Origin: a virus
DNA: 64,000 nucleotides
IMG/VR virus record: IMGVR_UViG_3300035685_000001
Span: 1-64,000 of that record
Reading direction: 5' to 3' (one strand)
In this document: positions 1-64,000 of the stretch, one piece after another
Numbering within the stretch: position 1 is the stretch's first letter
How the letters are laid out: each line of letters opens with the position of its first letter
Position numbers and translations under genes: made by a program
The notes under the pieces: model-generated
The model's input: only the letters and a program-made list of their open reading frames with translations
Told to the model about the DNA's origin: nothing
The model's database searches: none

Positions 1-1
1 T

Positions 2-1093
2 AAGCTGCCAACTCTAACTAACGGTAAAGCTCAAGTAGTTTTAGACTTTCCCACTAACCAGACTGTTACTGTAAGCAATCAACCAACGCCCTTAGACATC
101 TCTGCACTCAGCAAAGACTCTACACTTGCGAGCATCTTAGTCAAGCTGCCTAGCCTTGTTAATGGTAAGACTCAGGTTGACTTCCCACAGAATCAGACAG
201 TTACAGTAAGTAATCCGTTAGACGTTAGTGCATTGGGGAAAGATACGACACTTACTTCTATTCTCAATCGGATGCCTGTTGCTCCTTCTTTAGGTGATTC
301 ACCTTTATGGACTGTTGCTCGCACTAAGAAAGTAGAGGGTCTAGATTCTTTCGCTATGACCTTTCTTGGTAGACGTTTAGCAACTTTTGCTACAGGCTTT
401 ACAGATATTGCAGAATTTGAACTTCAGACAGTAGGCAACAACTTAAGGAGTCCGACACTTACAGGCGCGCACACAGTTGAAATAATCTCATCTAATGCTG
501 CGGACTCTGCAACAGGTACAGGCATTAGAACGGTTGAAGTAATGTACCTAGATGAAGGATTCAACTTCAGAGCTACAAGCGTTACCCTTAACGGCACTAC
601 TGCTGTACAAGTTCAGAAGGATGGCGTAGCCATCAAGCCAACTTGCATCCTTAAAATGCAAACTACTAGCCATGGCACAAGTGCGGGTGCGGTAGGGACT
701 GTCACTTTACGGACACCTGCTGGTACGTTGCAAGCGGCTGTCACCCCTGTTGATCAGATTAGTGTCGGCTTTACTTCTAGCTTCTCTGCCAGGACTTGTG
801 TACCTGAAGGTTATCTGGGCTATGTAATAGACGTTACAGGAGCAGGAATTACAGCAAATCATGACTTTCACCTGCTCGCCACTGTTGCTCAGTCTGATAA
901 GCGGTTGCTTGATGGAGTGTTTAGCAGTCTAGACTTTTTTACAGCTAACGCTGGCACTATCCCTGTTAATCGTGATGAGAATTTTTACGAGCTGCCAAGT
1001 CGTTGTAGAGTAAGGCTCGCAAGTAGGGCTAGTGCTACTACTGCGAGCGCTACAGGTAGCTTTACGGTAGTGTTCGTTAAGAAGCCTGTTTAG
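2..1093 (+). CDS. Tail-fibre-like structural protein (5' end outside window) with tandem 42-47 aa repeats
   Basis: Frame 2 is open from nt 2; the track ORF 233..1093 starts at an internal TTG. nt 2-142 and 143-268 translate to two copies of KLP.L.NGK.QV.DFP.NQTVTVSN..LD.SAL.KD.TL.SIL. Function is guessed from the repeat architecture only. Confidence 0.55.
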   Translation, partial: KLPTLTNGKAQVVLDFPTNQTVTVSNQPTPLDISALSKDSTLASILVKLPSLVNGKTQVDFPQNQTVTVSNPLDVSALGKDTTLTSILNRMPVAPSLGDSPLWTVARTKKVEGLDSFAMTFLGRRLATFATGFTDIAEFELQTVGNNLRSPTLTGAHTVEIISSNAADSATGTGIRTVEVMYLDEGFNFRATSVTLNGTTAVQVQKDGVAIKPTCILKMQTTSHGTSAGAVGTVTLRTPAGTLQAAVTPVDQISVGFTSSFSARTCVPEGYLGYVIDVTGAGITANHDFHLLATVAQSDKRLLDGVFSSLDFFTANAGTIPVNRDENFYELPSRCRVRLASRASATTASATGSFTVVFVKKPV

Positions 1094-1103
1094 GGTTCTG
1101 AGA

Positions 1104-1131
1104 AGTCGCTTAAAGATGAGCGGCTTTTTTA
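1104..1131 (+). terminator. Rho-independent terminator
   Basis: 7-bp stem AGTCGCT/AGCGGCT (one G-U pair) followed by T6. Confidence 0.6.
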
Positions 1132-1160
1132 TTGACATTTAGTTGACGTTTAGCTAAATT
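1132..1160 (+). promoter_or_regulatory. Sigma70-type promoter with internal second TTGAC box
   Basis: TTGACA(1132-1137), 17-nt spacer containing TTGACGTTTAGC, then TAAATT(1155-1160). Confidence 0.55.
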
Positions 1161-1187
1161 CATAAATGTACAGATAAACTTAAAGGA

Positions 1188-1391
1188 ATGGGATTCACAA
1201 CAACTAAAGCCTTTGAGCGTCGTAGCAAGATAGACAATCAGCTACAAGTCTCAATTCCTGTTGGTACTCGCATTGAAGCTGAGCACTTATTCAACGATCA
1301 GTACGAAATTACAGCAGATAAGCCTATTACCAAAAACAACGACAACTCTATTTATGTTAGTAAACGAGAACTAGACTCAATGGAAAGTTGA
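1188..1391 (+). CDS. Hypothetical protein
   Basis: Track ORF framed by a terminator-promoter cassette (1104-1160) and a strong terminator (1411-1438). Confidence 0.5.
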   Translation: MGFTTTKAFERRSKIDNQLQVSIPVGTRIEAEHLFNDQYEITADKPITKNNDNSIYVSKRELDSMES

Positions 1392-1410
1392 AACTCAAGC
1401 CTCAAACTCA

Positions 1411-1438
1411 AAAGCCGACTGTAGTAGTCGGCTTTTTG
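1411..1438 (+). terminator. Rho-independent terminator
   Basis: Stem AGCCGACT/AGTCGGCT followed by T5. Confidence 0.75.
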
Positions 1439-1459
1439 CTGCTTATCATTCTCTTCTAG

Positions 1460-1488
1460 TTGCCTTCTAATACTGTTAGTGCTAAATT
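1460..1488 (+). promoter_or_regulatory. Candidate promoter with operator-like inverted repeat
   Basis: TTGCCT, 17-nt spacer, TAAATT. The -10 box sits inside the inverted repeat TTAGTGC (1476-1482) / GCACTAA (1499-1505). Confidence 0.4.
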
Positions 1489-1585
1489 AGCGATAATCGC
1501 ACTAAAGCGGATAGCTCACCTCTCCATAAGCTACCCGCTCGCGCCTAAGCGCTAACCCCTAACAACCATTTTTGAGGTTACAACA

Positions 1586-1861
1586 ATGAAATCATATCAA
1601 CTCCCGTCAGAGCTAGAGGCAATTGGCTTGTATTTACACCCACTAGAGCTTAAAGAAAAGTGGGGTTTAAGCTTTGAGGAACTAGCAGACGTTACAGGGG
1701 GAGACTTAACCACCCTAAAGCGTTATAGCTTTCCAGATTATGCAAAGACAAAGCGTACTCCTTACCGAAATAAAACCATTCTGAGAGTTGCCAAGGTGCT
1801 AGATGAACTTTGGACTATCAAAGGTTGCCCATTCTCACAGACACAAGGCAGGGCTGCATAG
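1586..1861 (+). CDS. Hypothetical protein (possible HTH)
   Basis: Track ORF with GAGG about 8 nt upstream of the ATG. Its stop abuts the ATG of the next gene. Confidence 0.5.
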   Translation: MKSYQLPSELEAIGLYLHPLELKEKWGLSFEELADVTGGDLTTLKRYSFPDYAKTKRTPYRNKTILRVAKVLDELWTIKGCPFSQTQGRAA

Positions 1862-2401
1862 ATGGAAAGCTTAGAAGACATCTTGCAATTGCCTTGTGTG
1901 GATTTTCGACTTAAAAGACTATTGCCTGACGCAAGAGGTATTTATTTTCTCGTGGTGCAGTCCTCAGAGTTGATTTATTTAGGTAAAACGTGTGTGTCTT
2001 TTAAGCAACGATGGCAACAGCATCATGTAGGAACGTTTGTTAGACGAATTTTAAGGAGAGCTTCTGAGTACGGATGGGAAGATGCTTGTTTTAAAATTCA
2101 TTATCTTGAACAGAATTATCTTACTGAGGTTCAGATGCATGAATTAGAGCAATGTCTGATTGCTGAGTTTTGTCCTATTTGGAACGGTATGAAGGGTGGG
2201 AAAGTATGTGAACCCATTTTGGACTTGTTTGGTTTTAAGAAGCCTGACAATATTCCACTTTCATCTTATGAGCTTGAAAAAATAGAAGCTCGCCAATTAA
2301 GACAAAAGGCAAGAGCTTGCGAGTTGTACTTAGAGTATGTAGAGAGGTGCAATGCAGAGGGCGTTAACTTTGCAAGAGACGAAGCTTTTAGATTTTGCTA
2401 G
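1862..2401 (+). CDS. GIY-YIG nuclease domain protein (homing-endonuclease-like)
   Basis: N-terminal GIYFLVVQSSELIYLGKT matches the GIY-x9-YLG motif spacing. A terminator follows at 2426-2453. Confidence 0.6.
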   Translation: MESLEDILQLPCVDFRLKRLLPDARGIYFLVVQSSELIYLGKTCVSFKQRWQQHHVGTFVRRILRRASEYGWEDACFKIHYLEQNYLTEVQMHELEQCLIAEFCPIWNGMKGGKVCEPILDLFGFKKPDNIPLSSYELEKIEARQLRQKARACELYLEYVERCNAEGVNFARDEAFRFC

Positions 2402-2425
2402 TCTCAGCAAGACGTTGAAATTTAA

Positions 2426-2453
2426 ACGCTTAGCAATTGCTAAGCGTTTTTTT
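2426..2453 (+). terminator. Rho-independent terminator
   Basis: Palindrome ACGCTTAGCAA/TTGCTAAGCGT followed by T7. Confidence 0.75.
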
Positions 2454-2537
2454 ATGCTTAAACACCCTCAAAACGCTTTAAATTTTCATCAAACTTTTTC
2501 TTGTCACAGAGTCGCAGAACCTTACGCTGCAAGCGTT

Positions 2538-2750
2538 TAGAACAAGTTGCAATAGATTTTTGAAGCTCAGGACACAAACAAGCATTTTTCTACGCATATA
2601 TAGATGTCTCATAGGAATATCTAAACGTCAATAGAACAAGTAATTTTCAGCACATATATAGATATCAAACAACAAACAAGCAAAGCACCTGTAGTCACAA
2701 ATACTATATATGCAAACAAGAAACTGATTGCGTAGGCTGTTCTTGTTCTA
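2538..2750. repeat. Iteron-like repeat cluster in a 300-nt non-coding region
   Basis: TAGAACAAG at 2538 and 2632, inverted at 2742. GCATATATAG at 2594, CATATATAG at 2653, inverted CTATATATGC at 2704. ACAAACAAGCA at 2574 and 2672. Confidence 0.6.
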
Positions 2751-2838
2751 TTAGTGCAATGTACTTGTGAGGCAATTGCACCTGACTTACAGGTGACTAG
2801 AGATTTATAGTTAATTCAGTGAACACAGTAAAAGACCG

Positions 2839-3333
2839 ATGGCAAACAAAACAGCGTTACGTCTCTTTTATGAGGAGGAGGTTAAACAAAAAGTCTGTGA
2901 CACAACATGGAGTCGGGTTAAGCGACGATTGCGGCTAAACGAAAACACTCTAGATAGCGAATCTAAAGTCAAAGCTGCCGAAAGAATCAAAGCTTACGCC
3001 TATCTCCATAGGGTTTATCCAAACAGGCGTATCACGGTCGATTCAGTTGAGCAGTTTCTAGTCATTAAGCAATTCCTTCTAACTAACTCTGCTGAACTTG
3101 AATGCACTGGTAAAGACATCTATGAGCTAGCAACCCGACTCGATCCACGTCCCTCTGATTCCACCATTTATAGATGGGGAGAAGAAATAGGTATCAAGTT
3201 CAGTAAGACTCAAACTTACAAAGGGCTAGAGGTTAATCAGTGGATCGAAAAGATTGCTAGCAACCCCAAGTACAAATACTTCACACAAAAACTAAGGAAA
3301 ATACAAGATGGACAGAATCAAAGAGTTGCTTGA
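2839..3333 (+). CDS. Hypothetical protein
   Basis: Track ORF; first gene after the repeat-rich non-coding region 2540-2838. Confidence 0.5.
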   Translation: MANKTALRLFYEEEVKQKVCDTTWSRVKRRLRLNENTLDSESKVKAAERIKAYAYLHRVYPNRRITVDSVEQFLVIKQFLLTNSAELECTGKDIYELATRLDPRPSDSTIYRWGEEIGIKFSKTQTYKGLEVNQWIEKIASNPKYKYFTQKLRKIQDGQNQRVA

Positions 3334-3799
3334 GTTTGAAGGCATCCAGGCAACAGACGAACAAATCAAAGCCCTTATCACTAGCCGCAACCTTAATCCG
3401 GAAGCGTTAAGTGATGAGCAAGCGGTTCAAATCGTAAGAGACATCAAAGTTGGCACAAAAGCGTTAGCCACAACCAATGGCAATGTAGCACCGGCTAACC
3501 AGAAACCTAAAGCACCTAGCAGAGGTCGCAAGAATGCCAAAGAAGTGAGTTTTAAAGACTCAATTGTTGCAGCGGCTAAAGAGACTGAAGGCGATATGGC
3601 TTCAATGGAAGCGGTTATTCGTCAGAACAAGCAACAGTATGTTGACTATCGTGCCAACAGCCTAGCTGATGAGATTGCTAACACTAGCACTGAAGTTGTA
3701 GAGGCACTTACTGAAAAGCTGTTGGAGGTGAAAGGTAGCCCTGAGACGTTTCACCAAATCGGCTCAGACATTAGTGCAGTCCTTTTCCCACTTAGCTAA
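3308..3799 (+). CDS. Hypothetical protein
   Basis: Track ORF, co-directional, with a short overlap with the previous ORF. Confidence 0.5.
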   Translation: MDRIKELLEFEGIQATDEQIKALITSRNLNPEALSDEQAVQIVRDIKVGTKALATTNGNVAPANQKPKAPSRGRKNAKEVSFKDSIVAAAKETEGDMASMEAVIRQNKQQYVDYRANSLADEIANTSTEVVEALTEKLLEVKGSPETFHQIGSDISAVLFPLS

Positions 3800-3882
3800 C
3801 AACCTAAGACCGCCTAACTACCTAGTGCTACTAGGCATCTTTCACTCACTACTACTGCTTACAACGTTAGGAGCAATTATCT

Positions 3883-4203
3883 GTGGACAACTACAAGAAG
3901 GAGGTAACGACAGACAGCAAGGTTCAATTCAGAGTCGGCAAGAATGGCGAGCTTGAGTTTCTATCCAATGGCTTAGACGAATGGCAACAGACAGAAGCAA
4001 TTAGTCAAGCTCGCACACTTGCCAACAGCAACGGCATACGCCAACAGAAGATTACGGAAATTCAAAGCACCACAGCTATTGCAAGTCACGTAATCATGGC
4101 TAGCTTCTTAACCCTTGTGGTGTTTGGGACAAGCTTTTCGTGTAGTCGGCTAGTCAGCACTCAATTCAATCAATCAACACAAACTATGGAGCAATCAAAA
4201 TAA
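3883..4203 (+). CDS. Hypothetical protein with C-terminal hydrophobic segment
   Basis: GTG start with AGGAG about 10 nt upstream. Hydrophobic stretch VIMASFLTLVVFGTSF. Confidence 0.45.
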   Translation: MDNYKKEVTTDSKVQFRVGKNGELEFLSNGLDEWQQTEAISQARTLANSNGIRQQKITEIQSTTAIASHVIMASFLTLVVFGTSFSCSRLVSTQFNQSTQTMEQSK

Positions 4204-4649
4204 TGGTATTAGGTCAAGCAATCAAGTTTTCAGGCGGTGGTATCGGATACGGGAAGGGTTTAGCATCCGGCTTAAACCCCGAAGACATGAGACAGGTGGA
4301 GGCTCGCGCTAAGAAAGTGATGACGCGAGCCGGAAAGATTCCAATGAAGTCTTCGGCTCAATCAGTACTAAATGCAGCTAAGGTAGCATCATTCATGGAG
4401 AATCAAAACGAACTCATCAAGCAAGAGCTAGACATGAAAGGCAGACAGATTAATGCTGCTCTAGACAACCGTGAGGCAGCTATTAACTTTGTCGGAGTCA
4501 AAATGAAAGCTGAACAGCGTTATCAACAGCAAGGCGCAAAACTTCAAGAGATGACCCTACGGCACCGTCTAGAAACTGGAGTCATTCAATCCGAGTCTGT
4601 AGGCACTCAGCAAGCCTACGTTAAGCAGTCACGAATTGACACATTGTAA
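4203..4649 (+). CDS. Hypothetical protein
   Basis: Track ORF; TAATG stop/start overlap with the upstream ORF. Confidence 0.5.
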   Translation: MVLGQAIKFSGGGIGYGKGLASGLNPEDMRQVEARAKKVMTRAGKIPMKSSAQSVLNAAKVASFMENQNELIKQELDMKGRQINAALDNREAAINFVGVKMKAEQRYQQQGAKLQEMTLRHRLETGVIQSESVGTQQAYVKQSRIDTL

Positions 4650-4661
4650 GGAGAACCCTAA

Positions 4662-4820
4662 ATGTTTAAAGTGACTTACGAAGACCAGCTAGTATCGACA
4701 GACCTAGATTTAAATGAGGCAACACAATTAGCAGAAGAGTTAAATTCTGAAGCATTACAAGACAATTGCGAACCTCTTTACCAAGTAGAACAGCAAGCAA
4801 GTTTTGAGGTGACACAATGA
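4662..4820 (+). CDS. Small hypothetical protein (52 aa, below track cutoff)
   Basis: ATG at 4662 preceded by AAGGAG (4648-4653). In-frame stop at 4818-4820 overlaps the next ATG (ATGA). Fills a gap otherwise covered only by an antisense ORF. Confidence 0.45.
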   Translation: MFKVTYEDQLVSTDLDLNEATQLAEELNSEALQDNCEPLYQVEQQASFEVTQ

Positions 4821-5089
4821 CACGGTTTATGATGTCGCTAATCACAACCATGCTCGCCTCAGCCTTATGGCTCGCACAACTTGCAACTAGCTTCGCAGTA
4901 ATCCGCTTCGGTTGTATCGTCCTACTGATTGGAATGTTCTTGGCTCTTGCAGTAGACGCTGCAATGGATTTTGCCAGGGTTCAAGCCGAAGGGCATGACG
5001 CTGAGTTAATTACTGTTATCACACCTCACATAGGATATGCATTAGGCTTATTGTTCTTAATTATTGTAGGAGTAATTGTAGGACTATGA
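4817..5089 (+). CDS. Small membrane protein (about 3 hydrophobic helices)
   Basis: Translation is dominated by hydrophobic stretches (LITTMLASALWLAQLA, CIVLLIGMFLALAV, ALGLLFLIIVGVIVGL). Confidence 0.5.
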   Translation: MTRFMMSLITTMLASALWLAQLATSFAVIRFGCIVLLIGMFLALAVDAAMDFARVQAEGHDAELITVITPHIGYALGLLFLIIVGVIVGL

Positions 5090-5289
5090 GCAGAGGAGGT
5101 GGACGCAACGGGATTGGGATTCAGGTAGCTAATAAACTCTTTGAAGATGTGGGTATAACATTCACAGACCTTAAAAAGACCGAGGGAGGCTACATTGCAA
5201 AACATCCAGATGGAACACAAACACTAAAGAGGGCAACAGTAACAGAACTATGTAGAACAATAATTAACTCTTGGTTCGTACTTAAATAA
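5086..5289 (+). CDS. Hypothetical protein
   Basis: ATGA overlap with the upstream ORF. Terminator at 5295-5320. Confidence 0.5.
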   Translation: MSRGGGRNGIGIQVANKLFEDVGITFTDLKKTEGGYIAKHPDGTQTLKRATVTELCRTIINSWFVLK

Positions 5290-5294
5290 CACAC

Positions 5295-5320
5295 AGCCCC
5301 GTAACAGGGGCTTTTATTTT
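5295..5320 (+). terminator. Rho-independent terminator
   Basis: Stem AGCCCC/GGGGCT followed by a T-rich tail. Confidence 0.7.
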
Positions 5321-5333
5321 AGGAGTAAAAACA

Positions 5334-6890
5334 ATGGTTTTATTTCAGACTGAAAGGGCAGCACTCAAGCCGACTAAAGTAATTGCTAACACTTACGATG
5401 CAATCTTCCTCAGCACAGCCGTTGTCACAATGGGCAGTGCATTAATGTTAAGTGGGTCGCTAGACAAGATTAGTAAAGCTCTGCTGACTACAACCTCTGT
5501 GGCATCCCTAGCTTGTTACACAATCAACTGCAAAGTCACAGAGAAAGCGAGAGCAGTAAACAAAGTATTTGAAGAAATACAATGGGATTCCATGAAGTAT
5601 TCCCTCAAGGAAGAAGAAGAGGTTTATGAACTTGCTGCACAGATTAATGGAGCTAGCCGCAAGGTAGAAGTAATCCTGAATAAGTCAAATCCTTGGGAGT
5701 GGCAACACTGGGCAAGGCAAGGCAAGGTAGTAGAAATATTTCCACCAGTAGGAGACTTAACAGGCGAGCAGATAGAACAACCGACAGTAGCTAATAATGT
5801 TGCTGTACCTCAGGCGCAAGTCAATACCTTTACTCAAGAGACTGTTAACAGTGTTGTTGCTCCTGATGAAATGGCACAACTTCAAACCTTAGCAGCAGCC
5901 TATCCTAATTTTGTTCGGATTGATTCAGATTGGTTAGATGAGCTTTGCAGAGATGCAAGCAACCCCAACATGAGTAAGCGTTTTAATCATCACTTTTGCA
6001 TTACAGGTGAAACACAATCAGGTAAGTCCACTATTGCAGGGGTGATAGTTAATAAGATTTCTGCTAACTCTGGAAAGCCATCTACTGTTATTGGTTCAGA
6101 CCCTAAAGACGGAGTTACTCGTTGGTTGTGCAAGTTTAGCTTTTTGTTTGAAGGCTACCAACAAGTAGACAACTGGATTCAATTTGCATTCAGACAAGCT
6201 GAAGAACAAAAGAAAGCTTACGCTAAGAACCCTGAAGAGACTGGTGAGCTATTCTTCATCCAAGATGAAGTTGATACTACTTTTGGCAATGGAAAGGGCT
6301 TCTTAGGCTTCCAAGGTGCCAACAAGAAGCTTGCAGCTTCACAGGCGCAGTCAGCACAGTCCTTGTGGAACTATCTTGTCAAGTTTACTGCTGGGATGAA
6401 AGGACATTATATCGGACTAGGGCAGTCTCCACTATCTCAAGATACTGGTTTAAGCCGTCCAGCTTACAAGTCGGTCTGTTTTATTGCACTTGGTTCAACA
6501 GTCGATTACATCTTTGAACATCCGGCTGATTTCTTGCGGGTCAATAAAGAAACTCAGGAAATCCTCAATGATGCTGCTGAGTTTATGAAAAATGCAGGTT
6601 TGCGTTTTGCCCTTGTAGTCCCGATGAGAGGCAACCCTTACATTGCTCTGATTCCTCAGTTCGATATTGAGTCAATGCAGGTCTCTACCAACGTTAAAGA
6701 AATTGCCGATAGTGACCCTAATCTTAAGACTCTGCCTCAGCTAGAAGCTGAAATGATGGAATGGGTACAAAACCTTGATGAGTTACCGTCACCCGTACAA
6801 GTTAAAGAGAAGTGGGAATCTATGAGCGGTAAACCACTAGAAGCTAATCAGCTTAAGGCAATCCTCAAAGGTCTAGGCTTAATGGAGTAA
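5334..6890 (+). CDS. Membrane-anchored P-loop NTPase (FtsK/HerA/coupling-protein-like)
   Basis: N-terminal hydrophobic helices, Walker A GETQSGKST and Walker B-like LFFIQDEVD. The family is not resolved by eye. Confidence 0.5.
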   Translation: MVLFQTERAALKPTKVIANTYDAIFLSTAVVTMGSALMLSGSLDKISKALLTTTSVASLACYTINCKVTEKARAVNKVFEEIQWDSMKYSLKEEEEVYELAAQINGASRKVEVILNKSNPWEWQHWARQGKVVEIFPPVGDLTGEQIEQPTVANNVAVPQAQVNTFTQETVNSVVAPDEMAQLQTLAAAYPNFVRIDSDWLDELCRDASNPNMSKRFNHHFCITGETQSGKSTIAGVIVNKISANSGKPSTVIGSDPKDGVTRWLCKFSFLFEGYQQVDNWIQFAFRQAEEQKKAYAKNPEETGELFFIQDEVDTTFGNGKGFLGFQGANKKLAASQAQSAQSLWNYLVKFTAGMKGHYIGLGQSPLSQDTGLSRPAYKSVCFIALGSTVDYIFEHPADFLRVNKETQEILNDAAEFMKNAGLRFALVVPMRGNPYIALIPQFDIESMQVSTNVKEIADSDPNLKTLPQLEAEMMEWVQNLDELPSPVQVKEKWESMSGKPLEANQLKAILKGLGLME

Positions 6891-6895
6891 TCAAC

Positions 6896-7153
6896 ATGAA
6901 CAAATATGAATTAATTCTCAGCTTTTCCCATCCTGGCAATTTTCATACAGCGGGTTTTATGAAACGTATGAAAAATAGTAATTGTCATGATGCTTTATTA
7001 GGAGAAGGGAATACTTGCCAAAAACGTATAGGACTATATTTCCTACGTGACGCTGAGTCATTGGAGAGCGCATTAAATAAAGCGCTTGCTGACACTAAAG
7101 AGTTCTCACCAGAGTTAACCCTTTTAGAGGTTAAAGCCAAGGTGATTAAATGA
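6896..7153 (+). CDS. Hypothetical protein
   Basis: Track ORF; ATGA overlap with the next gene. Confidence 0.45.
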   Translation: MNKYELILSFSHPGNFHTAGFMKRMKNSNCHDALLGEGNTCQKRIGLYFLRDAESLESALNKALADTKEFSPELTLLEVKAKVIK

Positions 7154-7488
7154 CAACTTACTTCTATCAAAATCTACGATGGGACGTGCGCTACCCTCCT
7201 AACTGGTCTGACATCAGGCGAGCAACCCATGAGGCTACAGGAGGGATTTGCTGCTGCTGCAAACAAAACTTAAGCACTGAAGTCCATCACAGTCGTTATC
7301 TGTGGAAGGGTGACACGCCAGGGGTTAATGCTTTCGGGCTTTGTAATGGGTGTCACATATTAAGTCACTCTAAGGCTAACTGGATTAAGCACAAAGGAAA
7401 CCCACTCTGGAAAAGTAGAAATACTCCAGAGTGGGAAGCAAAGCTTATAGCGGGGTTCAATACGTTGTCATACAAAACGCATATCTAA
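7150..7488 (+). CDS. HNH endonuclease-like protein (paralog 1)
   Basis: CCCC...EVHHSRY...NAFGLCNGCHILSHSKANW: Cys cluster plus an HH..N..H pattern. Paralog of 8629..9045. Confidence 0.6.
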   Translation: MTTYFYQNLRWDVRYPPNWSDIRRATHEATGGICCCCKQNLSTEVHHSRYLWKGDTPGVNAFGLCNGCHILSHSKANWIKHKGNPLWKSRNTPEWEAKLIAGFNTLSYKTHI

Positions 7489-8231
7489 GATATTTCTCTA
7501 TGTTTTTTAAACCATAAGCGTCTTTGAGGATGCAAAACGTTAAGCCAATATTCATAAATATCTCTTTTTCTTTTAAGACATGGGACTTCACTACTTGAGT
7601 AGATTAAACTTCCAAGCGTTTTGATACTGTCTGCCTTAAATATTTGAACTCTCCAGACACCATTCTCTTGTATGTAATATTTTGAATCAATGTCTATTGA
7701 TTCAAAATATTCTTGAATTCCTTTGTGCATTTTTGATTTGCCGCAAATGTATACGGATAATGTCCCGTTGAATTTTGATTTTGTCTTCATGAGTCTTATG
7801 GAGCCGTCTCCATCTATGCACCCTCTTATAAAACCTGGCATAAACTCATGAGGTATATTGGGCATCCCAATAGTTAGACTTTTACTTTCATATAGCCCTA
7901 TTTCTCTTAATCTATTGGCAATAATTTTATTACTACAGACCCAATCAGAAGCTATTTTATTCTTCCTCTCTTTTATTGGTCTTTTATTTTCGGTAAGAAC
8001 ATTTACAATTTCTAGCATCTCTACATCTTTAGAACAAATGCTGATTTGATTCCCGTTTATATTTCCATCTGTCCAAATTAAACCAAGAACCCAGGCAAGT
8101 TCATCACTCCACTCAAAAAAGAAATTTTCGTTTATTTCGTACTTTACGTACTCTTTTACTAACCCTAAGCGCTTCTTTTGTCTTGCTAGTGTTCGAGGGC
8201 TACCTGTTCCAATTGGCAAAAATGAAGGCAT
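7485..8231 (-). CDS. LAGLIDADG homing endonuclease (two-motif)
   Basis: Motifs LGLIWTDGNI and FIRGCIDGDGSI. Visibly AT-richer than its neighbours and opposite in strand to them. Confidence 0.75.
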   Translation of the reverse strand: MPSFLPIGTGSPRTLARQKKRLGLVKEYVKYEINENFFFEWSDELAWVLGLIWTDGNINGNQISICSKDVEMLEIVNVLTENKRPIKERKNKIASDWVCSNKIIANRLREIGLYESKSLTIGMPNIPHEFMPGFIRGCIDGDGSIRLMKTKSKFNGTLSVYICGKSKMHKGIQEYFESIDIDSKYYIQENGVWRVQIFKADSIKTLGSLIYSSSEVPCLKRKRDIYEYWLNVLHPQRRLWFKKHREIS

Positions 8232-8281
8232 GAGAATTAAATGTGATACAATACATTAATTATGTCATATCCTACATCCAA

Positions 8282-8497
8282 ATGAGATCAGCAAAAATAC
8301 TCACTTGTCGCGTCAGAATCCTAATGGCTGAAAAAATGCCTCCTATTACCCAAAAACAATTAATTGAAGAGACTGGGCTAAATAGTCACACCATTGGAAA
8401 ACTTTACAATAATAAGTTTTCACGAGTAGACAAGTTGACAATTGAAAAGCTTTGCAGCTATTTTAACTGTTCACTATCAGACCTATTTGAGCTATGA
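8282..8497 (+). CDS. XRE/Cro-type helix-turn-helix regulator
   Basis: RVRILMAEK..ITQKQLIEETGLNSHTIGKLYNN...LSDLFEL is a typical XRE HTH layout. I prefer the internal ATG at 8282 over the track start at 8243. Confidence 0.65.
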   Translation: MRSAKILTCRVRILMAEKMPPITQKQLIEETGLNSHTIGKLYNNKFSRVDKLTIEKLCSYFNCSLSDLFEL

Positions 8498-8628
8498 AGC
8501 ATTTCTTAATGCAATTATTTTTAGAATTACTGTTAATGGTTGTTTCTATAGACTCTTCTGTGGATTCAGCCATTTTTGTTAATATTGTCCATATTGAATT
8601 GACGGAGATTGTAAATGGTTAGCAACAA

Positions 8629-9045
8629 ATGAAAAAGCCAAGAAATCCAAAGAAGCGCAAACAAAAGTATGTGAAAACACCAGAGTTTAAACCCAAGCCT
8701 AAATATGATTGGACTGTACGTTATGGCAACTTAGACGACTACCGAAGACTCTGTGCTAGGACTCACTCTGCTACCCATGGACGCTGTTGTGTGTGCCTCA
8801 CAGAGAAGAGTGACGTTATCCACCACAGCAGATATTTAGGCGCGCATGATGAGCCTGGAAAAAACGTCTTCGGAACGTGCCACAGATGCCACCGCAAAAG
8901 GTGTCATTCTAAAGCGAATTGGATTTGGGATGACAAAGACCCTGTTTGGGGGAATCACAACACTGTTGGCTTTGAAAAGAGGTTACAAGGTGGTTTCAAA
9001 ATGCTGAGCGCGGGCAGAAGCTTGAGGATAACTCCAATAGTTTAG
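8629..9045 (+). CDS. HNH endonuclease-like protein (paralog 2)
   Basis: CCVC...VIHHSRY...NVFGTCHRCHRKRCHSKANW aligns with 7150..7488. Confidence 0.6.
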   Translation: MKKPRNPKKRKQKYVKTPEFKPKPKYDWTVRYGNLDDYRRLCARTHSATHGRCCVCLTEKSDVIHHSRYLGAHDEPGKNVFGTCHRCHRKRCHSKANWIWDDKDPVWGNHNTVGFEKRLQGGFKMLSAGRSLRITPIV

Positions 9046-9144
9046 GCTCATACTCAAAACTGACCTTTAAGCCTTACTGTGTAAGAGTTGTAGTAGACGG
9101 AACAAGCAAAAGTTTAACTAGAACCAAGAAGCTGTAGTTCCGTC
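9045..9144 (+). repeat. Structured intergenic repeat, copy A
   Basis: GGCTCATACTCAAAACTGACC...CTTACTGTGTAAG...GACGGAAC(N37)GTTCCGTC. Confidence 0.8.
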
Positions 9145-9250
9145 TATTTTCTGACCATTGTTTACGTCATATTGCGTTAAAGTGTGGTTGTGCTGCGAGC
9201 AAGTTTTAGACAGAACCTCCTCTAACAGCCAGATAACATCCTTCAACTGA

Positions 9251-9349
9251 GCCTCATCTTTAAACTGACTTCTAATGCTTACTGTGTATGAGGTGTAGCT
9301 AGCGGTACTAACGGGGGTATAGTTAAATCATAAGCTCAGTAGTTCCGTC
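9251..9349 (+). repeat. Structured intergenic repeat, copy B
   Basis: GCCTCATCTTTAAACTGAC...GCTTACTGTG...AGCGGTACTA...TAGTTCCGTC. Ends 13 nt before ATG 9363. Confidence 0.8.
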
Positions 9350-9362
9350 CAATGAAGACACC

Positions 9363-9596
9363 ATGACACAAGTTAAATACAGCGTTGAAGAGTATTGTGA
9401 AGCTCTTTGGTATCCTAGTCCTAAGTCATCTTCAGTGTTAGGTAAGCGAGTGGCAACAGCGTATCGTAATGCAGGGCTAGGCGAGCCTGAGACAGATGAA
9501 AGACTAGTTAGAGGCAGATTAATTCCTGTTAAGGTCTACGACTGCCCTAATCAAGTCGTAGAAAATGCCATTCACAAGTACTACGACGAGGTTTAA
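9363..9596 (+). CDS. Hypothetical protein
   Basis: Track ORF starting 13 nt after repeat copy B. Terminator at 9656-9676. Confidence 0.4.
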   Translation: MTQVKYSVEEYCEALWYPSPKSSSVLGKRVATAYRNAGLGEPETDERLVRGRLIPVKVYDCPNQVVENAIHKYYDEV

Positions 9597-9655
9597 GACT
9601 GCCGCTTAAAGTTTATGATTCTAGATTAAACCGTACTCATATGACTGCACATTTA

Positions 9656-9676
9656 GGCTCGTTGCGAGCCTTTTTT
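9656..9676 (+). terminator. Rho-independent terminator
   Basis: Stem GGCTC/GAGCC followed by T6. Confidence 0.55.
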
Positions 9677-9708
9677 AGTACTAACAGCCAGGGAACATAC
9701 CTCTATTC

Positions 9709-9807
9709 GGCTCATGCTAAGAATTAACCTCAACCTGTTGGTATATAAGGCATTTGGCAAACGGAACTAACAAGATATTAACTAGAGAATAAAGTAGTTC
9801 CTTCCGC
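9709..9807 (+). repeat. Structured intergenic repeat, copy C
   Basis: GGCTCATGCTAAG...AACGGAACTA...TAGTTCCTTCCGC. Ends 3 nt before TTGACA 9811. Confidence 0.7.
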
Positions 9808-9810
9808 TTA

Positions 9811-9840
9811 TTGACATTTAGGTAAAACGTCTATTAGCAT
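9811..9840 (+). promoter_or_regulatory. Phage promoter motif TTGACATTTAGGTAAAAC
   Basis: TTGACA at 9811-9816 with TAGCAT at 18-nt spacing. 27 nt upstream of ATG 9867. Confidence 0.5.
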
Positions 9841-9866
9841 TGAGGAAGTCAAGCGAGGTAAATCAG

Positions 9867-10260
9867 ATGGGCGTTAACACAGTTGGTTTTGTTGCAACAG
9901 ACAACAAAGACTTTTTTGAAGTCATGACACTGGTAGAAAAAAGTGCTGTTAGACCTAGTGATTGAAACACACCCGACACTTAAAGACAGGTTAGGCAAGT
10001 TTCCAAGCACAAAAGTTCATCCTTCCAGTAAAGCAGCACGTACTCATTTTGGGTTTAAAGATGAAGACAGAATGATATCAATCAATTTTGACTGTGACTG
10101 TGATTACTCAGACACTTATGAAGGCTCTAAAATCATCTTCAGCCTCGGCTGTAGTGGATGCGCTCAAGAAGTCATACTTAAGCTTTTAGAGGCGTTCAAG
10201 GTTTACGGAGATGTCTACTACTGCTCAAACGATGCAGAGGAGGATTTCGTCAAGCTCTAA
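9867..10260 (+). pseudogene. Hypothetical gene split at an A6 run (frameshift, recoding or homopolymer error)
   Basis: ATG 9867 follows promoter 9811-9840 and reads 32 codons to TGA 9963. The long ORF 9943..10260 lies in the +1 frame and has only a GTG inside the A-run region (A6 at 9937-9942). Removing one A gives a continuous ORF of about 130 aa. Confidence 0.45.
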
Positions 10261-10280
10261 ACACTAACACTGAATCACAA

Positions 10281-10304
10281 AGCGGGTTAACCACCCGCTT
10301 TTTT
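10281..10304 (+). terminator. Rho-independent terminator
   Basis: Stem AGCGGGT/ACCCGCT followed by T6. Confidence 0.7.
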
Positions 10305-10337
10305 AGTGCCCACTGCCAGATAGCCTACACCAAATTA

Positions 10338-10436
10338 GCTCCAAACTGAAACTGACCTCTAATGCTTACTGTCAAAGGTTTTCAGCTACCTACACTAGAC
10401 CTTATTGGATTAGAAAAGAACCAAGTTAGTGTAGGC
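10338..10436 (+). repeat. Structured intergenic repeat, copy D (stem-swapped)
   Basis: Conserved 5' half (ACTGACCTCTAATGCTTACTGT). The distal stem is CCTACACTA / TAGTGTAGG instead of ACGGAACTA / TAGTTCCGT. Confidence 0.8.
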
Positions 10437-10474
10437 AGCATCCGTTGATAGCAGCAAGGTAACTCACTTCAGTT

Positions 10475-10575
10475 GACCTCATGCTCAAAACTAGCCTCAA
10501 ACGCTTACTACTCAAGGTTTTCACTTACCGGAACTAGCAGAATGTAGATTAAAACAGAACCTCAGTAGTTCCGTC
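10475..10575 (+). repeat. Structured intergenic repeat, copy E
   Basis: GACCTCATGCTCAAAACTAGCC...GCTTACTAC...CGGAACTA(N29)TAGTTCCG, a perfect 8-bp stem. Confidence 0.8.
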
Positions 10576-10694
10576 TACTAAGTTTAGACTTCACATAGCA
10601 AAACGCCTTACTGTAAGTCATGGTTGCGAGCATCCCAAGTAATGAAAGTAGTCACAACACCGCAGCTCCAATCAGGGAACATACCTGGTTTTAC

Positions 10695-10792
10695 CTCTTG
10701 CTAGAAATCAACCTCAAATGCTTAGCCCGTAAGCATTACAGCTAACGGTACTACCGAAATCTAACTAATAACAGAAGCACAGTAGTTCCGTC
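10695..10792 (+). repeat. Structured intergenic repeat, copy F
   Basis: AACCTCAAATGCTTA-GCCCG-TAAGCATT (8-bp hairpin), then AGCTAACGGTACTA...TAGTTCCGTC. Confidence 0.8.
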
Positions 10793-10815
10793 TTAAGTCC
10801 TCACCTACACCGCTC

Positions 10816-10853
10816 TAAAAATGGCACCTCTAGAAAGCGTTTCTAGAGGTGCC
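10816..10853 (-). terminator. Rho-independent terminator (leftward)
   Basis: 12-bp stem GGCACCTCTAGA/TCTAGAGGTGCC with the T-run on the minus strand. Confidence 0.7.
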
Positions 10854-10885
10854 AAGTAGGCTAGTGATAGATAGAGCCTTAAGGT

Positions 10886-11266
10886 TTATTCGATCTGTCT
10901 GCTCGCCTCCTGAGTTGCGTCTGAAAGCTTTCTAATAGTCCACCCCTTGTAAGGTTTGCCCCAACGAATGTAGAGACTCACAGAAGGATAAGGCAAGTCT
11001 TGCTCTGCACACCATTCAGGAAGGTCTGTAATGGTAGTCTGCTCGCCTTCAGGACTCGTGGCAATGTAAGTCTTGAGGTGATAGCTTCTGACCTTATCTA
11101 GCATCTCTTGACGGTTGGATTCCCAGTGTCTCTTAAAGTAGCCTTTAGGATGTCCGTTTAAGGCTTGCTGTAGGGTCATTCCTTTCCGCAGTCGGGAATA
11201 GACAGTTTGAGGATTTAAGCCAGCTTGTAGGGCTAGCTGATAGACGTTAGGTGTTTGCTTAGGCAT
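10886..11266 (-). CDS. HTH DNA-binding protein (homing-endonuclease-associated type?)
   Basis: Internal ATG 11266 has GGAGG 9 nt upstream. NVYQLALQAGLNPQTVYSRLRKG looks like an HTH. The track N-terminal extension to 11428 is probably spurious. Terminator at 10816-10853. Confidence 0.5.
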   Translation of the reverse strand: MPKQTPNVYQLALQAGLNPQTVYSRLRKGMTLQQALNGHPKGYFKRHWESNRQEMLDKVRSYHLKTYIATSPEGEQTTITDLPEWCAEQDLPYPSVSLYIRWGKPYKGWTIRKLSDATQEASRQIE

Positions 11267-11413
11267 CCGCTGATACCTCCGTAGGGGCGATCGCTGTCGC
11301 TTTGCTCGGTTCTGTGACTTGCGAGCGGTAGTCTGGTAGTTTTTCCATCGATAATGTTGTTGAGTAGATTCCGATATGTTACAATCATAACAAGTAAATT
11401 GAGTAAATGCAAA

Positions 11414-12073
11414 ATGTACATAGAACACCTCAAAAGAATAAAATCAATTTCATACACATCAAGTACAGGATTAAGAGAGATTACGTCTGAAGTTTTAGCT
11501 TCTGAACTCGGATTATCTATTGAAGATTTTCAAGAATTCTTAAAAGCAAGTTTTGTAAAAGACGTTAAAGTCTTTAATTGCTTTACTATTTTGGCTTTGT
11601 CTCAAATCACGATTTATATAAAGTTTCCAAAACTTGAAGCAAGACTAAAAACTTTTTTTACGCTAGGTAATAATTTAGCTTTTTTATCTGGTGAAGATAC
11701 GGATGTTGTTTACAGAAGTTTAGAAAGGGCAGTCATAACAGAATTTGCATCAACATTAAGAGGTATTGATTCAGAAATTATAAGCGTCCATCCGTGGTTT
11801 GAAAAGAACTACTCTAATTTAATTTCAGGCTCAAAACTCATTCCAGTTAAAGCCATTAACCGCAAACGTCCAGACTTTCTGATTGAGCTTAATTCTTTAA
11901 TTATCCCCGTAGAATGCAAGAAAGTATTCTCAGTCAGATCATTAAGTCAATTGCAAGGCTATATGAAACTCTGGAAGGTTAATAAAGGAGTTGCTGTAGC
12001 AAATAAGTATACTTGCTCTTTGCCTAGCAATATCATTGCTTTGACTGTTTCTAAGGAGAGCGAAGTCTCATGA
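11414..12073 (+). CDS. PD-(D/E)xK nuclease-like protein
   Basis: C-terminal RPDFLIE...IPVECKK fits the D...ExK motif. AT-rich. I prefer the ATG at 11414 over the track start at 11354. Confidence 0.45.
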   Translation: MYIEHLKRIKSISYTSSTGLREITSEVLASELGLSIEDFQEFLKASFVKDVKVFNCFTILALSQITIYIKFPKLEARLKTFFTLGNNLAFLSGEDTDVVYRSLERAVITEFASTLRGIDSEIISVHPWFEKNYSNLISGSKLIPVKAINRKRPDFLIELNSLIIPVECKKVFSVRSLSQLQGYMKLWKVNKGVAVANKYTCSLPSNIIALTVSKESEVS

Positions 12074-12228
12074 GTAAGTCTGGACACAAGCATCCTACAG
12101 TTGCGTTTCATGCCCCCCAAGAGTTAATAGACAAGCTTAAAGAAAGGGCAGAACAGCAAAACGAGACTAGGACAGAGTTAATAATAGAGGCACTTTGGTA
12201 CTATCTCCTAAACGTACCTGCTAAATAA
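12070..12228 (+). CDS. Ribbon-helix-helix (CopG/Arc-like) protein, 52 aa
   Basis: ATGA overlap with the nuclease ORF. TVAFHAPQELIDKLKERAEQQNETRTELIIEALWYYL matches an RHH beta-alpha-alpha layout. Terminator at 12235-12262. Confidence 0.5.
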   Translation: MSKSGHKHPTVAFHAPQELIDKLKERAEQQNETRTELIIEALWYYLLNVPAK

Positions 12229-12234
12229 TTTATA

Positions 12235-12262
12235 AGCCGGCTACATTAGTCGGCTTTCTGCT
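12235..12262 (+). terminator. Rho-independent terminator
   Basis: 8-bp stem AGCCGGCT/AGTCGGCT (one G-U pair) followed by a T-rich tail. Confidence 0.6.
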
Positions 12263-12270
12263 TTAATAGT

Positions 12271-12299
12271 TTGACATTCAGGCAAAACAAGGTTACCTT
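12271..12299 (+). promoter_or_regulatory. Phage promoter motif TTGACATTCAGGCAAAAC
   Basis: TTGACA, 17-nt spacer, TACCTT. Follows terminator 12235-12262. Confidence 0.45.
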
Positions 12300-12329
12300 A
12301 TAGAAGTCAACAAAAAACACGAGGCTCAA

Positions 12330-12555
12330 ATGGCTGAAAAAAAGAATTGAGAAAGATGGTAGAACGATCAGAATCGGTAACGGCAATTATACAGAGTCAA
12401 TTACGGGCAACGGACACGTTATCGTAGCGGGTAGCACCATTAATGGCAACGCAGCAAGCACCCCTAGAGAGCGCAATGTAACAAGCGAGTCTGAAGTACG
12501 TGACGGGAACTACATTGAAAATGAAGGAGGAAAGAAGGTTAATCGCTGGTTCTAA
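12330..12555 (+). pseudogene. Hypothetical gene split at an A7 run (frameshift, recoding or homopolymer error)
   Basis: ATG 12330 reads MAEKKN then stops. The +1 frame is open for 84 codons (12304-12555) with no start codon. A7 lies at 12337-12343. Removing one A gives a 74-aa ORF. The unit is framed by promoter 12271 and terminator 12581. Confidence 0.45.
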
Positions 12556-12580
12556 AGCTTAATTTTCAATGCTCACTAAG

Positions 12581-12615
12581 AAAACCACTGTAACGTTACA
12601 GTGGTTTTCTGCTTT
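12581..12615 (+). terminator. Rho-independent terminator
   Basis: Stem CCACTGTAAC/GTTACAGTGG followed by TTTTCTGCTTT. Confidence 0.7.
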
Positions 12616-12636
12616 AAAACTAATCCCATTAAACCC

Positions 12637-12666
12637 TTGACAATACAATTGACGTTTAGCTAACAT
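12637..12666 (+). promoter_or_regulatory. Dual-TTGAC promoter
   Basis: TTGACA, 18-nt spacer containing TTGACGTTTAGC, then TAACAT. 8 nt before ATG 12674, so the leader would be very short. Confidence 0.5.
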
Positions 12667-12673
12667 AAGAGAC

Positions 12674-12880
12674 ATGAAAGCAAAGTACAGGAGGCGCACA
12701 AAACTTTATTTACTCGACCGTCTTAAGTTAGACATCACAGAGTCTTACAATTTAACTGATATCGAACAGACCTATTTGTTCTCGCATAGAGGAGGTGGAA
12801 CAGTCTACAAGCTTCAAAGAATTCTCGAAACTCGACTAATAACTTATCAACAGCAACAAAACTACAAGGATAGAAAGTAA
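12674..12880 (+). CDS. Hypothetical protein
   Basis: Track ORF directly after promoter 12637-12666. TAATG overlap with the next ORF. Confidence 0.5.
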   Translation: MKAKYRRRTKLYLLDRLKLDITESYNLTDIEQTYLFSHRGGGTVYKLQRILETRLITYQQQQNYKDRK

Positions 12881-13971
12881 TGCAGAATCAAGTAATGCAA
12901 GACCTAGCAGCAAAGCGAGCAGAATTAGAGGCTCGCCTTCTCCAACTCCAACAAGAGCAAGAAGCGGCTCAAAAAGAATTCGAGCTAATGAGTCAGGGTG
13001 GAGAGAAGGCTCAAGAGGCTTTACAAGTCTTAGAGCAGTTGCTTAACGAAACGCCAAACACAATGAAGTCAGCATTGTTCAAGAGCCTCTACAAGGCTCT
13101 AGAGCAAGAAGCCAAGCGCAATGGGATAAACTTACTTGCCGAGGCTACAGTAACTTCTAATGGCAATGGTAAAGCAGCAACTTCTGAGACTGGCGCTAAA
13201 AGAACTCGCAAGATAAAGGATGAAATCTTTGAGCCTATCAACTTTGCAGTATTTCCAAACAACAATCGTTTAGCAGTTAGGGGTTTTATTGAAGGCAGAG
13301 CCGTTAAGTTTGATGAAGTTTACATCAGTGTAGATGGCTTAAGAGTCTCACCAGCTTGTGAAGCTTCAGCAAATGCCTGGAAAGCTTGGCTGTTAGAACG
13401 CAACTATGCAGCATCTATTAAAGTAGGTGATCTGTTTAGTAAAGCCAAAGGAATTATGCCAGGACTTTACTTGATGGAATTGTCAGACGTTACACTGGCA
13501 GACCTGAGCAGACTAGTAGATATCGACTTCTCAAAGGCACCAGACTCAGAAGAGAATGAACAACGTATGAGTCGGGAGTATTTAGAGTTAACCTTACTGG
13601 AAGACGACAAAGAGCCAACTAGCGAGCCTCAAGAACCTTCTGAAGATGAGGCACCAATTCAGCATGAAGAGATTCGTGAAGCTGAACCTGTTGAGGTTGT
13701 GCCTAATGCACCTGTTCAAGACTTACTTCTCATTGGTACTAAGTTTCAGCTTCAAGGTCTAGATGGCTTTGAAGGCACTTATGGCGAAATTGTAGGCATT
13801 GAAGAAGGCTCTATGAAGCCTTATGAATGTGACCTTAAACCGACATTTCCTCAGCATTTGATGTTGGCTCATGAGCAAATTCAAGTTATTCCAGAAGATG
13901 ACACGGTACTCACTGAGTTTCAGGATAAAGACGAGACAGAAGAGGAGGAAGACTTAAACATTCCATTCTAA
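12880..13971 (+). CDS. Acidic protein with SSB-like C-terminal tip (EEEDLNIPF)
   Basis: Coiled-coil N-terminus, acidic C-terminal third, ending in DLNIPF (compare the bacterial SSB tip DDDIPF). Confidence 0.55.
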   Translation: MQNQVMQDLAAKRAELEARLLQLQQEQEAAQKEFELMSQGGEKAQEALQVLEQLLNETPNTMKSALFKSLYKALEQEAKRNGINLLAEATVTSNGNGKAATSETGAKRTRKIKDEIFEPINFAVFPNNNRLAVRGFIEGRAVKFDEVYISVDGLRVSPACEASANAWKAWLLERNYAASIKVGDLFSKAKGIMPGLYLMELSDVTLADLSRLVDIDFSKAPDSEENEQRMSREYLELTLLEDDKEPTSEPQEPSEDEAPIQHEEIREAEPVEVVPNAPVQDLLLIGTKFQLQGLDGFEGTYGEIVGIEEGSMKPYECDLKPTFPQHLMLAHEQIQVIPEDDTVLTEFQDKDETEEEEDLNIPF

Positions 13972-13995
13972 AAGCTGGTTCACAATCGTAAGCAA

Positions 13996-14025
13996 ATGCC
14001 CTCTAAAATCTAGAGGGCATTTTGT
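13996..14025 (+). terminator. Rho-independent terminator
   Basis: Stem ATGCCCTCTA/TAGAGGGCAT followed by T4. Confidence 0.7.
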
Positions 14026-14053
14026 TGACATTTAGGTAATAAACGGTTATCTT
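14025..14053 (+). promoter_or_regulatory. Phage promoter motif TTGACATTTAGGTAATAA
   Basis: TTGACA, 17-nt spacer, TATCTT. A second TTGACGTTTGAGC lies at 14061. Confidence 0.45.
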
Positions 14054-14081
14054 ATACATATTGACGTTTGAGCAATACTTA

Positions 14082-14303
14082 ATGAATAGCAGTCTGATAA
14101 AATGGTGCCTTGTCTCTATCATTGCTAGTATTATATCTATGGCATTGGGTTTAGCTGTAACTTTGTTTTTAATGTGGCTATTAAATAGTGCAATGCTAGC
14201 AATTACAGTGAAACAATCAGTAGTGGTTTGGGTAGGAATATCTATGTGTTTGAGTTTTGTGAGCGGTTATCTAACTATGAAAATAAAGGATAACAACAAA
14301 TAA
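14082..14303 (+). CDS. Small membrane protein
   Basis: Two hydrophobic helices. The track TTG start at 14061 is itself a TTGACG promoter box, so I prefer the ATG at 14082. Confidence 0.5.
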   Translation: MNSSLIKWCLVSIIASIISMALGLAVTLFLMWLLNSAMLAITVKQSVVVWVGISMCLSFVSGYLTMKIKDNNK

Positions 14304-14320
14304 AAAACTAAATACTGAAT

Positions 14321-14352
14321 AAAAAAAGAGGGCTAACGTTAGCCCTCTTTTG
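14321..14352. terminator. Bidirectional terminator between convergent genes
   Basis: A7, then AGAGGGCTA/TAGCCCTCT, then T4. Confidence 0.7.
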
Positions 14353-14353
14353 C

Positions 14354-14806
14354 TTATCTAGCCCTCTCCTGTAACCACAACCATCGTGCAATTAACAAAG
14401 CATCAGACCTTCCATCCTTCCGCTTACCTTTCTCTATCAGTGGCACATCAGGATACAACTTAACGCATTGCCCAATACTGTCATTACCTCTACTCTTCCC
14501 CGTCACACTAAATACCCGTTGCCAGTCTTGAGGCTTCACCATTAAGAAGGGAATACCAAGAGCCGCTAGAATGCCTCTCATCTCGCCTATACCCATCCCA
14601 AAACTCATACAGCTAGGCTTCCCCATCTTGCCACCTGGAAACGGCTGCTCAATAGCACCACGCTTTACTTTAGGCAATGATTGAATTAACTTTACTGTCT
14701 CAATAATGTTGGATGGCATATCATGAAGCGCGATGCACTCTCCGACTGGATTAAGTAAGGCGATCGCTCCGGTTTTACCAGGGTCTATTCCTAAGAAGTA
14801 TGTCAT
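14354..14806 (-). CDS. RuvC-like Holliday junction resolvase
   Basis: N-terminal YFLGIDPGKTGAIALL, internal AIEQ and C-terminal GRSDALLIARW match the RuvC acidic-residue layout. Confidence 0.7.
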   Translation of the reverse strand: MTYFLGIDPGKTGAIALLNPVGECIALHDMPSNIIETVKLIQSLPKVKRGAIEQPFPGGKMGKPSCMSFGMGIGEMRGILAALGIPFLMVKPQDWQRVFSVTGKSRGNDSIGQCVKLYPDVPLIEKGKRKDGRSDALLIARWLWLQERAR

Positions 14807-15093
14807 AGCACCTCATTCACTATTTTTAACCATTCGTCTTTGATTTGTTGCAACACAACTTCAAGGTCAGAGTTAACCTCAGTGCCAATAAAAGTAATGT
14901 CATAATTCATTCTCATTTCTCCGCTGTAGCCAGAAATGCACTGTGACACTTTAATGTCAAACCATCCATCAGATTCGCCACAATAATCTACCCATATATA
15001 AGCACTTGTTTTTCCTGATTCAATCTTCCACGTAAGCTTAGGAAAATATTGCTTACACAAATTAAGGTTTTCTTGATGATTAATATTCGTCAT
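14803..15093 (-). CDS. Hypothetical protein
   Basis: Track ORF; 4-nt overlap with the resolvase gene. Confidence 0.5.
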   Translation of the reverse strand: MTNINHQENLNLCKQYFPKLTWKIESGKTSAYIWVDYCGESDGWFDIKVSQCISGYSGEMRMNYDITFIGTEVNSDLEVVLQQIKDEWLKIVNEVL

Positions 15094-15097
15094 AATG

Positions 15098-15121
15098 CAA
15101 AAAGACGGTTTAAGCCGTCTT
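15098..15121 (-). terminator. Hairpin terminator (leftward)
   Basis: Stem AGACGG/CCGTCT with the T-run on the minus strand. Confidence 0.45.
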
Positions 15122-15145
15122 GCTAATGTTTACTGATTTGAAGAT

Positions 15146-15373
15146 TTAAAAGCTAGTTGCTAGCTGTTCAATTACCTCCTCTGCTATACCGAAGCTTGAA
15201 ACAACAACTCCCAACTGATGCTCTATGTCATGCACCCAAAAAGTAGACCTATCAAGCCTTAAAATTGCCCATCCTGGATATTGCTTGTAATAGGTATAGT
15301 TTTGAGTTCTGCCACTTACTAGTACTGCGTCTAAAGGTGTTAGGCGTATCTGCTGTAATGTTGCTGTAGGCAT
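15146..15373 (-). CDS. Hypothetical protein
   Basis: Track ORF, co-directional. Hairpin terminator at 15098-15121 downstream. Confidence 0.45.
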   Translation of the reverse strand: MPTATLQQIRLTPLDAVLVSGRTQNYTYYKQYPGWAILRLDRSTFWVHDIEHQLGVVVSSFGIAEEVIEQLATSF

Positions 15374-15453
15374 TTGCTGTACTCCGTTTGCTCGCTACAT
15401 ACTATCTTAAGTGGCTTTTACGCAATCGTCAACAACTAGACTAATTTACCTTT

Positions 15454-15735
15454 TCAATTTGAACTGGCGCAAGGTGGCATATCCTTATATTCGCCATATT
15501 CATTAATCAAACAGATATCTTCACCTTCTCTAGCCTCTAGCCACTCTAAAGGCTCATAGTTATACCCAAAAAAATCTACAGTGACATTAATATTAGAATT
15601 AAAGCCAAAGTCTATTATTTTTCGGATAAATTTACGTTCGTGATAGATTTCTGCTAGTTGTTTTTCACCGTGATTGTACCAAGTATCAGACTGCTCGCCT
15701 GTTGTCTTGCTAAAGTATCCCCAATAAGTTGACAT
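15454..15735 (-). CDS. Hypothetical protein
   Basis: Track ORF; first gene of the leftward unit, divergent from promoter 15749. Confidence 0.45.
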   Translation of the reverse strand: MSTYWGYFSKTTGEQSDTWYNHGEKQLAEIYHERKFIRKIIDFGFNSNINVTVDFFGYNYEPLEWLEAREGEDICLINEYGEYKDMPPCASSN

Positions 15736-15748
15736 AGTATCTCAATAA

Positions 15749-15776
15749 TTGACGTTCTACTAAAATATAATACAAT
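15749..15776 (+). promoter_or_regulatory. Promoter for the helicase unit
   Basis: TTGACG, 16-nt spacer, TACAAT. Lies in a divergent intergenic region. Confidence 0.5.
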
Positions 15777-15799
15777 AAAGTAGATACTTAAGGGAAGCA

Positions 15800-17710
15800 A
15801 TGCAACACCCCGCAATAGAACGCATAAAACGAGAACTAGAGACTAAAGATTATCTACAACAGTTGTATCCGCACCAGAAAAAGGCTTACTTGGAGATAGC
15901 AGAAGCTTTTGTCACTGGCAGTAAAGCACCAGTCTTCCAGGCTGTAACAGGCTACGGCAAGAGCCAATTGGCAAGAGCAATAGTGCGTTCTACTTACGAG
16001 CGTATGATGAAAAATGACCCTAACAATATCCGCAGCAAGATACTGTGGTTAGGGAAAAATGACCATATTCTGACAAATGCTTATGAGCATCTGTTAGGTG
16101 TAGGATTGCCAGCTAATGATATTGGCATTATTAAAGCCTACAAGAGCGCATCAAAGTACCCCTTTGAGCCAGCTAAAAGAATCCAGATAGCGAGCATTCA
16201 GACTCTACAGTCTTGCTGGAATGATTGGAAAGCTAGGGGGTTGCTGTACATGATGGATTTCCAATTTATTGTGATAGATGAGTGCCATAACTTCTGCAAC
16301 CGCTCTAAGCTTTACAGTGGCATCATTGAACACTATCCCAATGTTCGTAAATTAGGACTAACTGCAACGCCTTACCACAAAGCTGGACTTAATGAGAACT
16401 TTGACAGCTTAATCCTATCGCTCACCCAGAAAGAACTTGCACACATGGGCTATCAGCCGTTTTGGGAAGTGTTCGGTACTGAGTCACCTGTAGACCGCAA
16501 GAGTTTAGCGGTAGGTGCTGACGGCGAATACACACAAAAGGCAGCTAAGAAGGCTGCTGATGCCATTGCAACAAAGCATGGTGACATCGTTAAAAGTTGG
16601 TTACAACACGTTGGCGATCGCTACGGTCATGTACCGACAATATTATTTGCTGAAAGCATTCAGCACAGTAAAGACTATTGCCAGTACATTAATGATGCTC
16701 AGTTAGTAGTTAACGGCAAACCACTCAAGGCTGTTCATATTGATGGAACAATGAAGTCTTGGGAAATGGATAAAGTCTTTGAGGCTATCCTCACTCGTGA
16801 AGCAACAATACTCTGTAACTGTGCAAAGTTCTTAGAAGGACTAGACTTAGCTACTGTTGCAGAGTCTAGAGGATTTCCTAAACTTGCATTCGGAGTCGTA
16901 CAAGACTTAACATTTGTTAACAGTATTAACCGACACAAGCAAAAGGTAGGCAGAGCTAGAGGCTTCTACTGGGAGGGTAAACTCATTGCAATCTACCTTG
17001 ACCATGTTGGAGCAAGTGAAGAACATGGAGACCCTGATACAGTTTACGAATGGAGCCTAGATGGTACACCTAAGAAAGCACCAGGTGAAAAGCCTGTTAA
17101 GTTGTGTCCACCGGAAGATAGAGGATGCGGTAAATTTATTCCACGCTTTTTAATGCAGTGTCCACATTGTGGTTACAATGGCTTTCCTAAACAGCTAGAG
17201 GAAGAATTAAAGCCTGAAGACTTACATGACAAAGAGACAGAGTTAGTCAGGCTAGAACGTACTAATCTAGACCGCTTTATGTTTATGCACAAAACCCAAG
17301 AAACAAAAGGATGGGCGATAGGGGAATTTGTAAAGTATGCCCCAACTTATCAAGAAATGTTACAGGCTTGCAAGATAGCCGACTATGACTGCTCACTTGC
17401 TTTGCAACGATGGGTAGAAGGGCAGAGGATAGCCTTGCAGAGCTATGATTGGTTACCAGAGTTTGAGACGGTACTAGACATCCTGAGTAAACTTAGAGAA
17501 CTGAGTGAACAGAAGGCATGGAAGAAAGCAAAAAAAGCCAAGCCTCTACAAACTTATGAGACATGGCTAAAGTTGGTCAGATCTATTAAAGGACAATCTT
17601 GGAAACCATCCATGCAAGAATTGCTTGCAATAGAAAAAACGGCAAAGTTTAAAAACACATGGGCATGGTCTGAAAGTCAACAGTTATTAAAACCAAGGAA
17701 ATGGGCATGA
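15800..17710 (+). CDS. SF2 DEAD/DEAH-box helicase with C-terminal zinc ribbon
   Basis: Motif I AVTGYGKSQ, II VIDECHN, III LGLTATP, VI QKVGRARG. Zinc ribbon CPPEDRGC...CPHCG. Confidence 0.7.
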   Translation: MQHPAIERIKRELETKDYLQQLYPHQKKAYLEIAEAFVTGSKAPVFQAVTGYGKSQLARAIVRSTYERMMKNDPNNIRSKILWLGKNDHILTNAYEHLLGVGLPANDIGIIKAYKSASKYPFEPAKRIQIASIQTLQSCWNDWKARGLLYMMDFQFIVIDECHNFCNRSKLYSGIIEHYPNVRKLGLTATPYHKAGLNENFDSLILSLTQKELAHMGYQPFWEVFGTESPVDRKSLAVGADGEYTQKAAKKAADAIATKHGDIVKSWLQHVGDRYGHVPTILFAESIQHSKDYCQYINDAQLVVNGKPLKAVHIDGTMKSWEMDKVFEAILTREATILCNCAKFLEGLDLATVAESRGFPKLAFGVVQDLTFVNSINRHKQKVGRARGFYWEGKLIAIYLDHVGASEEHGDPDTVYEWSLDGTPKKAPGEKPVKLCPPEDRGCGKFIPRFLMQCPHCGYNGFPKQLEEELKPEDLHDKETELVRLERTNLDRFMFMHKTQETKGWAIGEFVKYAPTYQEMLQACKIADYDCSLALQRWVEGQRIALQSYDWLPEFETVLDILSKLRELSEQKAWKKAKKAKPLQTYETWLKLVRSIKGQSWKPSMQELLAIEKTAKFKNTWAWSESQQLLKPRKWA

Positions 17711-17711
17711 G

Positions 17712-17963
17712 ATGTTTCTACCAGGCGATCGCATTCAAATATACTACAACGATTGGCTGCTTAAACTTTATCCTCAGAGTTTCAGACATCCTAAAATAGG
17801 TGGCTACCATAAGGTATGGATTGAGGTTTTGAGGATTTATCTGGACACTATTGGTGATTATGCTTACGTCTGCAAACGTTGCGATTGCAAAAACGTAGAT
17901 AGGCATGAGTTTGTAATCAGGATGAGTGAATTGATGCTAGAGAAAGACTCAAATGATAAGTAA
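17712..17963 (+). CDS. Hypothetical protein
   Basis: Track ORF starting 2 nt after the helicase stop. Confidence 0.45.
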   Translation: MFLPGDRIQIYYNDWLLKLYPQSFRHPKIGGYHKVWIEVLRIYLDTIGDYAYVCKRCDCKNVDRHEFVIRMSELMLEKDSNDK

Positions 17964-18003
17964 TTCAGGAGAAGACGATAACAGAGGTTCTATGTAGAAG
18001 ATA

Positions 18004-18873
18004 TTATTTCAACAACAACTGTGGCTGATGATTGTAGGGCAACAGCTTAAACTCTATCCGCTTAGGCTTAAAACTTTTAGGCAATGCCAACTTAACCGAT
18101 GCTTGTAAGTATTTCATTGCGTCACGCTCACCTTGAGGTAAATCTAATAGCGTATTAGTTAGCACATTATGAGTGCAGAGATAGAGTCGCAACTCTTCCA
18201 CTGGAAAGTAATCACGGATTAACTCATCTGACTTCATCGGCTTTCCTCTTGCTGCACCTAACCGCTTCGTCATCTGCTGACTAGTCTCTGTTGTAAGAGC
18301 AACGTTCATGCCATCGAACAAGGCAGCAAAATACTTGCTAACTCTTGGCTTGTTGTCATACCAGCCGTGATACTCCATCCAGTCTTTGCAAACATCAGTT
18401 AGTGCAAGACGAGCATCATTCTTGAGCCTCAGTCTTTCTTCAAGCCGTTCTAGGTCGAAAGTAGGTTCTTGAGTCTGAATAGGGTTCTTGCCAGTAAGTA
18501 GCCATTGTTTAATCCAACGACTAACTTGAATAGCGAACCTTGCTGAACACCATTGAGCTAATGGCACTGCTAAGTCAGGGTGAACATAAGTTCCACCACC
18601 ATTCTTTGCTGATCCGCGCTTAACAATAATAAGAGATGGGTACAAGGTTGCCACCCTTGTCTTTATTGAATTCGGCTTCGCGTCCGGATTGATTTCTAGC
18701 CCTAAGTCTTCTGCTAGTGCCTCAAATAACTCTAGTGTAGGAGTCGTTTTTAGCCAGTCTGAGATGTCTTTGTTGTGAGAGGCACACATTGCTGTGCCAT
18801 TAATAAAACCATCTGTTGAGCGTTGCTCAATTGTAAACCCATTGAAAGAATGTGCAATAATAGTAGAAGTCAT
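18004..18873 (-). CDS. KilA-N domain DNA-binding protein
   Basis: N-terminal FNGFTIEQRSTDGFINGTAMCASHNKDISDWLKT resembles the KilA-N signature. Confidence 0.55.
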   Translation of the reverse strand: MTSTIIAHSFNGFTIEQRSTDGFINGTAMCASHNKDISDWLKTTPTLELFEALAEDLGLEINPDAKPNSIKTRVATLYPSLIIVKRGSAKNGGGTYVHPDLAVPLAQWCSARFAIQVSRWIKQWLLTGKNPIQTQEPTFDLERLEERLRLKNDARLALTDVCKDWMEYHGWYDNKPRVSKYFAALFDGMNVALTTETSQQMTKRLGAARGKPMKSDELIRDYFPVEELRLYLCTHNVLTNTLLDLPQGERDAMKYLQASVKLALPKSFKPKRIEFKLLPYNHQPQLLLK

Positions 18874-18895
18874 GTTTTTACCTTGGTAGATGTTG

Positions 18896-18937
18896 AACGC
18901 TTCCGGACGGCTGCTCTAACAGCTTGGAAGCGTTTTT
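18896..18937. terminator. Long hairpin with plus-strand T-run inside a minus-strand unit
   Basis: Stem AACGCTTCC (18896-18904) / GGAAGCGTT (18926-18934) followed by T5 on the plus strand. Confidence 0.35.
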
Positions 18938-18971
18938 AGTATTTTACTACACAAGTCAATTATTTAGATAG

Positions 18972-20732
18972 TCAAGTCCACCACTTAGGTGTTTGGATCA
19001 TAAAATTGTACAGCGCATTGTACTTTGCTGAACCCGCTGTAAACTGACCCATATTTTCCAATGCACCCCAGTAACCAGAGTTCGACCAGTTACCAGCATC
19101 TTGGAAATGGCAGAATATCTCCCCTCCTGCATCCTTCCAGTCGGCAAGATACTTTAAGTAAGCTGTGTACATTCTTGCGTCACGATTAGCAGCAATGAAT
19201 AAGTTTTTAACAGACTGTTGCCCAGTGTAGTCAACATAATGTTGACCCCCCTCGTAGGCAATTAGTCGCTTGCTGATTGAGTTGCAATATGTTTTGTATT
19301 GGCTAGCCCAGTTTTTAGACTCTGCCAACTGACCTTGAGGATAAGCACCAGGTAGCAAACCGCCAGTATTAACTTGTGTAAATAGGTTGTCTAAAGTCCA
19401 ACCTGACACAATGGTTCTGTTGGGTTCATTTGAAGTGCCAGCTTCACTTCCAGCGTTAAAGTAAGGTGCGATCGCAATTGCGTCTAGGTTAGTTCTAGCA
19501 GCACCTTCTAAGGGCGTAGAATAAGCTTCTGAGGCTGTGTAGGTATTTGCTGCTTGCGCGCCTAAGACAACTGTTAAGCGGTTCAACACTCCGGCAAAAG
19601 CCGTCTTAAGAATTGCGCCCATTGCATCAGCTTTAAAGCCGTAGTAATTCAACCTCTTAGTGAATGCAGAATCTGCTGAGGCATACTTTTCAACTCCTCT
19701 ATCTTCAAACCATTGACCCTGAGTAAAGAGTGGGTTCCATACTTCGTTTGAGTACTCAACGTAAGCTTTCAGTGAGGCGTTAAGGTTTGATCTAATGTAA
19801 GTCGCAAACTGAGTAATGTAATTGTCATCTGCAAGGTGTGGAACGTGGAACCATCCATCGGCTCCTAACTTATTGCAGAGTGCTACTTGTATCTCAATTG
19901 GCACTCCTTTGTTATCCAGTGCGTAAGAGAAGTGCGTTGCACTAGCGCGATCGCTCCAAGTAGCCAATGGTGAGAAATTAGTTCGTTGCCAATCCATAAA
20001 CCGCACACACTGAAACTTCTGAAGGATTGCTAAATAGTCTGGGTTGAATATCTCTCCAGAATTTAACAGTGCTTCTTGAGACTCTTTAACTATCACTAAG
20101 TCCCTGAAGTGATTGGCAGGGTCTATCGCTGTAAAGTTTAACCAGACTGTACTTCCTCCAGCAGCTACATTAATTACTTGACGATTAGCGGTACTCTCTA
20201 CAACGCTCGCACGTAACCAACTAAAAGTACCATTTCCTACCCACGTCACTACATACCTACCTTCTGGCAAGTTATCTTCCGTTGCTGCGACAATCAGTTT
20301 TATCTGATTGAATGTCGCCGTAGAACTAGGCACCATCGTTGTTGCCCAACCATTAGTATCACGCTGAATCTTGCTAGTTTCTCCAGTGTCAAAAGTGCTG
20401 TCACTTGACGTGACGTACTCTCTAGCCTGTTTAGCAATATTAAGAAATACTAAGTTGCCGCTAAAATCTGTAACTGTGTTTAGTCCTATGCCAAGTGAGC
20501 CTTTAGTGGATGGTGACGGGTCTGTAAGTCTTGCTGGAATGCTAGTTAGAGCTTTAGGTTTGACTGTGACTAATTTAGGTCTGCTTATCTTCTTTGTGCC
20601 ATCGTCCTGAAGTATTTCGTAAGTGACACTGTAATTGCCTCCACTGGAAGGTATCCATTGCACAGCGTAAGGTGGTTGAGTTACGGGAGAACCCAAGTTA
20701 ATGCCATTGATTTTGAACTGAACTGAAGGCAT
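18972..20732 (-). CDS. Putative virion-associated glycoside hydrolase (clan GH-A-like TIM barrel) with N-terminal Ig-like region
   Basis: YVEYSNEVWN contains the NE acid/base motif typical of clan A glycosidases. Its start abuts the stop of the tail-tube paralog. Confidence 0.4.
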   Translation of the reverse strand: MPSVQFKINGINLGSPVTQPPYAVQWIPSSGGNYSVTYEILQDDGTKKISRPKLVTVKPKALTSIPARLTDPSPSTKGSLGIGLNTVTDFSGNLVFLNIAKQAREYVTSSDSTFDTGETSKIQRDTNGWATTMVPSSTATFNQIKLIVAATEDNLPEGRYVVTWVGNGTFSWLRASVVESTANRQVINVAAGGSTVWLNFTAIDPANHFRDLVIVKESQEALLNSGEIFNPDYLAILQKFQCVRFMDWQRTNFSPLATWSDRASATHFSYALDNKGVPIEIQVALCNKLGADGWFHVPHLADDNYITQFATYIRSNLNASLKAYVEYSNEVWNPLFTQGQWFEDRGVEKYASADSAFTKRLNYYGFKADAMGAILKTAFAGVLNRLTVVLGAQAANTYTASEAYSTPLEGAARTNLDAIAIAPYFNAGSEAGTSNEPNRTIVSGWTLDNLFTQVNTGGLLPGAYPQGQLAESKNWASQYKTYCNSISKRLIAYEGGQHYVDYTGQQSVKNLFIAANRDARMYTAYLKYLADWKDAGGEIFCHFQDAGNWSNSGYWGALENMGQFTAGSAKYNALYNFMIQTPKWWT

Positions 20733-21383
20733 TTACTCGACTCCTGTTGCTGTAAGGGTAATGGGTTCACCTTCTACGGGTTCAACGCCACTAGGTGTAA
20801 CTGTAGGTTCTGGCTCAAGGCTAGGTTGTCCACCATCTACTGCTAAACCTGTCTCTATCCCTGTTGCACTTAAGTCACCCCGTACTATTTTCATCCCTGT
20901 TACAGGGTCAGGATAGCCAACAATTACCATATTGTATGCAGACTGAGTGGTCTTACCAAATGCAAGACTGGCTTCAGTTTCAATTCCACCGTTAAGAATT
21001 GTAAACCAATCGTCTTTAGCTTCCGTAGGGAGAAAACCTTCATAAGGTTTAAGTAGAATCTTACGCTTAGGCACTCGCAACCCAGTAAGATCTCCGTACT
21101 CTAGCTTGCGCTTTGTTGGGTCTGCATTAATTGTGTACCTACTGGGATTAGTAGCTTGCCTAAAGAAATTTAAGCCTATCTCGCTAAGGCTTAACTCTAG
21201 GCGCACTTCTAGACCTGTAAAGCTTTTATCTGCTGGACTCTCACTTTGCTGAGTTTGATGCTCAGCCATCATGTCACTAATCGTTAGCGTGGCATCTTCT
21301 AGCTGATGTTCCCTCGCTATTATGAATTGCCCCGATTCACCAGGGGCAACAGTAACTTGAATGGGTCCGATGTGAGTACGCAC
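20733..21383 (-). CDS. Tail-tube-protein paralog with Pro/Glu/Thr-rich C-terminal extension
   Basis: Aligns along most of its length with 56091..56654 (RTHIGPI...REHQLEDAT...ADKSFTGLEV...YGDLTGLRVPKR...DDWFTIL...GYPDPVTGMK). Confidence 0.55.
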   Translation of the reverse strand: MRTHIGPIQVTVAPGESGQFIIAREHQLEDATLTISDMMAEHQTQQSESPADKSFTGLEVRLELSLSEIGLNFFRQATNPSRYTINADPTKRKLEYGDLTGLRVPKRKILLKPYEGFLPTEAKDDWFTILNGGIETEASLAFGKTTQSAYNMVIVGYPDPVTGMKIVRGDLSATGIETGLAVDGGQPSLEPEPTVTPSGVEPVEGEPITLTATGVE

Positions 21384-21564
21384 ATTTAATGCCTTACAAC
21401 TTATTTAAGATTAACCCTTGACGTAGTTAACCTACATTGAGTAAACATTCAGAAACTATGCCATAATCAATTCAGCGGTAACTGTTCTAATCCTGACAGT
21501 TCAACCGCTCGCCTACTGGTAATAGGGGTTTTGCTCACCTCTTGTAGGCGAAATATTCTCGCTC

Positions 21565-21594
21565 TTAAGCCCTCTAGAATTCTAGAGGGCTTAA
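21565..21594. other. 30-nt perfect palindrome between divergent units
   Basis: TTAAGCCCTCTAGAATTCTAGAGGGCTTAA. Confidence 0.6.
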
Positions 21595-21609
21595 AAATAT
21601 GTCTAGAGG

Positions 21610-21637
21610 TTGACGTTTAGGCAATAAACATTATTAT
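21610..21637 (+). promoter_or_regulatory. Phage promoter motif TTGACGTTTAGGCAATAA
   Basis: TTGACG, 16-nt spacer, TATTAT. Confidence 0.45.
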
Positions 21638-21815
21638 GGATGAAGAAACCTACTGTTTACTTATGAGCGCAACAAAATCGCTAAACAATCTAGCAACTGC
21701 AATAAAGCTGTACTACACCTTGAAAAGTAAACCAGCAGAGCAATTAACGGCTCATGAAAAAGTACATCTAGACAACATGGAGGCATACGCAACGTGGAAA
21801 AGCATAGACCTTTAA
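21636..21815 (+). CDS. Small hypothetical protein (59 aa; start uncertain)
   Basis: ATG 21636 overlaps the predicted -10 box, so ATG 21663 is an alternative start. In-frame stop at 21813-21815. Confidence 0.3.
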   Translation: MDEETYCLLMSATKSLNNLATAIKLYYTLKSKPAEQLTAHEKVHLDNMEAYATWKSIDL

Positions 21816-22306
21816 CCAAGAGAGATGATCAACTACTAGCATTCATTAGGCAGGGTTGGATTCCTTATCTTGTAGTTGAGCTTAATCAATCCAAGGGCGT
21901 TTACAGTGTTAACTCTGGTTCTAAAATGGGTTGTTATCACATTGTAAAACACAACGAACTTCTTGGTGCAACGTGCGACCATGAGTACGGTTCTTACAAT
22001 GACTATCACCCATGCAATCATATTAAGGCTGTGCAAGAGTACTTGTTGTCGTCCGATGGCTATGTGACATTCGATCAGGAAGTCCACGGAAGATGCTACT
22101 CTAAGAGCCTCAGAGCCACTAAGACTAAGAAGTCTTTGGAATGGCTGATTACAGACATTAGAGGGCAGTCAATAGGCTGTATGGGCGTTACGGTGTCACC
22201 TGACAAACCTATCCAGTGGTGGACAACCTATGAAGGTAATCACCAGGCCACTTGGGACAACTGCAATCAAGCCTTAGAATATCTACTTGCTGTTGTCAGC
22301 TTCTAA
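21794..22306 (+). CDS. SWIM-like zinc-finger protein
   Basis: GTG start with GGAGG 10 nt upstream. CDHEYGSYNDYHPCNHIKAV resembles a SWIM finger. Terminator at 22331-22354. Confidence 0.5.
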   Translation: MEKHRPLTKRDDQLLAFIRQGWIPYLVVELNQSKGVYSVNSGSKMGCYHIVKHNELLGATCDHEYGSYNDYHPCNHIKAVQEYLLSSDGYVTFDQEVHGRCYSKSLRATKTKKSLEWLITDIRGQSIGCMGVTVSPDKPIQWWTTYEGNHQATWDNCNQALEYLLAVVSF

Positions 22307-22330
22307 AATAGAATAATTGCTTAGAAGTCT

Positions 22331-22354
22331 ACCCGCTCACAAAGCGGGTTTTTT
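22331..22354 (+). terminator. Rho-independent terminator
   Basis: Stem ACCCGCT/AGCGGGT followed by T6. Confidence 0.7.
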
Positions 22355-22409
22355 AGTGCCTGTTTCTAGGCGGAAGGCGAGCTAATAGAAGACCAACTCC
22401 TGTCTAATC

Positions 22410-22509
22410 TGTCTTCTCTAAAAATACACCTCTAATGCTTATGGGGCAAGGTATTGAGCTAACGGGAGTAGCTAGATCTCAGTAATAAGAAGACCCTTGT
22501 AGTTCCGTC
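22410..22509 (+). repeat. Structured intergenic repeat, copy G
   Basis: ACACCTCTAATGCTTA...GAGCTAACGGGAG...CTAGATCTCAGTAATAAGAAGAC...GTAGTTCCGTC. The 3' half is nearly identical to copy K. Confidence 0.8.
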
Positions 22510-22604
22510 TATTTTCTTGCCTGGGTTCACCTCATGAGGTGCGATCGCGCTGGTCTTGATTACCCCAAGCTGCGAGCAACAGTGAAGTAACTACCTTACT
22601 GTAG

Positions 22605-22705
22605 GTTGCCCCACAAGAATTGCCCTCAAGTACTTACTGTATAAGGTGTTTAGCTAACGGGACTAGCGGAATATTTACTAGAGAATAGAGTAGGTTCTCC
22701 CGTCC
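22605..22705 (+). repeat. Structured intergenic repeat, copy H
   Basis: ...ACTTACTGTATAAGGTGTTTAGCTAACGGGAC...TTCTCCCGTCC, with stem ACGGGA/TCCCGT. Ends 11 nt before TTGACG 22717. Confidence 0.75.
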
Positions 22706-22716
22706 CAATAAATCCA

Positions 22717-22745
22717 TTGACGTTCTAATAAAAGTCTATTAAGAT
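22717..22745 (+). promoter_or_regulatory. Promoter
   Basis: TTGACG, 17-nt spacer, TAAGAT. Follows repeat copy H. Confidence 0.45.
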
Positions 22746-22799
22746 GATTACAGACGCAACGAACAAACTCTAGAACAAACTCTAAGGAATATCTAAACC

Positions 22800-24050
22800 A
22801 TGTCTAACTTGTTGCAATTCAGCGCTGATACATTCTCAAGCCTATCTACCCTGGAATATGCAAGCCAGTGGGAGCAAGTCGGGTTTGACCAACTTTGGGA
22901 AGATGAGCAGCTCATTATCACTGAGTTTTTAAGGCTCGCCAAAGGTGACACTGATATTGAGCTAAATTTCAAGAATGTTCTGCTAGTCAAGACTAATGAT
23001 GACCGGATGCTTCAGAACGTCTATGGACCTTCTATCTTCCGTGAATCAGAGAATGGTGACGGGTTAGTACTTAAAGCTGGTGCTAATGCATTCCCAGTAA
23101 TTCTTCAAAACGGGAAGCTGACAGTCGGTAATTTTACTGGCAAGTTTCATTGGGTTACTAAGAAGCGTCTTGATGAATCTACCTATGATGTCTTGGTTGC
23201 TCGCTTGTACGACAGCACCTCTGAAGACGACGATCCCCTCATGTATGAGTTTGGCTGTTCGTTGGCTGCTACAGACTCGACTATCGACGTTAACGGACGC
23301 ATTGAGAAGAATCCCCTATATCTGAGTCAACCAAAGCTAGACAAGCTGCTAGATGCCAATGCCGGATTGGGGCAATTCTTCTCAGCACCTAAGTCTGGTG
23401 GTGGCAGTATCTTCAAGATGCAAGAGATGTCTGCCAACACAGAGTATGAAGTAATTGACGTTGATGCTACCGAACCTCATCCAGAGTACGGAGTCTCTTA
23501 CATCTTGCGTTTAGCAGGGGGGGCAAGCTGTTTTGCTCGCGGCAACAGCGCAACGCTTCTAAAGAAAAACTTCAAGGGTATAAAAGACCAGCTTAAGTCC
23601 GGTAAAACTTGGACTCTTAAAATTGGTGCAATCACAGAAGAACGCGACAAAGATGGCAAAGTCAAGAAAACTTACGTTAACAATGCTCTCGTAGCACGTC
23701 AAGCGGCAATGAGTGGCAATGCCCCTAAGCCTATTCAACAAGCTCAGAAAGCGATCGCACCCGTAGCTGCTACTCCTAATAAGCCATCTTCAGTGGATGA
23801 CCTTATCAAATGGGCAACCGCTAAAGGTGTTAAAAAGGATGTGATTAACGGCTTGTTTGAAGATATCAACGCTGTAGCCGCTACAAGAGCAGCAGAAGGC
23901 TCACCAATGAGTAGCGAAGATAAACGAGATAGTTTTATGGCTTCTGTTGAGGCAGGTCTTAAAGCTCAAGCCACTCAGACATTAGACACTGTTGCAGTAG
24001 CAGTTGGTGACGATACTGAAACAGGAGGTGTTGATAATATCCCATTTTAA
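22800..24050 (+). CDS. Hypothetical protein with SSB-like C-terminal tip (GGVDNIPF)
   Basis: Ala/Lys-rich flexible C-terminal third ending in DNIPF. Terminator at 24081-24106. Confidence 0.5.
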   Translation: MSNLLQFSADTFSSLSTLEYASQWEQVGFDQLWEDEQLIITEFLRLAKGDTDIELNFKNVLLVKTNDDRMLQNVYGPSIFRESENGDGLVLKAGANAFPVILQNGKLTVGNFTGKFHWVTKKRLDESTYDVLVARLYDSTSEDDDPLMYEFGCSLAATDSTIDVNGRIEKNPLYLSQPKLDKLLDANAGLGQFFSAPKSGGGSIFKMQEMSANTEYEVIDVDATEPHPEYGVSYILRLAGGASCFARGNSATLLKKNFKGIKDQLKSGKTWTLKIGAITEERDKDGKVKKTYVNNALVARQAAMSGNAPKPIQQAQKAIAPVAATPNKPSSVDDLIKWATAKGVKKDVINGLFEDINAVAATRAAEGSPMSSEDKRDSFMASVEAGLKAQATQTLDTVAVAVGDDTETGGVDNIPF

Positions 24051-24080
24051 CTTTCATCCTCAATAGTTTGACTCGCTCCA

Positions 24081-24106
24081 AGCCTCCGAAAGGGGGCTTT
24101 GTTTTT
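24081..24106 (+). terminator. Rho-independent terminator
   Basis: Stem AGCCTCC/GGGGGCT followed by a T-rich tail. Confidence 0.65.
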
Positions 24107-24133
24107 GACATTGTACTAACACTCAGCTAAACT
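24105..24133 (+). promoter_or_regulatory. Promoter
   Basis: TTGACA, 17-nt spacer, TAAACT. Merges with the T-run of the preceding terminator. Confidence 0.5.
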
Positions 24134-24154
24134 TGATTTATCTAAACGTCAATA

Positions 24155-25684
24155 ATGATTATGCAAGAAATACCACTGATAGGGCAAGATAACTGGGATG
24201 CAATCGACTACGCAAGTATTGAGCAAGGCTTGTATGGCATTACAACACCGGACGGGAAAGTGTTGAATGAGCAGCAGGTGTGTGCAGTGTTGTTGATGGA
24301 ATGCTGGTACTTTGAAATTACAGATTTCTTTGATACTCCAATAGGGTTTCATTTACTAAAAGAAGTCGTATCTTCTGCTGACTTAACTCAATATAAGGAT
24401 TGTCAGGATATTAGAAATAATTACGCCGATCAATGGTTCGAGTCTGACTTTACTCTTATTGGGTTCGCTGGCACAGGGAAAACTGCGAGCTTACAAGCAT
24501 TTTTGAATCGTGCTAAACAGCGAACGCACTTACTGATCACTGCCACTACTCCCACAAACAAGGCTTTGAAAGTTCTTAAAGCTTTTGGTAAGTCTTCTAA
24601 AATCACTGGCATTGAGTATCAGACTATCTACCAGTCCCTAGGCATGAAGTTAGAGACTGATGACGATGGTAAAGAGGTAGCCGTAGGAGATAAAGACGGT
24701 AAACAGAATTTACAAGACTTTGACCTTGCGATCCTTGATGAAGCATCAATGCTGAATGCTTCAATGCACTCTCGAATAGTCGGCTTAAGTAAGCGTCCTA
24801 AGTTCATCTTCATGGGTGACAGCAAACAACTTAAGCCAGTTAACGACAAGACTATCTCCCCAGTCTTCACAAACGTTACTGCCTCGTACACCCTCTCTAA
24901 GGTGATGAGATACCCTGAAGGCTCAGCCATTGCGAGCCTAGTAACCGCTGTAAGAGACAACGTAGGGTCTAGTGAGTGGATTGACCCTAGGGATTATGCA
25001 AACAGCGAAGACGTTATTGTAACCGACTCTGAAGACTTCTTAGACCGTCTTGTAGAAGACCTACAGAGCGATCGCTATTTGGATAATCCAGACTCAGTAA
25101 AAGCAATCTGTTACACGAATAAGGTTGTTGACTGGATTAACAACTTTTGTCATGAGAAGCTTTACGGTAAGAAAGCTGATGCTTTTGTACCTGGTGAACG
25201 GTTAGTAAGCACTAAGCCTGTTACCCGTTGGAAACCTGGAAGTGGAACAGAAGTAATTCTTAAGAACCGCTTTGAAGTGGATGTATTGAGCGTCGTAGAG
25301 GATGAGGTAGAAGGCTACAAAGCATGGCAAGTGCGAGCCAGTGTAGTTGATGAAGATAGACGAGTGAGACTGGTTATTGTTGACCCTTCAGAGCGTAAAA
25401 GATTAAATGCAGAGTTAGACGACTTACGACAGATGGCGCTTAAATTACCAAAAGGCAGTACAGAACGTAAAGTTGCTTGGAGAGAAATGTATAAGCTTAG
25501 AGACTCCTTCGACAGTGTTGTACACAGCTTCTGCATCACTACGCATGGCTCTCAGGGAAGTAGCTTTAACAATGTTTATGTGGCTGAACGCGATCTATTA
25601 CGTTGCAAAGAGCCTTTAGAACGCTCTCAGCTTAAGTATGTGGCTTACTCACGTGCAATGGAACGGCTCATTATCTCAGTATGA
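24155..25684 (+). CDS. SF1 Dda/RecD-like DNA helicase
   Basis: GFAGTGKT (I), AILDEASM (II), GDSKQLKPV (III), TTHGSQGSSF (V), YVAYSRAMERL (VI). Confidence 0.75.
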   Translation: MIMQEIPLIGQDNWDAIDYASIEQGLYGITTPDGKVLNEQQVCAVLLMECWYFEITDFFDTPIGFHLLKEVVSSADLTQYKDCQDIRNNYADQWFESDFTLIGFAGTGKTASLQAFLNRAKQRTHLLITATTPTNKALKVLKAFGKSSKITGIEYQTIYQSLGMKLETDDDGKEVAVGDKDGKQNLQDFDLAILDEASMLNASMHSRIVGLSKRPKFIFMGDSKQLKPVNDKTISPVFTNVTASYTLSKVMRYPEGSAIASLVTAVRDNVGSSEWIDPRDYANSEDVIVTDSEDFLDRLVEDLQSDRYLDNPDSVKAICYTNKVVDWINNFCHEKLYGKKADAFVPGERLVSTKPVTRWKPGSGTEVILKNRFEVDVLSVVEDEVEGYKAWQVRASVVDEDRRVRLVIVDPSERKRLNAELDDLRQMALKLPKGSTERKVAWREMYKLRDSFDSVVHSFCITTHGSQGSSFNNVYVAERDLLRCKEPLERSQLKYVAYSRAMERLIISV

Positions 25685-25703
25685 TGCGAACAGGTAGATT
25701 AAA

Positions 25704-25731
25704 AGGCTAGCGTTAGGACTAGCCTTTTTTA
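25704..25731 (+). terminator. Rho-independent terminator
   Basis: Stem AGGCTAG/CTAGCCT followed by T6. Confidence 0.7.
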
Positions 25732-25742
25732 TTGACATTACA

Positions 25743-25771
25743 TTGACATTACGTTGACAATTAGCTAATAT
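25743..25771 (+). promoter_or_regulatory. Triple-TTGACA promoter
   Basis: TTGACA at 25732, 25743 and 25754. The box at 25743 has a 17-nt spacer to TAATAT (25766-25771). Confidence 0.55.
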
Positions 25772-25794
25772 TAAGCATTGAATTAAACGAAAGA

Positions 25795-26238
25795 ATGAAT
25801 CTTAAAGACCCGTTCACAAGAATAGGCATAACTATTGCAATAGGGCTACTGAGCTTTATCTATAATCAAGCATTCGAGGAACAATACAAGAGCCTGCAAA
25901 TCTACTGGATTATTGGGGGAATAATAAGGCTGCTGTTTTGGGTTGTTGCAATCTATCCCAACTACAGATGGAGGTCTTTAAATTTATTTAGGCGAGCTAT
26001 TGTAGTTGCAATTAGTATCGACTTCTGCTTAGTGTTCTTACCTGTTGACTTGCTGCTGTCTCCATTGGTTGACAGAATTCGTAATTCAATTAACTGGATA
26101 GTTTTAGCAGCTATTCTCTTAGATGATAGAGGTGATGGTGACGGAGGCAAAGGCAAGAAAGTAGAAGACACTGGAGAGGAAGTAGATAAGCATCGGCTCG
26201 CAATAAGTTACGCGATACTCACTCAGCAGAAGACTTAA
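25795..26238 (+). CDS. Membrane protein
   Basis: Four hydrophobic segments followed by an acidic/Gly tail. Framed by a promoter and a terminator. Confidence 0.5.
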   Translation: MNLKDPFTRIGITIAIGLLSFIYNQAFEEQYKSLQIYWIIGGIIRLLFWVVAIYPNYRWRSLNLFRRAIVVAISIDFCLVFLPVDLLLSPLVDRIRNSINWIVLAAILLDDRGDGDGGKGKKVEDTGEEVDKHRLAISYAILTQQKT

Positions 26239-26344
26239 AGAAAATAGAGTATCACGAAAATTACGCAATGAGGCTTATAGATAAGTTCGATTGCGAACCT
26301 CTTAAGGCAATGAAAGAAGCAATAGCCTTCTACGAATAAACCAT

Positions 26345-26377
26345 AAAAAGCGGCTAAGATTTTTAGCCGCTTTTTTT
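26345..26377 (+). terminator. Rho-independent terminator
   Basis: Stem GCGGCTAA/TTAGCCGC followed by T7. Confidence 0.75.
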
Positions 26378-26378
26378 A

Positions 26379-26407
26379 TTGACATTAGATTGACGATTAG
26401 ATAATAT
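26379..26407 (+). promoter_or_regulatory. Dual-TTGAC promoter
   Basis: TTGACA, 17-nt spacer containing TTGACGATTAGA, then TAATAT. Confidence 0.55.
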
Positions 26408-26434
26408 AGACTCATTCACTCAAAGCTACAAGCC

Positions 26435-26779
26435 ATGTACCAAGCTCTACTTTTTATAAACAACACAGAAGTTACTCAAAACTGTCACACTATCTCCGAA
26501 GCTATTACCTATCTATCTTCTCAGTTTGACGCTGACAAGGGGCATCTTGGAGAGGTCTTAAAGAATGACTTAATTCTGGCTACCGTTAGACGTTTAAATG
26601 GCATTACCAAGATTAAAGCCAATCACCCATCTGTAACAAACAATCTAAACCTTAAGCTGTCTACTCCTATCGAGTTTGAAGGTAGCATTACTCAGTCTGG
26701 GAACTCCCACCAATCAATAGGAACTAACCTTAAAGTAGGTGGTTCTATCAGCTTCGGCAATATTACCCAGGAAAACTAA
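26435..26779 (+). CDS. Hypothetical protein
   Basis: Track ORF after promoter 26379-26407. Confidence 0.5.
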   Translation: MYQALLFINNTEVTQNCHTISEAITYLSSQFDADKGHLGEVLKNDLILATVRRLNGITKIKANHPSVTNNLNLKLSTPIEFEGSITQSGNSHQSIGTNLKVGGSISFGNITQEN

Positions 26780-27003
26780 TGGCTAAAACGCTTGCAGCTA
26801 GTCCAGTCTACAAATACAAAGGTTGGGACGTTTACCAAACTTACAATGACGATGGCACTCTTAGCAATCAGATTGTAATCAAGCATGAATCTAAAAACTT
26901 TGTGTTCATGGTTCCAACAACTGAATCAATCTACGACACAGTAATGCAAGTAGAGGGAATGATTGACAGAGAAATAGAGAATCCAGGAAAGTATACAAGT
27001 TGA
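26779..27003 (+). CDS. Hypothetical protein
   Basis: TAATG overlap with the previous ORF. Terminator at 27025-27054. Confidence 0.5.
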   Translation: MAKTLAASPVYKYKGWDVYQTYNDDGTLSNQIVIKHESKNFVFMVPTTESIYDTVMQVEGMIDREIENPGKYTS

Positions 27004-27024
27004 TTCTTTTCATAATATTCTAAA

Positions 27025-27054
27025 GCGACAATGTACAGGCATTGCCGCTTTTTT
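27025..27054 (+). terminator. Rho-independent terminator
   Basis: Stem GCGACAATG/CATTGCCGC (one mismatch) followed by T6. Confidence 0.65.
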
Positions 27055-27055
27055 A

Positions 27056-27084
27056 TTGACAGTGTATTGACATTTAAATAAAAT
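27056..27084 (+). promoter_or_regulatory. Dual-TTGAC promoter
   Basis: TTGACA, 17-nt spacer containing TTGACATTTAAA, then TAAAAT. Confidence 0.55.
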
Positions 27085-27108
27085 ATTACTATCACTCTAC
27101 AATTAACT

Positions 27109-27642
27109 ATGAAGACACAAGCCACCTACACATTTAAAGAAAAAGCATTATTGGTGTTTCACGAAACCAACTTAACGCTAATTTCTGCAATATTGTCTGA
27201 TTTGTCTTTACGCTATTTAATCAGTCTTTTAAATGCACCTCTAAAAAGTGGGAATGCCAGTGTAGGTACTACCAGAACAGTCAGTTGTGACAATTACAGG
27301 CTTGTTATGGATTTAATTGAGTCTGTTCTGATAATGCCAGTAATTGAGGAAGTAATCTTCAGGCTCGTCCCGTTAGTCTTTATGAGGTTAGTACTCAAGC
27401 AAAAAAAATCATTAATCCTAAATGTTATTAGCTCTGCTGTGTTTGCTTTCTGCCACAACTTTACTTGGAACATAAGCAATATTCTAGCTAGTCGTTATCA
27501 TTCGGGGTGGATACCTTTGCCGCAGTTTATTTGCGGTTTATTCTTATGGCATATTGCTAGGAAGTATGGTGTTATTTGGGCTATCGCTTCTCATGGTGCG
27601 ATTAATTTAGTGCTAACCCTAGTAAAAGCTTCCAACTGTTAA
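27109..27642 (+). CDS. CPBP (CAAX/Abi) family intramembrane metalloprotease
   Basis: Motif 1 EEVIFRLVP (EExxxR), motif 2 FAFCH (FxxxH), motif 3 HGAINL (HxxxN), set in hydrophobic helices. Confidence 0.7.
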   Translation: MKTQATYTFKEKALLVFHETNLTLISAILSDLSLRYLISLLNAPLKSGNASVGTTRTVSCDNYRLVMDLIESVLIMPVIEEVIFRLVPLVFMRLVLKQKKSLILNVISSAVFAFCHNFTWNISNILASRYHSGWIPLPQFICGLFLWHIARKYGVIWAIASHGAINLVLTLVKASNC

Positions 27643-27673
27643 TTGCTCTCACAGCAATTAAATAACTTAATCT

Positions 27674-27703
27674 CCTGTGTGCTGCATCGTACACAGGATT
27701 TTT
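27674..27703 (+). terminator. Rho-independent terminator
   Basis: Stem CCTGTGT/ACACAGG followed by T5. Separates the CPBP gene from the kinase gene. Confidence 0.65.
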
Positions 27704-27741
27704 AGTATAGGACGGTACAATGGGCATTTACGGTAATTTAG

Positions 27742-29145
27742 ATGGCAGCCGTAAGATTAACCCAACAGCGCTGGAGTTTAATAGCCCTACTTGGTTTAAG
27801 TATCACAAGTGGTGTAGTTGCACTTGCTGTTATTTCTCAGAACTATTCCACTGCTGCTAGTAGCAGTATGAGAGCAAAGAATGCCATACTCGCTCTGAGC
27901 GAGCTAGAAGGCTCTCTAAAGGATGCTGAAACGGGTCAAAGGGGATTCCTCCTAACTGGAGACGATGATTACCTAGACCCTTACATAGAAGGAGCAGGGA
28001 TAGCACAAGCTAATGTCGCGAAGCTTGAAAGTCTACTTAAGACCTCAGACACTGTAAGTGCAAAAAGCCTTGAAGATATTAAACACTTCACGGCTCTTAA
28101 GCTTGCTGAACTGGAAGAGACGATTGCCTTAAGACGCTTCAGAAGTCTAGAGGCTGCTTTGCCCGTAGTCAAGTCTGGTGAAGGCAAAGGCTACATGGAT
28201 ATCATTCGAGCTAGGTCTAACCGCATCCGTTACGCTCAAGAGTCCATCCTTGGCACCAACCTTGCAATCCTTGACCAACTCAACACAGTACGCAATAGCA
28301 TAATCCTAATCATTAGCATGGCTTCTGCTGGTATCTTCTGGCTACTCTTCCAGAGTTTTAAAGAAGAGACGGCACTACGCAAGCAAATAGTAGCCAATCA
28401 AGAAGCTGAAATAGAAAAGAATGAAGCTGATGTTAAAGCTCTTAAGGAAGCTGCAGACCTTAAAGAACGTGAGCTAAGCTTCCGTATTCATGATTGGAAG
28501 AATCCAGTAACAGCGATTCAAAGTAGTATCGACCTAATAAACTACTATTACAAAAAACAACAACTTACAAACAGTCATTTTGAAAAACATTACGAGCGCA
28601 TCATTGTAAATGTTGCAACATTGCTGGATGGCTTTAACGATGCTTTGGTAGTAGCGCGTGCAGAAGCAGGAAGACTAGACGTGATTAAGCAATCTACAGA
28701 CCTTGGAATAGTCATCCGAAATAGCATTAATGCCGTAGAGTCAAAAGCTATTAATCACACTATTAGACTGTACCAAAGTGAACTTGAGTACCAGGTAATG
28801 TGTGATGCCAGTTTGGTGCAAAGGGCAATAGTGAATCTACTAGAGAATGCTATTAAACACACTCCAAGTGGTGAGATAGGGGTGTGCCTTCACAAGGTGG
28901 CTACAAAGACGCTCATCCAGGTAGCAGACCAAGGTGAGGGCATACCACCTGAAGACTTACAACGCCTGTTCAGTGCCTTCGAGAGAGGCAATACAACAGC
29001 TAAGGGAACTGGACTAGGTTTAGCTGTTGTGAAGTCGTGTGCAGAGGCTCACGAAGGGTCTGTCAGGGTGGAGTCAAGGGAGGGCTTAAGACTCGCTCAT
29101 CCTGATGGACTGACTTATAGGACTATGTTTACTCTTTCGATTTGA
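27742..29145 (+). CDS. CHASE3-domain sensor histidine kinase
   Basis: TM1, then a periplasmic ETGQRGFLLTGDDDYLDPY (CHASE3 signature), TM2, coiled coil, H-box IHDWKNPVTAI, N-box LENAIKHTP, G1 DQGEGIP, F LFSAFERG, G2 GTGLGLAVV. Confidence 0.8.
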   Translation: MAAVRLTQQRWSLIALLGLSITSGVVALAVISQNYSTAASSSMRAKNAILALSELEGSLKDAETGQRGFLLTGDDDYLDPYIEGAGIAQANVAKLESLLKTSDTVSAKSLEDIKHFTALKLAELEETIALRRFRSLEAALPVVKSGEGKGYMDIIRARSNRIRYAQESILGTNLAILDQLNTVRNSIILIISMASAGIFWLLFQSFKEETALRKQIVANQEAEIEKNEADVKALKEAADLKERELSFRIHDWKNPVTAIQSSIDLINYYYKKQQLTNSHFEKHYERIIVNVATLLDGFNDALVVARAEAGRLDVIKQSTDLGIVIRNSINAVESKAINHTIRLYQSELEYQVMCDASLVQRAIVNLLENAIKHTPSGEIGVCLHKVATKTLIQVADQGEGIPPEDLQRLFSAFERGNTTAKGTGLGLAVVKSCAEAHEGSVRVESREGLRLAHPDGLTYRTMFTLSI

Positions 29146-29240
29146 GGCGGAACTTGTAGAGGTGTTATTAAGTATTAGATCTACTAGTTCTGTTTGTTGG
29201 GATGCTTGCAGGGTAAGATTTTAAGGTTGATTTTGGGGAT
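29145..29240 (-). repeat. Structured intergenic repeat, copy N (only minus-strand copy)
   Basis: The reverse complement reads CCCCAAAATCAACCTTAAAATCTTACCCTGCAAGCATCCCAACAAACAGAACTAG...ATCTAATACTTAATAACACCTCTACAAGTTCCGCCTC. The last 37 nt differ from copy J at one position. Confidence 0.75.
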
Positions 29241-29496
29241 GGAGTGGATGGAGGTGAGTTGCTTGAGAGTTGTTCGCTGGTTTGAGAAAAATGTAGACAA
29301 GCTGATAGGTGAGCAGCCGTTGAGTAATGTGGACTTGGTTATTCTTCAGAAGCTTTTTGATGTTGCTGACAACAATCCAATGTGTGATTGCTATCCGATT
29401 AAGACGGTTGAGCAAATTAAGTATATTAAAGATGTTGCACATATTGTGATAACAAAACAAGATTATGATTATTTTCTGGAATGTGATGCAACTTAG
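29239..29496 (+). CDS. Hypothetical protein
   Basis: The plus-frame translation has normal composition, whereas the overlapping minus ORF is I/L/N low complexity. The start is uncertain (ATG 29239 or later). Confidence 0.35.
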   Translation: MEWMEVSCLRVVRWFEKNVDKLIGEQPLSNVDLVILQKLFDVADNNPMCDCYPIKTVEQIKYIKDVAHIVITKQDYDYFLECDAT

Positions 29497-29554
29497 ATAC
29501 ACAAAAGTATTTTAAAAGGCAACTTAATAGAGGTTAATGGCTTTTGTCTTCCAA

Positions 29555-29585
29555 TAAAAAAACGGGTTAATTAACCCGCCTTTGT
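29555..29585. terminator. Bidirectional terminator
   Basis: A8, then the palindrome CGGGTTAATTAACCCG, then CCTTTG. Lies between convergent ORFs. Confidence 0.6.
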
Positions 29586-29603
29586 TGCAACATTGTAAAT
29601 GTA

Positions 29604-29849
29604 TTATGTGTGTTTTTCGTAACTGTAAGACAAGACGTTATCTGAGGCGTTAACATTACCTTGGCAGATAACCTCCCACAAGTCGGTTATATTCTCCCAC
29701 CCTCCATAGACTATAACTTGATTGCCTTCGTGCCTAATGTTGCACCAGTAAGACTCTAACCAACGGTCTTGTAGTGCCTCTACAAAGCTGATAACGTCTT
29801 CTGTGTTGTTAAACACTATGGTTGTTTTGCCTTCATCTTGCTGGTTCAT
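29604..29849 (-). CDS. Hypothetical protein
   Basis: Track ORF convergent on the bidirectional terminator 29555-29585. Confidence 0.45.
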   Translation of the reverse strand: MNQQDEGKTTIVFNNTEDVISFVEALQDRWLESYWCNIRHEGNQVIVYGGWENITDLWEVICQGNVNASDNVLSYSYEKHT

Positions 29850-29882
29850 CTGCGTTGTCTGTAAAGTACTCTTTTATTATAG

Positions 29883-29911
29883 TTGACGTTTGCATAAAAC
29901 AAGACGATACT
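29883..29911 (+). promoter_or_regulatory. Promoter
   Basis: TTGACGTTTGCATAAAAC with GATACT at 17-nt spacing. Confidence 0.4.
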
Positions 29912-29945
29912 GGTAAATGTAAGCGAGCAATAAAGGATTAATCAA

Positions 29946-30338
29946 GTGACTCAGCACAACAACGAAGTACAGCTTGGTGATGAAGAGGTTTTTATTCTAA
30001 AAACAGCTTTAGAGTACTACATTCAAAAACCTGATGGCTGTTGTTTATTTCGACCTTACGCTAAATCTGCTCTCAATAAAATCAAACTTGTAGATAAAGA
30101 AAGTAGTGTTTCCGGACGTTACTTTAGTCTCGGTCTTGGAGAGTATACACCAATCTTTACTGAGGGTTACGGAACTAGAGAGAACGGTATTCGATGGGCA
30201 GTGCGGAAAGGACTAAGCCCCACTCAAGCAAACAAGCTTTACGACAAAGTTCAAGCGTATGGAGCAACACATGTCATGGATGTAACCGAGCGTCGCAAGA
30301 TGTTCATAGATGAAGTTGAGTTCTATCTCGACTTCTAA
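29946..30338 (+). CDS. Hypothetical protein
   Basis: GTG start downstream of promoter 29883-29911. Terminator at 30366-30388. Confidence 0.45.
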   Translation: MTQHNNEVQLGDEEVFILKTALEYYIQKPDGCCLFRPYAKSALNKIKLVDKESSVSGRYFSLGLGEYTPIFTEGYGTRENGIRWAVRKGLSPTQANKLYDKVQAYGATHVMDVTERRKMFIDEVEFYLDF

Positions 30339-30365
30339 TCAACTCACTAACTTCTGTTAATCGCT

Positions 30366-30388
30366 AGCCCTCTGATGAGGGCTTTTTT
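30366..30388 (+). terminator. Rho-independent terminator
   Basis: Stem AGCCCTC/GAGGGCT followed by T6. Confidence 0.75.
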
Positions 30389-30629
30389 ATTTCCTAAAAA
30401 GGCGATCGCCTTGCGAAGCTCCAACAAAAAAGCCAGCAGAGCTAACTACTGACTTTTTTGCAACTAAATAAGGAATACAACGATAAGCAGATTCAAACTT
30501 ACAGGGTCGATGCTGCAAGTCAGCGCCGTAATCTGCTAATCATCACTTTTCTATTCTATCTCAAAATGCGATCGCACCTCCTGAACTGCCAGCAACAAGA
30601 CCGGACTGGAGACTAACTACCCTCTGTTG

Positions 30630-30730
30630 AGTTCATACTCTAAACAGACCACTATTGCTTACTACATATACGTTACAGCTAACGGCAGTAGCAGAGTTTA
30701 ATAACTAATAACACCTGTTGTACTTCCGCC
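30630..30730 (+). repeat. Structured intergenic repeat, copy I
   Basis: GTTCATACTCTAAACAGACC...GCTTACTACAT...CAGCTAACGGCAGTAGC...TAATAACACCTGTTGTACTTCCGCC. Confidence 0.7.
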
Positions 30731-30747
30731 TATTAACCTTACACCAC

Positions 30748-30776
30748 TTGTCACCTACTTGACATTCAGCTAATAT
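30748..30776 (+). promoter_or_regulatory. Dual-box promoter
   Basis: TTGTCA, 17-nt spacer containing TTGACATTCAGC, then TAATAT. Confidence 0.5.
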
Positions 30777-30813
30777 GTAGTAATCCTTTATACATTTAAT
30801 TCTTGTGATAACA

Positions 30814-31245
30814 ATGGCAACGACAAGTACCGAGAGAATGCGAGCATTAGTTGCTCGTCGCAAAGCTGGCATTAAGATTCCTAAGTGCAACTGTGGGTCA
30901 AAACTGACCTCACCTGAGAGTGTCAGGACTAAACGCTGTTCTACGTGTCGTAGGGAGAATCCAACCTCTGAAGAGCGCCAGAGGGCAATCGCCAATGCTT
31001 ATAAGTCAATGAATAGGCGAGCAAAGTTGTATGAGCTAGAGACTCCGCTAGAGGGCTTCAAGTGGGAATGGCAAGAGGTAGAGGTTGCATTGCCTAGCCA
31101 TACTGATGGAGTGTTGGTTGAAACCGTAAGAGGTGCTAAGACTATAGGCATTTACTACCCTCTACAAGGATGGGTAGATAGTATTGATGGACTAACTGTC
31201 AAGGCTAAAAGATGGGCTGAGATACCAAAGCGGGAGGCGAGCTAA
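30814..31245 (+). CDS. Zinc-ribbon plus DUF551-like domain protein
   Basis: CNCG...CSTC ribbon. The C-terminus W.WQEV...VLVE...GIYYPLQGW...VKAKRWAEIP is paralogous to the next two ORFs. Confidence 0.5.
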   Translation: MATTSTERMRALVARRKAGIKIPKCNCGSKLTSPESVRTKRCSTCRRENPTSEERQRAIANAYKSMNRRAKLYELETPLEGFKWEWQEVEVALPSHTDGVLVETVRGAKTIGIYYPLQGWVDSIDGLTVKAKRWAEIPKREAS

Positions 31246-31251
31246 GAGCTA

Positions 31252-31455
31252 ATGGTTACTGATTTTATTTGGCAGAATGCCGACATCGTAAAGCCTGATG
31301 AAGGCACAGAAGTATTAATCCAGGATGAATCGAAAAACTATTGGTTGGGCTTCTACAATTACAGACTAGGTGAGTATTCTGACTCAGTAGATAGTCTTAA
31401 GGTTACTGCTAAGTGGTGGACTTATATTTCACCCGCACCAAGTGAGGCAAGTTAA
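31252..31455 (+). CDS. DUF551-like protein (paralog 2)
   Basis: FIWQNADIVKPDEGTEVLI...WLGFYNY...VTAKWWTYISP. Confidence 0.5.
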   Translation: MVTDFIWQNADIVKPDEGTEVLIQDESKNYWLGFYNYRLGEYSDSVDSLKVTAKWWTYISPAPSEAS

Positions 31456-31685
31456 TGAGCAGCAATATTGAGTGGCAAGATGCAAGTAAAGTTAAACCTT
31501 CTACAAATCCCCATGACTCAATTGAGACTGTAGAAGTTTTGATAGAAAGTACTGATGATATTTGGTATTTAGGCATTTATAACTATAAGAGTCAACAATG
31601 GGAAGAAACAACGGATTATCAACCCATCAAAGCTAAATGGTGGTCATACATCCCTGACACACCTGACTCAAAAACGGGAGATTAG
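31455..31685 (+). CDS. DUF551-like protein (paralog 3)
   Basis: IEWQDASKVKP...VEVLI...YLGIYNY...IKAKWWSYIP. TAATG overlap with the previous ORF. Confidence 0.5.
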   Translation: MSSNIEWQDASKVKPSTNPHDSIETVEVLIESTDDIWYLGIYNYKSQQWEETTDYQPIKAKWWSYIPDTPDSKTGD

Positions 31686-31791
31686 TCTCTCTGTTATTAT
31701 CTACACTCTACTAGTGTCGCTAGCTATAAACCTTATAGGTTAAGCATTACAGTTCACTTTTAATCCTGAACATCCTACAACCAAGTTCCTC

Positions 31792-32025
31792 ATGAAGTAC
31801 CGTCAAATGGCATGGCTTGAAACTCATTCCACTGCAACCAACAAAGTTCTCCACCTCAAAGCTGACGATGGCAATTGGCATCCCTACAGTGCCTTCTCTC
31901 ATCTCAGGAAGCCTGATAGTACTCTGCCAGGTGCTAGCAAAGGTTATGCCACCATGCAACACTTACTCAAGGCTGGATGGCAGTTAGTGCCCTCTGAAGA
32001 GGCGAGCAAAGTCATGGTAATCTAA
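31792..32025 (+). CDS. Hypothetical protein
   Basis: I prefer the plus ORF over the overlapping minus ORF because a plus-oriented terminator follows at 32056-32081. Confidence 0.4.
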   Translation: MKYRQMAWLETHSTATNKVLHLKADDGNWHPYSAFSHLRKPDSTLPGASKGYATMQHLLKAGWQLVPSEEASKVMVI

Positions 32026-32055
32026 ACTCAGTTGATACTGATAGGCTTCTTTTTG

Positions 32056-32081
32056 CCCAGGCAGCAATGCTTGGGATTTTT
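32056..32081 (+). terminator. Rho-independent terminator
   Basis: Stem CCCAGG/CTTGGG followed by ATTTTT. Confidence 0.55.
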
Positions 32082-32082
32082 A

Positions 32083-32111
32083 TTGACAACGCGCTGACGA
32101 TTAGGTAAAAT
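32083..32111 (+). promoter_or_regulatory. Dual-box promoter
   Basis: TTGACA, 17-nt spacer containing CTGACGATTAGG, then TAAAAT. Confidence 0.55.
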
Positions 32112-32134
32112 AATGGAAGTATATCACGAAAACT

Positions 32135-32344
32135 ATGACACCTTTACAAGCAATCAAAGCAGCATTTGAAGTGAGAGGCGTACCCACAGCCCTCTACGAA
32201 ATTGATGAGGCGAGCAAGGAGCTTAAGGTAGATGAGTCGTTCTTACGGATGCTCAGAGACTCTACGGAGGTGTGGCAACCTCTAGAAGATGCGTTGATTG
32301 CAGATGGCGGCAAGGTTATCCCAGAATATCAGTTAGGAGTTTAG
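32135..32344 (+). CDS. Hypothetical protein (twin 1)
   Basis: MTPLQAIKAAFE...WQPLEDAL...IPEY. Paralog of the next ORF. Confidence 0.5.
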   Translation: MTPLQAIKAAFEVRGVPTALYEIDEASKELKVDESFLRMLRDSTEVWQPLEDALIADGGKVIPEYQLGV

Positions 32345-32348
32345 ACAA

Positions 32349-32567
32349 ATGACACCACTAGAAAAAGTAAAAGCAGCACTTAAAGAAAAGGAAGTCCCAC
32401 CACATTTTTATCAGATTGATGAAGAAGGGAAAAAAATAAAGCTTAACAACTCGTTTTTATACATGGTGGGAAAATCTTCAACGGGGTGGCAAGCTCTGGA
32501 AGATGCACTTGACGCTTTTAGGGCAGAAGGTGGCACGGTGTTCCCTGAATACTCTGAATGTTGGTAA
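32349..32567 (+). CDS. Hypothetical protein (twin 2)
   Basis: MTPLEKVKAALK...WQALEDAL...FPEY. Confidence 0.5.
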   Translation: MTPLEKVKAALKEKEVPPHFYQIDEEGKKIKLNNSFLYMVGKSSTGWQALEDALDAFRAEGGTVFPEYSECW

Positions 32568-32689
32568 CTTGCCTCAAACAAAGAAGCGTTGTACACTAGA
32601 CAGCAATTGCAACAACCACTGAATTGAGTAAACACATACAAAAAGGGCGTGGTTAGCGCCACGCCCTTAGTCGTTAGGTTTAAAAATAT

Positions 32690-35600
32690 ATGACTAACTG
32701 TAACACGCCCGGCTCCGATAAGTCAAATGTCAATCCCACAATGCTCTCATTGGACGCTAAGAGAGCAGAATTACAGACAAGGCTGGCTACTTTACAGCAA
32801 TTTCCTCAAGAGCCTGAGCAAGACTCACTAGAGGCAGCAAGAGCAACGTCACCTCTATTACAGTATTTAGACAGCACAAAAGACTTAGAAGCATTAACGC
32901 TACCGGATGCTAAGATGCCACCTTTGCCACAATCTCAACAACGTGGCAACCTTGGAACAAGAGACGAATGGAACGAAAAACTAGATTTAGCGATTGCTCA
33001 GATTAAGGCAACAGGATTCAAAGAAGGTGATACGGTAGCGATTCGTTGTCTACCACCAAAGGGCTTAGCAGAAAAATATTTCACTAATTTCTCCTTTAGA
33101 AGAGGGATAAATTACGACTTAGATATTTTGCCTAACGATGAATACAGGTTAGTTCCTTACAAGAAAGTAAAAGTCGGAGTTGATAGCAAAGGCGAACCAG
33201 TCACAGAGTGGGTTAGAGATGAAGCTAATGCTACTCTGAAATGGTGGAGAGTGTTGCTTAAGGACAATGCTCATGGTTATGGGATGTACTTACTCCCAAA
33301 CAAGGGAGGGCATAAAGACGGTGACATCACCCACACCATGAATGCCTTCTATGAGACGGATGACACTTCTTTTAAGCAACAGCAAGCTAAGCTAAACGAC
33401 TTCATCTCCAAGACAGGTCTTAAGCCGTCTGTGGTTGTCAGAACCCGTAAGAGTTTACATGTCTACTTCCGTTTCAAAGAGTCAGAGTGGCAGATACCCA
33501 ATTGGAAGGATGAGGTACAGAAGCCGACTACTCTTGCTTTGCAGTCAGATGTGAGTATTACTAACCTTGCTAGACCGATGCGTTTAGCTGGTTTCTTTCA
33601 CGTCAAGTATGACAAGTACGCCGATAGCTTTGATTATCTGAAGTGTGACTTATTGGTGTGTGAGCCTCAGAATCAATACACCAGACGTGAATACCGTCAA
33701 GCGCTAGCAGTTTATTCTGGTATGGAGTATTCAGCTAAGCGGCTAGATGCTTACAACAAAGTAAACAGGGTTTTAAACAGTCAGTGGGGAAGTCAGGATG
33801 AAGACTACAAGCTTCTACCATCTGTGCAACAGGTTCTTAACTGTCCTGCTGAGTTAGTTGCAGAACTTTATCGACGCACAGAAGTCTATTCGGACTTGCT
33901 CCAGAAAGAATACAACGCGCAAGATGTAGACCCTGTTGACGCTTGGGTTAAACCACTGGATGAGCTTAAAAAGCATCAGGTTGTCAACTTAGATGGTGTT
34001 GACACTGGCAGAGAAAGCGACATTCTACGATGGGCGCAATACCTTTTTGGATACCGTGAGAATGGCAGACCTGGTTGGATTACTGGACAAGATCCAACAG
34101 TGCCAGAGAGTGAGAGTGATAGTCATTCTCTAGACTCTCTCCACATCAATATGGAGACAGGTGCTTTTATCTCACACAAAGGTACTTGCACAAAGGAAAT
34201 CTTCAGAGCATTAAAAGAACTGGCATTCAGAAGCAATCCTGAAGAGGAGAGGCTTTTCAAAGAGAAGTGGGCAACTATTTTACGGAATGCCAAGAAAGAG
34301 CAGGGGCAAATATCGGCTGAGGAGTACAAAGCTCGGAAGCTCAAACCAGCTAAGACAGAAGATGACGAGAACGAGCTAGCAAAAGCAAGGCAGGCTAAGT
34401 TTGAGGCAGAAGAACGCGAGTTTGCAGAGTATCAGGCTCGGATGGCAATAGACCGCAGCAAGGTCAAAACCTACTACAAATGCAATGAGCGGTACTTGAG
34501 TGATGAGACTGTCTCTTACATTCCATCTCTTGAGCAGTGCAAACAACAAGGACAAATTCTAGCTCTGAAAGCTCCTAAAGGTACGGGCAAAAGCTACCGA
34601 GTTAGAGACAAAATCAAGGAAGTTGCCAAGGATTGCTGGTTAACCGTAAGTGTTACTCTCAGACGAAATTTAGGTTTAGCTCAATCTAATGATTGGGGTA
34701 TCAAGTGGGTGGATGAAGATGGCATGGAGTCATTCTTCCAGGGGCAATCAAACACGATGTCTTGCTGTTGGGATAGCCTACACAAGTTCCATAAAGCCGA
34801 CTATCGCAATAAACAGATTCTACTCATTATTGATGAAGTTGAGAGCGGTTTAGACCATCTTTGCACTGCCAAGACAATCGGGAGACGTGGTAATCGCGCT
34901 GATATTCACGCTGAACTCAGAAGAATTGTAGACCACATCAGAGACAATGGTGGACTGATTGTAATTGCTGACGCTGATTTGAGTGAGCCGTCTGTAGATT
35001 TCTTCAGAACGATTAGCAGAGGCTTGCCAATTACAGTAATTGACAATTCTTACGTTGACAAGAAAAAAACTATCCCTGTTTTTCACACCAAAGACGGTGA
35101 AGTTAAAAATGCAATCAAGGCAGGGATAGAGATGAATATGCCTTTCTTGGTTGCAACAGACAGCCTCAAGACAGCAAAAACAATGCATCGTTTTGCAGAA
35201 AAGTATCTTAAGTCAATTAATCATGAAGACTTGGCAGATAAGCTATGGCTTATTGACAGCGAGACAAGTCACACGGAAGCTAACAAAGCTCGCCTCAAGG
35301 ACATTAACAAGGCAATTAAGGAACAGAACCCCATTGCTATTTTTTACACTCCTACAATCAACGTGGGAGTATCCATCAACGTTGATTACTTTGATGAGGG
35401 TTATGGAGTATTCAAGGGGGCTATTATTTCAGATCAAGCCCGTCAGATGGTTGCTCGCAACCGTAAGACAATTCCTTGGACTATCTTTGCAGATAACCTC
35501 GTAGACCCTGCTAAAAAAGGCAAGGACACCCTCATTACTCCAAAACCAATCAAAGACAGGCTTATCAATAAAGTAGAGGCTCAGTCATTCATTACAGCTA

Positions 35601-36688
35601 AGGTTGCTCAGAAGCTACTTGAAGAAGGTAAAGACCCTGACCACAGCGTTAGTGTTGCAAAGGCAACACTTGAGTTAATGGAGAAACTTGAGAATGATAA
35701 GCCAAGCTTTGATACTGCTGAGTTTCATTTGCTCGCAAACATCGAAGCCAAGAAAAACTTTCAGATGAAGCATTATCACAAATGCTTTGTAGATGGTATG
35801 AAGGCTGAAGGATGGGACGTTGTGAGCAAAAAAGGCAATAAAACAGCGTTGTGTGATGAAATCAAAGAACTTCAGCAGCAAATGATGAAGGAAGAGGCAA
35901 AGGCGATCGCTGAAGCTGACGCAAGCCAGATATTAGACTATGAACAAGCTAGACACATCCTATCTACTGTTGATGACAGAGAACAACGCAATGCTGCTCA
36001 CAAGTTCTCTGTTGCCCACTGGACAAAGTTGGAGTTAGACAAGGTGGACGCTGCACTGGTAGAACTGGTCAAGTTTAATCCTCGGTGGCTATCAGCAGTA
36101 AAACTCCAAGTATACCTACAGAACCCTGAAATCATTGAGACTATTGACGCTTACCGAACTAACAAAATGGCAAAGCAATATGAAAAGCATGGCTTTATAA
36201 CCCCTCAAGATGTACCAGGGAAGGTTCAGGAAGTTAGAGAGATTCTAAACTTTGGACTGCTTAAGGTAATTGACTTGAATGATGACGAGCAGAAGTTCGA
36301 GAAGAAAGACTTTGATCCACTGTTTAAGAAAATGAAACAATGGAAAACTGCGAAGTTAATTCAATGGGGTCTTGATTGCGGCATTCCAATCCACAGTCGG
36401 GAGATGTTTAACAATCCTATCAGACTTGTAGTTAAACCAATGTTAGCCAAGTTGGGTTATAGCGTCACAAAAGCGACCAAGAAACAGAAGCAGTCTTACA
36501 AGATCCCAGCAGAGGAAATAAACTGCATCCACAGAGCTAATGTGATCGAGGCTATTCTCAAAGATTGGACTGAAAGCCAAGTACAGAAAGAAATTCAGGA
36601 ACCGATAGCAGACGGTATTAACCTAAAAAGAACAGAGTTTACTGTAGGTAAAGAGCAAGTAGTAGAAGCTCAGTTGGAAGCTTGCTAG
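32690..36688 (+). CDS. Primase-polymerase (AEP-like) / P-loop helicase fusion, replicative
   Basis: N-terminal FYETDD, SLHVYFRF and RLAGFFH resemble AEP prim-pol motifs. Central Walker A APKGTGKS and Walker B LLIIDEVE. Confidence 0.6.
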   Translation: MTNCNTPGSDKSNVNPTMLSLDAKRAELQTRLATLQQFPQEPEQDSLEAARATSPLLQYLDSTKDLEALTLPDAKMPPLPQSQQRGNLGTRDEWNEKLDLAIAQIKATGFKEGDTVAIRCLPPKGLAEKYFTNFSFRRGINYDLDILPNDEYRLVPYKKVKVGVDSKGEPVTEWVRDEANATLKWWRVLLKDNAHGYGMYLLPNKGGHKDGDITHTMNAFYETDDTSFKQQQAKLNDFISKTGLKPSVVVRTRKSLHVYFRFKESEWQIPNWKDEVQKPTTLALQSDVSITNLARPMRLAGFFHVKYDKYADSFDYLKCDLLVCEPQNQYTRREYRQALAVYSGMEYSAKRLDAYNKVNRVLNSQWGSQDEDYKLLPSVQQVLNCPAELVAELYRRTEVYSDLLQKEYNAQDVDPVDAWVKPLDELKKHQVVNLDGVDTGRESDILRWAQYLFGYRENGRPGWITGQDPTVPESESDSHSLDSLHINMETGAFISHKGTCTKEIFRALKELAFRSNPEEERLFKEKWATILRNAKKEQGQISAEEYKARKLKPAKTEDDENELAKARQAKFEAEEREFAEYQARMAIDRSKVKTYYKCNERYLSDETVSYIPSLEQCKQQGQILALKAPKGTGKSYRVRDKIKEVAKDCWLTVSVTLRRNLGLAQSNDWGIKWVDEDGMESFFQGQSNTMSCCWDSLHKFHKADYRNKQILLIIDEVESGLDHLCTAKTIGRRGNRADIHAELRRIVDHIRDNGGLIVIADADLSEPSVDFFRTISRGLPITVIDNSYVDKKKTIPVFHTKDGEVKNAIKAGIEMNMPFLVATDSLKTAKTMHRFAEKYLKSINHEDLADKLWLIDSETSHTEANKARLKDINKAIKEQNPIAIFYTPTINVGVSINVDYFDEGYGVFKGAIISDQARQMVARNRKTIPWTIFADNLVDPAKKGKDTLITPKPIKDRLINKVEAQSFITAKVAQKLLEEGKDPDHSVSVAKATLELMEKLENDKPSFDTAEFHLLANIEAKKNFQMKHYHKCFVDGMKAEGWDVVSKKGNKTALCDEIKELQQQMMKEEAKAIAEADASQILDYEQARHILSTVDDREQRNAAHKFSVAHWTKLELDKVDAALVELVKFNPRWLSAVKLQVYLQNPEIIETIDAYRTNKMAKQYEKHGFITPQDVPGKVQEVREILNFGLLKVIDLNDDEQKFEKKDFDPLFKKMKQWKTAKLIQWGLDCGIPIHSREMFNNPIRLVVKPMLAKLGYSVTKATKKQKQSYKIPAEEINCIHRANVIEAILKDWTESQVQKEIQEPIADGINLKRTEFTVGKEQVVEAQLEAC

Positions 36689-36696
36689 GAGTCATG

Positions 36697-36726
36697 TTGA
36701 CGTGGTGCGGTAAACAAGTCTATGAT
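36697..36726 (+). promoter_or_regulatory. Candidate internal promoter for dam-thyX-dcd
   Basis: TTGACG, 18-nt spacer, TATGAT, in the 60-nt gap after the primase-helicase stop. Confidence 0.4.
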
Positions 36727-36747
36727 GGGTGCATCGACTTTATCTGG

Positions 36748-37572
36748 ATGTCAATGAGCTTAAAGCCATTCTTGAAATGGGCAGGAGGCAAGACACAGTT
36801 ATTGCCTGTACTGTCTGAACATGTCCCTTTTAAATACGGTTGTTACTATGAGCCGTTCTTAGGTGGCGGTGCTTTATTGTTTCACTTGTTGCCTCCAAAA
36901 GCGTTTGTATCAGACATCAATGCAGAGTTGATTAATTGCTATCAATGCCTTCAAAGTCTCCCTGAAAAGGTAACAAAGCATTTAGACTCATTTCCAATCA
37001 ATCAAGACTTCTTTCATGAGTTGCGAGCAGCCGATAGAGCAGAAGATTGGCAAAACAGAGAGTCTAGTTGGAAAGCAGCAAGAGTAATTTACCTCAATAA
37101 AACCTGTTATAACGGGTTATATCGAGTCAATAGAAAAGGTGAAGTAAATAGTCCTTGGGGATACTATGACAATCCTACTATTTATGAACCTGAGAGCCTT
37201 GACGGAATTAGAAACTACTTATCGGATTTTGGAAAACGGCTAGTTGCAGAAGACTTTCAAATAGCCCTAACTAAGCCAGTAGCGGGGGATTTCGTCTATC
37301 TAGACCCACCCTATGACATCCTGAGTGATACGGCAAGCTTTACGGGCTATTCAGCAGGAGGCTTTCATAAAGAACATCATGTCATTCTTAAAAAGCTTGT
37401 AGATGAACTCACTGCAAAAGATGTTAAAGTCCTTCAGAGTAATGCTGATACGCCGTTTATTCGCAACCTCTACAAGGATTACAAGGTCATAGAGGTACAA
37501 GCAAAGCGAAGCATTAACAGCAAGGGTAACAAGAGAGGTAATGTTACAGAATTACTCATTAAGAATTACTAA
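36748..37572 (+). CDS. dam: N6-adenine DNA methyltransferase (Dam-like)
   Basis: PFLKWAGGK, FLGGGA (SAM motif I) and DPPY (motif IV). The track start at 36682 overlaps the promoter, so ATG 36748 or 36754 is preferred. Confidence 0.8.
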   Translation: MSMSLKPFLKWAGGKTQLLPVLSEHVPFKYGCYYEPFLGGGALLFHLLPPKAFVSDINAELINCYQCLQSLPEKVTKHLDSFPINQDFFHELRAADRAEDWQNRESSWKAARVIYLNKTCYNGLYRVNRKGEVNSPWGYYDNPTIYEPESLDGIRNYLSDFGKRLVAEDFQIALTKPVAGDFVYLDPPYDILSDTASFTGYSAGGFHKEHHVILKKLVDELTAKDVKVLQSNADTPFIRNLYKDYKVIEVQAKRSINSKGNKRGNVTELLIKNY

Positions 37573-37574
37573 AC

Positions 37575-38294
37575 ATGGACAAATATTTTAGAGTAGAGTT
37601 ATTGCGAGCAACCCCTAACCCACAGCAATTATGCTGGCTCGCAATGCATCAAGATTATAGTCCTCATGCTGTAGTAGACAGACTTGATAAATGTCCTAGT
37701 GAAGTTCAAGCAGGTGAGTACATCGTTAAGCATTGCCTAAAGCATCTCCACTGGGGCGTTCTCGAACACAGTCAAATTACATTTAACTGTGTCGGTTTTC
37801 CTCATCATGTTGTGATGCACTTAAGAACTCACAGGGTGGGAATTTCTTTTGACGTACAGAGTTTACGTTACTGCTCAGAGCATATTCTAGACGTTGCAAA
37901 TCATAAGCGATCGCCTGAAGAGCTGTTCTTTATCAGACCTCCAGGACATTACACCGATAGAGACGGTGCCAAATATGACTTCACAGAGGAAGACTATACA
38001 GAGCGGTTAGGTATCCTATACAACCTTGCAAAAGAGTATGCAAGGGCAATCGCTAAAGGACAATCGGAGGAACACGCTAGAGAGTTGATGGCAATGAGTA
38101 TTAGACAGAATTTTGTCTTGAGTGTAAATGCTCGTAGTCTGTTGCATCTTCTAGACGTAAGAAGTACAAAAGATGTCCAGCTAGAAACTCAGCAATTCTC
38201 GCAGCTGCTTTTCAAGCAGTTTGCTATTTGGATGCCTCAAGTGGCTGAGTGGTATGCAGAAAACCGATTAGGTAAAAACAAATTAGCCCCCTAA
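37575..38294 (+). CDS. thyX: Flavin-dependent thymidylate synthase
   Basis: LRTHRVGISFDVQSLRY matches the ThyX RHR...S..RY signature region. Size is typical. Confidence 0.8.
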   Translation: MDKYFRVELLRATPNPQQLCWLAMHQDYSPHAVVDRLDKCPSEVQAGEYIVKHCLKHLHWGVLEHSQITFNCVGFPHHVVMHLRTHRVGISFDVQSLRYCSEHILDVANHKRSPEELFFIRPPGHYTDRDGAKYDFTEEDYTERLGILYNLAKEYARAIAKGQSEEHARELMAMSIRQNFVLSVNARSLLHLLDVRSTKDVQLETQQFSQLLFKQFAIWMPQVAEWYAENRLGKNKLAP

Positions 38295-38299
38295 CTATC

Positions 38300-38881
38300 A
38301 TGCTTAAAAATGACAGATGGATACATTTAGCAGCAAGTAATGGACTTATCACACCATTTGAGCCTAATCAAGTTCGTAAAGTAGACGATCGCAAAGTCAT
38401 CAGTTACGGATGCTCATCTTCGGGTTATGACATCTGCCTATCGCCTAAAGACTTCAGGATATTCAAACACGTACCTGGTAGCATAGTAGACCCCAAGAAC
38501 TTCTCTGAGAAGCATCTAGAACAAGCCACACTGCATTCTGATGAAACAGGGGAGTATTTTGTCATCCCTGGCAATACTTACGGTCTTGGAGTCGCCTTAG
38601 AGCGACTGAAGATACCTAGGAATATCACAGTGTTGTGTATCGGCAAGAGTACTTATTGCAGAGTGGGTCTGATTGCTAATCTTTCTCCTGCTGAGCCTGG
38701 ATGGGAAGGTCACCTTACGTTAGAGTTTTCCAACTCAAGCAATGCAGACATCAAGCTTTATGCAAATGAGGGTGTAGTGCAGTTATTGTTTTTTGACTGC
38801 GAGCCGTGCATGATTTCCTACAGCGACAGAAAAGGGAAATATCAGGCTCAAGAGGAAAGTGTTACTTTAGCCAGAGTCTAG
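38300..38881 (+). CDS. dcd: dCTP deaminase
   Basis: MLKNDRWI...LITPFE...ISYGCSSSGYDICLS and the ~190 aa size are typical of Dcd. Confidence 0.8.
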   Translation: MLKNDRWIHLAASNGLITPFEPNQVRKVDDRKVISYGCSSSGYDICLSPKDFRIFKHVPGSIVDPKNFSEKHLEQATLHSDETGEYFVIPGNTYGLGVALERLKIPRNITVLCIGKSTYCRVGLIANLSPAEPGWEGHLTLEFSNSSNADIKLYANEGVVQLLFFDCEPCMISYSDRKGKYQAQEESVTLARV

Positions 38882-38938
38882 GGAATATAGCAAATAAGGT
38901 CTAAGATGGGGAGATGCTTGTGTCTCCCCTCTTGTTGT

Positions 38939-41900
38939 ATGTCTATAGACATTGCGTCAGTTTCTATTCCTACGGAGATTAATTTATCGGGATTTAATTC
39001 AGGACTTGCAGCGCTTGAGCGTACCAAAATAAAAAGCCTAGAGGTAGACGTAAAGCTCAACACACAGAGCTTAGAGCGTGACAGAAAGCAGTTAGAGGCA
39101 ACGTTAGCAAAGCCACTAACTCTGAACTTAGAGGTAGATGACACAGCACTACTGACACTTAGAAGACGATTACAGAAGCAAGCACCTTACAAAGTTAAAG
39201 TCACAACAGAAGTAGACACTAGAGGTGTTATTAACGCACGTCAGCAGATTAACAAGTCAATTGGCAATATCCCAGAAGTAAAAATCTGTGTTGACGACTC
39301 AGAGCTTTATGAACTGAACAAGCACATTGAGCTTAAGCGTACTCACGTCAAAGACATCAATAAGTGGATGGCAGCTAATCCTATTACTGTCCATGCGGAC
39401 ACCAGTAGGGTTGATGCTTTTGAAAAGCGCACCATAAAGGGCAAGAAAGTTAGAGTTGAAGTTGAGTATGATGACCCTGGCTATAAGTCAACTGCATTAG
39501 CCACTCATTCAGTTTCATCAACAAAGTCCACGTTGAATTTCACAAAGCCTCTAGAAGCTCAGACAAAGGCTCTTGATTCTGCAATCGACTCAGCAGCCGA
39601 CAAGATAGCCGATGCGCTTGAGAAAGGCTTTAAGAGCCAAAAGAAAGGACTCTTAGGAGAGATAGGTTCAGGCTTGCTACTTGGAGCAACCTTTAAGGGA
39701 GGCTCAGCCTTATTTGATAAAGCTACAGGTAAAGCCAAACAAACCGTTACTCAACAAAAAGAACAACGTCAAGCCTTTACTCAACTTAATTATAAAAGTC
39801 AAGTTGCTGTAACTAAAAAGCAGGTAGTTGTTCAAAATAAAGAAACTGATAAGTTACGCCAAGAGATGCTGCAAATGAATAACAGGGATGTTATTCAGCC
39901 TCTAGCAAAGAAAGCAGGTGTCAAAGCATCTACTAAAGTTCAAGCCGTAGAAGGCTTATTAAGCGGACAGTCTCCACAACAACTTAAAACTCAATTACCT
40001 TACATTGATAATATTCGTCAAGAGGCTGTTAAAACCTCTGAACAATTATCAAAGCTTACAGCAGTTCAGCTTAAAACTCAGTTATCAGATACTACTAAAC
40101 GACTTAGCACCAGTCTCAAAGGGATTAAAGGTACTGCCAATATTTCTGCACTGTCTGACCTTGGCAATCAAATAGAAAAAGAATATCAAGCCGTTATTGC
40201 CACATTATCAGAAGCTACTGAAGAGGATGCAAAAAACATTTTACAGTCGGCAAAGCTTCAGATAGCTAAGATTCGCAAAGCAACCTCAACAGAAGCTCAG
40301 AAAGTTTCTTTAGAAAGCATTCAAAATCAAGGCAATCAACAAGGGCAACAGCAGTTTTTAAGACGCGCCAAGCAACCTAAGTTTAATGCACTCCAACAGC
40401 GTCGCATTAAAGAAATGCAATACAACGCTCGCATTGTAGAAGAGCGAGCAGAGCAAATCTATCAGACTCTTCCAGACCTTCCTAAAGACACTAAACGTAT
40501 TGCACTTGTGTCAGGTGGTTTTGCAAGTAAGCATGGCAAGTCAAGCCATTCTGTTGCTGAAAGAATGAAGCCATTCTTAGGAGAAGGTACTCATGTACAG
40601 CCTGTAGAAAATCCTGATACGGATTGGGGTGACTATGATGCAACAGTTGAGAAAGACCCTATCTCATGGGCAAAAAATGCTGTCAAAGTAGTTGCAAAGC
40701 ATAATTTAGGCAAAGGTTACAAAGAAGACTCTATACAAGCTGCTGCCTACGCTAAAGCTTACGCCAAGAAAGCTAAAGAACAAGGCTTAAACATTCCAAA
40801 CATTGAAGGTTATGGCTACTCAGCAGGAGGTTTTGTAATGCAAGAAGCGGCTGAGTTAAGCCGTGAAACTAGAACACCATTTAAAGGTGTAGGAATAGGT
40901 ACACCTCACTATGGAATCTCCAACACTGCCTCTCAAGAAGATTACATTAGCGTATTAGGTGGACAAGACCCGCTCTCTAAACTTCAACCTGTCAAGTCAC
41001 CTAACCTTAGAACTTATGCTAAAGCAGGTCGAAAACACCTTTTAGAAGAGTACACAAACAATCCGGATGTGCAGCGTGACATTTTCTCCCACATGGGGAG
41101 AGAAGCCCCTTTTGCACTCGGTCAGGACTTTGAAGAGAACATGATGTCGGCAATGAATGCCGCACAAGAAAGTCTTAGCATTAACCCTCGAATGCGTCCT
41201 ACTCTTGCTGCAAGTGGAGCAATTGACCCTGTATTAGACGAACTCACAAAGCATCGTGAAACAATAGCCGATCAAATAGACAACATCCCCTTGGAAATTT
41301 TAGAAGACGTTAAAGCAGCGGATGAAGTATTACAAGGTCTTCAGAATCAACTAATCAAAGGATTTGGACTAAAGGGTAAATCTGTTGCCCCTTTAGCGCA
41401 AGCTGGAAAGAAAGTTATAAAAACACCTGCTCAGCAAATTGTAGGGAATGGAGATAAAGAGCAGCAAATACTTAAAAATTATCATGCCATTCTTAAAGAA
41501 ATGGCAGACGTAGCAGGGGTTACGGTAAATCAAACTCAAGTCCCAAAATTAACTGTAGACCCTGCTAAGCTTAAACGTTTAGATGCAAATGCTTATTACG
41601 AGTCTGGTTCAAAAAATGAAATAACAATTCAACCACGATTGGCAGAATTGCTTGCTCTTCCTACAGAAGAATTAAAAAACTATAGTAAAGAACTAACTTC
41701 TTTGACTCATGAGTTATTTCATAGTATTGATTTAGCTTTTGGCGAAAAGACCATAGGAGGGTTGGCAAGAGGAACAGATCAGATTGAAACTCCCTTATCT
41801 CCATCTGTCACTGTTAACGGTGACAGAATGGCAAGGATAGCAATGGCTGACACTAAGCGAAGTCAGCCACGAGCAAACAATGATTATTTAAAGACCATAG

Positions 41901-44900
41901 GGCAGTTAGAGCAAAGAGCCTATAGCTTCCAGGCATCAACAGGAAAGATTCTAGAACGTGTTTCTGAAAACCCCCAACAAGTTGATCAAATACGAACAGC
42001 AACAGAACGCGCTGAACAATTAGGTAAAGACATTGGCAAGGTTATAAAGCCACCAAATCTGCAACCAATAATTAACAATGGCTTACGGGCTTATAAGGGG
42101 CTTACAGCAAAACAAGCAAAACAATTAGAACAGAATTATAAAAATTTCTTTAAAGAGGTAGCAACCTTATCAGACTTTGACTTAGGTGGTCGCAATCTTC
42201 CTGGATTAAAGGTAGATGAAAAGCTATTAGAACAACAGTCAGCAGATGCTCTTTATGATATTGCAAATAATCAAATAATTATTTCTAAAGAACTTCAGCA
42301 GGCACTAGCTGAAACCCCCGAAGGATTGCAACAATACGCTGAACAGATGGCGGCATTGGTGCATGAGGCTCGCCATGCTATGCAGTTTGACCTTGGCACA
42401 TTGTCAATGGAAGACTTGCAGCTAGGTCTAAAACCAGGTACTAATCTAAAAGCCTTTAATGAGACTTCCTCTGATGCTCAAAAAGCAGCACTTGAATCTG
42501 TAGACTTTGCTGCTCAACAAAATCCAGCAATGAGCGATCGTGCCAAAGCTGTACTTGGAACAGTTGAAGCTGATGCTTCAGACTTTGAACAGAACACACA
42601 AGGTATCTTAGAAAACCTTGCTGCAACAGAAGTCTTTGAGAATGCTTTCGGTGACTTCAAGCAGGAAAAAGCAGCATTCAGAAAAGCCTTAGACGATATC
42701 GAAGCCTACCTAAGCGAAGGTTTAAACCATCTAACAAAAGTTATTACCGACTTTGGTAAGAACTTAGCAGCAAAAGCTCAAAGTATTATCAGTGGATTTT
42801 TAACAGGCAACAGAACGTCAAAAGAATCCTCAAGAGCTTATGGCGGCTTCCAATACGTCAGACGTGGAAAAGGCACTCCTACTCAGTTATCTAACGATAT
42901 ACCCGATCCTTGGGAACAAGAATCTGAAGCGGAATACAGGCGAGCAACACCAGTGCAAGGCACTACACCTCAACTCCCAAGGCTTGACCCTAGAGGCTTA
43001 GGACAGCGCGTAAGAGTTCGCATAAGAAAACCTATTCAACAGACTATTAAGGGTACTCAGCAAGTCACAGAGAAGGCAGTAGAGAGCTTCAATAATCGTC
43101 TAGCAGATTACGTAGAAGGCAATTATAAGGAAGTCCTTAAAGAAGTATCAAGTCTAGCTGGTGCTAGCTTTGATGAAAACAGCTTACCAGAACTAACAGT
43201 CAATGAATCTGCATTAGCTAAAGCTGGCAAAGAAGCTCTTTACGATGCAGAGAAGAATCAAATTATTATTTCTCGACAAATGCGAGAAATGCTTAAGGCT
43301 AACCCCAGAGCATTAGCACAATATTCCAAAAAACTCAAGCCATTAATTGAAGCAGCAAGAGAGTCTATTGAAGGCACTACTGAAGCGGAAGCTCAAGAAT
43401 TTAGCAAACGCTCAGGAGAAGTATTAGCACGTGTAAGCACCAGAGCTAAAGGCAAGCGTTCTAACTACGCCACTCCCATTAAAGGTATCGCTGAGAACCT
43501 AGAGGCTTCAATAGATGCGTTGGCACTTGGCGCGCAAGAGTCAGAAAAACTTAAGAAACGCGCAAGGCTTTTTCTTAATAGTCTCAAGCAAGCTGCTAAA
43601 ACTCCCGACAACATGAATCCTGTGGTACCCGCTACAGAAAAAGCTAAGCCTTACCGCTTAGGAGCTGGAAAGTCTATGCAAAGCATGAGGCGAGCCTACA
43701 GGGAGATACGGAACCCCACACCTTTCTTGCCAGAAGGCAACACCGCTCAAAGGGTATTTACACGTGTTGTTCCTAGACCTGTCAGAAAAGCAGTTCAACA
43801 ACAAGCTGAAAGAGCAAAACAGGTATCAGGTGTTGACCTAAGCAATCCTACAAGCGCATTTCAAGCACTAGACAAAGCTGTTCAATCTGTCAATAAGCGC
43901 TTTAAAGTTCCTATTGAACTCTATGCAAAACTTAACATCAAGGGAATGGCTGATGTTGTTCAAGATTTGCAAAAGATAGTAGGCAAGGAACTAGATAAGC
44001 TAGAAAAGAAGGCTCAGACATTACCTTACTTTGGAGACTTGGCAGGCAAAGCTGTAGGAAGCTTAAAGTCTTTTGCAATGGCGGGTTCTGGAGCTGGAAT
44101 AGTTGCCTTAAGATTCTTGAGTGTACTTGGTCGTTTTACCGGACTTGCCACACTTGCCGCTCAGATTCAGTTAGTAGCAGTTCAATTTGATGGACTTAAG
44201 AAAAGCTTCATTCAAGTCTCAAACGAAGCTAACCGAGGTGCTGAAACGTTTGATAGAGTAATGCAATCTGCCAGTGAGCTAGGAGTAGATAAAGCTACAG
44301 CCGCTCAAGGTGCAACTCAAATCTTTGGTAATGTTAACCCTAAGATGGGTAGCCGAATGGCTGAGCAGACAAACAGGGCTGCTCAAGAAGCGTCGTTAAT
44401 CTACTCAAGTACTCCTCAGCAATCAGAGCAGATATTCTCAGCATTTGCCAACTTGACTGATGAATCTACCTTAAGTATGGGTAGCTTTCAACAAATGATG
44501 AAAGCCATCCCAGGTAGTCTTGATACGGCTGCTCGCTCTATGGGTATGACCAATGCTGAGTTTCAAAACTTCATTCAGAGCAACAGCATACTTGTAGATG
44601 ATTTCTTGCCTAGATTCATTCAACAAATGAATGTTGACAATCAACCTAAGATCGCTGGTGCAATGGATACTCTCTCCACAGCAACAAATCGTTATAACAA
44701 CGCACTAGTAGATGTGCAGTTAGAAATAGGTAAGACAATCACACCAATTGAGAAGTTAAGAGTACAGTCAGCGGCTTGGATGGCTGAAAATCCATTGAAG
44801 TACATGGCTGCTGTCTTTGCCAAGTGGTCTACTTCAATGGCTGTATTGTCACTCGTTAAGTTTATGGTGGCAAGTAAGAATGTTTTGGCTACTGTAATCC

Positions 44901-47900
44901 CTATAGTTGCAAAGCTACCATTGTTCCAAGCTGGCATACTTGCGCTTACTGTTGCATTTAAGGCTGTTTTGCCAATTATTGCAAAGATGAGCTTAGAGTT
45001 TATCTTGTTCCAACTTCTAATTGATGCTGTATTTGCAGCATTTAAGGCTGGAAGTAATGCGGGTGGACAATTCAATACATGGGCAGAAGAATCAGTAGAT
45101 AGGGTTAATAATTTAGCCCTAGCATTTGATAAAGCTAAGGAATCTGCTGAGGGGATGGGTAAATCCTTGCCTACTGATGAAACTGAGTTAAAGAGTCAAG
45201 GCAGTCGCTTTGAAGATAGCATTATTGGTTCTATCTTTGGAAAGAAAAACATGAGATGGGCAGAAAACCAGATGGATAAAGGTCTACAAAAAATAGATCC
45301 TACCTGGAAATCTTACGCCCAAAAAGAAATGTATGACAAAGCTGAGGCGGTACAAACTCTAAGCCAATCAGGAGGTGCGATATCACAGCGCGTTCTCGAT
45401 ATGCGTATTGGTAAGGACAATTCCCTCAAAGAATTTACCGCCATTGAGAAAAAGTTAGAAGACATCAGAATGCAGCGTAGAGCATTAGCTTCTACAGACT
45501 CAGGTGATACAGAAGGATTACGCAAGCTTAGAGAACAAGAACGCGAACTGCTGAAGACTCGTGATGTAACAGCCGCTCCTATTCAGCAATTACAAAGCGA
45601 TGTTGCTGCACAAATTAAGGTGTATGAGGATGCTTTAGCGAAGATTGATGAAGAAGCTTCTCAGGATTCATGGACTCAAGAAGAGTATGACAGAGCAACA
45701 CAAACTCTTAAAATGAGTCTTTCTGAGGCTGAGAAAGAGCAAAAATATCTCAATAGCCAGATTAAAGATAGTACTACAGCATTACTTGCCCTACAGCGTC
45801 AATTTGCTTCTCTAAATGCTCAGTTAGCCGATAATGCAACGACACTTCAAAAGCAATACAACGAGACATTAAAGGGCATCTTTGCAAATGATTCTTTAAG
45901 TTCTGCACAAAAAGGCTTTAAACAGCAATCAGCAGAGCAGGATATGCTTGCTCAAAAGTTACAAGCTAACAAGCGTACTGCCCTAGAGATGCGTGAAAGT
46001 CTAGCCGCTCAAGGCGGTGAAGACATATTGACAAATTACAAAGTAGACGTTAGCACTACTGATGCTCAAGGCTTTAATTTGCTGGCTCAAAAGGCAGAAG
46101 CGCAAGGTAATGCTAAAGAACAAGAAGTCTTTACCCAATACGCTCGCATTAAAGAGCTAGAGTTAGAAACTTCTGAAATGGAGGCGCAAGCCATCCAAAG
46201 ACAATCAGAAGCTCAACAACAACTTAAAGACCTTAACAAACAAGTAGAAGAGTACTACAGAGGCATTGCCAGACAAGCTGCTGAAAGTGAGATTCAACTC
46301 GCTAAGCAAGTATCAGAAATCCAAACTCAACAGCATACCAATACGATCAATGCTGCTCTGTTGGGAGCAAATGACAATATTATCAGTCAGTTTGTAGGTG
46401 GCATTTTAGACGCTGTAACTCAGATAGCAAGTGCTGCTGATGGTTCGTTTGATGCTCAAAGTCAAATACTACAAGCTCAAAATGCCTTTGAAGATACTTT
46501 CAGAAGTGGTGAAGAGTTACGCAAGCAGTTGCCAGCATTAGAACTTAAGGGTTCTGACCTGCCTACCATCCCAGTAGAAATAGACGTTAATTCCGTTGGG
46601 GCTAATGATGACATCCAAAAACTAGGTGATGCAATTGGAGCATCTGTAGATGAGACTGATGATTTAGCTGCTGCTACTGCTGGTGTGAATGCCATGTTTG
46701 CAGAGTCAAGCGGATTAGTAACGCAGACATCAGACGATGTTAGCTACTTGCAGAGTGGGCTAGAGGGTGTAGCAGGGGCAATAGATACGGGTGCTATGGC
46801 ATCAGATAGCCTCAATCAATCAGTAGGCTCTACAACCGATTCAGCCTCTTATCTCCAAAGTCAGATAGATATCAATACGATGGCTATTGATGGCAGTAAT
46901 GCTGCTATGCAAGGAGTAGGAGCAAGCATAGATGCAAATACTCAGAAAACCGGATTAACGGCTGAGCAGTCAGCTAAGTGGTGGGCAGAATTAGGCACTG
47001 TAGAGAAGATAACCATATCAGTGCAAGCTGTCTTTACTGCCATTGGTCAAGGGATTATGGGTGTAATCTCAAATACTGTTGATTGGTTCAAGACGTTTGC
47101 AAATAATATTCCAATTCTTAATACTATTGGTCAAACTCTAAGTAGTTGGGGGCAAAGTATTGCCAATAGTGGTATCGGTCAAGCCGTAGGGGGAGCCGTA
47201 CAGAGTGCGGGTGATGCAATAGGGCATCAATGGGATCGCTTTACTAATTGGGCGCAAGGTGGTGGCAAAGTTACAGAACGTTATCGCACTGGTACTCTTG
47301 CTGCTCAAGAGTATGGTGCATCTAGAGATGGGGGTAGCAGGAGACACGCAGGACAAGATTTAGATGTTAGTGGCAACCAAGAAGCTCAATCTTTTATCGG
47401 TGGAAAAATCACTAAAGTAGGATATGACCAAGGTGGTTATGGTCATTATGTAGATGTTTATAATCCTACTTTGAAGGTGGTTGAACGCATTGCAGAAGTT
47501 GCACAAGTATTAGTAAAAGTGGGTCAAGAAATAAAACCAGGTCAAGCAATAGGCAAAGGTGAAACAAATACAGGTGTATTTCACTACGAAATTAGAACAG
47601 ATGCTAATGCTCAAGGACAAGGTGGCTCTGGTCATACAGGAACAGTAGACCCTATAAAGTTTTATGAAAAGCTTGGCATTGTAGAGCGTCAAGGACAAAA
47701 CATTGTAATTAAAAAAGGAATGCAAGCGGGTCAAACTGTAACTCAACAAGAGCATCATTTAGGAGATGGTCATAATCATTATGGTGAAGAGGATGCTAGG
47801 AAAGCCAACCAGCAAGCAGCAGTAGCCACTTCTGAACAACTAGCGCAAGCTGGACGCAATGCAACAGCTAGACGTGGCGGGGCTAATGGTAATGCCGTAA

Positions 47901-50900
47901 TAACAAACGCTGGTGACTACACAAAACGCTCCAAAGAAGACAACATTCAAACAATTGTTAATGAAGCAATTCGTTTAGGAGTCACAGACAAAGCTCAGAT
48001 TAGCTATATTGTTGCAACAGCACTACATGAGTCAGGCAACTTCAAGTATTTTGAAGAACAAGGACCCGATAGCCGCTTTGCTCATTATGGGGGGGGTGCC
48101 AGATACAAAGGGCGCGGGATGGTACAACTGACTCACAAGCAAAACTACCAGAAGCAAGGTGAGCGTCTAGGTTTAGATTTGGTTAATAATCCTGAATTAA
48201 TTCGTGATGCTAATGTTGCTGCAAATATATTGGTTCACGGGATGATAACAGGAGGTTTTACAGGGCGCAGATTAGATCAATATGTAGGCAATGGCAAAAA
48301 CGACATTAATAATGCAAGACGCACTGTAAACGGTTACGTGCAAGCTCAGGTGAATCAAGTTAATAGTAAATACAACAGCATTGCCCCAAATATTGACCAA
48401 TATATTGCAAGAGCCGGACAAGGTGGAGCGGCTCCTACAGTTTCAGCTCCTCAACAGGCTGCCTATACTCCTGTTGCAAAACCTGAAGTATGGGCACCTG
48501 AAAGCTTAAGTCAAGTTGGCAATAATCGCATTACTCAAACTCAAAACTCAGCCGCTCAACAACGTGACGCACAACAAGCAGCCGCAGCCCAACAGACTTA
48601 CGCAAGAGCAGAAAGTGAAACTATTAGCGGTCTTCAAAAATCCCAACAGACTTTAATCCAAGTACAAAAACAACTAAGACAAGCTGGCTATGAGTCTAGA
48701 GACATTGGTGAAGATATCACCAATATGAACCTAGAAAATCTTGGCCCCCTTACCCTGCCTCAGCAACGAGAGAAAGCATTAGCTGATCAGCGTAGACAAT
48801 ATCGGGATCAAGGCGAAAAAGTTAACGAACTCATCATTGACAGAGAGAATCGTAAGCAAGCTGCTCAAGCTATCTTAGACTTACCTGAAGGTATAATTAC
48901 ACCAGCAGTCAGAGAAAAATTTGACAAGATTCTGGCAATGCCAATCAGTGAAGACCTAAAAGAGCGTCTTCGTACCGAACTTACTACAGGTTCACTTGGT
49001 GAAGGACTCAAGAATACTCTACAACAATCCGTCACTCAAGCCGATCAAGAATTGGCAGTATTGCGTAAAGCTCAAGCTGACCTCCAAAAAGGTGAACAAG
49101 AATCACTAAAGGCTGCTGAGGAAAAATGGGCATTTGAGATTAAAGCCCGTGAGCAAGCCGCTAAGTTTGAACAAGAAAGCTTAAATATCAGTACTCTACA
49201 GGCTCGTTTAGAACAACTCAAGGGGCAAGCTGACAGAGAAGGGGCAACTAGTGAAGCTCTAAAGCAGATTCCAGCAATGGAAGCGCTTATAGCCCTCCGT
49301 CAGCAACAGCTAGACTACGATAAGCAGATTCAGGAAATAGAAGAGAAAGTCAGAGCTAAGACTGGCATCAATGAAGAAGAGGCTAAGGCACAAATAGCGA
49401 GCCTTAAAGAGCGTAAAGCTATAGTTGACCAGACTGTTAAGGAAAACCAAGCTTATCAGGAGTTGGTCAACACAAGGGCATTGGATGCTCGCAACAGAGA
49501 AGCAAGCCTGGAACAAGCTCGTCAAGAGTTAGCTGTCAGCAAACAACAAATAGAGGCACTTAAGGCGCTACCAGAATCAGACGCTCGCCGCAATGATATC
49601 CCTCTGCTTGAGTATCAAGTAGAGTTACAAGAGTTGCAGCTTAAGCTACAAGAGGATATTGCCGCTGTTAATGATGCAGTCTTTAAAGGCGATCGCACCA
49701 AGGCGGAAGGCGATAAAAAGATAGCTGACCTTCAGAAGGAATACGAACTTAATCAGGCTAACCTAGGAGTCAGACTTAAACAGCAATCAGTAGAACAAGA
49801 ACTAGCCCAACAGCGAGCGGTCTTAGGCATTCGAGAACAGGAACTAGGCTTTGCAGAGCAGCTACTAGAGGCTCAAAGCAGAAGTATTGAACTAGGGCGT
49901 TCTACAGGCGATAAGTTAGGCGATCGGTATGCCCTACAGACTGAACAACAGAAGCTCAGTTTTGAAAAGCAAATTCTAGACGTTAAGGAATTGGGTTTAC
50001 AGTCTAATAAATCCGCTGAAGAAATTGCCGCAACAGAGGCTTTGCTAAGAAAGGTTAATGATATAACCCTGGACAACATTACTGCTGAGATGGAAAAAGC
50101 TTTTTCTGACAGAGCTTTTAACGTTAATCAACGCATTGGAGAAAGCAACAACGCAGTATTGAGCGCTCAGCAATCCTTGATGAGTACTTATGGATTTACT
50201 CAAGAGGCTAACCGACTTGGTAAAGAAATAGCTATTAATCAGCAAGTTCAAGATTTTACTAATGAATCAAGAAGTTTAGAAGAATTTATCAAAACTGAAT
50301 CAGTAGCAGCCGATAAAGCAGCCTTGCTACGAGACAGCCTAAAGAGTGTTAACGAGATTAAGTTCCGTGAGATAGAGGCTCAATTTAATCCGCTGAAAGG
50401 TCTGATTGATAGCTCAGTAGGGGCGCTTAAGGGAGCATTCAAGAGTCTGATTAAGGATGGCAAAGTAGACTTTGACTCGTTCTTTGATGGCATTCTGGAC
50501 AGTATTGCTGAATTCCTTAGCAATATGCTTGTAGAAGAGTTGATGGGGTTCTTAACTCCTGGTGGGGATAAGAAAAAAGGTGGTGAAATATTCCCAAACG
50601 CTACAGCAGACCCTAACAGCACTGACCCATTCAACGGTGTTGCAGACCCACTGGGATTAATCACGGGGCAGAGGGACAGCATCTTTGGTGGAAGTGAAGC
50701 TACTAGTTTATTAGGCACTAGTGCAATGCAACCGATGTTTGTCAGCGTTACAAATGCTAATCAATTTGGCTTTGGAGCAGGAGCAGCAAACAACATTGTG
50801 CCATTCTCTAGTAATAGTGTTGTTGGTAGCGGTTTAGGTGACTTTGGTGCGAGCCTATTTGGTGGAAAGACTGATTTAATTAGCCCTCTAACTAGTAGTT

Positions 50901-51565
50901 TTGGTGATTTAAGTAGCTTCATGACTCCTACTTTCTCAGGCATCACTGCCCAGAACCCGCTAGCGGTCAACGTGACACAAGCTAAGCCTGATTTGTTCAG
51001 TAGTATTCTAGGTGGACTTGGCGGGGGGGCAGGGGGCATTGGAGGGGCTGTAGGTGGCATAGCCTCAGCATTAGGCGGTGGAGGTGGCTTTGGTGGAATT
51101 ATTAGCGCAATACTGCCTATATTTGGTAGCTTATTTGGTTTTGCAAAAGGCGGCGTAATTGGCACTGGTAGAGGCGAAAAAGATGACCAGCTTATCTTGG
51201 CTCAAAGAGGCGAAGGTATTCTTACTCATGAGGGCATGAAAGCTATCGGCGGGGCTGCTGTATTAAATAGTCTTAATCATGCTAAGAAGTATCGAGTACC
51301 TAAGTTTGCAATGGGTGGACAGATAGGCGGTGAATATGGTGGTAGAGGAAGTGCTGATAGAGTGAGTGAAGGAAGGGAAGAAAGACGTAACGAGACTCTA
51401 AAAGTAGAAAGTGAAGTTATTAATAATGTCGAGTACGTGACTTTTGCACAAGCTCAGCAAATGGCACAAAAAGCCCGCCAAATGGGCGCTTCAGACGGTG
51501 CAAAGTATGTTTCTGAAAAAATGCAAAACTCGCCTTCTTATCGCAATAGGCATGGTATTAGATAA
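38939..51565 (+). CDS. Giant tape-measure-like multi-enzyme virion protein (about 4200 aa)
   Basis: Single 12.6-kb ORF. Contains GYSAGG serine-hydrolase motif (40814-40828), HELFH (41708-41722), HEARH (42362-42376), hydrophobic helices (~44790-45060), long coiled coils, M23 peptidase HAGQDL...HYEIR (~47345-47596), GH19-like HESG...YKGRGMVQLTHKQNY (~48026-48160) and a Gly-rich C-terminus. I prefer ATG 38939 because 38906-38938 forms a hairpin. Confidence 0.7.
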   Translation: MSIDIASVSIPTEINLSGFNSGLAALERTKIKSLEVDVKLNTQSLERDRKQLEATLAKPLTLNLEVDDTALLTLRRRLQKQAPYKVKVTTEVDTRGVINARQQINKSIGNIPEVKICVDDSELYELNKHIELKRTHVKDINKWMAANPITVHADTSRVDAFEKRTIKGKKVRVEVEYDDPGYKSTALATHSVSSTKSTLNFTKPLEAQTKALDSAIDSAADKIADALEKGFKSQKKGLLGEIGSGLLLGATFKGGSALFDKATGKAKQTVTQQKEQRQAFTQLNYKSQVAVTKKQVVVQNKETDKLRQEMLQMNNRDVIQPLAKKAGVKASTKVQAVEGLLSGQSPQQLKTQLPYIDNIRQEAVKTSEQLSKLTAVQLKTQLSDTTKRLSTSLKGIKGTANISALSDLGNQIEKEYQAVIATLSEATEEDAKNILQSAKLQIAKIRKATSTEAQKVSLESIQNQGNQQGQQQFLRRAKQPKFNALQQRRIKEMQYNARIVEERAEQIYQTLPDLPKDTKRIALVSGGFASKHGKSSHSVAERMKPFLGEGTHVQPVENPDTDWGDYDATVEKDPISWAKNAVKVVAKHNLGKGYKEDSIQAAAYAKAYAKKAKEQGLNIPNIEGYGYSAGGFVMQEAAELSRETRTPFKGVGIGTPHYGISNTASQEDYISVLGGQDPLSKLQPVKSPNLRTYAKAGRKHLLEEYTNNPDVQRDIFSHMGREAPFALGQDFEENMMSAMNAAQESLSINPRMRPTLAASGAIDPVLDELTKHRETIADQIDNIPLEILEDVKAADEVLQGLQNQLIKGFGLKGKSVAPLAQAGKKVIKTPAQQIVGNGDKEQQILKNYHAILKEMADVAGVTVNQTQVPKLTVDPAKLKRLDANAYYESGSKNEITIQPRLAELLALPTEELKNYSKELTSLTHELFHSIDLAFGEKTIGGLARGTDQIETPLSPSVTVNGDRMARIAMADTKRSQPRANNDYLKTIGQLEQRAYSFQASTGKILERVSENPQQVDQIRTATERAEQLGKDIGKVIKPPNLQPIINNGLRAYKGLTAKQAKQLEQNYKNFFKEVATLSDFDLGGRNLPGLKVDEKLLEQQSADALYDIANNQIIISKELQQALAETPEGLQQYAEQMAALVHEARHAMQFDLGTLSMEDLQLGLKPGTNLKAFNETSSDAQKAALESVDFAAQQNPAMSDRAKAVLGTVEADASDFEQNTQGILENLAATEVFENAFGDFKQEKAAFRKALDDIEAYLSEGLNHLTKVITDFGKNLAAKAQSIISGFLTGNRTSKESSRAYGGFQYVRRGKGTPTQLSNDIPDPWEQESEAEYRRATPVQGTTPQLPRLDPRGLGQRVRVRIRKPIQQTIKGTQQVTEKAVESFNNRLADYVEGNYKEVLKEVSSLAGASFDENSLPELTVNESALAKAGKEALYDAEKNQIIISRQMREMLKANPRALAQYSKKLKPLIEAARESIEGTTEAEAQEFSKRSGEVLARVSTRAKGKRSNYATPIKGIAENLEASIDALALGAQESEKLKKRARLFLNSLKQAAKTPDNMNPVVPATEKAKPYRLGAGKSMQSMRRAYREIRNPTPFLPEGNTAQRVFTRVVPRPVRKAVQQQAERAKQVSGVDLSNPTSAFQALDKAVQSVNKRFKVPIELYAKLNIKGMADVVQDLQKIVGKELDKLEKKAQTLPYFGDLAGKAVGSLKSFAMAGSGAGIVALRFLSVLGRFTGLATLAAQIQLVAVQFDGLKKSFIQVSNEANRGAETFDRVMQSASELGVDKATAAQGATQIFGNVNPKMGSRMAEQTNRAAQEASLIYSSTPQQSEQIFSAFANLTDESTLSMGSFQQMMKAIPGSLDTAARSMGMTNAEFQNFIQSNSILVDDFLPRFIQQMNVDNQPKIAGAMDTLSTATNRYNNALVDVQLEIGKTITPIEKLRVQSAAWMAENPLKYMAAVFAKWSTSMAVLSLVKFMVASKNVLATVIPIVAKLPLFQAGILALTVAFKAVLPIIAKMSLEFILFQLLIDAVFAAFKAGSNAGGQFNTWAEESVDRVNNLALAFDKAKESAEGMGKSLPTDETELKSQGSRFEDSIIGSIFGKKNMRWAENQMDKGLQKIDPTWKSYAQKEMYDKAEAVQTLSQSGGAISQRVLDMRIGKDNSLKEFTAIEKKLEDIRMQRRALASTDSGDTEGLRKLREQERELLKTRDVTAAPIQQLQSDVAAQIKVYEDALAKIDEEASQDSWTQEEYDRATQTLKMSLSEAEKEQKYLNSQIKDSTTALLALQRQFASLNAQLADNATTLQKQYNETLKGIFANDSLSSAQKGFKQQSAEQDMLAQKLQANKRTALEMRESLAAQGGEDILTNYKVDVSTTDAQGFNLLAQKAEAQGNAKEQEVFTQYARIKELELETSEMEAQAIQRQSEAQQQLKDLNKQVEEYYRGIARQAAESEIQLAKQVSEIQTQQHTNTINAALLGANDNIISQFVGGILDAVTQIASAADGSFDAQSQILQAQNAFEDTFRSGEELRKQLPALELKGSDLPTIPVEIDVNSVGANDDIQKLGDAIGASVDETDDLAAATAGVNAMFAESSGLVTQTSDDVSYLQSGLEGVAGAIDTGAMASDSLNQSVGSTTDSASYLQSQIDINTMAIDGSNAAMQGVGASIDANTQKTGLTAEQSAKWWAELGTVEKITISVQAVFTAIGQGIMGVISNTVDWFKTFANNIPILNTIGQTLSSWGQSIANSGIGQAVGGAVQSAGDAIGHQWDRFTNWAQGGGKVTERYRTGTLAAQEYGASRDGGSRRHAGQDLDVSGNQEAQSFIGGKITKVGYDQGGYGHYVDVYNPTLKVVERIAEVAQVLVKVGQEIKPGQAIGKGETNTGVFHYEIRTDANAQGQGGSGHTGTVDPIKFYEKLGIVERQGQNIVIKKGMQAGQTVTQQEHHLGDGHNHYGEEDARKANQQAAVATSEQLAQAGRNATARRGGANGNAVITNAGDYTKRSKEDNIQTIVNEAIRLGVTDKAQISYIVATALHESGNFKYFEEQGPDSRFAHYGGGARYKGRGMVQLTHKQNYQKQGERLGLDLVNNPELIRDANVAANILVHGMITGGFTGRRLDQYVGNGKNDINNARRTVNGYVQAQVNQVNSKYNSIAPNIDQYIARAGQGGAAPTVSAPQQAAYTPVAKPEVWAPESLSQVGNNRITQTQNSAAQQRDAQQAAAAQQTYARAESETISGLQKSQQTLIQVQKQLRQAGYESRDIGEDITNMNLENLGPLTLPQQREKALADQRRQYRDQGEKVNELIIDRENRKQAAQAILDLPEGIITPAVREKFDKILAMPISEDLKERLRTELTTGSLGEGLKNTLQQSVTQADQELAVLRKAQADLQKGEQESLKAAEEKWAFEIKAREQAAKFEQESLNISTLQARLEQLKGQADREGATSEALKQIPAMEALIALRQQQLDYDKQIQEIEEKVRAKTGINEEEAKAQIASLKERKAIVDQTVKENQAYQELVNTRALDARNREASLEQARQELAVSKQQIEALKALPESDARRNDIPLLEYQVELQELQLKLQEDIAAVNDAVFKGDRTKAEGDKKIADLQKEYELNQANLGVRLKQQSVEQELAQQRAVLGIREQELGFAEQLLEAQSRSIELGRSTGDKLGDRYALQTEQQKLSFEKQILDVKELGLQSNKSAEEIAATEALLRKVNDITLDNITAEMEKAFSDRAFNVNQRIGESNNAVLSAQQSLMSTYGFTQEANRLGKEIAINQQVQDFTNESRSLEEFIKTESVAADKAALLRDSLKSVNEIKFREIEAQFNPLKGLIDSSVGALKGAFKSLIKDGKVDFDSFFDGILDSIAEFLSNMLVEELMGFLTPGGDKKKGGEIFPNATADPNSTDPFNGVADPLGLITGQRDSIFGGSEATSLLGTSAMQPMFVSVTNANQFGFGAGAANNIVPFSSNSVVGSGLGDFGASLFGGKTDLISPLTSSFGDLSSFMTPTFSGITAQNPLAVNVTQAKPDLFSSILGGLGGGAGGIGGAVGGIASALGGGGGFGGIISAILPIFGSLFGFAKGGVIGTGRGEKDDQLILAQRGEGILTHEGMKAIGGAAVLNSLNHAKKYRVPKFAMGGQIGGEYGGRGSADRVSEGREERRNETLKVESEVINNVEYVTFAQAQQMAQKARQMGASDGAKYVSEKMQNSPSYRNRHGIR

Positions 51566-51707
51566 ACTTTATATATTGCACTAGACAGGCGGTGTCTGAG
51601 GCAGTGCTTGCTAAGAGGAAGCATAGGGTTTACTGTTGAGTCGTACCTATGCCCAATTGGAGTAAGACTGATACACAAAATACTCAAACATTGTGTATGT
51701 ACCTCAA

Positions 51708-51732
51708 CTCGGTTCGACTCCGAGATAGTGCC
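51708..51732 (+). other. tRNA-like T-arm plus acceptor 3' strand fragment
   Basis: CTCGG-TTCGACT-CCGAG (5-bp stem with a canonical 7-nt T-loop), followed by ATAGTGC-C. No canonical D or anticodon arms lie within 75-90 nt upstream. Confidence 0.35.
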
Positions 51733-51750
51733 TAAGCTCAAGTTTAATTT

Positions 51751-52155
51751 ATGGCTATCCTTTCTTTTCCTGCAATCCCACCTAACTACGTTAGAAGCGT
51801 CCAATTTTCTGATTACAACACCTTAATCCGCGAATTCGAGAGCGGTGGAGAAATTCGCCGTAGCGCTCAACATACTGGTGTAGGTACAACCCTTAGCCTT
51901 TCCTACCTGCTTATGTCAGAAGATGATACGGCTGTCTTTATGAATTTTTGGAAAGCATCTGGAGGGACTTGGCTTAGCTTTACGTTGCCCTCTGCAATAA
52001 TCAAGCATCCTGACAATATAAAAATGGGGTTGGCTAATTTTGACTCAACTACCTATTTCCGTTTTACTGAAGGACTTAATTTTAAGACTGATTGGGCAAC
52101 AAAAAAGCGTGGTTTATACTCATTTGACGTAAATATACAGTCGGTGGTTAGCTAA
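51751..52155 (+). CDS. Minor tail protein (lambda gpM-like)
   Basis: Lies immediately after the tape-measure-like gene. FP..P...V.F.D.....E.ESGGEIRR...L.L.Y.......FW...GG.W.SF.LP resembles the gpM-family layout. Confidence 0.4.
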   Translation: MAILSFPAIPPNYVRSVQFSDYNTLIREFESGGEIRRSAQHTGVGTTLSLSYLLMSEDDTAVFMNFWKASGGTWLSFTLPSAIIKHPDNIKMGLANFDSTTYFRFTEGLNFKTDWATKKRGLYSFDVNIQSVVS

Positions 52156-52186
52156 AAATAAAGCCCTCTTATAAGAGGGCTTTATT
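52155..52186. terminator. Bidirectional terminator between the gpM-like gene and parB-like gene
   Basis: A-run, then AAGCCCTCTTA/TAAGAGGGCTT, then a T-rich tail. Confidence 0.7.
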
Positions 52187-52206
52187 ACTTGTGACGGTTT
52201 TAGAGC

Positions 52207-53169
52207 CTAGTCGAAGTTAGGCAAAGGATAAAGCTCTGTCTCTTTTTCCTTCACAAAACGGACATTTTTGTTATCCATAAAATTAGACAATGCACTGATT
52301 GTCTTCTTGTAGACTACTTTCATGTAGTTGGCACCTGAAACCCGCTTTTCAGCCTTCATGGTAATTAGAGCATTCCGTAGGGCTACAGCAGCTTCGTCAT
52401 AAGCTGTAACTACAAAGCCAGTGTTAACGACTTCGATAAACTCATTAAGTCTGTCATGATTCTGAGAGTAGTAGGCGCGTGCTACAACTGCTTTAACTGA
52501 GGCTGTAGCGGGATTTTTAAGGCGATCGGCAAAATCAATTGCCTCCTTGTGATTAACATAAAGGTCGATTAGCTTATTGGGGCTGAAAGTCGTTCTTGTA
52601 GCTCCTATTTTTGCTAGCCCTAAAGCCTCTTTTTCAGCAGACTTGTTTTTAGGCTTTAGACTTTGACCGATAAACATGGCTTTTGTCGTAGCAAGCTTAG
52701 TGTTTAAGCTGCCCCCTAAACCCATAATTTCTGCAATTTGATAAACTTTGCGAGTTTGACCAATATCAACATAAAGCCGAGTTTCACTCGGCAAGCCACG
52801 CAAGACCAGGAAGTCACAAGTAACGCCTGACTCTATGACTGCCATCAGCCTGTGCTGACCATCGAATAAGTCACCATCTTCGCTGAACATGATGGGTTGA
52901 CTGATGTGCCATTCACCACGCTTCATACGATCAGCATAGTCTTTAACACGATAGTTAGTCGGAGCACGATTGATCTTTTGAGTAGCTAGGTATTGTTCTG
53001 CTAGCTCTGGTGTAATTGATTCGATAGTGGGTACAGGTGGAGTCTCAATGACTTTTGGTTGAGAGACTGTCTCTTCTGTAACTTCTTGAGGCTCAACTGA
53101 CTGGTGATTGTCTGTGTTGCTTTCAGAAGATGGGAAAGCAACACCATTGATTGGAACTAGTTCGTTCAT
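52207..53169 (-). CDS. ParB N-terminal domain (DGQHR) protein
   Basis: GEWHISQPIMFSEDGDLFDGQHRLMAV matches the ParB/Srx-fold motif. Confidence 0.65.
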   Translation of the reverse strand: MNELVPINGVAFPSSESNTDNHQSVEPQEVTEETVSQPKVIETPPVPTIESITPELAEQYLATQKINRAPTNYRVKDYADRMKRGEWHISQPIMFSEDGDLFDGQHRLMAVIESGVTCDFLVLRGLPSETRLYVDIGQTRKVYQIAEIMGLGGSLNTKLATTKAMFIGQSLKPKNKSAEKEALGLAKIGATRTTFSPNKLIDLYVNHKEAIDFADRLKNPATASVKAVVARAYYSQNHDRLNEFIEVVNTGFVVTAYDEAAVALRNALITMKAEKRVSGANYMKVVYKKTISALSNFMDNKNVRFVKEKETELYPLPNFD

Positions 53170-53284
53170 GATTTAAGTGGTAATTGGGTCTAAGTAAGGG
53201 TGAGGCTTCACCCTTTTCTTTTTCAATAGTAATCCTAATTTGCCCAATTGTCAAACGAACACAGCAGCAACACACCTGTAATCA

Positions 53285-53384
53285 GTCCACTCAAAAAGTA
53301 AACCTCTAATGGTTACTGCATATAGGTTTCAGCCAACAGAACATACAGTATCTAATACTTAATAACACCTTTACAAGTTCCGCC
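53285..53384 (+). repeat. Structured intergenic repeat, copy J
   Basis: CCACTCAAAAAGTAAACCTCTAATGGTTACTGC...ATCTAATACTTAATAACACCTTTACAAGTTCCGCC. Ends 2 nt before ATG 53387. Confidence 0.75.
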
Positions 53385-53386
53385 TC

Positions 53387-54040
53387 ATGAAATACTTTCT
53401 AGACACAGAGTTTATTGAATACCCTGGTATCATAGACCTAATTAGCATCGGTCTGGTTAGCGAAGACAATAGGCATTATTACGCAATCAACAAAGATTGC
53501 AACTTCAAGAAGGCTAACGACTGGGTAAGACAGAATGTGTTGGCTACTTTGCCGCCTTACAACCCTATGCCAACAGAATGTAGTCCTAGTACATGGGAGG
53601 CGAGCAAAGCTTGGAAATCTAGAGAAGACATAAAAATAGAGTTATCTGATTTTATGGGTGTAACTTATGATTTTGACCCTTATATCAGGGAAGGGTGGAT
53701 GGGACTTTATGATGTTGTCTTTAGAAGAAAAGTAATTTATGAGAATTTTAGATTGAAAATTCACGTAAAGTCACCTGAGATATGGGGGGAATGGTGTTCT
53801 TACGACTGGGTATGTTTTGCTCAACTATTCGGCACCATGTCAGACCTGCCTCAAGGCTTCCCTATGCGCTGTAGAGACATCATTCAGCTAGCAGAAGACC
53901 AATTAGGCATACCAGCTATTCAACTACCTCCTAGCCTCGAAACAGAGGGCAACCATAATGCCCTACTTGGAGCTAAGACCGTCAAAATGCGTTATGAGTG
54001 GCTGATAAATAAGGCAAAGCAGACGGGAGAACAGAAGTAA
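53387..54040 (+). CDS. DEDDh-type 3'-5' exonuclease
   Basis: N-terminal FLDTEF (Exo I) and C-terminal GNHNALLGAK (Exo III-like). The start lies 2 nt after repeat copy J. Confidence 0.5.
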   Translation: MKYFLDTEFIEYPGIIDLISIGLVSEDNRHYYAINKDCNFKKANDWVRQNVLATLPPYNPMPTECSPSTWEASKAWKSREDIKIELSDFMGVTYDFDPYIREGWMGLYDVVFRRKVIYENFRLKIHVKSPEIWGEWCSYDWVCFAQLFGTMSDLPQGFPMRCRDIIQLAEDQLGIPAIQLPPSLETEGNHNALLGAKTVKMRYEWLINKAKQTGEQK

Positions 54041-54054
54041 CTGACTGGTGAAGT

Positions 54055-54153
54055 GCCGTCTATCAAAACATGTGTGTGTTGCTTACTGCATATAGCGTTG
54101 AGCTAACGGGAGCACCTAGATCTCAGTAATAAGAAGACGGTTGTAGTTCCGTC
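54055..54153 (+). repeat. Structured intergenic repeat, copy K
   Basis: ...GCTTACTGCATATAGCGTTGAGCTAACGGGAGCACCTAGATCTCAGTAATAAGAAGACGGTTGTAGTTCCGTC. Confidence 0.8.
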
Positions 54154-54291
54154 CAATTAGACTAGGTACAAGACAGAGTTGATATCTCAGTCTTGTCTTA
54201 CATCGGGATTTTTCTGCGAGCAATGGGCGCTATCTGTTGCTCACTTTTTAATGGCTTTGAGACAGCATCACAAAAATAACCACTTTACTTC

Positions 54292-54391
54292 GGCTTCATG
54301 TTTTAAACAGACCTTAAAGCCTTATGTAGAGAGGCTTTGAGTTAACGGTACTAGCAGCAGTCTAATTAAAACAAAAGCTCAGTCCTTCCGT
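54292..54391 (+). repeat. Structured intergenic repeat, copy L
   Basis: GGCTTCATGTTTTAAACAGACCTTAAAGCCTTATGTAG...GAGTTAACGGTACTAGC...CAGTCCTTCCGT. Confidence 0.75.
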
Positions 54392-54540
54392 TATTTCTTG
54401 GTCAACAGAAAGTCACTCATTCCACTGCTCTCCTCATGTGATAACAAAGTCTCACTTGTTGATTGCAACAAAATTTTATCTTACGACTCGCAGATTGATG
54501 GACTAAAAGCATGAACACAGGAGTAACTAGTCTCAAGGAT

Positions 54541-54640
54541 GCCCTATCTCAAAACTCACCTATGATGTTTACTCTATAAGGGTTGTAGCTAACGGTAGAA
54601 GTAAAGGGTAATACTTAATCAGAAGGTCAGTACTTCCGTT
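54541..54640 (+). repeat. Structured intergenic repeat, copy M
   Basis: CTATCTCAAAACTCACC...GTTTACTCTATAAGGGTTGTAGCTAACGGTAG...CAGTACTTCCGT. Ends 3 nt before ATG 54644. Confidence 0.75.
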
Positions 54641-54739
54641 TTTATGAAGCCACTCACAGTCATACCGTTTGCTTCTGTATTTGCTACTTATCCCCTTAGT
54701 GAGGTATATTACCGTTATCACACTTACCTATATGTCAAA

Positions 54740-55087
54740 ATGCCAAAAACTGATACCCCATCTGCGGAGTCGATCGCGTTCCATGTTCCAGCACCCTTGC
54801 TCAAAGAAGCTGAGGAAATGGCTCAATTAGAGGGCTGGAAGTTAGCAGAGTTCCATAGACTGTGTTGGGAGGCGGGACTTGCCATTCAGGCTGAGAAGAG
54901 TAACAAGAGGCTAGTCAACAAAGGATTGCGAGCAAAGCAGACAAATATAGAGGTTACAGGAGTAAGTATTAATCAGAATGATTACATTACAGCAGAGCAG
55001 TTTAAAGAAGGATTAAGGCGAGCAGGTAGAACCTCGCTAATCGACATTACCCCTACCCCTGATTCTTCTGAGCCTCAGCAACCATAG
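54740..55087 (+). CDS. Ribbon-helix-helix protein
   Basis: SIAFHVPAPLLKEAEEMAQLEGWKLAEFHRLCWEAGL parallels the RHH at 12070..12228. The track start 54644 (3 nt after repeat M) is an alternative. Confidence 0.45.
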   Translation: MPKTDTPSAESIAFHVPAPLLKEAEEMAQLEGWKLAEFHRLCWEAGLAIQAEKSNKRLVNKGLRAKQTNIEVTGVSINQNDYITAEQFKEGLRRAGRTSLIDITPTPDSSEPQQP

Positions 55088-55496
55088 TCTGATACTGAGC
55101 AGCAGTCATAATCCCAGGCATATTGCCAAAGCTCTCACCTAAACTTAAAGGCTTTTTACGTTGTTCTTTGCGTTCTGTCTCTTTAGCGCCCGAAGCCTTT
55201 CTTAATGAGCCTACATATTGCTTAACATCTTTTTCCTTGCCACCAAAAGCCATTCCAACAGCTTGATAGAGTGAGAGCGTATCTCTAGCCTTCTGCTGGC
55301 TAAATGCAACTACAAGCTGTTGGAATTCCCAATGAGGGAGTTCTAGTGCTTCGGAACGACTAAGCCCGTAGACGGCTCTTAGAAGTGGTAATGAGTCCTT
55401 TACGTTGACGCAGTACTCGTAAGCTGCTTCACGTTGTTCTCTAACGGTAAGTTGTCTACTGTTGCCTCCACCGTAAAAGTCTCCTCTTCCAAAGGG
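55053..55496 (-). CDS. gpT-like -1 frame extension, expressed as a G-T fusion
   Basis: The -1 frame relative to 55400..56059 is open from the stop at 55509-55511 down to 55053. The slippery heptamer lies at 55490-55496. Confidence 0.55.
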   Translation of the reverse strand, partial: PFGRGDFYGGGNSRQLTVREQREAAYEYCVNVKDSLPLLRAVYGLSRSEALELPHWEFQQLVVAFSQQKARDTLSLYQAVGMAFGGKEKDVKQYVGSLRKASGAKETERKEQRKKPLSLGESFGNMPGIMTAAQYQTMVAEAQKNQG

Positions 55497-56059
55497 TCTT
55501 GTTCTTCGTCATCCTCTGAGGCTTCTAATGCTTTTTCCTCTTCAGGGTCTGTAGCTTTACGGACGTAAGAGGCTAAGTCGTTAATGAACTTAGCAATGGG
55601 GATTTGCTTGCGTAAGTTCCGTCTTGTTAGTTCGGCTTCAATCAAGCTCATGAGTTCACCTGGTTCAAGCTCTGCAAGTGCCTCAAGCCATTGGCAATTA
55701 AGAGGCATTAGCTCCTCTGACTTTTCAGCAAACTTGCGACTAAGTACAGGTATTTCTTCTCTTTCTTCCTCACTAATCTCTGGAAGGTCACTAAGGTAGT
55801 TCAATCGATTCAGCAGAGCTTGATACTGTCTTGCCGCTACCATCTGTTCAACCTGAATGGCAACGTAGCGTAAGTGATGTTTTTCTGTGATGTGGTCAGC
55901 TTTCCACCACTCAATAATCTTTTCTCCTACCTTGTAAGTGGCAACAGGTTCAACGTCGCCTAAAACTTCATCAATAAGGTCTTTAACGGGCTTTAACTTA
56001 AGAGGACTGTCAGCCATAAAAATAACAATGAGTAAACAATATAGGGGCAAGTATAACAC
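55400..56059 (-). CDS. Tail assembly chaperone (gpG-like)
   Basis: Lies directly downstream of the tail tube gene and has an acidic C-terminus. An overlapping -1 frame stays open to 55053. Confidence 0.6.
   Translation of the reverse strand: MLYLPLYCLLIVIFMADSPLKLKPVKDLIDEVLGDVEPVATYKVGEKIIEWWKADHITEKHHLRYVAIQVEQMVAARQYQALLNRLNYLSDLPEISEEEREEIPVLSRKFAEKSEELMPLNCQWLEALAELEPGELMSLIEAELTRRNLRKQIPIAKFINDLASYVRKATDPEEEKALEASEDDEEQDPLEEETFTVEATVDNLPLENNVKQLTSTAST
55490..55496 (-). other. -1 programmed ribosomal frameshift slippery site C CCU UUG
   Basis: The minus-strand sequence gaC CCT TTG is in X XXY YYZ register in the gpG frame, just after the -1 frame opens. Confidence 0.5.
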
Positions 56060-56090
56060 TTTACCCCTAGAGTTTTTGTTGCAACAAAAG

Positions 56091-56654
56091 TTATGCGGCT
56101 ACTGCTAAACCTGTTGCTGTGCCAGTTGCAGTAATATCGCCACGAACTAGCTTCATACCTGTAACGGGGTCTGGGTAGCCTACACCACGCATGGTGTAAG
56201 CACTTTGAGTGGTTTTCCCGAAGCTTAGAGCGGCTTCTGTCTCAATTCCACAGTAAAGGATTGTGAACCAGTCATCCTTGTCTGTTGTTGGCAAGAAGCC
56301 GTCATAAGGTTTGATTAGCACAAGTCGCTTTGGAACACGTAATCCAGTCAAGTCACCATATTCAAGCTTTCTTAAAGATGGTGTAGTACCGTTTACTGTG
56401 TAGCGAGAAGGGTTAGTTGCTCGCCTAAAGAAGTCAAAACCAATCTCAGCAAGACTAATTTCAAAACTTACCTCTAAACCAGTAAAACTCTTGTCGGCAG
56501 GGGCTTCTGATTGCTGAGTCATATGCTCAGCAAACATATCAGTCAGAGTAATAGTGGCATCTTCTAATTGATGCTCACGACCGATTTTAAACTCAGTAGG
56601 AAGAGTGGGGTCAAAGGTTAATTCAATGGGTCCGATGTGGGTGCGTAATGCCAT
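56091..56654 (-). CDS. Major tail (tube) protein
   Basis: Position between the head-tail joining genes and the G/G-T chaperones. Paralog at 20733..21383. Confidence 0.55.
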   Translation of the reverse strand: MALRTHIGPIELTFDPTLPTEFKIGREHQLEDATITLTDMFAEHMTQQSEAPADKSFTGLEVSFEISLAEIGFDFFRRATNPSRYTVNGTTPSLRKLEYGDLTGLRVPKRLVLIKPYDGFLPTTDKDDWFTILYCGIETEAALSFGKTTQSAYTMRGVGYPDPVTGMKLVRGDITATGTATGLAVAA

Positions 56655-56745
56655 TTTGTTTAATTCTCATGGGTTACAATTACGACATCAACACTCATTG
56701 ATATTTGCAGTCTATCTTTTCTCCACTTTAGATAGGCTGCTTTTC

Positions 56746-57183
56746 TTATCGACTTAAATAAAACTTGTAAAGTACACTAGCAAAGTGTAGGTTAATAGCA
56801 TCGTTAAATAGACTATCTATTTTCTGGTCAGCATCCAGAAAGTTTAAACGTTGGTCAATCATTAAGAAGTCAGAACTAGTCCAACTTTCTAAGACATTCA
56901 TCAACTGCTGTAAGGCATTGTCACAAGTAGAACCTTTTGTACTATAAGCAGTGAATCTAATTGTGGGACTGGCTAGACTACGAGTAACATAGCGTCCTAC
57001 ATCTGGATTGCTGCCAGTAGAAAGAACTATTCTAGACTTACCGTTCTGAATGTCACTAGATGCCTTTGGATGGTCTTCTGATAGGTTCACAATAGGCGAT
57101 AAGACGGTGCTAGTCTTCAGGTAATCCCACAAGGCTTTCTTAAATATCCGTGTGTCAGGATACATTAAAGCAGTGTCTATCAC
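56746..57183 (-). CDS. Head-tail joining / tail terminator-like protein
   Basis: Called by position and size only. Confidence 0.35.
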   Translation of the reverse strand: MIDTALMYPDTRIFKKALWDYLKTSTVLSPIVNLSEDHPKASSDIQNGKSRIVLSTGSNPDVGRYVTRSLASPTIRFTAYSTKGSTCDNALQQLMNVLESWTSSDFLMIDQRLNFLDADQKIDSLFNDAINLHFASVLYKFYLSR

Positions 57184-57521
57184 TCGCCTAATCGCCTCTC
57201 AATAGCATCCACAATTTGAGGAATACATTCTTCAATATAACCAGTCCGGTTGTTAACGTAGATTGCGTAAACAACAACCTTGTTGATGTTTTGTTCTCTA
57301 GTAATACCTGGCAGTGTTACGCCTCCTGCAACAACACCTGATCTGATAGCATCCTTAGTTACAGTAATGCCAATAGGTCTAGTAGACTTCCAGAGTCTTT
57401 TAGTGTCAATTGGAGTGTTGTTTCGCAAGATTGCCGCAGCATCATTACAGCCTTCATAGAGCTTTAAGCCTAGATTTATTTTTAATGCGTCAATATTCTT
57501 GTGATTGAGCTTGACTGACAC
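57180..57521 (-). CDS. Head-tail joining protein (HK97 gp10-like?)
   Basis: Called by position and size. 4-nt overlap with the next gene. Confidence 0.35.
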   Translation of the reverse strand: MSVKLNHKNIDALKINLGLKLYEGCNDAAAILRNNTPIDTKRLWKSTRPIGITVTKDAIRSGVVAGGVTLPGITREQNINKVVVYAIYVNNRTGYIEECIPQIVDAIERRLGE

Positions 57522-57999
57522 TTTCCAATGCCTCCTGCTTTTCCTGAAAAATTGCCTCTTGAGTTATTTCAATCTTATTGTCTATCACCTCAAAAGGCAC
57601 GTTTTGAGCGGTGTCTATTGTGAGCCGATAACGATTGCTATGCTTACGATCAACTTGGTCTAGAATGCCCTTTATGACTTGATTATTCCACTTGTCAATT
57701 ACAGCGTAAGCACCTAACCTTAGCTTTTCTGGTTCTATCTGACCATCAACACTACACTTCCAAAAGCTGTAATTTACCAGACCTGAAGATTCTCTATCCC
57801 CTGCTATACCACGAGTCTGTAACTTAATGCTTACGCACTCTGTAGTTAGTAGCAAAGTAGGAGTGATTACTTCTGGCAAGTCATAAGGGTTATCGCTGTC
57901 AAGTTCAGGCAGTATAAACACTCTTAAGCGTCCACTGGCACCACTACCAGCAAACGTCTTGAATATTTCAATAGTGTTTATCTTACCGAGGTCAAGCAT
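57490..57999 (-). CDS. Head-tail joining protein
   Basis: I prefer the internal ATG at 57999, which forms a TAATG overlap with the upstream ORF, over the track start at 58059. Confidence 0.4.
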   Translation of the reverse strand: MLDLGKINTIEIFKTFAGSGASGRLRVFILPELDSDNPYDLPEVITPTLLLTTECVSIKLQTRGIAGDRESSGLVNYSFWKCSVDGQIEPEKLRLGAYAVIDKWNNQVIKGILDQVDRKHSNRYRLTIDTAQNVPFEVIDNKIEITQEAIFQEKQEALESVSQAQSQEY

Positions 58000-58199
58000 T
58001 ATTCGTCGTTGTACTCTTCTATAAGTTCGTTTTTGATTGCTTGAGCAGCAGCCACCCAATAAGTTTTAATATTTTCTGGCAAAGCGTCCCATGTTGGCAT
58101 GGGATTGCCTTGGTAATTTTTCCATTCTGCTTTATCGCCGTAGGCTTGATAGCCTATTTTTGCCAATTCTAAAAAGTAATCTTTTCCTGAGTCCACCAT
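57999..58199 (-). CDS. Small hypothetical protein
   Basis: Track ORF within the morphogenesis operon. Confidence 0.4.
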   Translation of the reverse strand: MVDSGKDYFLELAKIGYQAYGDKAEWKNYQGNPMPTWDALPENIKTYWVAAAQAIKNELIEEYNDE

Positions 58200-58360
58200 G
58201 TTCTTTTTGATTCCCTGAATTTTGTAATTAGAGCTTGACGCATAGGTTCTGTTAAATCATCCCACGCCTTACCTGATTTAGAATCTTTTGTGCGTTGAGA
58301 TTCATATAAATATTTTGTTTCTCGTCTAAAGTATTCTTCAGTAGATTCCATATTAAGCAA
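58169..58360 (-). CDS. Small hypothetical protein
   Basis: Track ORF within the morphogenesis operon. Confidence 0.4.
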   Translation of the reverse strand: MLNMESTEEYFRRETKYLYESQRTKDSKSGKAWDDLTEPMRQALITKFRESKRTWWTQEKITF

Positions 58361-58745
58361 AGGTAAAAGGAATAATAAGCGATCGCCTCAAAACCTCTAA
58401 CTGTTGCCCATAGCTTGTAGCGTCCAGTCCACTACTAGATGAAGACTGAACTGCTGAGCCTTGTTTGGCTATCGGATTAAACTCAACAATAATGTCATCT
58501 GTAATTTCTATCTTTTTGACATCTTCCGGCTTAAATCCTAATGCAGCAACAGCCGCAGAATTAGCAGACTTAGAAGGATTAAGAGTAAGCAGATGAGCAG
58601 TGTATAAGCCTATGGCTTGCTCAGTGTGAATCCCATAAATATCGGGGTCAATATGATTGGTAGCAAGACTCAGATAGTATTGAACCTTCTGAATCTTTAC
58701 GTCTTCAAATTCATCGTAAATGGCTATGAAAGTCTGAGAGTCCAT
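58353..58745 (-). CDS. Head-tail adaptor (DUF4054-like)
   Basis: FIAIYDEFEDV...YLSLA...AIGLYTAHLLTL resembles the DUF4054 connector pattern. Confidence 0.45.
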   Translation of the reverse strand: MDSQTFIAIYDEFEDVKIQKVQYYLSLATNHIDPDIYGIHTEQAIGLYTAHLLTLNPSKSANSAAVAALGFKPEDVKKIEITDDIIVEFNPIAKQGSAVQSSSSSGLDATSYGQQLEVLRRSLIIPFTFA

Positions 58746-59281
58746 TAGCTTACACGCTTAGCTAGTTCAGTCTCTAGAGTAGCTTTGCGCTCATTTGCCG
58801 CTCTAATAACTTCAGGTCTTACCTCATCAACCATCCATTCATCAATCCAGGCAACAGCAGTTGTCTCTTTAACTAGACGAATTGCTTCAGTAGAGACAAA
58901 ATGTCTATAACCCGGTATTTCATCCTGAATAGACGAATAAGCTACAGCTTCAATGCTTAGACCAATCAGAGGCTTTACAGTTTTTAATTTTAAAGCCTCT
59001 TGCCATTGACTGTACAAAACGTTCAGGTTTGAACCTGGCTTAAGTTCAATCCAATCAAAAGCGGGTCCACCTCCATTGGTGCCATTGTCTTGTGGAGGCA
59101 ACATTATTTGTCTAATGTAAGAAGGCATGGGTCGCATATTATCGTTATCATCTACTGAATCGAGAGATTTAAACTCTTTCGATTCTTTTTTGGGTTTGTA
59201 GATAATGGCAACCCAGTAAGGAGTTTTGCTAGTCGATACCGTATCTGTGACTTTATCTTGTAATGTCGTTTGTGCTGGCAT
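58745..59281 (-). CDS. Hypothetical structural protein
   Basis: Track ORF between the capsid gene and the adaptor. Confidence 0.4.
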   Translation of the reverse strand: MPAQTTLQDKVTDTVSTSKTPYWVAIIYKPKKESKEFKSLDSVDDNDNMRPMPSYIRQIMLPPQDNGTNGGGPAFDWIELKPGSNLNVLYSQWQEALKLKTVKPLIGLSIEAVAYSSIQDEIPGYRHFVSTEAIRLVKETTAVAWIDEWMVDEVRPEVIRAANERKATLETELAKRVS

Positions 59282-59285
59282 AATT

Positions 59286-60272
59286 CTAAATTCCTTCTAC
59301 CATTGCGATTTCCATGGGGCGCATACAGTGAACACCACCAAAACGGCTTACCGTATGGATGACTATCTCCATATTCATGGTATGTTCAGGCAGAATAGTG
59401 TAAGGAATTGGAATACTAATGTGAATTGCATCTGGGTCATCAGGCAGAATAAGCATCACGTCTGAGCCGCCTGTACCTTTACCTTTTAAATTATTATCGC
59501 TAATAATTTGAGTAATATACCCCATCTCCCTCTGCCCCGATAGCCAGGTTTCAGCGATAGACATATCTGTATTCGCCCGTGGGTTAAACAGATAGTTGCG
59601 TTGAGTAGAAGGCAACACGATCTTGCGTGGCATTGCTAGCTCATTAGTTGTATCAATGAGCCTACTAACAAAGCCGTTTAATGCCCCTACAATCTGTACA
59701 TCACTAAAGTTGTTGTCAATAGTGATAGGACTGTTAAACCGCTGAATGGGAATATTGAAAATACCAGGTAAGCCTACGGTATCATCACCTAGATAAGATG
59801 TGATATTTACGTACTTATCGTTTGCCTCTCTTGTAGCGGTCAAGCGTTGTTGTTGTAGAGGTTTGCGAGCAGCCCTAGCCTTATTGATTTCTTCCCAGGA
59901 ATAACCTGTATGGTTACCAATGGTTTTAACGGGGTATCTAGCTCGTCTTGTGAGAGTTCCTACTCGTGGGCCACCTTTTGTGTAGTCCGAGATTAGAGCA
60001 GAAATGCCTACTGTGTCATATTCCTCTACTTCTACAAAATCTGCCCAAGCTAAAGCAGTGTCAATTACGATAGGCAGAATTTGACCGCTCGCCATCTTCA
60101 ATGGGGCATACCTCTTTTTGTAGGCGTTCGCCTTCTGCACTACAAGGTCTTTCCCTACAAACGCCAAGGTATCCGCGTCGAAGTGACCTTGACTAATCCC
60201 ACTATCGGTATGAGCAGGTAAGTTGAGCAGTTTATTTAGCTCGTCAGTATGTTCTAGTACAGCCGTAGTCAT
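59286..60272 (-). CDS. Major capsid protein (candidate)
   Basis: 328 aa, downstream of the scaffold-like gene and upstream of the connectors. No motif was recognised by eye. Confidence 0.5.
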   Translation of the reverse strand: MTTAVLEHTDELNKLLNLPAHTDSGISQGHFDADTLAFVGKDLVVQKANAYKKRYAPLKMASGQILPIVIDTALAWADFVEVEEYDTVGISALISDYTKGGPRVGTLTRRARYPVKTIGNHTGYSWEEINKARAARKPLQQQRLTATREANDKYVNITSYLGDDTVGLPGIFNIPIQRFNSPITIDNNFSDVQIVGALNGFVSRLIDTTNELAMPRKIVLPSTQRNYLFNPRANTDMSIAETWLSGQREMGYITQIISDNNLKGKGTGGSDVMLILPDDPDAIHISIPIPYTILPEHTMNMEIVIHTVSRFGGVHCMRPMEIAMVEGI

Positions 60273-60288
60273 TAATTTAGTCCTTCAA

Positions 60289-61095
60289 TTAAAAATTAAC
60301 TGCAACAACACCTAAGTCCATAGCGTTACCGCTACTATCAAATCTTGCCCCTGTAAGCTGTTGGAAGCCTGTAGCAGCACCCGCTCGCACCATACCAGCT
60401 TCAGTGCCACCAACTTTGTAAAAGACAGTATCAGTAGGCTTAAACGGTGTAAGTACCCGCATCCACACACGTCCACGATTAAACGAGTTAATCATCTCGT
60501 AAGGTTCAACCCCATCGTCATCAGTGAGAAGTGTTCCCTCAGCATTTGCGTGAGCATCTGTACGTGTTGCAACACAACGTGGAATGTCAGTAGAAGCTTG
60601 AGGAAGTTTGCCGACTCCAGATGGATCACTAATTCCAGTAGCAATTACTCTGCCAAAGGGGATTTTCTTAGAATCTAAGGCATCTTGTAGTTTGGTTACT
60701 GTGTAACCTGTACCTCCACCTAACACGGTTACAACAATGTTGCCTTTAGTGCCAGGAAACTTAGCTGCAACAGTAATATCTGTACCTACTGTCGCTGTTG
60801 CAACGCCTGATAACTGAGGATTGTTTGTTAACTCGGTGATTAAGCCTGTACGAATATCAGCAACCGTATCACTTGCACCACTGGTGTAAGTCACAGTCAT
60901 ACCGCTTACATTTACCGAGTAAGCAGTATTAGGCGTAGCAGTTCCAATTGCGATCGCATAGATAGCGTTCTGGATGCCCGAACCGTTCCGCAGGTTTGGA
61001 GTTACAAAGTCATGAGGGAATGAGTCTACAATCATGCCCTCGATGGCATTAGGGCTGTAGAGTTCTGAAGGGGTAACAAAGTAAGAAGCGTACAT
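60289..61095 (-). CDS. Capsid-associated protein (decoration/cement?)
   Basis: Position between the scaffold and capsid genes. Thr/Gly/Val-rich, beta-rich sequence. Confidence 0.35.
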   Translation of the reverse strand: MYASYFVTPSELYSPNAIEGMIVDSFPHDFVTPNLRNGSGIQNAIYAIAIGTATPNTAYSVNVSGMTVTYTSGASDTVADIRTGLITELTNNPQLSGVATATVGTDITVAAKFPGTKGNIVVTVLGGGTGYTVTKLQDALDSKKIPFGRVIATGISDPSGVGKLPQASTDIPRCVATRTDAHANAEGTLLTDDDGVEPYEMINSFNRGRVWMRVLTPFKPTDTVFYKVGGTEAGMVRAGAATGFQQLTGARFDSSGNAMDLGVVAVNF

Positions 61096-61109
61096 TTTAA
61101 CCTCGTTAT

Positions 61110-62441
61110 TTAACTAGCTGTTGCAGCCGTGGGATTAGTCATAGCCTGAACCATTTCTAACCATGCTGTTGTATCTGCTCGCTGTTCAGTCTTTGGTGGA
61201 GTGCTAGCAGCTTGACGGGCTGATGCTGCAAGAGGAGCAGTGGTGTCACGGTTCTCATGAGCTTCAACGATCGCATCAAAGCGCGCCTCTACATAGGCAT
61301 CATTGCGACCGTCTAAAGTAGTAAGGCTGCTCTTATTGAGGATTACGGCTTCTCTTAAAGTGCGATCGTTTGCCTCATCAATATTGAAGTCCTTTGGCAA
61401 CAGTCCGTCACACTTACGCTCTAGCTCTCTGCGAGCCTTTACTAAAGTCATAAGTTCAGCACTGTCTAAGGCTGGCTTAGCAGGTGTCTCCTTAAGTTGT
61501 TTGACTTCATCAGCTAGCTGATCGGCTCTCGCTGCTTGAGTGTCTTTCTCTTTAGCTAATGCTTCAATAGAGTCAAAACCCGTAGCCTTAAGAGCAGCCT
61601 GTAAGGAGTCAAGTTGACTGATTGAATCAGTCTTATCTTTTGTCATATCTGCTAAGTCAGCTTTAGCTTTTGTAAGCTCAGCCTCAAGGCTGGCAATCTT
61701 AGCCTTTGCAGACCCTACAGCGTCAGCATCACGCTTGAATTTATCGCTGATTGGTTTGGCATAAGCCAGAGGTACGTTGATACTCTCGAACTCATCAAGT
61801 TTAAGAGTTAACGTTTCCAAAGTTGGGGCTGTGGGATTAATTGTAGTAGTTGTCATATCTAATTCATCATTATGTATAGGTTCACTAACGAAAACTTCTA
61901 GCTGCTCACCTTCTACAGAGTCAACATTTACTCTGACATCTGCTCCGGCTCTACCTTGTTCGCAAATTGTGACGTGATTGCCAAGACGATAAACCTGGTC
62001 AAACTTTCCGTCAGAGCGTTGCCGGGTTCCTGCCATATAACCACAACTAACCTGCTTAGTCCTTCCGCTCTTAATGCCTCGGATAGTTTCAGAGTCAGTA
62101 ACAGTTGCAACGATGCCTAAAAAATCACCATCAATGGTGACTAAATTGCCTGTCATACCCTTAGAGTAAGCTCCTGCATTATCAGCATTAAGCATTACTG
62201 GGGGATGATTTGGCGACGTTATGGGTTTCATTTTGAAGCTATCAATACTTTTTGAGTCAAATAAAACTTCAGGTGTTACAACTTCGAGGCGATCGCTTCC
62301 GTCTTTATTGAAGTATTTAAGCTCTCCTACTTTTGCAATCGTCATGTGAAGACGTAAGAATCCTTCAGGGGTGTCCTCATGTTTAAAGATCGTTCCCCTG
62401 TCAAAATGCAAAGATTCAGTTACGTTTTCAGCAATAGTCAT
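61110..62441 (-). CDS. Scaffold / prohead-protease-like protein (DUF2213-like N-terminus plus coiled coil)
   Basis: The N-terminal third resembles the DUF2213 family. The centre is Ala/Lys/Glu-rich coiled coil, typical of scaffolds. Confidence 0.45.
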   Translation of the reverse strand: MTIAENVTESLHFDRGTIFKHEDTPEGFLRLHMTIAKVGELKYFNKDGSDRLEVVTPEVLFDSKSIDSFKMKPITSPNHPPVMLNADNAGAYSKGMTGNLVTIDGDFLGIVATVTDSETIRGIKSGRTKQVSCGYMAGTRQRSDGKFDQVYRLGNHVTICEQGRAGADVRVNVDSVEGEQLEVFVSEPIHNDELDMTTTTINPTAPTLETLTLKLDEFESINVPLAYAKPISDKFKRDADAVGSAKAKIASLEAELTKAKADLADMTKDKTDSISQLDSLQAALKATGFDSIEALAKEKDTQAARADQLADEVKQLKETPAKPALDSAELMTLVKARRELERKCDGLLPKDFNIDEANDRTLREAVILNKSSLTTLDGRNDAYVEARFDAIVEAHENRDTTAPLAASARQAASTPPKTEQRADTTAWLEMVQAMTNPTAATAS

Positions 62442-62533
62442 TGCTAGGCTTTATGTAGCGAATAAATGCAAGCCTAGCATAGAGTTTATTGGTGTGACAC
62501 TTTTCAGAACGCCTAACAGTAAAATACTTTTGT

Positions 62534-62812
62534 TTATGTTAAGTCAGTAAACAATACATTTTCAGCAGCATTTTCTTCAATATCTTTATTAGCTAGCTGA
62601 TTCCTTACGGCTACAACATTGATAGAGTCTTCATCAACAGAAGCTAAACCTACAGCATTAGCGTTACCAATAGCTTCTGCAAACATGGCTAAAACATCTA
62701 TCATTTCTGGCAATTGATTAGATTCATTCTTGCTTGCTAAGTCTTGATGCTTGGCAACTAAATAGACTTGATATAGGTAGCTAGAAATTAATGAATTGTT
62801 AATATTGCTCAT
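62534..62812 (-). CDS. Hypothetical protein
   Basis: Track ORF in the operon. Confidence 0.4.
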   Translation of the reverse strand: MSNINNSLISSYLYQVYLVAKHQDLASKNESNQLPEMIDVLAMFAEAIGNANAVGLASVDEDSINVVAVRNQLANKDIEENAAENVLFTDLT

Positions 62813-62815
62813 ACA

Positions 62816-64000
62816 TTAGTGATTGACTTCTAAGGGTACTTTATCAAAACCTGCTCGCCTAATAGCGTTGATCGCATCTTCTATTTCCTTCCATGTGGCA
62901 TTACTTAACGCAACTATACACCCTGCACTACCAGGGCTGTACAGCCTGTTGCCATCATTGTGAATCATTAGCTCAGACCTCCATACACCATTGATAAGTA
63001 TCGGGTCTGGAAGAATATGAAACGCATTGCCAGCTATCCCCTTGACGTGCTTAAGGTTGTATGGGCTTGTGTTCACCCAGTAGTGCTTGATAGGATTGCC
63101 GTTCTTATCTTTAACATACTTATGCCCTGGCAATGCTCCCTTGCCCTTCATGTCAGTAGCACCTGAGTACTGATAGCGAGGTTGCCCACTGGTGCAGTCC
63201 CACTCTGATACTGAGTCAAGATTGGGGAATCCTTTAAGCCTCAAGGTGCCTACTACAATATTCTGACTAGGCTTATCCTTGAGTGGCATATCAAACACAA
63301 AGTAAGGTTGAGGCTTAGCAATTGGCAAAGATGCTTTTACAGTCTCCCCTGGCAATACCCGATACATTGTTCCGAATGTTGCTCGCTGGCTTGTGGAAAG
63401 CTGAGCGTCTAGCCACTTAAACGCCTCTTGTTGATGGGGTTTGCCATCGTAGTATTGTGCAGCGTTTACAAGGCTAATAGGGCTAGCCGGAGTAGTAGCT
63501 TGAAAGGGTTGAATACCTGCCTTTAGATAGTCCTGGATTCTATACCAATTATCGAGTATAGCTACATCTGTTATAACAATGCCTTTTGCCCACAAGATAG
63601 CCTCTGATCGCCTTCTACGGGTTAAACCTAAAAGGGGTGACTTGACACCATCAACTATTGCCTTATCCCAATCTAAAAGTCTGGTAGGCACTTCCTCTAA
63701 GTTGTTTCTGATGGCATTACCAAATGAGGGAGCATCTAGCGCCCCGTAGCCAACGTTGTAGAGGAAAGATAGCAAGGCTGCTCTCTGATGGGTTTGAAGC
63801 TTAGCCCAGATGCTATCGGGTATTGAGTTGGCAAGAGTTAGGAGAGCTTCTTGTAAATAGATGTCGGCTTGCTGTTGAGTAATGCGTTGATTTGAACGTA
63901 TCCAGGCTGCAACAAGTCCATACCCGATTGTGAGGTGCCCTGCTGGACAACGATAAGCTTCTAGGCGGCAACCTTCAAAGTGTTTGATGAGTTCGTAAGT
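62816..64000 (-). CDS. Endolysin: lysozyme domain fused to YkuD-like L,D-transpeptidase-fold domain (5' end outside window)
   Basis: The frame stays open upstream of the track start to the window edge. It gives HFEGCRLEAYRCPAGHLTIGYG (the lysozyme E-x8-C-x5-T triad) ...AALLSFLYNVG...GLTRRRRSE. C-terminal HNDGNRLYSPGSAGCIV matches the H...S.GC YkuD motif. Confidence 0.65.
   Translation of the reverse strand, partial: TYELIKHFEGCRLEAYRCPAGHLTIGYGLVAAWIRSNQRITQQQADIYLQEALLTLANSIPDSIWAKLQTHQRAALLSFLYNVGYGALDAPSFGNAIRNNLEEVPTRLLDWDKAIVDGVKSPLLGLTRRRRSEAILWAKGIVITDVAILDNWYRIQDYLKAGIQPFQATTPASPISLVNAAQYYDGKPHQQEAFKWLDAQLSTSQRATFGTMYRVLPGETVKASLPIAKPQPYFVFDMPLKDKPSQNIVVGTLRLKGFPNLDSVSEWDCTSGQPRYQYSGATDMKGKGALPGHKYVKDKNGNPIKHYWVNTSPYNLKHVKGIAGNAFHILPDPILINGVWRSELMIHNDGNRLYSPGSAGCIVALSNATWKEIEDAINAIRRAGFDKVPLEVNH

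Follow-up and report, generated by a model that had tools for sequence, protein, structure and literature searches.

A family of fixed-length intergenic elements with a compensated hairpin in a probable cyanobacterial virus and related uncultivated phages

Our analyses identified a family of non-coding repeats of about 137 nt, present in at least 21 copies in the genome of an uncultivated phage that is probably a cyanobacterial virus, in which a hairpin close to the 3' end is maintained by compensatory base changes. Counting this genome together with three contigs of related uncultivated phages, 59 distinct copies were recovered. We tentatively interpret the element, with a probability of roughly 0.4, as a cis-acting, co-transcribed RNA module that, in this phage clade, marks where small genes and transcription units begin and end. 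In large phages, small accessory genes are reshuffled frequently, and the only framing signals of a non-coding nature known in detail are the PeSLs of the T4-like phages. The present element constitutes a second, unrelated solution in an uncultivated phage lineage, probably of cyanophages, and is a long unit of fixed length defined by a compensated hairpin and not by a promoter. If it acts as a module of RNA processing, stability or translation, it would reveal how genes devoid of a Shine-Dalgarno sequence are expressed in such phages and would be usable in cyanobacteria as a portable expression part; should it instead be a DNA site recognised through its structure, it would represent a new phage-borne recombination system. 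Either way, its covariance model is a specific marker for the phage clade, and the 59 copies represent a ready mutational series for experiments.

The covariance model (R1) identified exactly 15 copies, each of about 137 nt, in the window, i.e. the whole 64,000-nt stretch of DNA analysed here (Table 1). An initial annotation of this sequence had described a family of 14 copies, all of which were recovered where it had placed them (nhmmer E-values between 1e-13 and 1e-26; R1 scores of 67-118 bits), and its consensus, drawn by eye, agrees with the computed one. Its total was nevertheless short by one copy, located at 31662-31798 (copy O), for which a positional orthologue exists in a relative (L016, 8340-8476). 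The unit length was also underestimated at about 100 nt, as the 5' end, beginning AACAGnnAAGTAAC, lies about 25 nt upstream of the start reported at that time. The length of about 137 nt is fixed by head-to-tail neighbours separated by only 1-3 nt (10447/10450 in the window and 15849/15851 in L013), and is nearly constant across the 59 copies, with very few indels over the whole unit. Pairwise identity among copies ranges from 55 to 76%, and the distance between them from 139 nt up to 22 kb, over at least ten separate loci. Units this long, divergent and irregularly spaced do not form a CRISPR array, as had been argued before; CRISPR repeats are short (24-48 nt), near-identical and evenly spaced, with a unique spacer after each. 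Similarly, ARAGORN found no tRNA or tmRNA gene in the window, and no recognised RNA family, whether of riboswitches, ribozymes, small RNAs or omega/HEARO RNAs, emerged from Rfam, which gave no match at the gathering score over the whole window and only chance-level matches (E≥0.65) at 8900-11000.

Table 1. Positions of the repeat copies in the window, with the signals adjoining them.
Feature	Position	Strand	R1 score (bits)	P2	Remarks
Copy A	9019-9155	+	110.7	9096-9144	P1 at 9065-9093; stop codon of gene 8629-9045 within first 27 nt of copy
Copy B	9224-9360	+	99.5	9301-9349	ATGs at 9351 and 9363, then gene 9363-9596
Intrinsic-terminator-like hairpin and T6	9655-9681	+			Directly upstream of copy C
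Copy C	9683-9819	+	98.3	9760-9808	Terminator 12 nt upstream; 3' tail merges into TTGACA promoter
Sigma-70-like promoter, TTGACA-18-TAGCAT	9811-9840	+			Directly 3' of copy C
Hairpin AGCGGGT..ACCCGCT and T6	10277-10305	+			Upstream of copy D; found by eye, T-run flagged, hairpin absent from terminator-scan list
Copy D	10311-10447	+	86	10388-10436	Stem is the fully compensated variant CCTACACTA/TAGTGTAGG
Copy E	10450-10586	+	117.8	10527-10575	Head-to-tail with D, 3 nt apart
Copy F	10667-10803	+	101.4	10744-10792	P1 is a perfect 8-bp stem
Bidirectional terminator hairpin	10822-10854				3' of copy F
Copy G	22384-22520	+	98.3	22461-22509	Hairpin and T6 terminator about 35 nt upstream
Copy H	22578-22715	+	91.6	22656-22704	TTGACG promoter-like site 12 nt downstream, then gene 22800-24050
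Copy I	29135-29271	-	67.4		First ~50 nt overlap 3' end of conserved minus-strand gene 29221-29502; adjoins stop codon of plus-strand histidine kinase gene
Copy J	30604-30741	+	96	30681-30730	Stem variant AGTA/TACT; TTGACA promoter-like site 28 nt downstream
Copy O	31662-31798	-	82.1		Missed earlier; nhmmer E=1.8e-12; weak stem; antisense between plus-strand genes 31455-31685 and 31792-32025
Terminator-like hairpin	53196-53223	+			About 40 nt upstream of copy K
Copy K	53258-53395	+	96.4	53335-53384	Divergent intergenic region, first feature of plus-strand unit; ATG of gene 53387-54040 2 nt past P2
Copy L	54028-54164	+	85.3	54105-54153	Stop of gene 53387-54040 coincides with TAA of the copy's GTAAC motif
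Terminator-like hairpin	54218-54250	+			Between copies L and M; includes recurrent spacer motif GCGAGCAA
Copy M	54267-54403	+	87.5	54344-54392	Terminator at 54218-54242 upstream
Copy N	54514-54651	+	99.7	54591-54640	ATG of gene 54644-55087 3 nt past P2

The distal hairpin (P2) consists of a stem of 9-11 bp closed by an A-rich loop, which measures 27 nt in 53 of the 59 copies. Its existence, first proposed by eye, is confirmed by covariation: 70.0% of the P2 cells are paired against 58.0±1.2% in shuffled alignments, 95 cells show changes on both sides against 46, and the covariation score reaches 0.306 against 0.124 (0/500 shuffles in each case). When the partners were slid by 1-3 columns as a control, pairing fell to 27-42%. 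At least eight distinct compensated stem variants were distinguished, e.g. that of copy D, CCTCCAGTA/TACTGGAGG, CCGACACC/GGTGTCGG, GCGTGAAAC/GTTTCACGC and CCGGAAGCA/TGCTTCCG(T), and the variant ACAGAAC/GTTTTGT pairs via a G-U. The sequence of the stem is free provided that the arms pair, with the exception of two invariant pairs, C-G and A-U.

Compensatory base pairs beyond what composition and relatedness explain are found in P2 only. The proximal hairpin (P1) of the initial annotation does show a recurring pairing potential, with 61% of cells paired over 13 positions, but without excess over column composition and with no compensatory change or covariation among the copies, and the ACCT/AGGT and AAAA/TTTT pairs said to flank it are unsupported across the family. 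P1 is a conserved imperfect palindrome and belongs to a 5' half of about 78 nt that is kept as sequence, including AAC at 12-14, AAA at 40-42 and CTTA at 56-59, without covariation. Some positions of the element are invariant. The folding energy of the whole element is ordinary (z from -3.5 to +1.2, mean near -0.4), and G-U pairs are not favoured over A-C pairs in the stem, so that nothing in this respect favours plus-strand RNA over DNA or over the opposite strand.

Alternatively, the two arms of P2 might be half-sites of an inverted repeat in double-stranded DNA, bound by a dimeric phage protein (a regulator, partition or nucleoid-type protein) and changing together as both must match it. 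The two invariant pairs (C-G and A-T) within a variable stem, the near-invariant arm spacing, the scarcity of indels and the ordinary folding energy would all be consistent with such a site. However, several different fully complementary arms occur side by side in one genome, a diversity that no single sequence-specific protein would tolerate; conservation along the element shows no 10.5-nt periodicity, and a symmetric site needs no bias in gene orientation. We consider this scenario very improbable, including the centromere-like site for a ParB-like protein suggested earlier, as no ParB-type domain was found in the about 40 ORFs scanned and the differing complementary stems speak against the binding of a dimer to one specific sequence.

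The elements do not code for protein: all three forward frames are closed by stop codons in 52/59 copies and all three reverse frames in 59/59, and conservation lacks a 3-nt periodicity. The earlier statement that no copy overlaps a credible ORF is accurate as to coding capacity but not as to the edges, since copies A, L and I share their first 13-50 nt with the 3' ends of the preceding genes, and in several copies the stop codon of the preceding gene falls within the first 13-32 nt. On the opposite side, the start codons at 53387 and 54644 sit 2-3 nt past the P2 hairpin, and about 30% of copies have a start codon no more than 15 nt from the stem, before at least five unrelated ORFs. By our own count, the copies are co-oriented with the adjoining genes at nine of ten independent loci in the genome. 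The near-uniform co-orientation reported previously is upheld, although the exception then implied, the minus-strand copy at 29145, matches the minus-strand gene 29221-29502, and the true exception is copy O. Upstream neighbours are stop codons, terminators or divergent promoters, and downstream neighbours are start codons, early promoters, other copies or terminators.

An early-type promoter directly follows about 22% of copies, and strong terminator-like hairpins closely precede about 25%; transcription of copies so placed would require read-through or an unrecognised internal promoter. Moreover, about 40% of copies have no ORF to act on, being followed in tandem by another copy or directly by a terminator. 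No Shine-Dalgarno sequence precedes the ATGs adjoining the elements; as half of all genes in this phage lack one, the element is unnecessary to explain such starts. The phage also carries a separate family of early-promoter repeats (TTGACA..TTGACG..TAAAT). Intrinsic (Rho-independent) terminators combine a G+C-rich stem, a loop of 3-8 nt and a U-tract, and our scan of the sense strand places such sites beside the elements and not inside them, the loop of P2 being 27 nt long. The role of weak attenuator proposed initially fails because a T-run follows the stem in only about 9/40 copies.

The ORF-less copies bear on a different possibility, that each element is a stand-alone small-RNA gene with a phage-specific promoter in its 5' half and a P2 RNA acting in trans, which may e.g. 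sequester, as a decoy or sponge, an RNA-binding factor of the host or the phage, the ORFs downstream merely borrowing its signals. Units made up of an element and a terminator, directly or about 65 nt later, without any ORF were indeed identified (copy F, L018:2249, L026:4005, L015:4207, L014:4367, L022:6503 with a terminator at 6704, and copy L with a terminator at 54218). In divergent intergenic regions, copy K, L022:6503, L030:5964 and L025:6320 come before any other feature of their strand and lack an upstream sigma-70-type promoter, and copies C, D, G and K are preceded at 12-45 nt by strong terminators, so that transcription would have to restart there. The conservation of the 5' half as sequence is promoter-like, and the fixed length of the A-rich loop would suit a trans-acting RNA. 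Nevertheless, promoter scans found no sigma-70-like -35/-10 pair inside any copy, and the hexamers that might serve as a -10 box have no conserved T at position 6. Furthermore, no terminator separates head-to-tail copies, the T-run after P2 is as infrequent as noted above, and neither an RNA polymerase nor a sigma factor turned up among the ORFs scanned, a set that leaves aside about 44 kb of the genome. On this evidence, an autonomous small-RNA gene is possible but doubtful.

The known range of the element is confined to four related phage contigs, i.e. the source genome and three relatives; a search of 185,579 prokaryotic genomes gave no copies, and that of JGI metagenome contigs no match. 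The divergent copies of the 84%-capsid relative were found because structure is kept, and only by the structure-aware model. The covariance test and the search in related phages, both recommended in the initial annotation, yielded a significantly covarying distal stem and the same family in three related contigs. At syntenic loci the number of copies differs (6 vs 2, 2 vs 3 and 4 vs 5), and at three loci indels coincide with elements. The former idea of cassette boundaries is nevertheless weakened, as gene presence or absence is not enriched beside the elements: genes absent from the closest relative account for 6/14 of those near elements and 18/51 of those far from them (Fisher p=0.76).

The copies have undergone concerted evolution, being closer to other copies of the same genome than to the orthologues at the same position, and the nearest relative of a copy differs between its 5' and 3' halves. 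Orthologous copies show no excess of conservation relative to their surroundings (84.2% vs 87.5%). Over the whole P2 module (50 nt of stem and loop), three distant copies reach 100% identity, against 60-68% in their 5' halves, and selection for pairing would retain such exchanges of P2 as keep both arms together. Neither recent near-identical full-length copies nor a clean pair of filled and empty sites with conserved flanks was observed among the copies and loci compared.

Such dynamics might reflect a selfish, strand-specific DNA repeat (MITE-, PATE- or attC-like), whose single-stranded hairpin is recognised by a recombinase or transposase and whose effects on expression are incidental. The precise head-to-tail arrays, the shifting copy numbers, the homogenisation within genomes and between halves, the occupation of every kind of intergenic context, the unexceptional conservation of orthologues and the indifference between G-U and A-C pairs are consistent with this explanation, as is a stem in which pairing is required and sequence is free, as in structure-recognised hairpins. 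In contrast, terminal inverted repeats of the MITE kind are absent, as nothing in the reverse-complemented 3' end matches the 5' end AACAGCAAAGTAAC. The arms (A/C)CGGAAC and GTTCCG(T/C) do not fit the attC cores RYYYAAC/GTTRRRY, as CCG is not RRR, and other P2 variants lack AAC/GTT altogether. The ORFs scanned contain no integrase or transposase, and no tyrosine recombinase was found in them (about 44 kb of the genome lying outside the scan) or among the called genes of L017, L018 and L022; all that the scan revealed in this respect were endonuclease-like genes of the GIY-YIG and LAGLIDADG types and a Holliday-junction resolvase. The lack of matches in the prokaryotic genomes searched, the age of the copies implied by their 55-76% identity and the lack of recent duplicates also speak against a selfish repeat, and a gene whose start codon lay 2-15 nt past an insertion would be severed from its own signals unless the element supplied them. 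We regard a mobile DNA repeat as unlikely.

The same divergence, together with orthologues no better conserved than their flanks and a P1 devoid of compensatory change, could be taken as the decay of functionless remnants of old intergenic duplications. This explanation is disfavoured and scarcely tenable: compensated P2 variants arose many times, length was kept almost indel-free across 59 copies, some positions are invariant, orientation is strongly biased, and copy number is high in four diverged genomes, including the one detectable only through structure.

The cis-regulatory or processed RNA first proposed is still the leading interpretation, in the form of a co-transcribed module. In this module, the 5' part of about 78 nt would probably serve as the surface that a protein or a polymerase recognises, and the 3' part of about 50 nt would correspond to the P2 hairpin with its free stem sequence and its A-rich loop almost always of 27 nt. 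Once transcribed, with RNA and not DNA as the active form, P2 would close the preceding message or lie a few nucleotides ahead of the following start codon, acting as an end-protecting or processing structure, or perhaps as a binding site setting the stability or translation of an adjoining gene without a Shine-Dalgarno sequence. Recombination among the many copies would explain the tandem arrays, the shifts in copy number, the exchange of P2 modules and some of the gain and loss of genes. Several features of the sequences count against this module, namely the ordinary folding energies, the lack of a G-U bias, the conservation of orthologues at no more than the level of their surroundings, the frequency of copies without an ORF or beside promoters and terminators, and the commonness of genes free of Shine-Dalgarno sequences. 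A distinctly unlikely extension is that the element represents an undescribed class of phage RNA with at least 21 copies per genome. It may be a self-contained, possibly self-cleaving processing signal that divides long transcripts into messages the size of a gene and provides these with their 5' ends, or an abundant decoy whose fixed 27-nt A-rich hairpin loop sequesters a host factor when filamentous cyanobacteria are infected.

Several known systems resemble this family in part. The ERIC/IRU, Neisseria Correia and pneumococcal BOX repeats, like the present ones, are multicopy intergenic elements of 100-150 nt with hairpin potential, and can alter the stability or processing of neighbouring messages. 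They are whole-length palindromes or bear terminal inverted repeats and occur in both orientations in cellular chromosomes, whereas the present element is asymmetric, adopts one orientation and is found only in phage contigs. A cyanobacterial precedent for short head-to-tail units, each encoding a small hairpin RNA, is NsiR1 of the Nostocales, in which every unit has its own promoter and terminator within one chromosomal array; the present element has no sequence similarity to NsiR1, nor any Rfam match. In integrons, attC sites carry at their two ends an inverse core RYYYAAC and a core GTTRRRY that pair with each other, and form a single co-oriented array beside attI and an integron integrase. 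As in these arrays, including the Vibrio cholerae repeats, repeats of about 60-140 nt separate small co-oriented ORFs that begin a few nucleotides past the preceding repeat, structure is kept more than sequence, and gene content varies. Unlike them, the present family lacks the cores, is accompanied by no integron integrase in the DNA examined, includes head-to-tail empty repeats, which integron arrays do not, and is dispersed over its many loci instead of forming one array next to attI.

Among phage systems, the RNase III sites of T7 and T3 comprise about ten related intercistronic hairpins, those of T7 being irregular duplexes of about 20 bp with an internal loop, and the hairpins left by processing are thought to stabilise message ends. 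The present family is likewise co-oriented, intercistronic and structured, just upstream of gene starts, but its sole supported helix has 9-11 bp and a large open loop, P1 showing no covariation, and would be too short for classical RNase III. In the PeSLs (promoter-early stem-loops) of T4-like phages, a terminator-type stem-loop is followed by sigma-70-like -35/-10 boxes and then by an ATG with its Shine-Dalgarno sequence, the motifs on which these elements are aligned (Arbiol et al. 2010, PMC2839356; Comeau et al. 2014, PMC4122927). The present element differs in having no such promoter (no -35/-10 pair 17 nt apart), Shine-Dalgarno sequence or terminator tail, its 27-nt loop being followed by a T-run in few copies, in its fixed length of about 137 nt with a covarying stem as hallmark, and in the lack of enrichment in gene turnover beside it. 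What it shares with PeSLs and PmSLs is a composite non-coding element repeated between genes in the plastic, small-ORF regions of a large phage, co-oriented with these genes, adjoining terminators and start codons, present also as degraded and tandem copies, and, at three loci in the present case, coinciding with indels between close relatives.

The element constitutes a clade-restricted, fixed-length, oriented and non-coding unit, with a sequence-conserved 5' half and a single hairpin selected for complementarity. The family was recovered by three methods, namely a repeat finder, nhmmer and R1, a covariance model of the element trained on 36 copies, which identified exactly 15 copies over the window, every one with E<1e-13 and nothing further above noise. 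The initial annotation had recognized this family with a count of 14, overlooking the copy at 31662-31798 (-), and had set the start of the element too far downstream: conservation begins ~25 nt further upstream, with AACAGnnAAGTAAC, and the unit is ~137 nt long. Its boundaries are fixed, since head-to-tail neighbours are separated by gaps of just 1-3 nt (10447/10450; 15849/15851 in L013, a stretch of a related phage contig). The forward frames are all closed by stop codons in 52 of the 59 copies and the reverse frames in all 59, and conservation displayed neither a 3-nt (codon) nor a 10.5-nt (helical-face) periodicity.

Coordinates of the element copies and of other signals (window positions unless preceded by the handle, L013 to L030, of a stretch of a related phage contig)
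Feature	Position	Strand	Method
Element copy	9019-9155	+	R1
Element copy	9224-9360	+	R1
Element copy C	9683-9819	+	R1
Element copy D	10311-10447	+	R1
Element copy	10450-10586	+	R1
Element copy	10667-10803	+	R1
Element copy G	22384-22520	+	R1
Element copy H	22578-22715	+	R1
Element copy	29135-29271	-	R1
Element copy	30604-30741	+	R1
Element copy O	31662-31798	-	R1
Element copy K	53258-53395	+	R1
Element copy	54028-54164	+	R1
Element copy M	54267-54403	+	R1
Element copy	54514-54651	+	R1
TTGACAtttagTTGACGtttagcTAAAT family site	1126-1170		
TTGACAtttagTTGACGtttagcTAAAT family site	9811-9840		
TTGACAtttagTTGACGtttagcTAAAT family site	~22718		
TTGACAtttagTTGACGtttagcTAAAT family site	25737-25781		
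TTGACAtttagTTGACGtttagcTAAAT family site	26373-26417		
TTGACAtttagTTGACGtttagcTAAAT family site	27050-27094		
TTGACAtttagTTGACGtttagcTAAAT family site	~30770		
TTGACAtttagTTGACGtttagcTAAAT family site	32077-32121		
Shared-tail terminator hairpin	9655-9681		
Shared-tail terminator hairpin	10277-10305		
Shared-tail terminator hairpin	22336-22362		
Shared-tail terminator hairpin	L015 ~14280		
Shared-tail terminator hairpin	L026 ~4150		
8-codon mini-ORF	L025 ~6300-6325	-	
8-codon mini-ORF	L030 ~5945-5970	-	

Among 36 copies from the window genome and its closest relative, the best conserved positions are AAC 12-14, G28, T30, AAA 40-42, T49, A52, CTTA 56-59, A66, T72, A75 and A79, together with C81 and A85 and their partners T122 and G126. 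Two recurring hairpins had been proposed, a proximal one (P1) and a distal one (P2), and each was assessed separately in 59 distinct copies; only the distal one withstood the comparison with shuffled data. Over the 11 positions of P2, 70.0% of cells are paired, against 58.0±1.2% with the 3' partners shuffled, double-change cells number 95 against 46, and the covariation score is 0.306 against 0.124, none of the 500 shuffles reaching the observed value in any of the three cases. Pairing falls to 27-42% when the partner is slid by 1-3 columns, and the result is similar on the uncorrected MAFFT alignment. Fully compensated arm pairs include CCTACACTA/TAGTGTAGG, CCTCCAGTA/TACTGGAGG, CCGACACC/GGTGTCGG, CCGGAAGCA/TGCTTCCG, GCGTGAAAC/GTTTCACGC and ACAGAAC/GTTTTGT, while two pairs do not change, a C-G (57/59 copies) and an A-U (59/59); the loop is A-rich and 27 nt long in 53 of the 59 copies. 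Such repeated compensation, along with the strict length, argues against neutral decay of the copies, which is very improbable as an explanation, and an inverted repeat bound by protein on double-stranded DNA is very unlikely given that one genome holds different complementary arm sequences.

P1, on the other hand, is an imperfect palindrome that is conserved but gives no indication of being selected for pairing, because shuffles pair as often (61.4% of cells observed vs 63.7%, with 496 of 500 shuffles at least as high), and the alternative register suggested for it (ACCT/AGGT, AAAA/TTTT) was no better and found no support across the family. A third hairpin in the 5' part, P0 (AAC...GTT, at the invariant AAC), was weak (17/40 copies vs 9 expected) and was left out of the model. 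RNAalifold predicted no consensus structure from the first 14 copies, single-sequence folds of the whole element had ordinary energies, not more stable than those of shuffles, and mutual information over all column pairs gave no pseudoknot or long-range pair besides P2, the top scores being subfamily effects. Comparing G-U with A-C pairs showed no preference for the former and was uninformative as to RNA strand versus DNA.

The DNA of the window is that of a phage, encoding a DUF2184-type capsid with scaffold and cement proteins, as well as helicases, methylases, ThyX and homing-endonuclease-like genes. A single ORF of 4219 aa (38906-51565), in which peptidase M23 and lysozyme-like (chitinase class I) domains occur, probably encodes a giant virion or ejection protein. 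The HIP1 octamer GCGATCGC is a repeat typical of cyanobacteria; since it occurs at 17 sites in the window against 0.15 expected (e.g. 11287, 22541, 30402, 30568), a cyanobacterial host is probable. The NCBI metagenome contig JAXMMZ011226602.1 (121,788 bp) and a Logan assembly of SRR11829740 both encode the same capsid protein. The NCBI contig (L018) stops within the giant gene, near window position 50365, from which it follows that the window comes from an assembly, permuted differently, of the same ~122-kb genome, which is probably circularly permuted. Other features include a CHASE3 sensor histidine kinase (27742-29145), 83% identical to its counterpart in a relative, an unusual signalling gene for a phage and probably host-derived; a GIY-YIG (1862-2401, +) and a LAGLIDADG (7485-8231, -) homing-endonuclease-like gene, the latter without a counterpart in the closest relative; and a 271-nt repeat, 70% identical between 20837-21107 and 56099-56369, within the minus-strand ORFs 20733-21383 and 56091-56654, probably paralogues in the replication and structural modules.

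Sequence just past the two ends of the window contributes four and two further copies, so that the genome holds at least 21. The covariance model and the comparison of related phages, both proposed at the outset, proved productive: besides the covariation of P2, they revealed the family in three related contigs, with ~27 copies in IMGVR_UViG_3300036939_000014 (capsid 94% identical), at least seven in IMGVR_UViG_3300041964_000073, and at least four divergent copies, detected only by the structure-aware model, in IMGVR_UViG_3300036939_000018 (capsid 84% identical). Two capsid relatives at a greater distance carry no copies within the 13-19 kb examined. From the alignment, a degenerate pattern was derived (14 fixed bases, ~51 bits); among 2.9 million viral contigs it matched nothing beyond the contigs named here, and it had no match in 185,579 prokaryotic species (one genome each) or in JGI metagenome contigs. 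Within the limits of this pattern, which matches 26 of 40 known copies, the searches indicate that the family is not a repeat of the host genome. The exact pattern AGCTAACGG..TAGTTCCGT hit 12 loci in viral contigs, none of which fits the family profile, and these were discarded as chance matches. Rfam and ARAGORN returned no match for the element, and a megablast query of 15 kb from the window none among GenBank phages, where the best capsid relatives are merely 25-27% identical; scans of metagenome and genome collections by capsid found no relatives, and the literature on the accessions and on similar cyanophage repeats yielded nothing.

All copies are intergenic and, at nine of ten independent loci of the window genome (counted manually), oriented like the adjacent gene. 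The exception, copy O, lies antisense between two conserved plus-strand genes, and the copy orthologous to it by position in the relative is likewise antisense. Upstream lies the preceding gene's stop codon, often within the first 13-32 nt of the element, or another copy, a strong terminator-like hairpin at 12-45 nt (C, D, G, K, M), or a divergent promoter (K and the copies L022:6503, L030:5964 and L025:6320 of related contigs). Downstream, ~30% of copies have a start codon within 15 nt of P2, preceding at least five unrelated ORFs, ~22% a TTGAC-type early promoter within 35 nt, ~33% a further copy within 150 nt and ~10% a terminator hairpin; a T-run follows P2 in only ~9 of 40. The element-plus-terminator units and the copies that open transcription units would suit a stand-alone small-RNA gene, with a putative phage-specific promoter of unrecognised type, although we consider this unlikely. 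Promoter scans detected no sigma-70-type promoter inside any copy, and by inspection and scans the spacing or key positions did not fit sigma-70, extended -10, MotA-box, T7-like, ECF-type (AAC at -35) or NtcA-type promoters. A role as Shine-Dalgarno substitute was rejected because about half of all phage genes lack such a motif, with or without an element upstream.

Other repeats occur besides the elements. The doubled box TTGACAtttagTTGACGtttagcTAAAT, 25-30 nt upstream of start codons, looks like an early promoter and comes after ~12 of 55 elements across related genomes, and the terminator hairpins upstream of elements, which share the tail TTTTTTAGTGCC or TTTTTTAGTAC, look like a small repeat family too. 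Arrays may alternate two kinds of unit, since the spacers of a five-element array in a relative (L013 15347-15470 and 15608-15712, -) share an extra ~45-nt motif, GGAGTTTAGCTC..GAGAAATACTC.AAGCCTT. An 8-codon mini-ORF (ATG AAG CTx xxG TCT GTT ATC ACA TGA) begins 3 nt past the element hairpin and could encode a leader peptide, as it is kept in two phages despite two codon changes. After copy C, a split gene (9868-10260), whose ATG frame (9868-9966) overlaps the main frame (9943-10260) at an A6 run at ~9930, points to a programmed frameshift or else to a sequencing error in the homopolymer.

The identity of a copy to its best partner is 55-76%; this partner usually lies in the same genome rather than at the orthologous locus and often differs between the 5' and 3' halves. 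Three distant copies in contig 000014 share an identical P2 module over its full 50 nt, with 60-68% identity between their 5' halves. These comparisons point to a concerted and modular evolution, and exchanges moving both P2 arms jointly would be an expected outcome of selection for pairing. Between contigs 000073 and 000014, orthologous copies reach 84.2% identity and the surrounding DNA 87.5%, so that the copies show no excess sequence constraint. Three loci differ from the closest relative: at window 9079-10810, six copies and two genes stand against 230 nt with two copies; at window 52156-54617, four copies and two genes stand against five tandem copies; and a different gene follows copies G and H. 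A paralogue of gene 9363-9596 lies behind another copy at a different locus of the relative. However, the 24 of 65 window genes without a counterpart there are not enriched beside elements (6/14 near vs 18/51 far, p=0.76). The precise tandem arrays, the concerted evolution and the lack of excess conservation would accord with a mobile or recombination-prone, strand-specific DNA hairpin repeat, but the DNA examined holds no terminal inverted repeats, attC cores or recombinase, and we find this origin doubtful.

Orientation, start-codon proximity and compensatory change lead us to favour, at a probability of roughly 0.4, an element that is co-transcribed and functions, as a cis-acting RNA, at the boundaries of genes and transcription units. 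In that case P2 would form a structure for end protection or processing, or would offer a binding site beside the next start codon, with recombination among copies as a by-product. Against this cis-acting RNA stand the ordinary folding energy, the copies that sit between a terminator and a promoter, and the large number that have no ORF on which they could act.

The family is real and apparently undescribed. For attC sites, MITEs, intrinsic terminators, T7-type RNase III sites, CRISPR arrays, tRNAs and every Rfam family, the element lacks those defining features that were tested. Among described systems, the closest is the PeSL of T4-like phages, a repeated composite intergenic signal of plastic regions that has been implicated in indels (PMC2839356, PMC4122927). 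The element is likewise a repeated composite intergenic signal of plastic regions, but it is not a member of the PeSL family: it has no sigma-70 promoter, terminator-type stem-loop or Shine-Dalgarno sequence, the features defining PeSL, and early-promoter repeats form a separate family in the phage that bears it. It may nevertheless work like PeSL at the level of genome architecture.

Follow-up and report, generated by a model that had tools for sequence, protein, structure and literature searches.

Repeated intergenic cassettes with complementary arm classes point to a hairpin-forming control element in a cyanobacterial phage

The DNA analysed here, a stretch of 64,000 nt referred to below as the window, belongs to an uncultured tailed phage of a cyanobacterium with a genome of about 120 kb. 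The HIP1 motif, which bears on the host, occurs 17 times in these 64 kb. How close is this phage to those already known? Megablast of 25-kb pieces against phage and plasmid collections gave no match, and by tblastn the major capsid protein is at most 27% identical to that of any isolate. An open reading frame (ORF) of 4219 aa matches by sequence only M23 peptidase, GH19/lysozyme-like and tape-measure-like proteins; it has no RNA polymerase similarity by sequence, so that its sequence does not support a reading as N4-like virion RNA polymerase. The analysis covered about two-thirds of the genome. ARAGORN found neither a tRNA nor a tmRNA.

An intergenic cassette of about 115 nt is present in 15 copies in the window (A to O, on the plus strand unless stated) and in eight more in the flanking DNA, making at least 23 in this phage. 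One of them, copy D (10322–10435), contains the palindrome at 10389–10435, which the earlier note had described as a stem kept paired by compensatory double substitutions. Its arms, CCTACACTA (10389–10397) and TAGTGTAGG (10427–10435), indeed form a perfect 9-bp inverted repeat around a 29-nt spacer (10398–10426), at the coordinates then given; beyond the stem come one A.C mismatch and a further GCT/AGC. An intrinsic terminator (10281–10305, plus strand, AGCGGGTTAACCACCCGCT followed by TTTTTT) lies directly upstream. Copy E (10461–10575) follows head to tail, with arms CCGGAACTA (10528–10536) and TAGTTCCGT (10566–10574) that include the CGGAACTA (10529–10536) and TAGTTCCG (10566–10573) of the earlier note. 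Next is copy F (10678–10792; arms ACGGTACTA, 10745–10753, and TAGTTCCGT, 10783–10791), which has no downstream gene; the hairpin after it (10822–10854) is the terminator of a convergent minus-strand ORF.

Three copies precede this array. In copy A (9030–9144) the arms ACGGAACAA (9097–9105) and TAGTTCCGT (9135–9143) extend with flanking bases to a 10-bp stem, TAGACGGAAC/GTTCCGTCTA. Copy B (9235–9349), whose arms GCGGTACTA (9302–9310) and TAGTTCCGT (9340–9348) include a T.T mismatch, ends 3–14 nt before the candidate ATG codons of the ORF at 9363–9596. Copy C (9694–9808) has the 5′ arm ACGGAACTA (9761–9769), and its 3′ side, TAGTTCC-TTCCGC (9795–9807), allows two pairing registers. A second plus-strand intrinsic terminator (9655–9677, AGGCTCGTTGCGAGCCT and then a T run) stands directly upstream of copy C, and a plus-strand sigma70-like promoter (9811–9840; TTGACA, 18 nt, TAGCAT) separates it from the next ORF.

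The remaining copies lie farther along the window. Copy G (22395–22509; arms ACGGGAGTA, 22462–22470, and TAGTTCCGT, 22500–22508) is preceded by an intrinsic terminator (22331–22349). Copy H (22589–22704; arms ACGGGACTA, 22657–22665, and TTCTCCCGT, 22695–22703) carries a compensated G-C at arm position k4, the ACGGGA/TCCCGT pair that had been claimed for it, and is followed by a sigma70-like promoter (22717–22745) and then a gene starting at 22800. Copy I (29146–29260, minus strand; 5′ arm ACAGAACTA, 29193–29185, 3′ arm AAGTTCCGC, 29155–29147) borders directly on the stop codon of the convergent ORF 27742–29145 and has the weakest HMM score of the family. Copy J (30615–30730; arms ACGGCAGTA, 30682–30690, and TACTTCCGC, 30721–30729) has G-C at k6 and, downstream, a sigma70-like promoter (30748–30776). 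The arms of copy K (31674–31787, minus strand; 5′ GCGACACTA, 3′ ATCTCCCGT) do not pair, so that this is a hybrid or degenerate copy. Copy L (53269–53383; arms ACAGAACAT, 53336–53344, and AAGTTCCGC, 53375–53383) stops 3 nt short of the ATG of the RNase H gene (53387), in a divergent intergenic region where a minus-strand sigma70-like promoter (53254–53226) and a terminator-like hairpin (53196–53215) adjoin it. Copy M (54039–54153; arms ACGGGAGCA, 54106–54114, and TAGTTCCGT, 54144–54152) overlaps the 3′ end of the RNase H gene and has a terminator downstream (54218–54242). It forms an array with copy N (54277–54391; arms ACGGTACTA, 54345–54353, and TCCTTCCGT, 54383–54391) and copy O (54525–54639; arms ACGGTAGAA, 54592–54600, and TACTTCCGT, 54631–54639), the last ending 4–5 nt before the ATG of the ORF 54644–55087.

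How widely does the cassette occur? A degenerate-pattern search covered viral contigs, and a further 34 copies come from two related uncultured phages. The three cassette-bearing phages have almost no other nucleotide similarity, and their cassettes sit at non-orthologous places. Narrow-pattern scans of genome contigs and metagenome contigs returned chance matches only; the palindromic pattern ACGGNACTA-N25-35-TAGTNCCGT had 52 matches in viral contigs, all judged by HMM to be due to chance. There were no copies at 37 loci around relatives of the RNase H (up to 55% identity). A 134-aa protein gave no match as query; the match came when the relative's own sequence was the query. Rfam 15, applied to the whole window at gathering thresholds, gave zero matches, and a search of 8900–10900 by E-value gave only three weak ones (E 0.6 to 4), none resembling the cassette family: the terminator 5′ of copy D, the hairpin at 10823–10853 and a minus-strand snoRNA model at 9624–9750 that overlaps the 5′ part of copy C. 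The cassettes match no other known family either.

The copies are only about 60% identical to one another, yet have almost no indels over 115 nt. Each consists of a conserved 5′ module of rigid length (65 nt) and a 47-nt inverted repeat. The unit starts with AACTGACC and ends with GTTCCGT, and its only inverted repeat sits inside the 3′ half. Within the 5′ module a direct repeat, AACTGACCTC, occurs twice, 28 nt apart, and the two occurrences co-vary by identity (C/C or G/G at offset 28). The module also holds a skeleton resembling a promoter of the sigma70 family, ttRACC and TAWRG separated by 16 nt, the intervening TAATGCTTAC being unusually conserved. It includes a conserved AGCTA, 1–5 nt after which the inverted repeat begins. 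The latter has a 5-bp core extending to 9–11 bp, and its arms are separated by exactly 29 nt in 51 of 56 copies. This spacer is A-rich, with conserved positions T..TAnA..A.A. Among the 57 copies used for base conservation and context, A54 is conserved in 55 and A29/A30 are invariant or nearly so; the −10-like hexamer has its usual final T in only 12. A consensus promoter scan detects no sigma70-type promoter within most units, copy L111_4961 (ATGACT, 17 nt, TATAGT) being essentially the sole one to satisfy it. Two other placements of a sigma70 promoter, one within the spacer (−10-like TAnAAn) and one that takes the 5′ arm for its −35, were rejected because the final T is missing and the spacing inconsistent. 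As for the spacers acting as antisense guides, their longest genome matches lie within the range of shuffled sequences, bar one borderline 15-mer, and this idea too was set aside.

The arms fall into four core classes, CGGAA/TTCCG, CTACA/TGTAG, CTCCA/TGGAG and CGACA/TGTCG, several of which coexist within one genome (three in one case). The second class, T2, comprises copy D and five copies in the second phage; an ortholog in the third phage retains the D-type 3′ arm. The D arms share the register of the family arms ACGGAACTA/TAGTTCCGT and, as the earlier note held, differ from them at four positions with complementarity kept at each; the changes are A-T to C-G, G-C to T-A, G-C to A-T and A-T to C-G. 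Copy D is, moreover, a true member of the family: its flanks and loop align to the others (nhmmer 65.5 bits, E = 2.9e-19). Across 55 copies the paired cells amount to 74.7%, against 64.4% in column shuffles, and the covariation score is 0.271, against 0.124; none of 500 shuffles reached either observed value. In slid registers pairing is 26–44%. Watson–Crick pairs are in excess at k2, k3, k4, k7 and k8; k1 (C-G) and k5 (A-T) vary little or not at all from class to class. At k8, A-T switches to T-A between phage lineages; the inner pairs vary as CTA/TAG, CGT/ACG, GCA/TGC and GTA/TAC, and at k7 and k8 complementarity is found also among varying copies of one class. Such inner complementarity is seen in L110_6509 (11 perfect bp), L122_1663 (10 bp) and copy D (9 bp). 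At k9–k11 and outside k0, pairing is at chance.

Is the pairing that of a stable fold? On a register-aware alignment, RNAalifold predicts one consensus helix and no other, that of the arms (7 bp); given a plain MAFFT alignment, it returns no structure. The RNA of copy D has a minimum free energy of −17.7 kcal/mol (z = −4.2); fold energies are marginal for most copies, with z between −2 and +1, and the minimum-energy folds of K, L, M and O leave the arms unpaired. In K, L116_2781, L121_162 and L117_3029 the arms do not match, and in L122_5310 they are off by one pair; the hybrid L116_2781 lies a short way upstream of where a conserved gene begins. Between orthologous copies of phages 2 and 3 there are single-sided arm changes. 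A second hairpin, GCTTAC..GTAAG, lacked support as a consensus helix and was rejected, as was a pseudoknot or other covarying column pair, since linked class changes inflate the scores of columns outside the register and the top-scoring pairs are artefacts of them.

The four arm classes, mostly complementary, point to a conserved hairpin-forming control element of a kind not described before. The earlier note had gone further, arguing that where pairing is kept and sequence is not, a folded nucleic acid is more likely than a sequence-specific protein site. The compensation is real and goes beyond what that note described; the argument against a protein site fails as it was put. Of all parts of the unit the arms are conserved best, and they vary in discrete classes, not by free drift; covariation within the main class is not significant at k4 or k6; unpaired cells make up about 25%, and four or five copies are hybrids; counted on the gene strand, A.C mismatches (19) exceed G.U pairs (5); for most copies the fold is no better than that of shuffled sequence; and the rigid 29-nt spacing and the internal direct repeat look like architecture at the level of DNA. 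The covariation score, computed on an alignment that includes copies from the other phages, lies above all shuffles; most of its signal comes from a few class switches, not from many independent events. Pairing of the arms may take place in RNA or in single-stranded DNA, or the arms may instead be symmetric half-sites.

What surrounds the cassettes? Their orientation is mostly that of the neighbouring genes; copies I and K face against theirs. An intrinsic terminator lies 20–55 nt upstream of 11 units. Ten units have a separate sigma70-like promoter downstream, and so are not needed as the sole promoter there. Three (L, L110_6509 and L093_6450) stand back to back with a divergent sigma70-like promoter, their own gene having no other promoter. 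Between the 3′ arm and the next start codon lie 3 to more than 130 nt, and about 26 of the 57 units lack any co-oriented ORF within 160 nt. Some directly precede start codons that have no Shine–Dalgarno sequence, and others lie between co-directional genes or between a stop codon and a terminator (e.g. copy M). Besides the tandem arrays D-E-F and M-N-O there are gene-less arrays of up to five units. Cassettes flank small ORFs of unknown function, as L111_4548 and L111_4961 do on either side of one small gene, and homing-endonuclease ORFs adjoin some of them. The cassette is itself no intrinsic terminator: a terminator scan calls none on the unit's own strand, only 13 of 55 copies have at least five T among the 8 nt that follow the 3′ arm, and the loop is 29 nt as against 3–8 nt.

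We tentatively propose that the unit is a phage promoter cassette whose transcript starts with a stem-loop. RNA polymerase, probably with a phage factor, would initiate at AGCTA or close to it in what would be a phage-specific transcription start module, placing the stem-loop at the beginning of every transcript. There it might protect against decay that depends on the 5′ end, give a phage or host protein a handle to recognise, or do both; the four arm classes would represent different versions of that handle, each still able to fold. Gene-proximal copies would drive mRNAs, for example those of RNase H, DNA polymerase III alpha and small ORFs, and copies in gene-less arrays or just before terminators would yield short non-coding hairpin RNAs. 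A promoter is suggested by the 11 units that follow terminators, by the units at divergent promoters whose gene has no other, by the closeness of copies L and O to an ATG, and by the conserved skeleton; the terminators 67–78 nt beyond L110_6509 and copy M speak for short transcription units. The proposal is weakened by the mostly missing final T of the −10-like hexamer, the few units in which the scan detects a sigma70-type promoter, the ten units with a separate promoter downstream and the contrary orientation of copies I and K. Its hairpin is weakened by marginal energies, unpaired cells, hybrids and the ratio of A.C to G.U, and strict spacing and direct-repeat identity covariation fit a DNA–protein architecture at least as well. 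The cassette family, its anatomy, constant spacing, complementary arm classes and contexts are observations; promoter, start point, pairing in RNA and the stabiliser or handle role are inferences.

Two known arrangements resemble such a promoter cassette. Stabiliser stem-loops at the 5′ terminus of bacterial and phage mRNAs, as in the ompA leader, are single stable hairpins with small loops, and a stem within a few nucleotides of the 5′ end protects against 5′-end-dependent attack by RNase E or RNase J. The proposed stem would also lie within a few nucleotides of the inferred 5′ end of the transcript; the cassette differs in its 29-nt loop and marginal stability. The NsiR1 array of heterocystous cyanobacteria consists of tandem direct repeats of about 130 nt, each a promoter of about 70 nt and a hairpin RNA of about 60 nt (PMC4030482). 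This layout is similar to that of D-E-F, M-N-O and the five-unit arrays, and terminators 67–78 nt downstream of L110_6509 and copy M are compatible with separate short RNAs. However, the cassette has no Rfam match; the DIF motif TCCGGA is not at −35, where the hexamer is ttRACC, and CCGGA is confined to the 5′ arm of some copies; most cassettes have no terminator; and copies are also dispersed before protein-coding genes. Cassettes resemble N4-type hairpin promoters for a virion RNA polymerase (5–7-bp stem, 3-nt loop) in the size of their core stem and not in that of the loop, and their pairing, which stops at 9–11 bp, falls short of the duplex of about 20 bp or more of a T7-type RNase III site.

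An elaboration of the promoter proposal is more speculative, and we consider it unlikely. The units would be self-contained transcription units with a handle hairpin, the mutually non-complementary arm classes an orthogonal address code read by class-specific phage or host factors, and the constant, single-stranded 29-nt spacer a functional surface. If true, the code could define temporal transcript classes, or families of short regulatory RNAs issuing from the gene-less tandem arrays.

Could the arms instead be read in double-stranded DNA? It is possible, if somewhat doubtful, that they are symmetric half-sites, 38 bp centre to centre, of a dimeric or tetrameric phage regulator. Arms and direct repeat would then form a rigid nucleoprotein promoter or regulatory region, the classes would correspond to regulators or temporal classes, and complementarity would reflect the identity of the half-sites. 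High conservation of the arms in discrete classes, near-invariance of k1 and k5, the constant spacer and scarcity of indels, the lack of wobble bias and the weak fold energies all agree with this, and base pairing cannot explain the identity covariation of the direct repeat. On the other hand, three classes in one genome would require three cognate proteins, and intra-strand pairing accounts for coexisting classes more economically than do several paralogous DNA-binding proteins. Complementarity reaches the variable inner positions k7 and k8 (L110_6509, L122_1663, copy D), a separation of 38 bp is unusual for a dimer, and no candidate regulator has been identified. Stoperators of Cluster A mycobacteriophages such as L5 are 13–14-bp asymmetric repressor sites without an inverted repeat. 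They too number dozens, are oriented with transcription and occupy short intergenic regions; they differ in having no 115-nt context and no class-wise complementarity. In Cluster O mycobacteriophages the repeat is a 17-bp palindrome, not inverted repeats flanking promoters. A precedent is ESAS of Cluster K mycobacteriophages, 17-bp imperfect inverted repeats 4–13 bp apart, tied to the 13-bp SAS 3–8 bp from the start codon, whose authors saw little to suggest that they form hairpins in mRNA (PMC3203893). Like the cassettes, these are repeated, orientation-specific and upstream of many phage genes, with an imperfect inverted repeat of group-dependent consensus. In contrast, the cassette has 9-bp arms (pairing up to 9–11 bp), a 29-nt spacer, a variable distance to the start codon, many copies without a gene, and arm classes that are complementary.

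The cassette is less probably a cis-acting RNA element without a promoter of its own, carried in read-through transcripts as a site of RNase E/J processing or stability, or bound by a protein of translational control. Units between co-directional genes, before start codons without Shine–Dalgarno sequences and between stop codon and terminator would suit such a role, as would the A-rich, single-stranded spacer; the evidence for pairing serves it as it serves the promoter cassette. But C, D, G, L and L110_6509 lie after terminators or in divergent regions without an upstream co-directional gene, and so would rarely be transcribed by read-through; the rigid, conserved 65-nt 5′ module and the gene-less arrays would be left unexplained.

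We think it improbable that the cassettes are primarily a module of recombination or mobility, that is, portable repeats that shuffle small genes by homologous recombination and owe their matched arms to palindrome maintenance (template switching or gene conversion), not to selection for folding. Their positions beside small ORFs and homing-endonuclease ORFs, and at non-orthologous places in otherwise dissimilar phages, would fit, and the promoter-early stem-loops (PeSLs) of T4-type phages, in which a terminator stem-loop is followed by a sigma70 early promoter, are a documented precedent (PMC2839356, PMC4122927). Like the cassettes, PeSLs are short, repeated composite transcription signals, associated with terminators and lying in the gaps between the small variable ORFs of a large phage, and for both a role as portable regulatory module is possible; PeSLs also mark indel or replacement breakpoints between related genomes. 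The two share no sequence homology, and the cassette is longer (115 nt), its promoter-like part is off consensus, the inverted repeat lies downstream of that part, and it has a fixed 29-nt spacer and four complementary arm classes. True pairs of terminator and TTGACA promoter exist in this phage as separate sites. T2 arms recur in copies otherwise only about 60% identical to one another, which indicates purifying selection and not recent conversion, and the single-sided changes in orthologous copies also count against a module of this kind. Nor are inverted repeats found at the ends of the unit, as in repeats of the MITE/REP type. Mobility is in any case compatible with, and does not exclude, a regulatory function. 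Finally, although short inverted repeats are common, a chance palindrome or unrelated insertion at copy D is refuted by the homology of flanks and loop, the same arms in a second phage, and pairing in excess of the shuffle and slide controls.

For large freshwater cyanophages, whose organisation of transcription is barely known, the family supplies a control element that is defined, abundant, testable and rigid in architecture, in which the natural stem-swap variants already resemble a compensatory-mutation experiment. If the cassettes are promoters with a 5′ hairpin, they would constitute a phage-specific expression class and offer cyanobacterial synthetic biology a source of portable parts; should they be operators, several cognate regulators are to be expected from the arm classes. 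Either way, the cassette family is a useful marker for this cyanophage lineage.

How far does the compensated stem of copy D extend through its repeat family? The arms of D, CCTACACTA at 10389–10397 and TAGTGTAGG at 10427–10435, are perfectly complementary over 9 bp as an inverted repeat enclosing a 29-nt spacer; an additional outer GCT/AGC pairing is possible past a single A·C mismatch. As the earlier note had claimed, four pairs of D depart from the consensus ACGGAACTA/TAGTTCCGT, each altered on both sides to give a Watson–Crick pair. The arms read there for copy E (CGGAACTA at 10529–10536, TAGTTCCG at 10566–10573) and copy H (ACGGGA/TCCCGT) were confirmed. D is not a foreign palindrome: its upstream 70 nt, spacer and register align with other copies, and the family profile scores it at 65.5 bits (E = 2.9e-19). 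The compensation holds and extends beyond D, but the conclusion drawn from it, a folded nucleic acid, is only partly supported. The repeat is a genuine and previously undescribed element, conserved in all three uncultured cyanophages; how it works we infer.

Iterated nhmmer searches found 15 copies in the window, in five clusters (A–F, 9030–10792; G–H, 22395–22704; I, J and K, 29146 to 31787; L–O, 53269–54639). The window is part of the ~122-kb contig JAXMMZ011226602.1; DNA immediately beyond it holds 8 further copies. Pattern scans of IMG/VR revealed at least 24 copies in IMGVR_UViG_3300036939_000014 (119 kb) and 10 in IMGVR_UViG_3300041964_000073 (18 kb), both with nearly no nucleotide similarity to the window apart from the repeat family. 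Of the family's 57 hits in total, 55 have both arms. No additional members came from scans of the genome and metagenome collections or from 37 loci examined around RNase H relatives, and Rfam gave no match.

The contig encodes a major head protein, maturation protease and cement protein, RNase H, helicases, DNA polymerase III alpha, ThyX, methyltransferases, homing endonucleases and a 4219-aa protein with lytic domains, and is therefore that of a large tailed phage. With 17 occurrences of the HIP1 octamer GCGATCGC in 64 kb, where chance predicts about 1, the window points to a cyanobacterial host. The GC content of the window is 42%. There is no close isolate, the capsid protein being at most 27% identical to that of any isolate. 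The giant ORF (38906–51565, +) has a Peptidase_M23 domain at about residues 2813–2901, a GH19/lysozyme-like domain at about 3028–3183 and, weakly, a tape-measure-like C-terminus; its N-terminal part, some 2800 residues, is without match. A phage-borne ORF at 27742–29145 (+) combines a CHASE3 sensor domain with a HATPase_c histidine-kinase domain, an unusual phage cargo. A perfect 32-bp palindrome without spacer (AGAAAACCACTGTAAC/GTTACAGTGGTTTTCT) lies at 12579–12610. Contigs L112 and L111, from the same sequencing run (SRR11829740) and compared in DNA past the window's end, are identical over the window overlap. Outside it their gene calls differ, L112 having, for instance, a giant protein of 4208 rather than 4219 aa and lacking a small Arc/HicB-like ORF, which suggests co-occurring strain variants.

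The unit is ~115 nt long, with very few indels although copies are only ~60% identical. An invariant AAC box opens a direct repeat, AACTGACCTC, at model columns 1–12 and 29–40 (in copy O, 54525–54536 and 54553–54564); identity at offset 28 is 55%, as against 26% at other offsets. Positions 10 and 38 co-vary by identity: 19 copies have C/C, 12 have G/G and 6 are mixed (C/G or G/C). Base pairing cannot explain this covariation; either a single DNA-binding factor with two sites or concerted evolution may lie behind it. Then follow, 5′ to 3′, a ttRACC hexamer, the conserved TAATGCTTAC, TAWRG, TT, an AGCTA box and the inverted repeat. The A-rich spacer between the 9-nt arms measures exactly 29 nt in 51 of 56 copies, with T23, T29, A30, A32, A35 and A37 conserved. 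The spacers of I, J, L and L111_1325 (L-numbered copies lie outside the window, in the same phage or its two relatives) share 11–15 nt, TTAATAACACCTCTA, with the minus strand at ~39220–39234. This site, not a degenerate repeat copy, lies within the giant ORF, to whose mRNA these spacers are therefore complementary; the match is borderline against shuffled spacers.

In fixed register the arm core, pairs k1–k5, falls into four classes: T1 (CGGAA/TTCCG), about 42 copies; T2 (CTACA/TGTAG), 6 copies, namely D and five in phage 2; T3 (CTCCA/TGGAG), the single copy L110_6509 just upstream of the window, with 11 perfect bp; and T4 (CGACA/TGTCG), matched only in L113_8599 (8 perfect bp) and intermediate by mutation between T1 and T2. 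Outside the arms, T2 copies cluster loosely (60–66% identity), which suggests an old subfamily maintained by selection. In the 55-copy alignment 74.7% of cells are paired, compared with 64.4% in column shuffles, and the covariation score is 0.271 compared with 0.124 (each 0/500); the pairing test was also made on a 34-copy version. Slid registers pair at 26–44%. Pairs k2, k3 and k4, where the classes switch, show a significant excess of complementarity, as does k7 (p = 0.009); so does k8 (p = 0.005), whose signal includes an A–T to T–A switch between phage lineages. Outside k0–k8 pairing is at chance. On the gene strand of the register-aware alignment RNAalifold predicts the arm helix and no other; on a plain MAFFT alignment it finds no structure.

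Do these data describe a simple RNA hairpin? Several features weaken that reading. No segment of the unit is more conserved than the arms, which vary in discrete classes. Within T1 neither k4 nor k6 covaries significantly, and T·T, G·G and C·T mismatches are common. Overall, one cell in four is unpaired. Four copies (K, L116_2781, L121_162 and L117_3029) join a T4-like 5′ arm to a non-matching 3′ arm; L122_5310 has one mismatch at a position paired in its ortholog L093_5667, and between orthologous copies of phages 2 and 3 single-sided changes make or break pairs. The gene strand shows 19 A·C mismatches against 5 G·U. The folds have only modest energies, from −1 to −18 kcal/mol, with z-scores mostly in the range −2 to +1, and the minimum-free-energy fold leaves the arms of K, L, M and O unpaired. 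Linked class changes also produce spurious covariation between non-register columns, so the number of independent covariation events is small.

Where do the units lie? Except for I and K, most share the orientation of surrounding genes. An intrinsic terminator precedes 11 units (C, D, G, L, N and others) by 20–55 nt. L, L110_6509 and L093_6450 stand back to back with a divergent sigma70-like promoter, with no other promoter there for their own gene. The gap to the following start codon is 3 nt for copy L (RNase H) and 4–5 nt for copy O, both genes being without a Shine–Dalgarno sequence. Ten units (C, H, J, L111_8373 and others) have a separate sigma70-like promoter at most 70 nt downstream. 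About 26 have no co-oriented ORF within 160 nt, as is true of 8 of the 9 with a T2, T3 or T4 3′ arm. These include upstream members of tandem arrays (D-E-F, A-B, G-H, M-N-O; phage 2 has five units in a row); others precede terminators or convergent genes (F, I, M, L111_4548, L093_5667, L110_6509). Opposite-strand LAGLIDADG-type and HNH-like endonuclease ORFs, 7485–8231 (−) and 10886–11428 (−), bracket the A–F cluster, with only a bidirectional hairpin (10822–10854) between F and the latter. Distinct from the family, ordinary terminator–promoter pairs in a PeSL-like layout occur between plus-strand genes at 24080–24133, 25743–25771, 26379–26407, 27056–27084 and 32056–32111, each an intrinsic terminator with a near-consensus sigma70-type promoter (TTGACA, 17 nt, TAAAAT or TAATAT) right behind it.

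Three facts argue that the 5′ module carries a promoter: units lie right after terminators and in divergent regions; some directly abut start codons; and the skeleton ttRACC, 16 nt, TAWRG is conserved within the unit. Of 57 copies, 55 keep A54, and one comes as close as ATGACT, 17 nt, TATAGT. With the canonical final T missing from its −10-like hexamer, such a promoter would be weak for the host holoenzyme and may need a phage factor, which fits the replication genes downstream of several units. Transcription would start at the conserved AGCTA, 1–5 nt ahead of the 5′ arm, and the transcript would then begin with the stem-loop. Stem-loops at the 5′ terminus protect mRNAs from 5′-end-dependent decay. 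Arm sequence is highly conserved, a sign that some protein may read the stem as well. Taken as a whole, this is the model that we tentatively prefer.

The main rival, which we consider only somewhat less likely, makes the arms symmetric DNA half-sites inside a rigid nucleoprotein promoter region. Strict spacing, identity covariation of the direct repeat, discrete arm classes and the lack of wobble bias suit it. What speaks against it is that three classes coexist per genome and that inner variable positions are complementary. It is improbable that the unit is a promoter-less RNA processing or stability element, which would fit intercistronic and 3′-UTR copies but does not fit the post-terminator and divergent copies or the conserved 5′ module. 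Less probable still is a PeSL-like recombination role, which is compatible with each of the others.

Four other identities were rejected for the unit: intrinsic terminator, RNase III site, N4-type hairpin promoter and MITE. In the way it works the family comes closest to two kinds of regulatory cassette repeated in other large phages, PeSLs (PMC4122927) and SAS/ESAS (PMC3203893). Its arrays in tandem recall the NsiR1 repeats of cyanobacteria, each a promoter plus an sRNA (PMC4030482). The family belongs to none of these, because defining features were looked for and not found. We conclude that the cassettes make up a new regulatory family of phage intergenic regions, set apart by a long-range inverted repeat whose spacer is fixed at 29 nt and whose arms come in four complementary classes.
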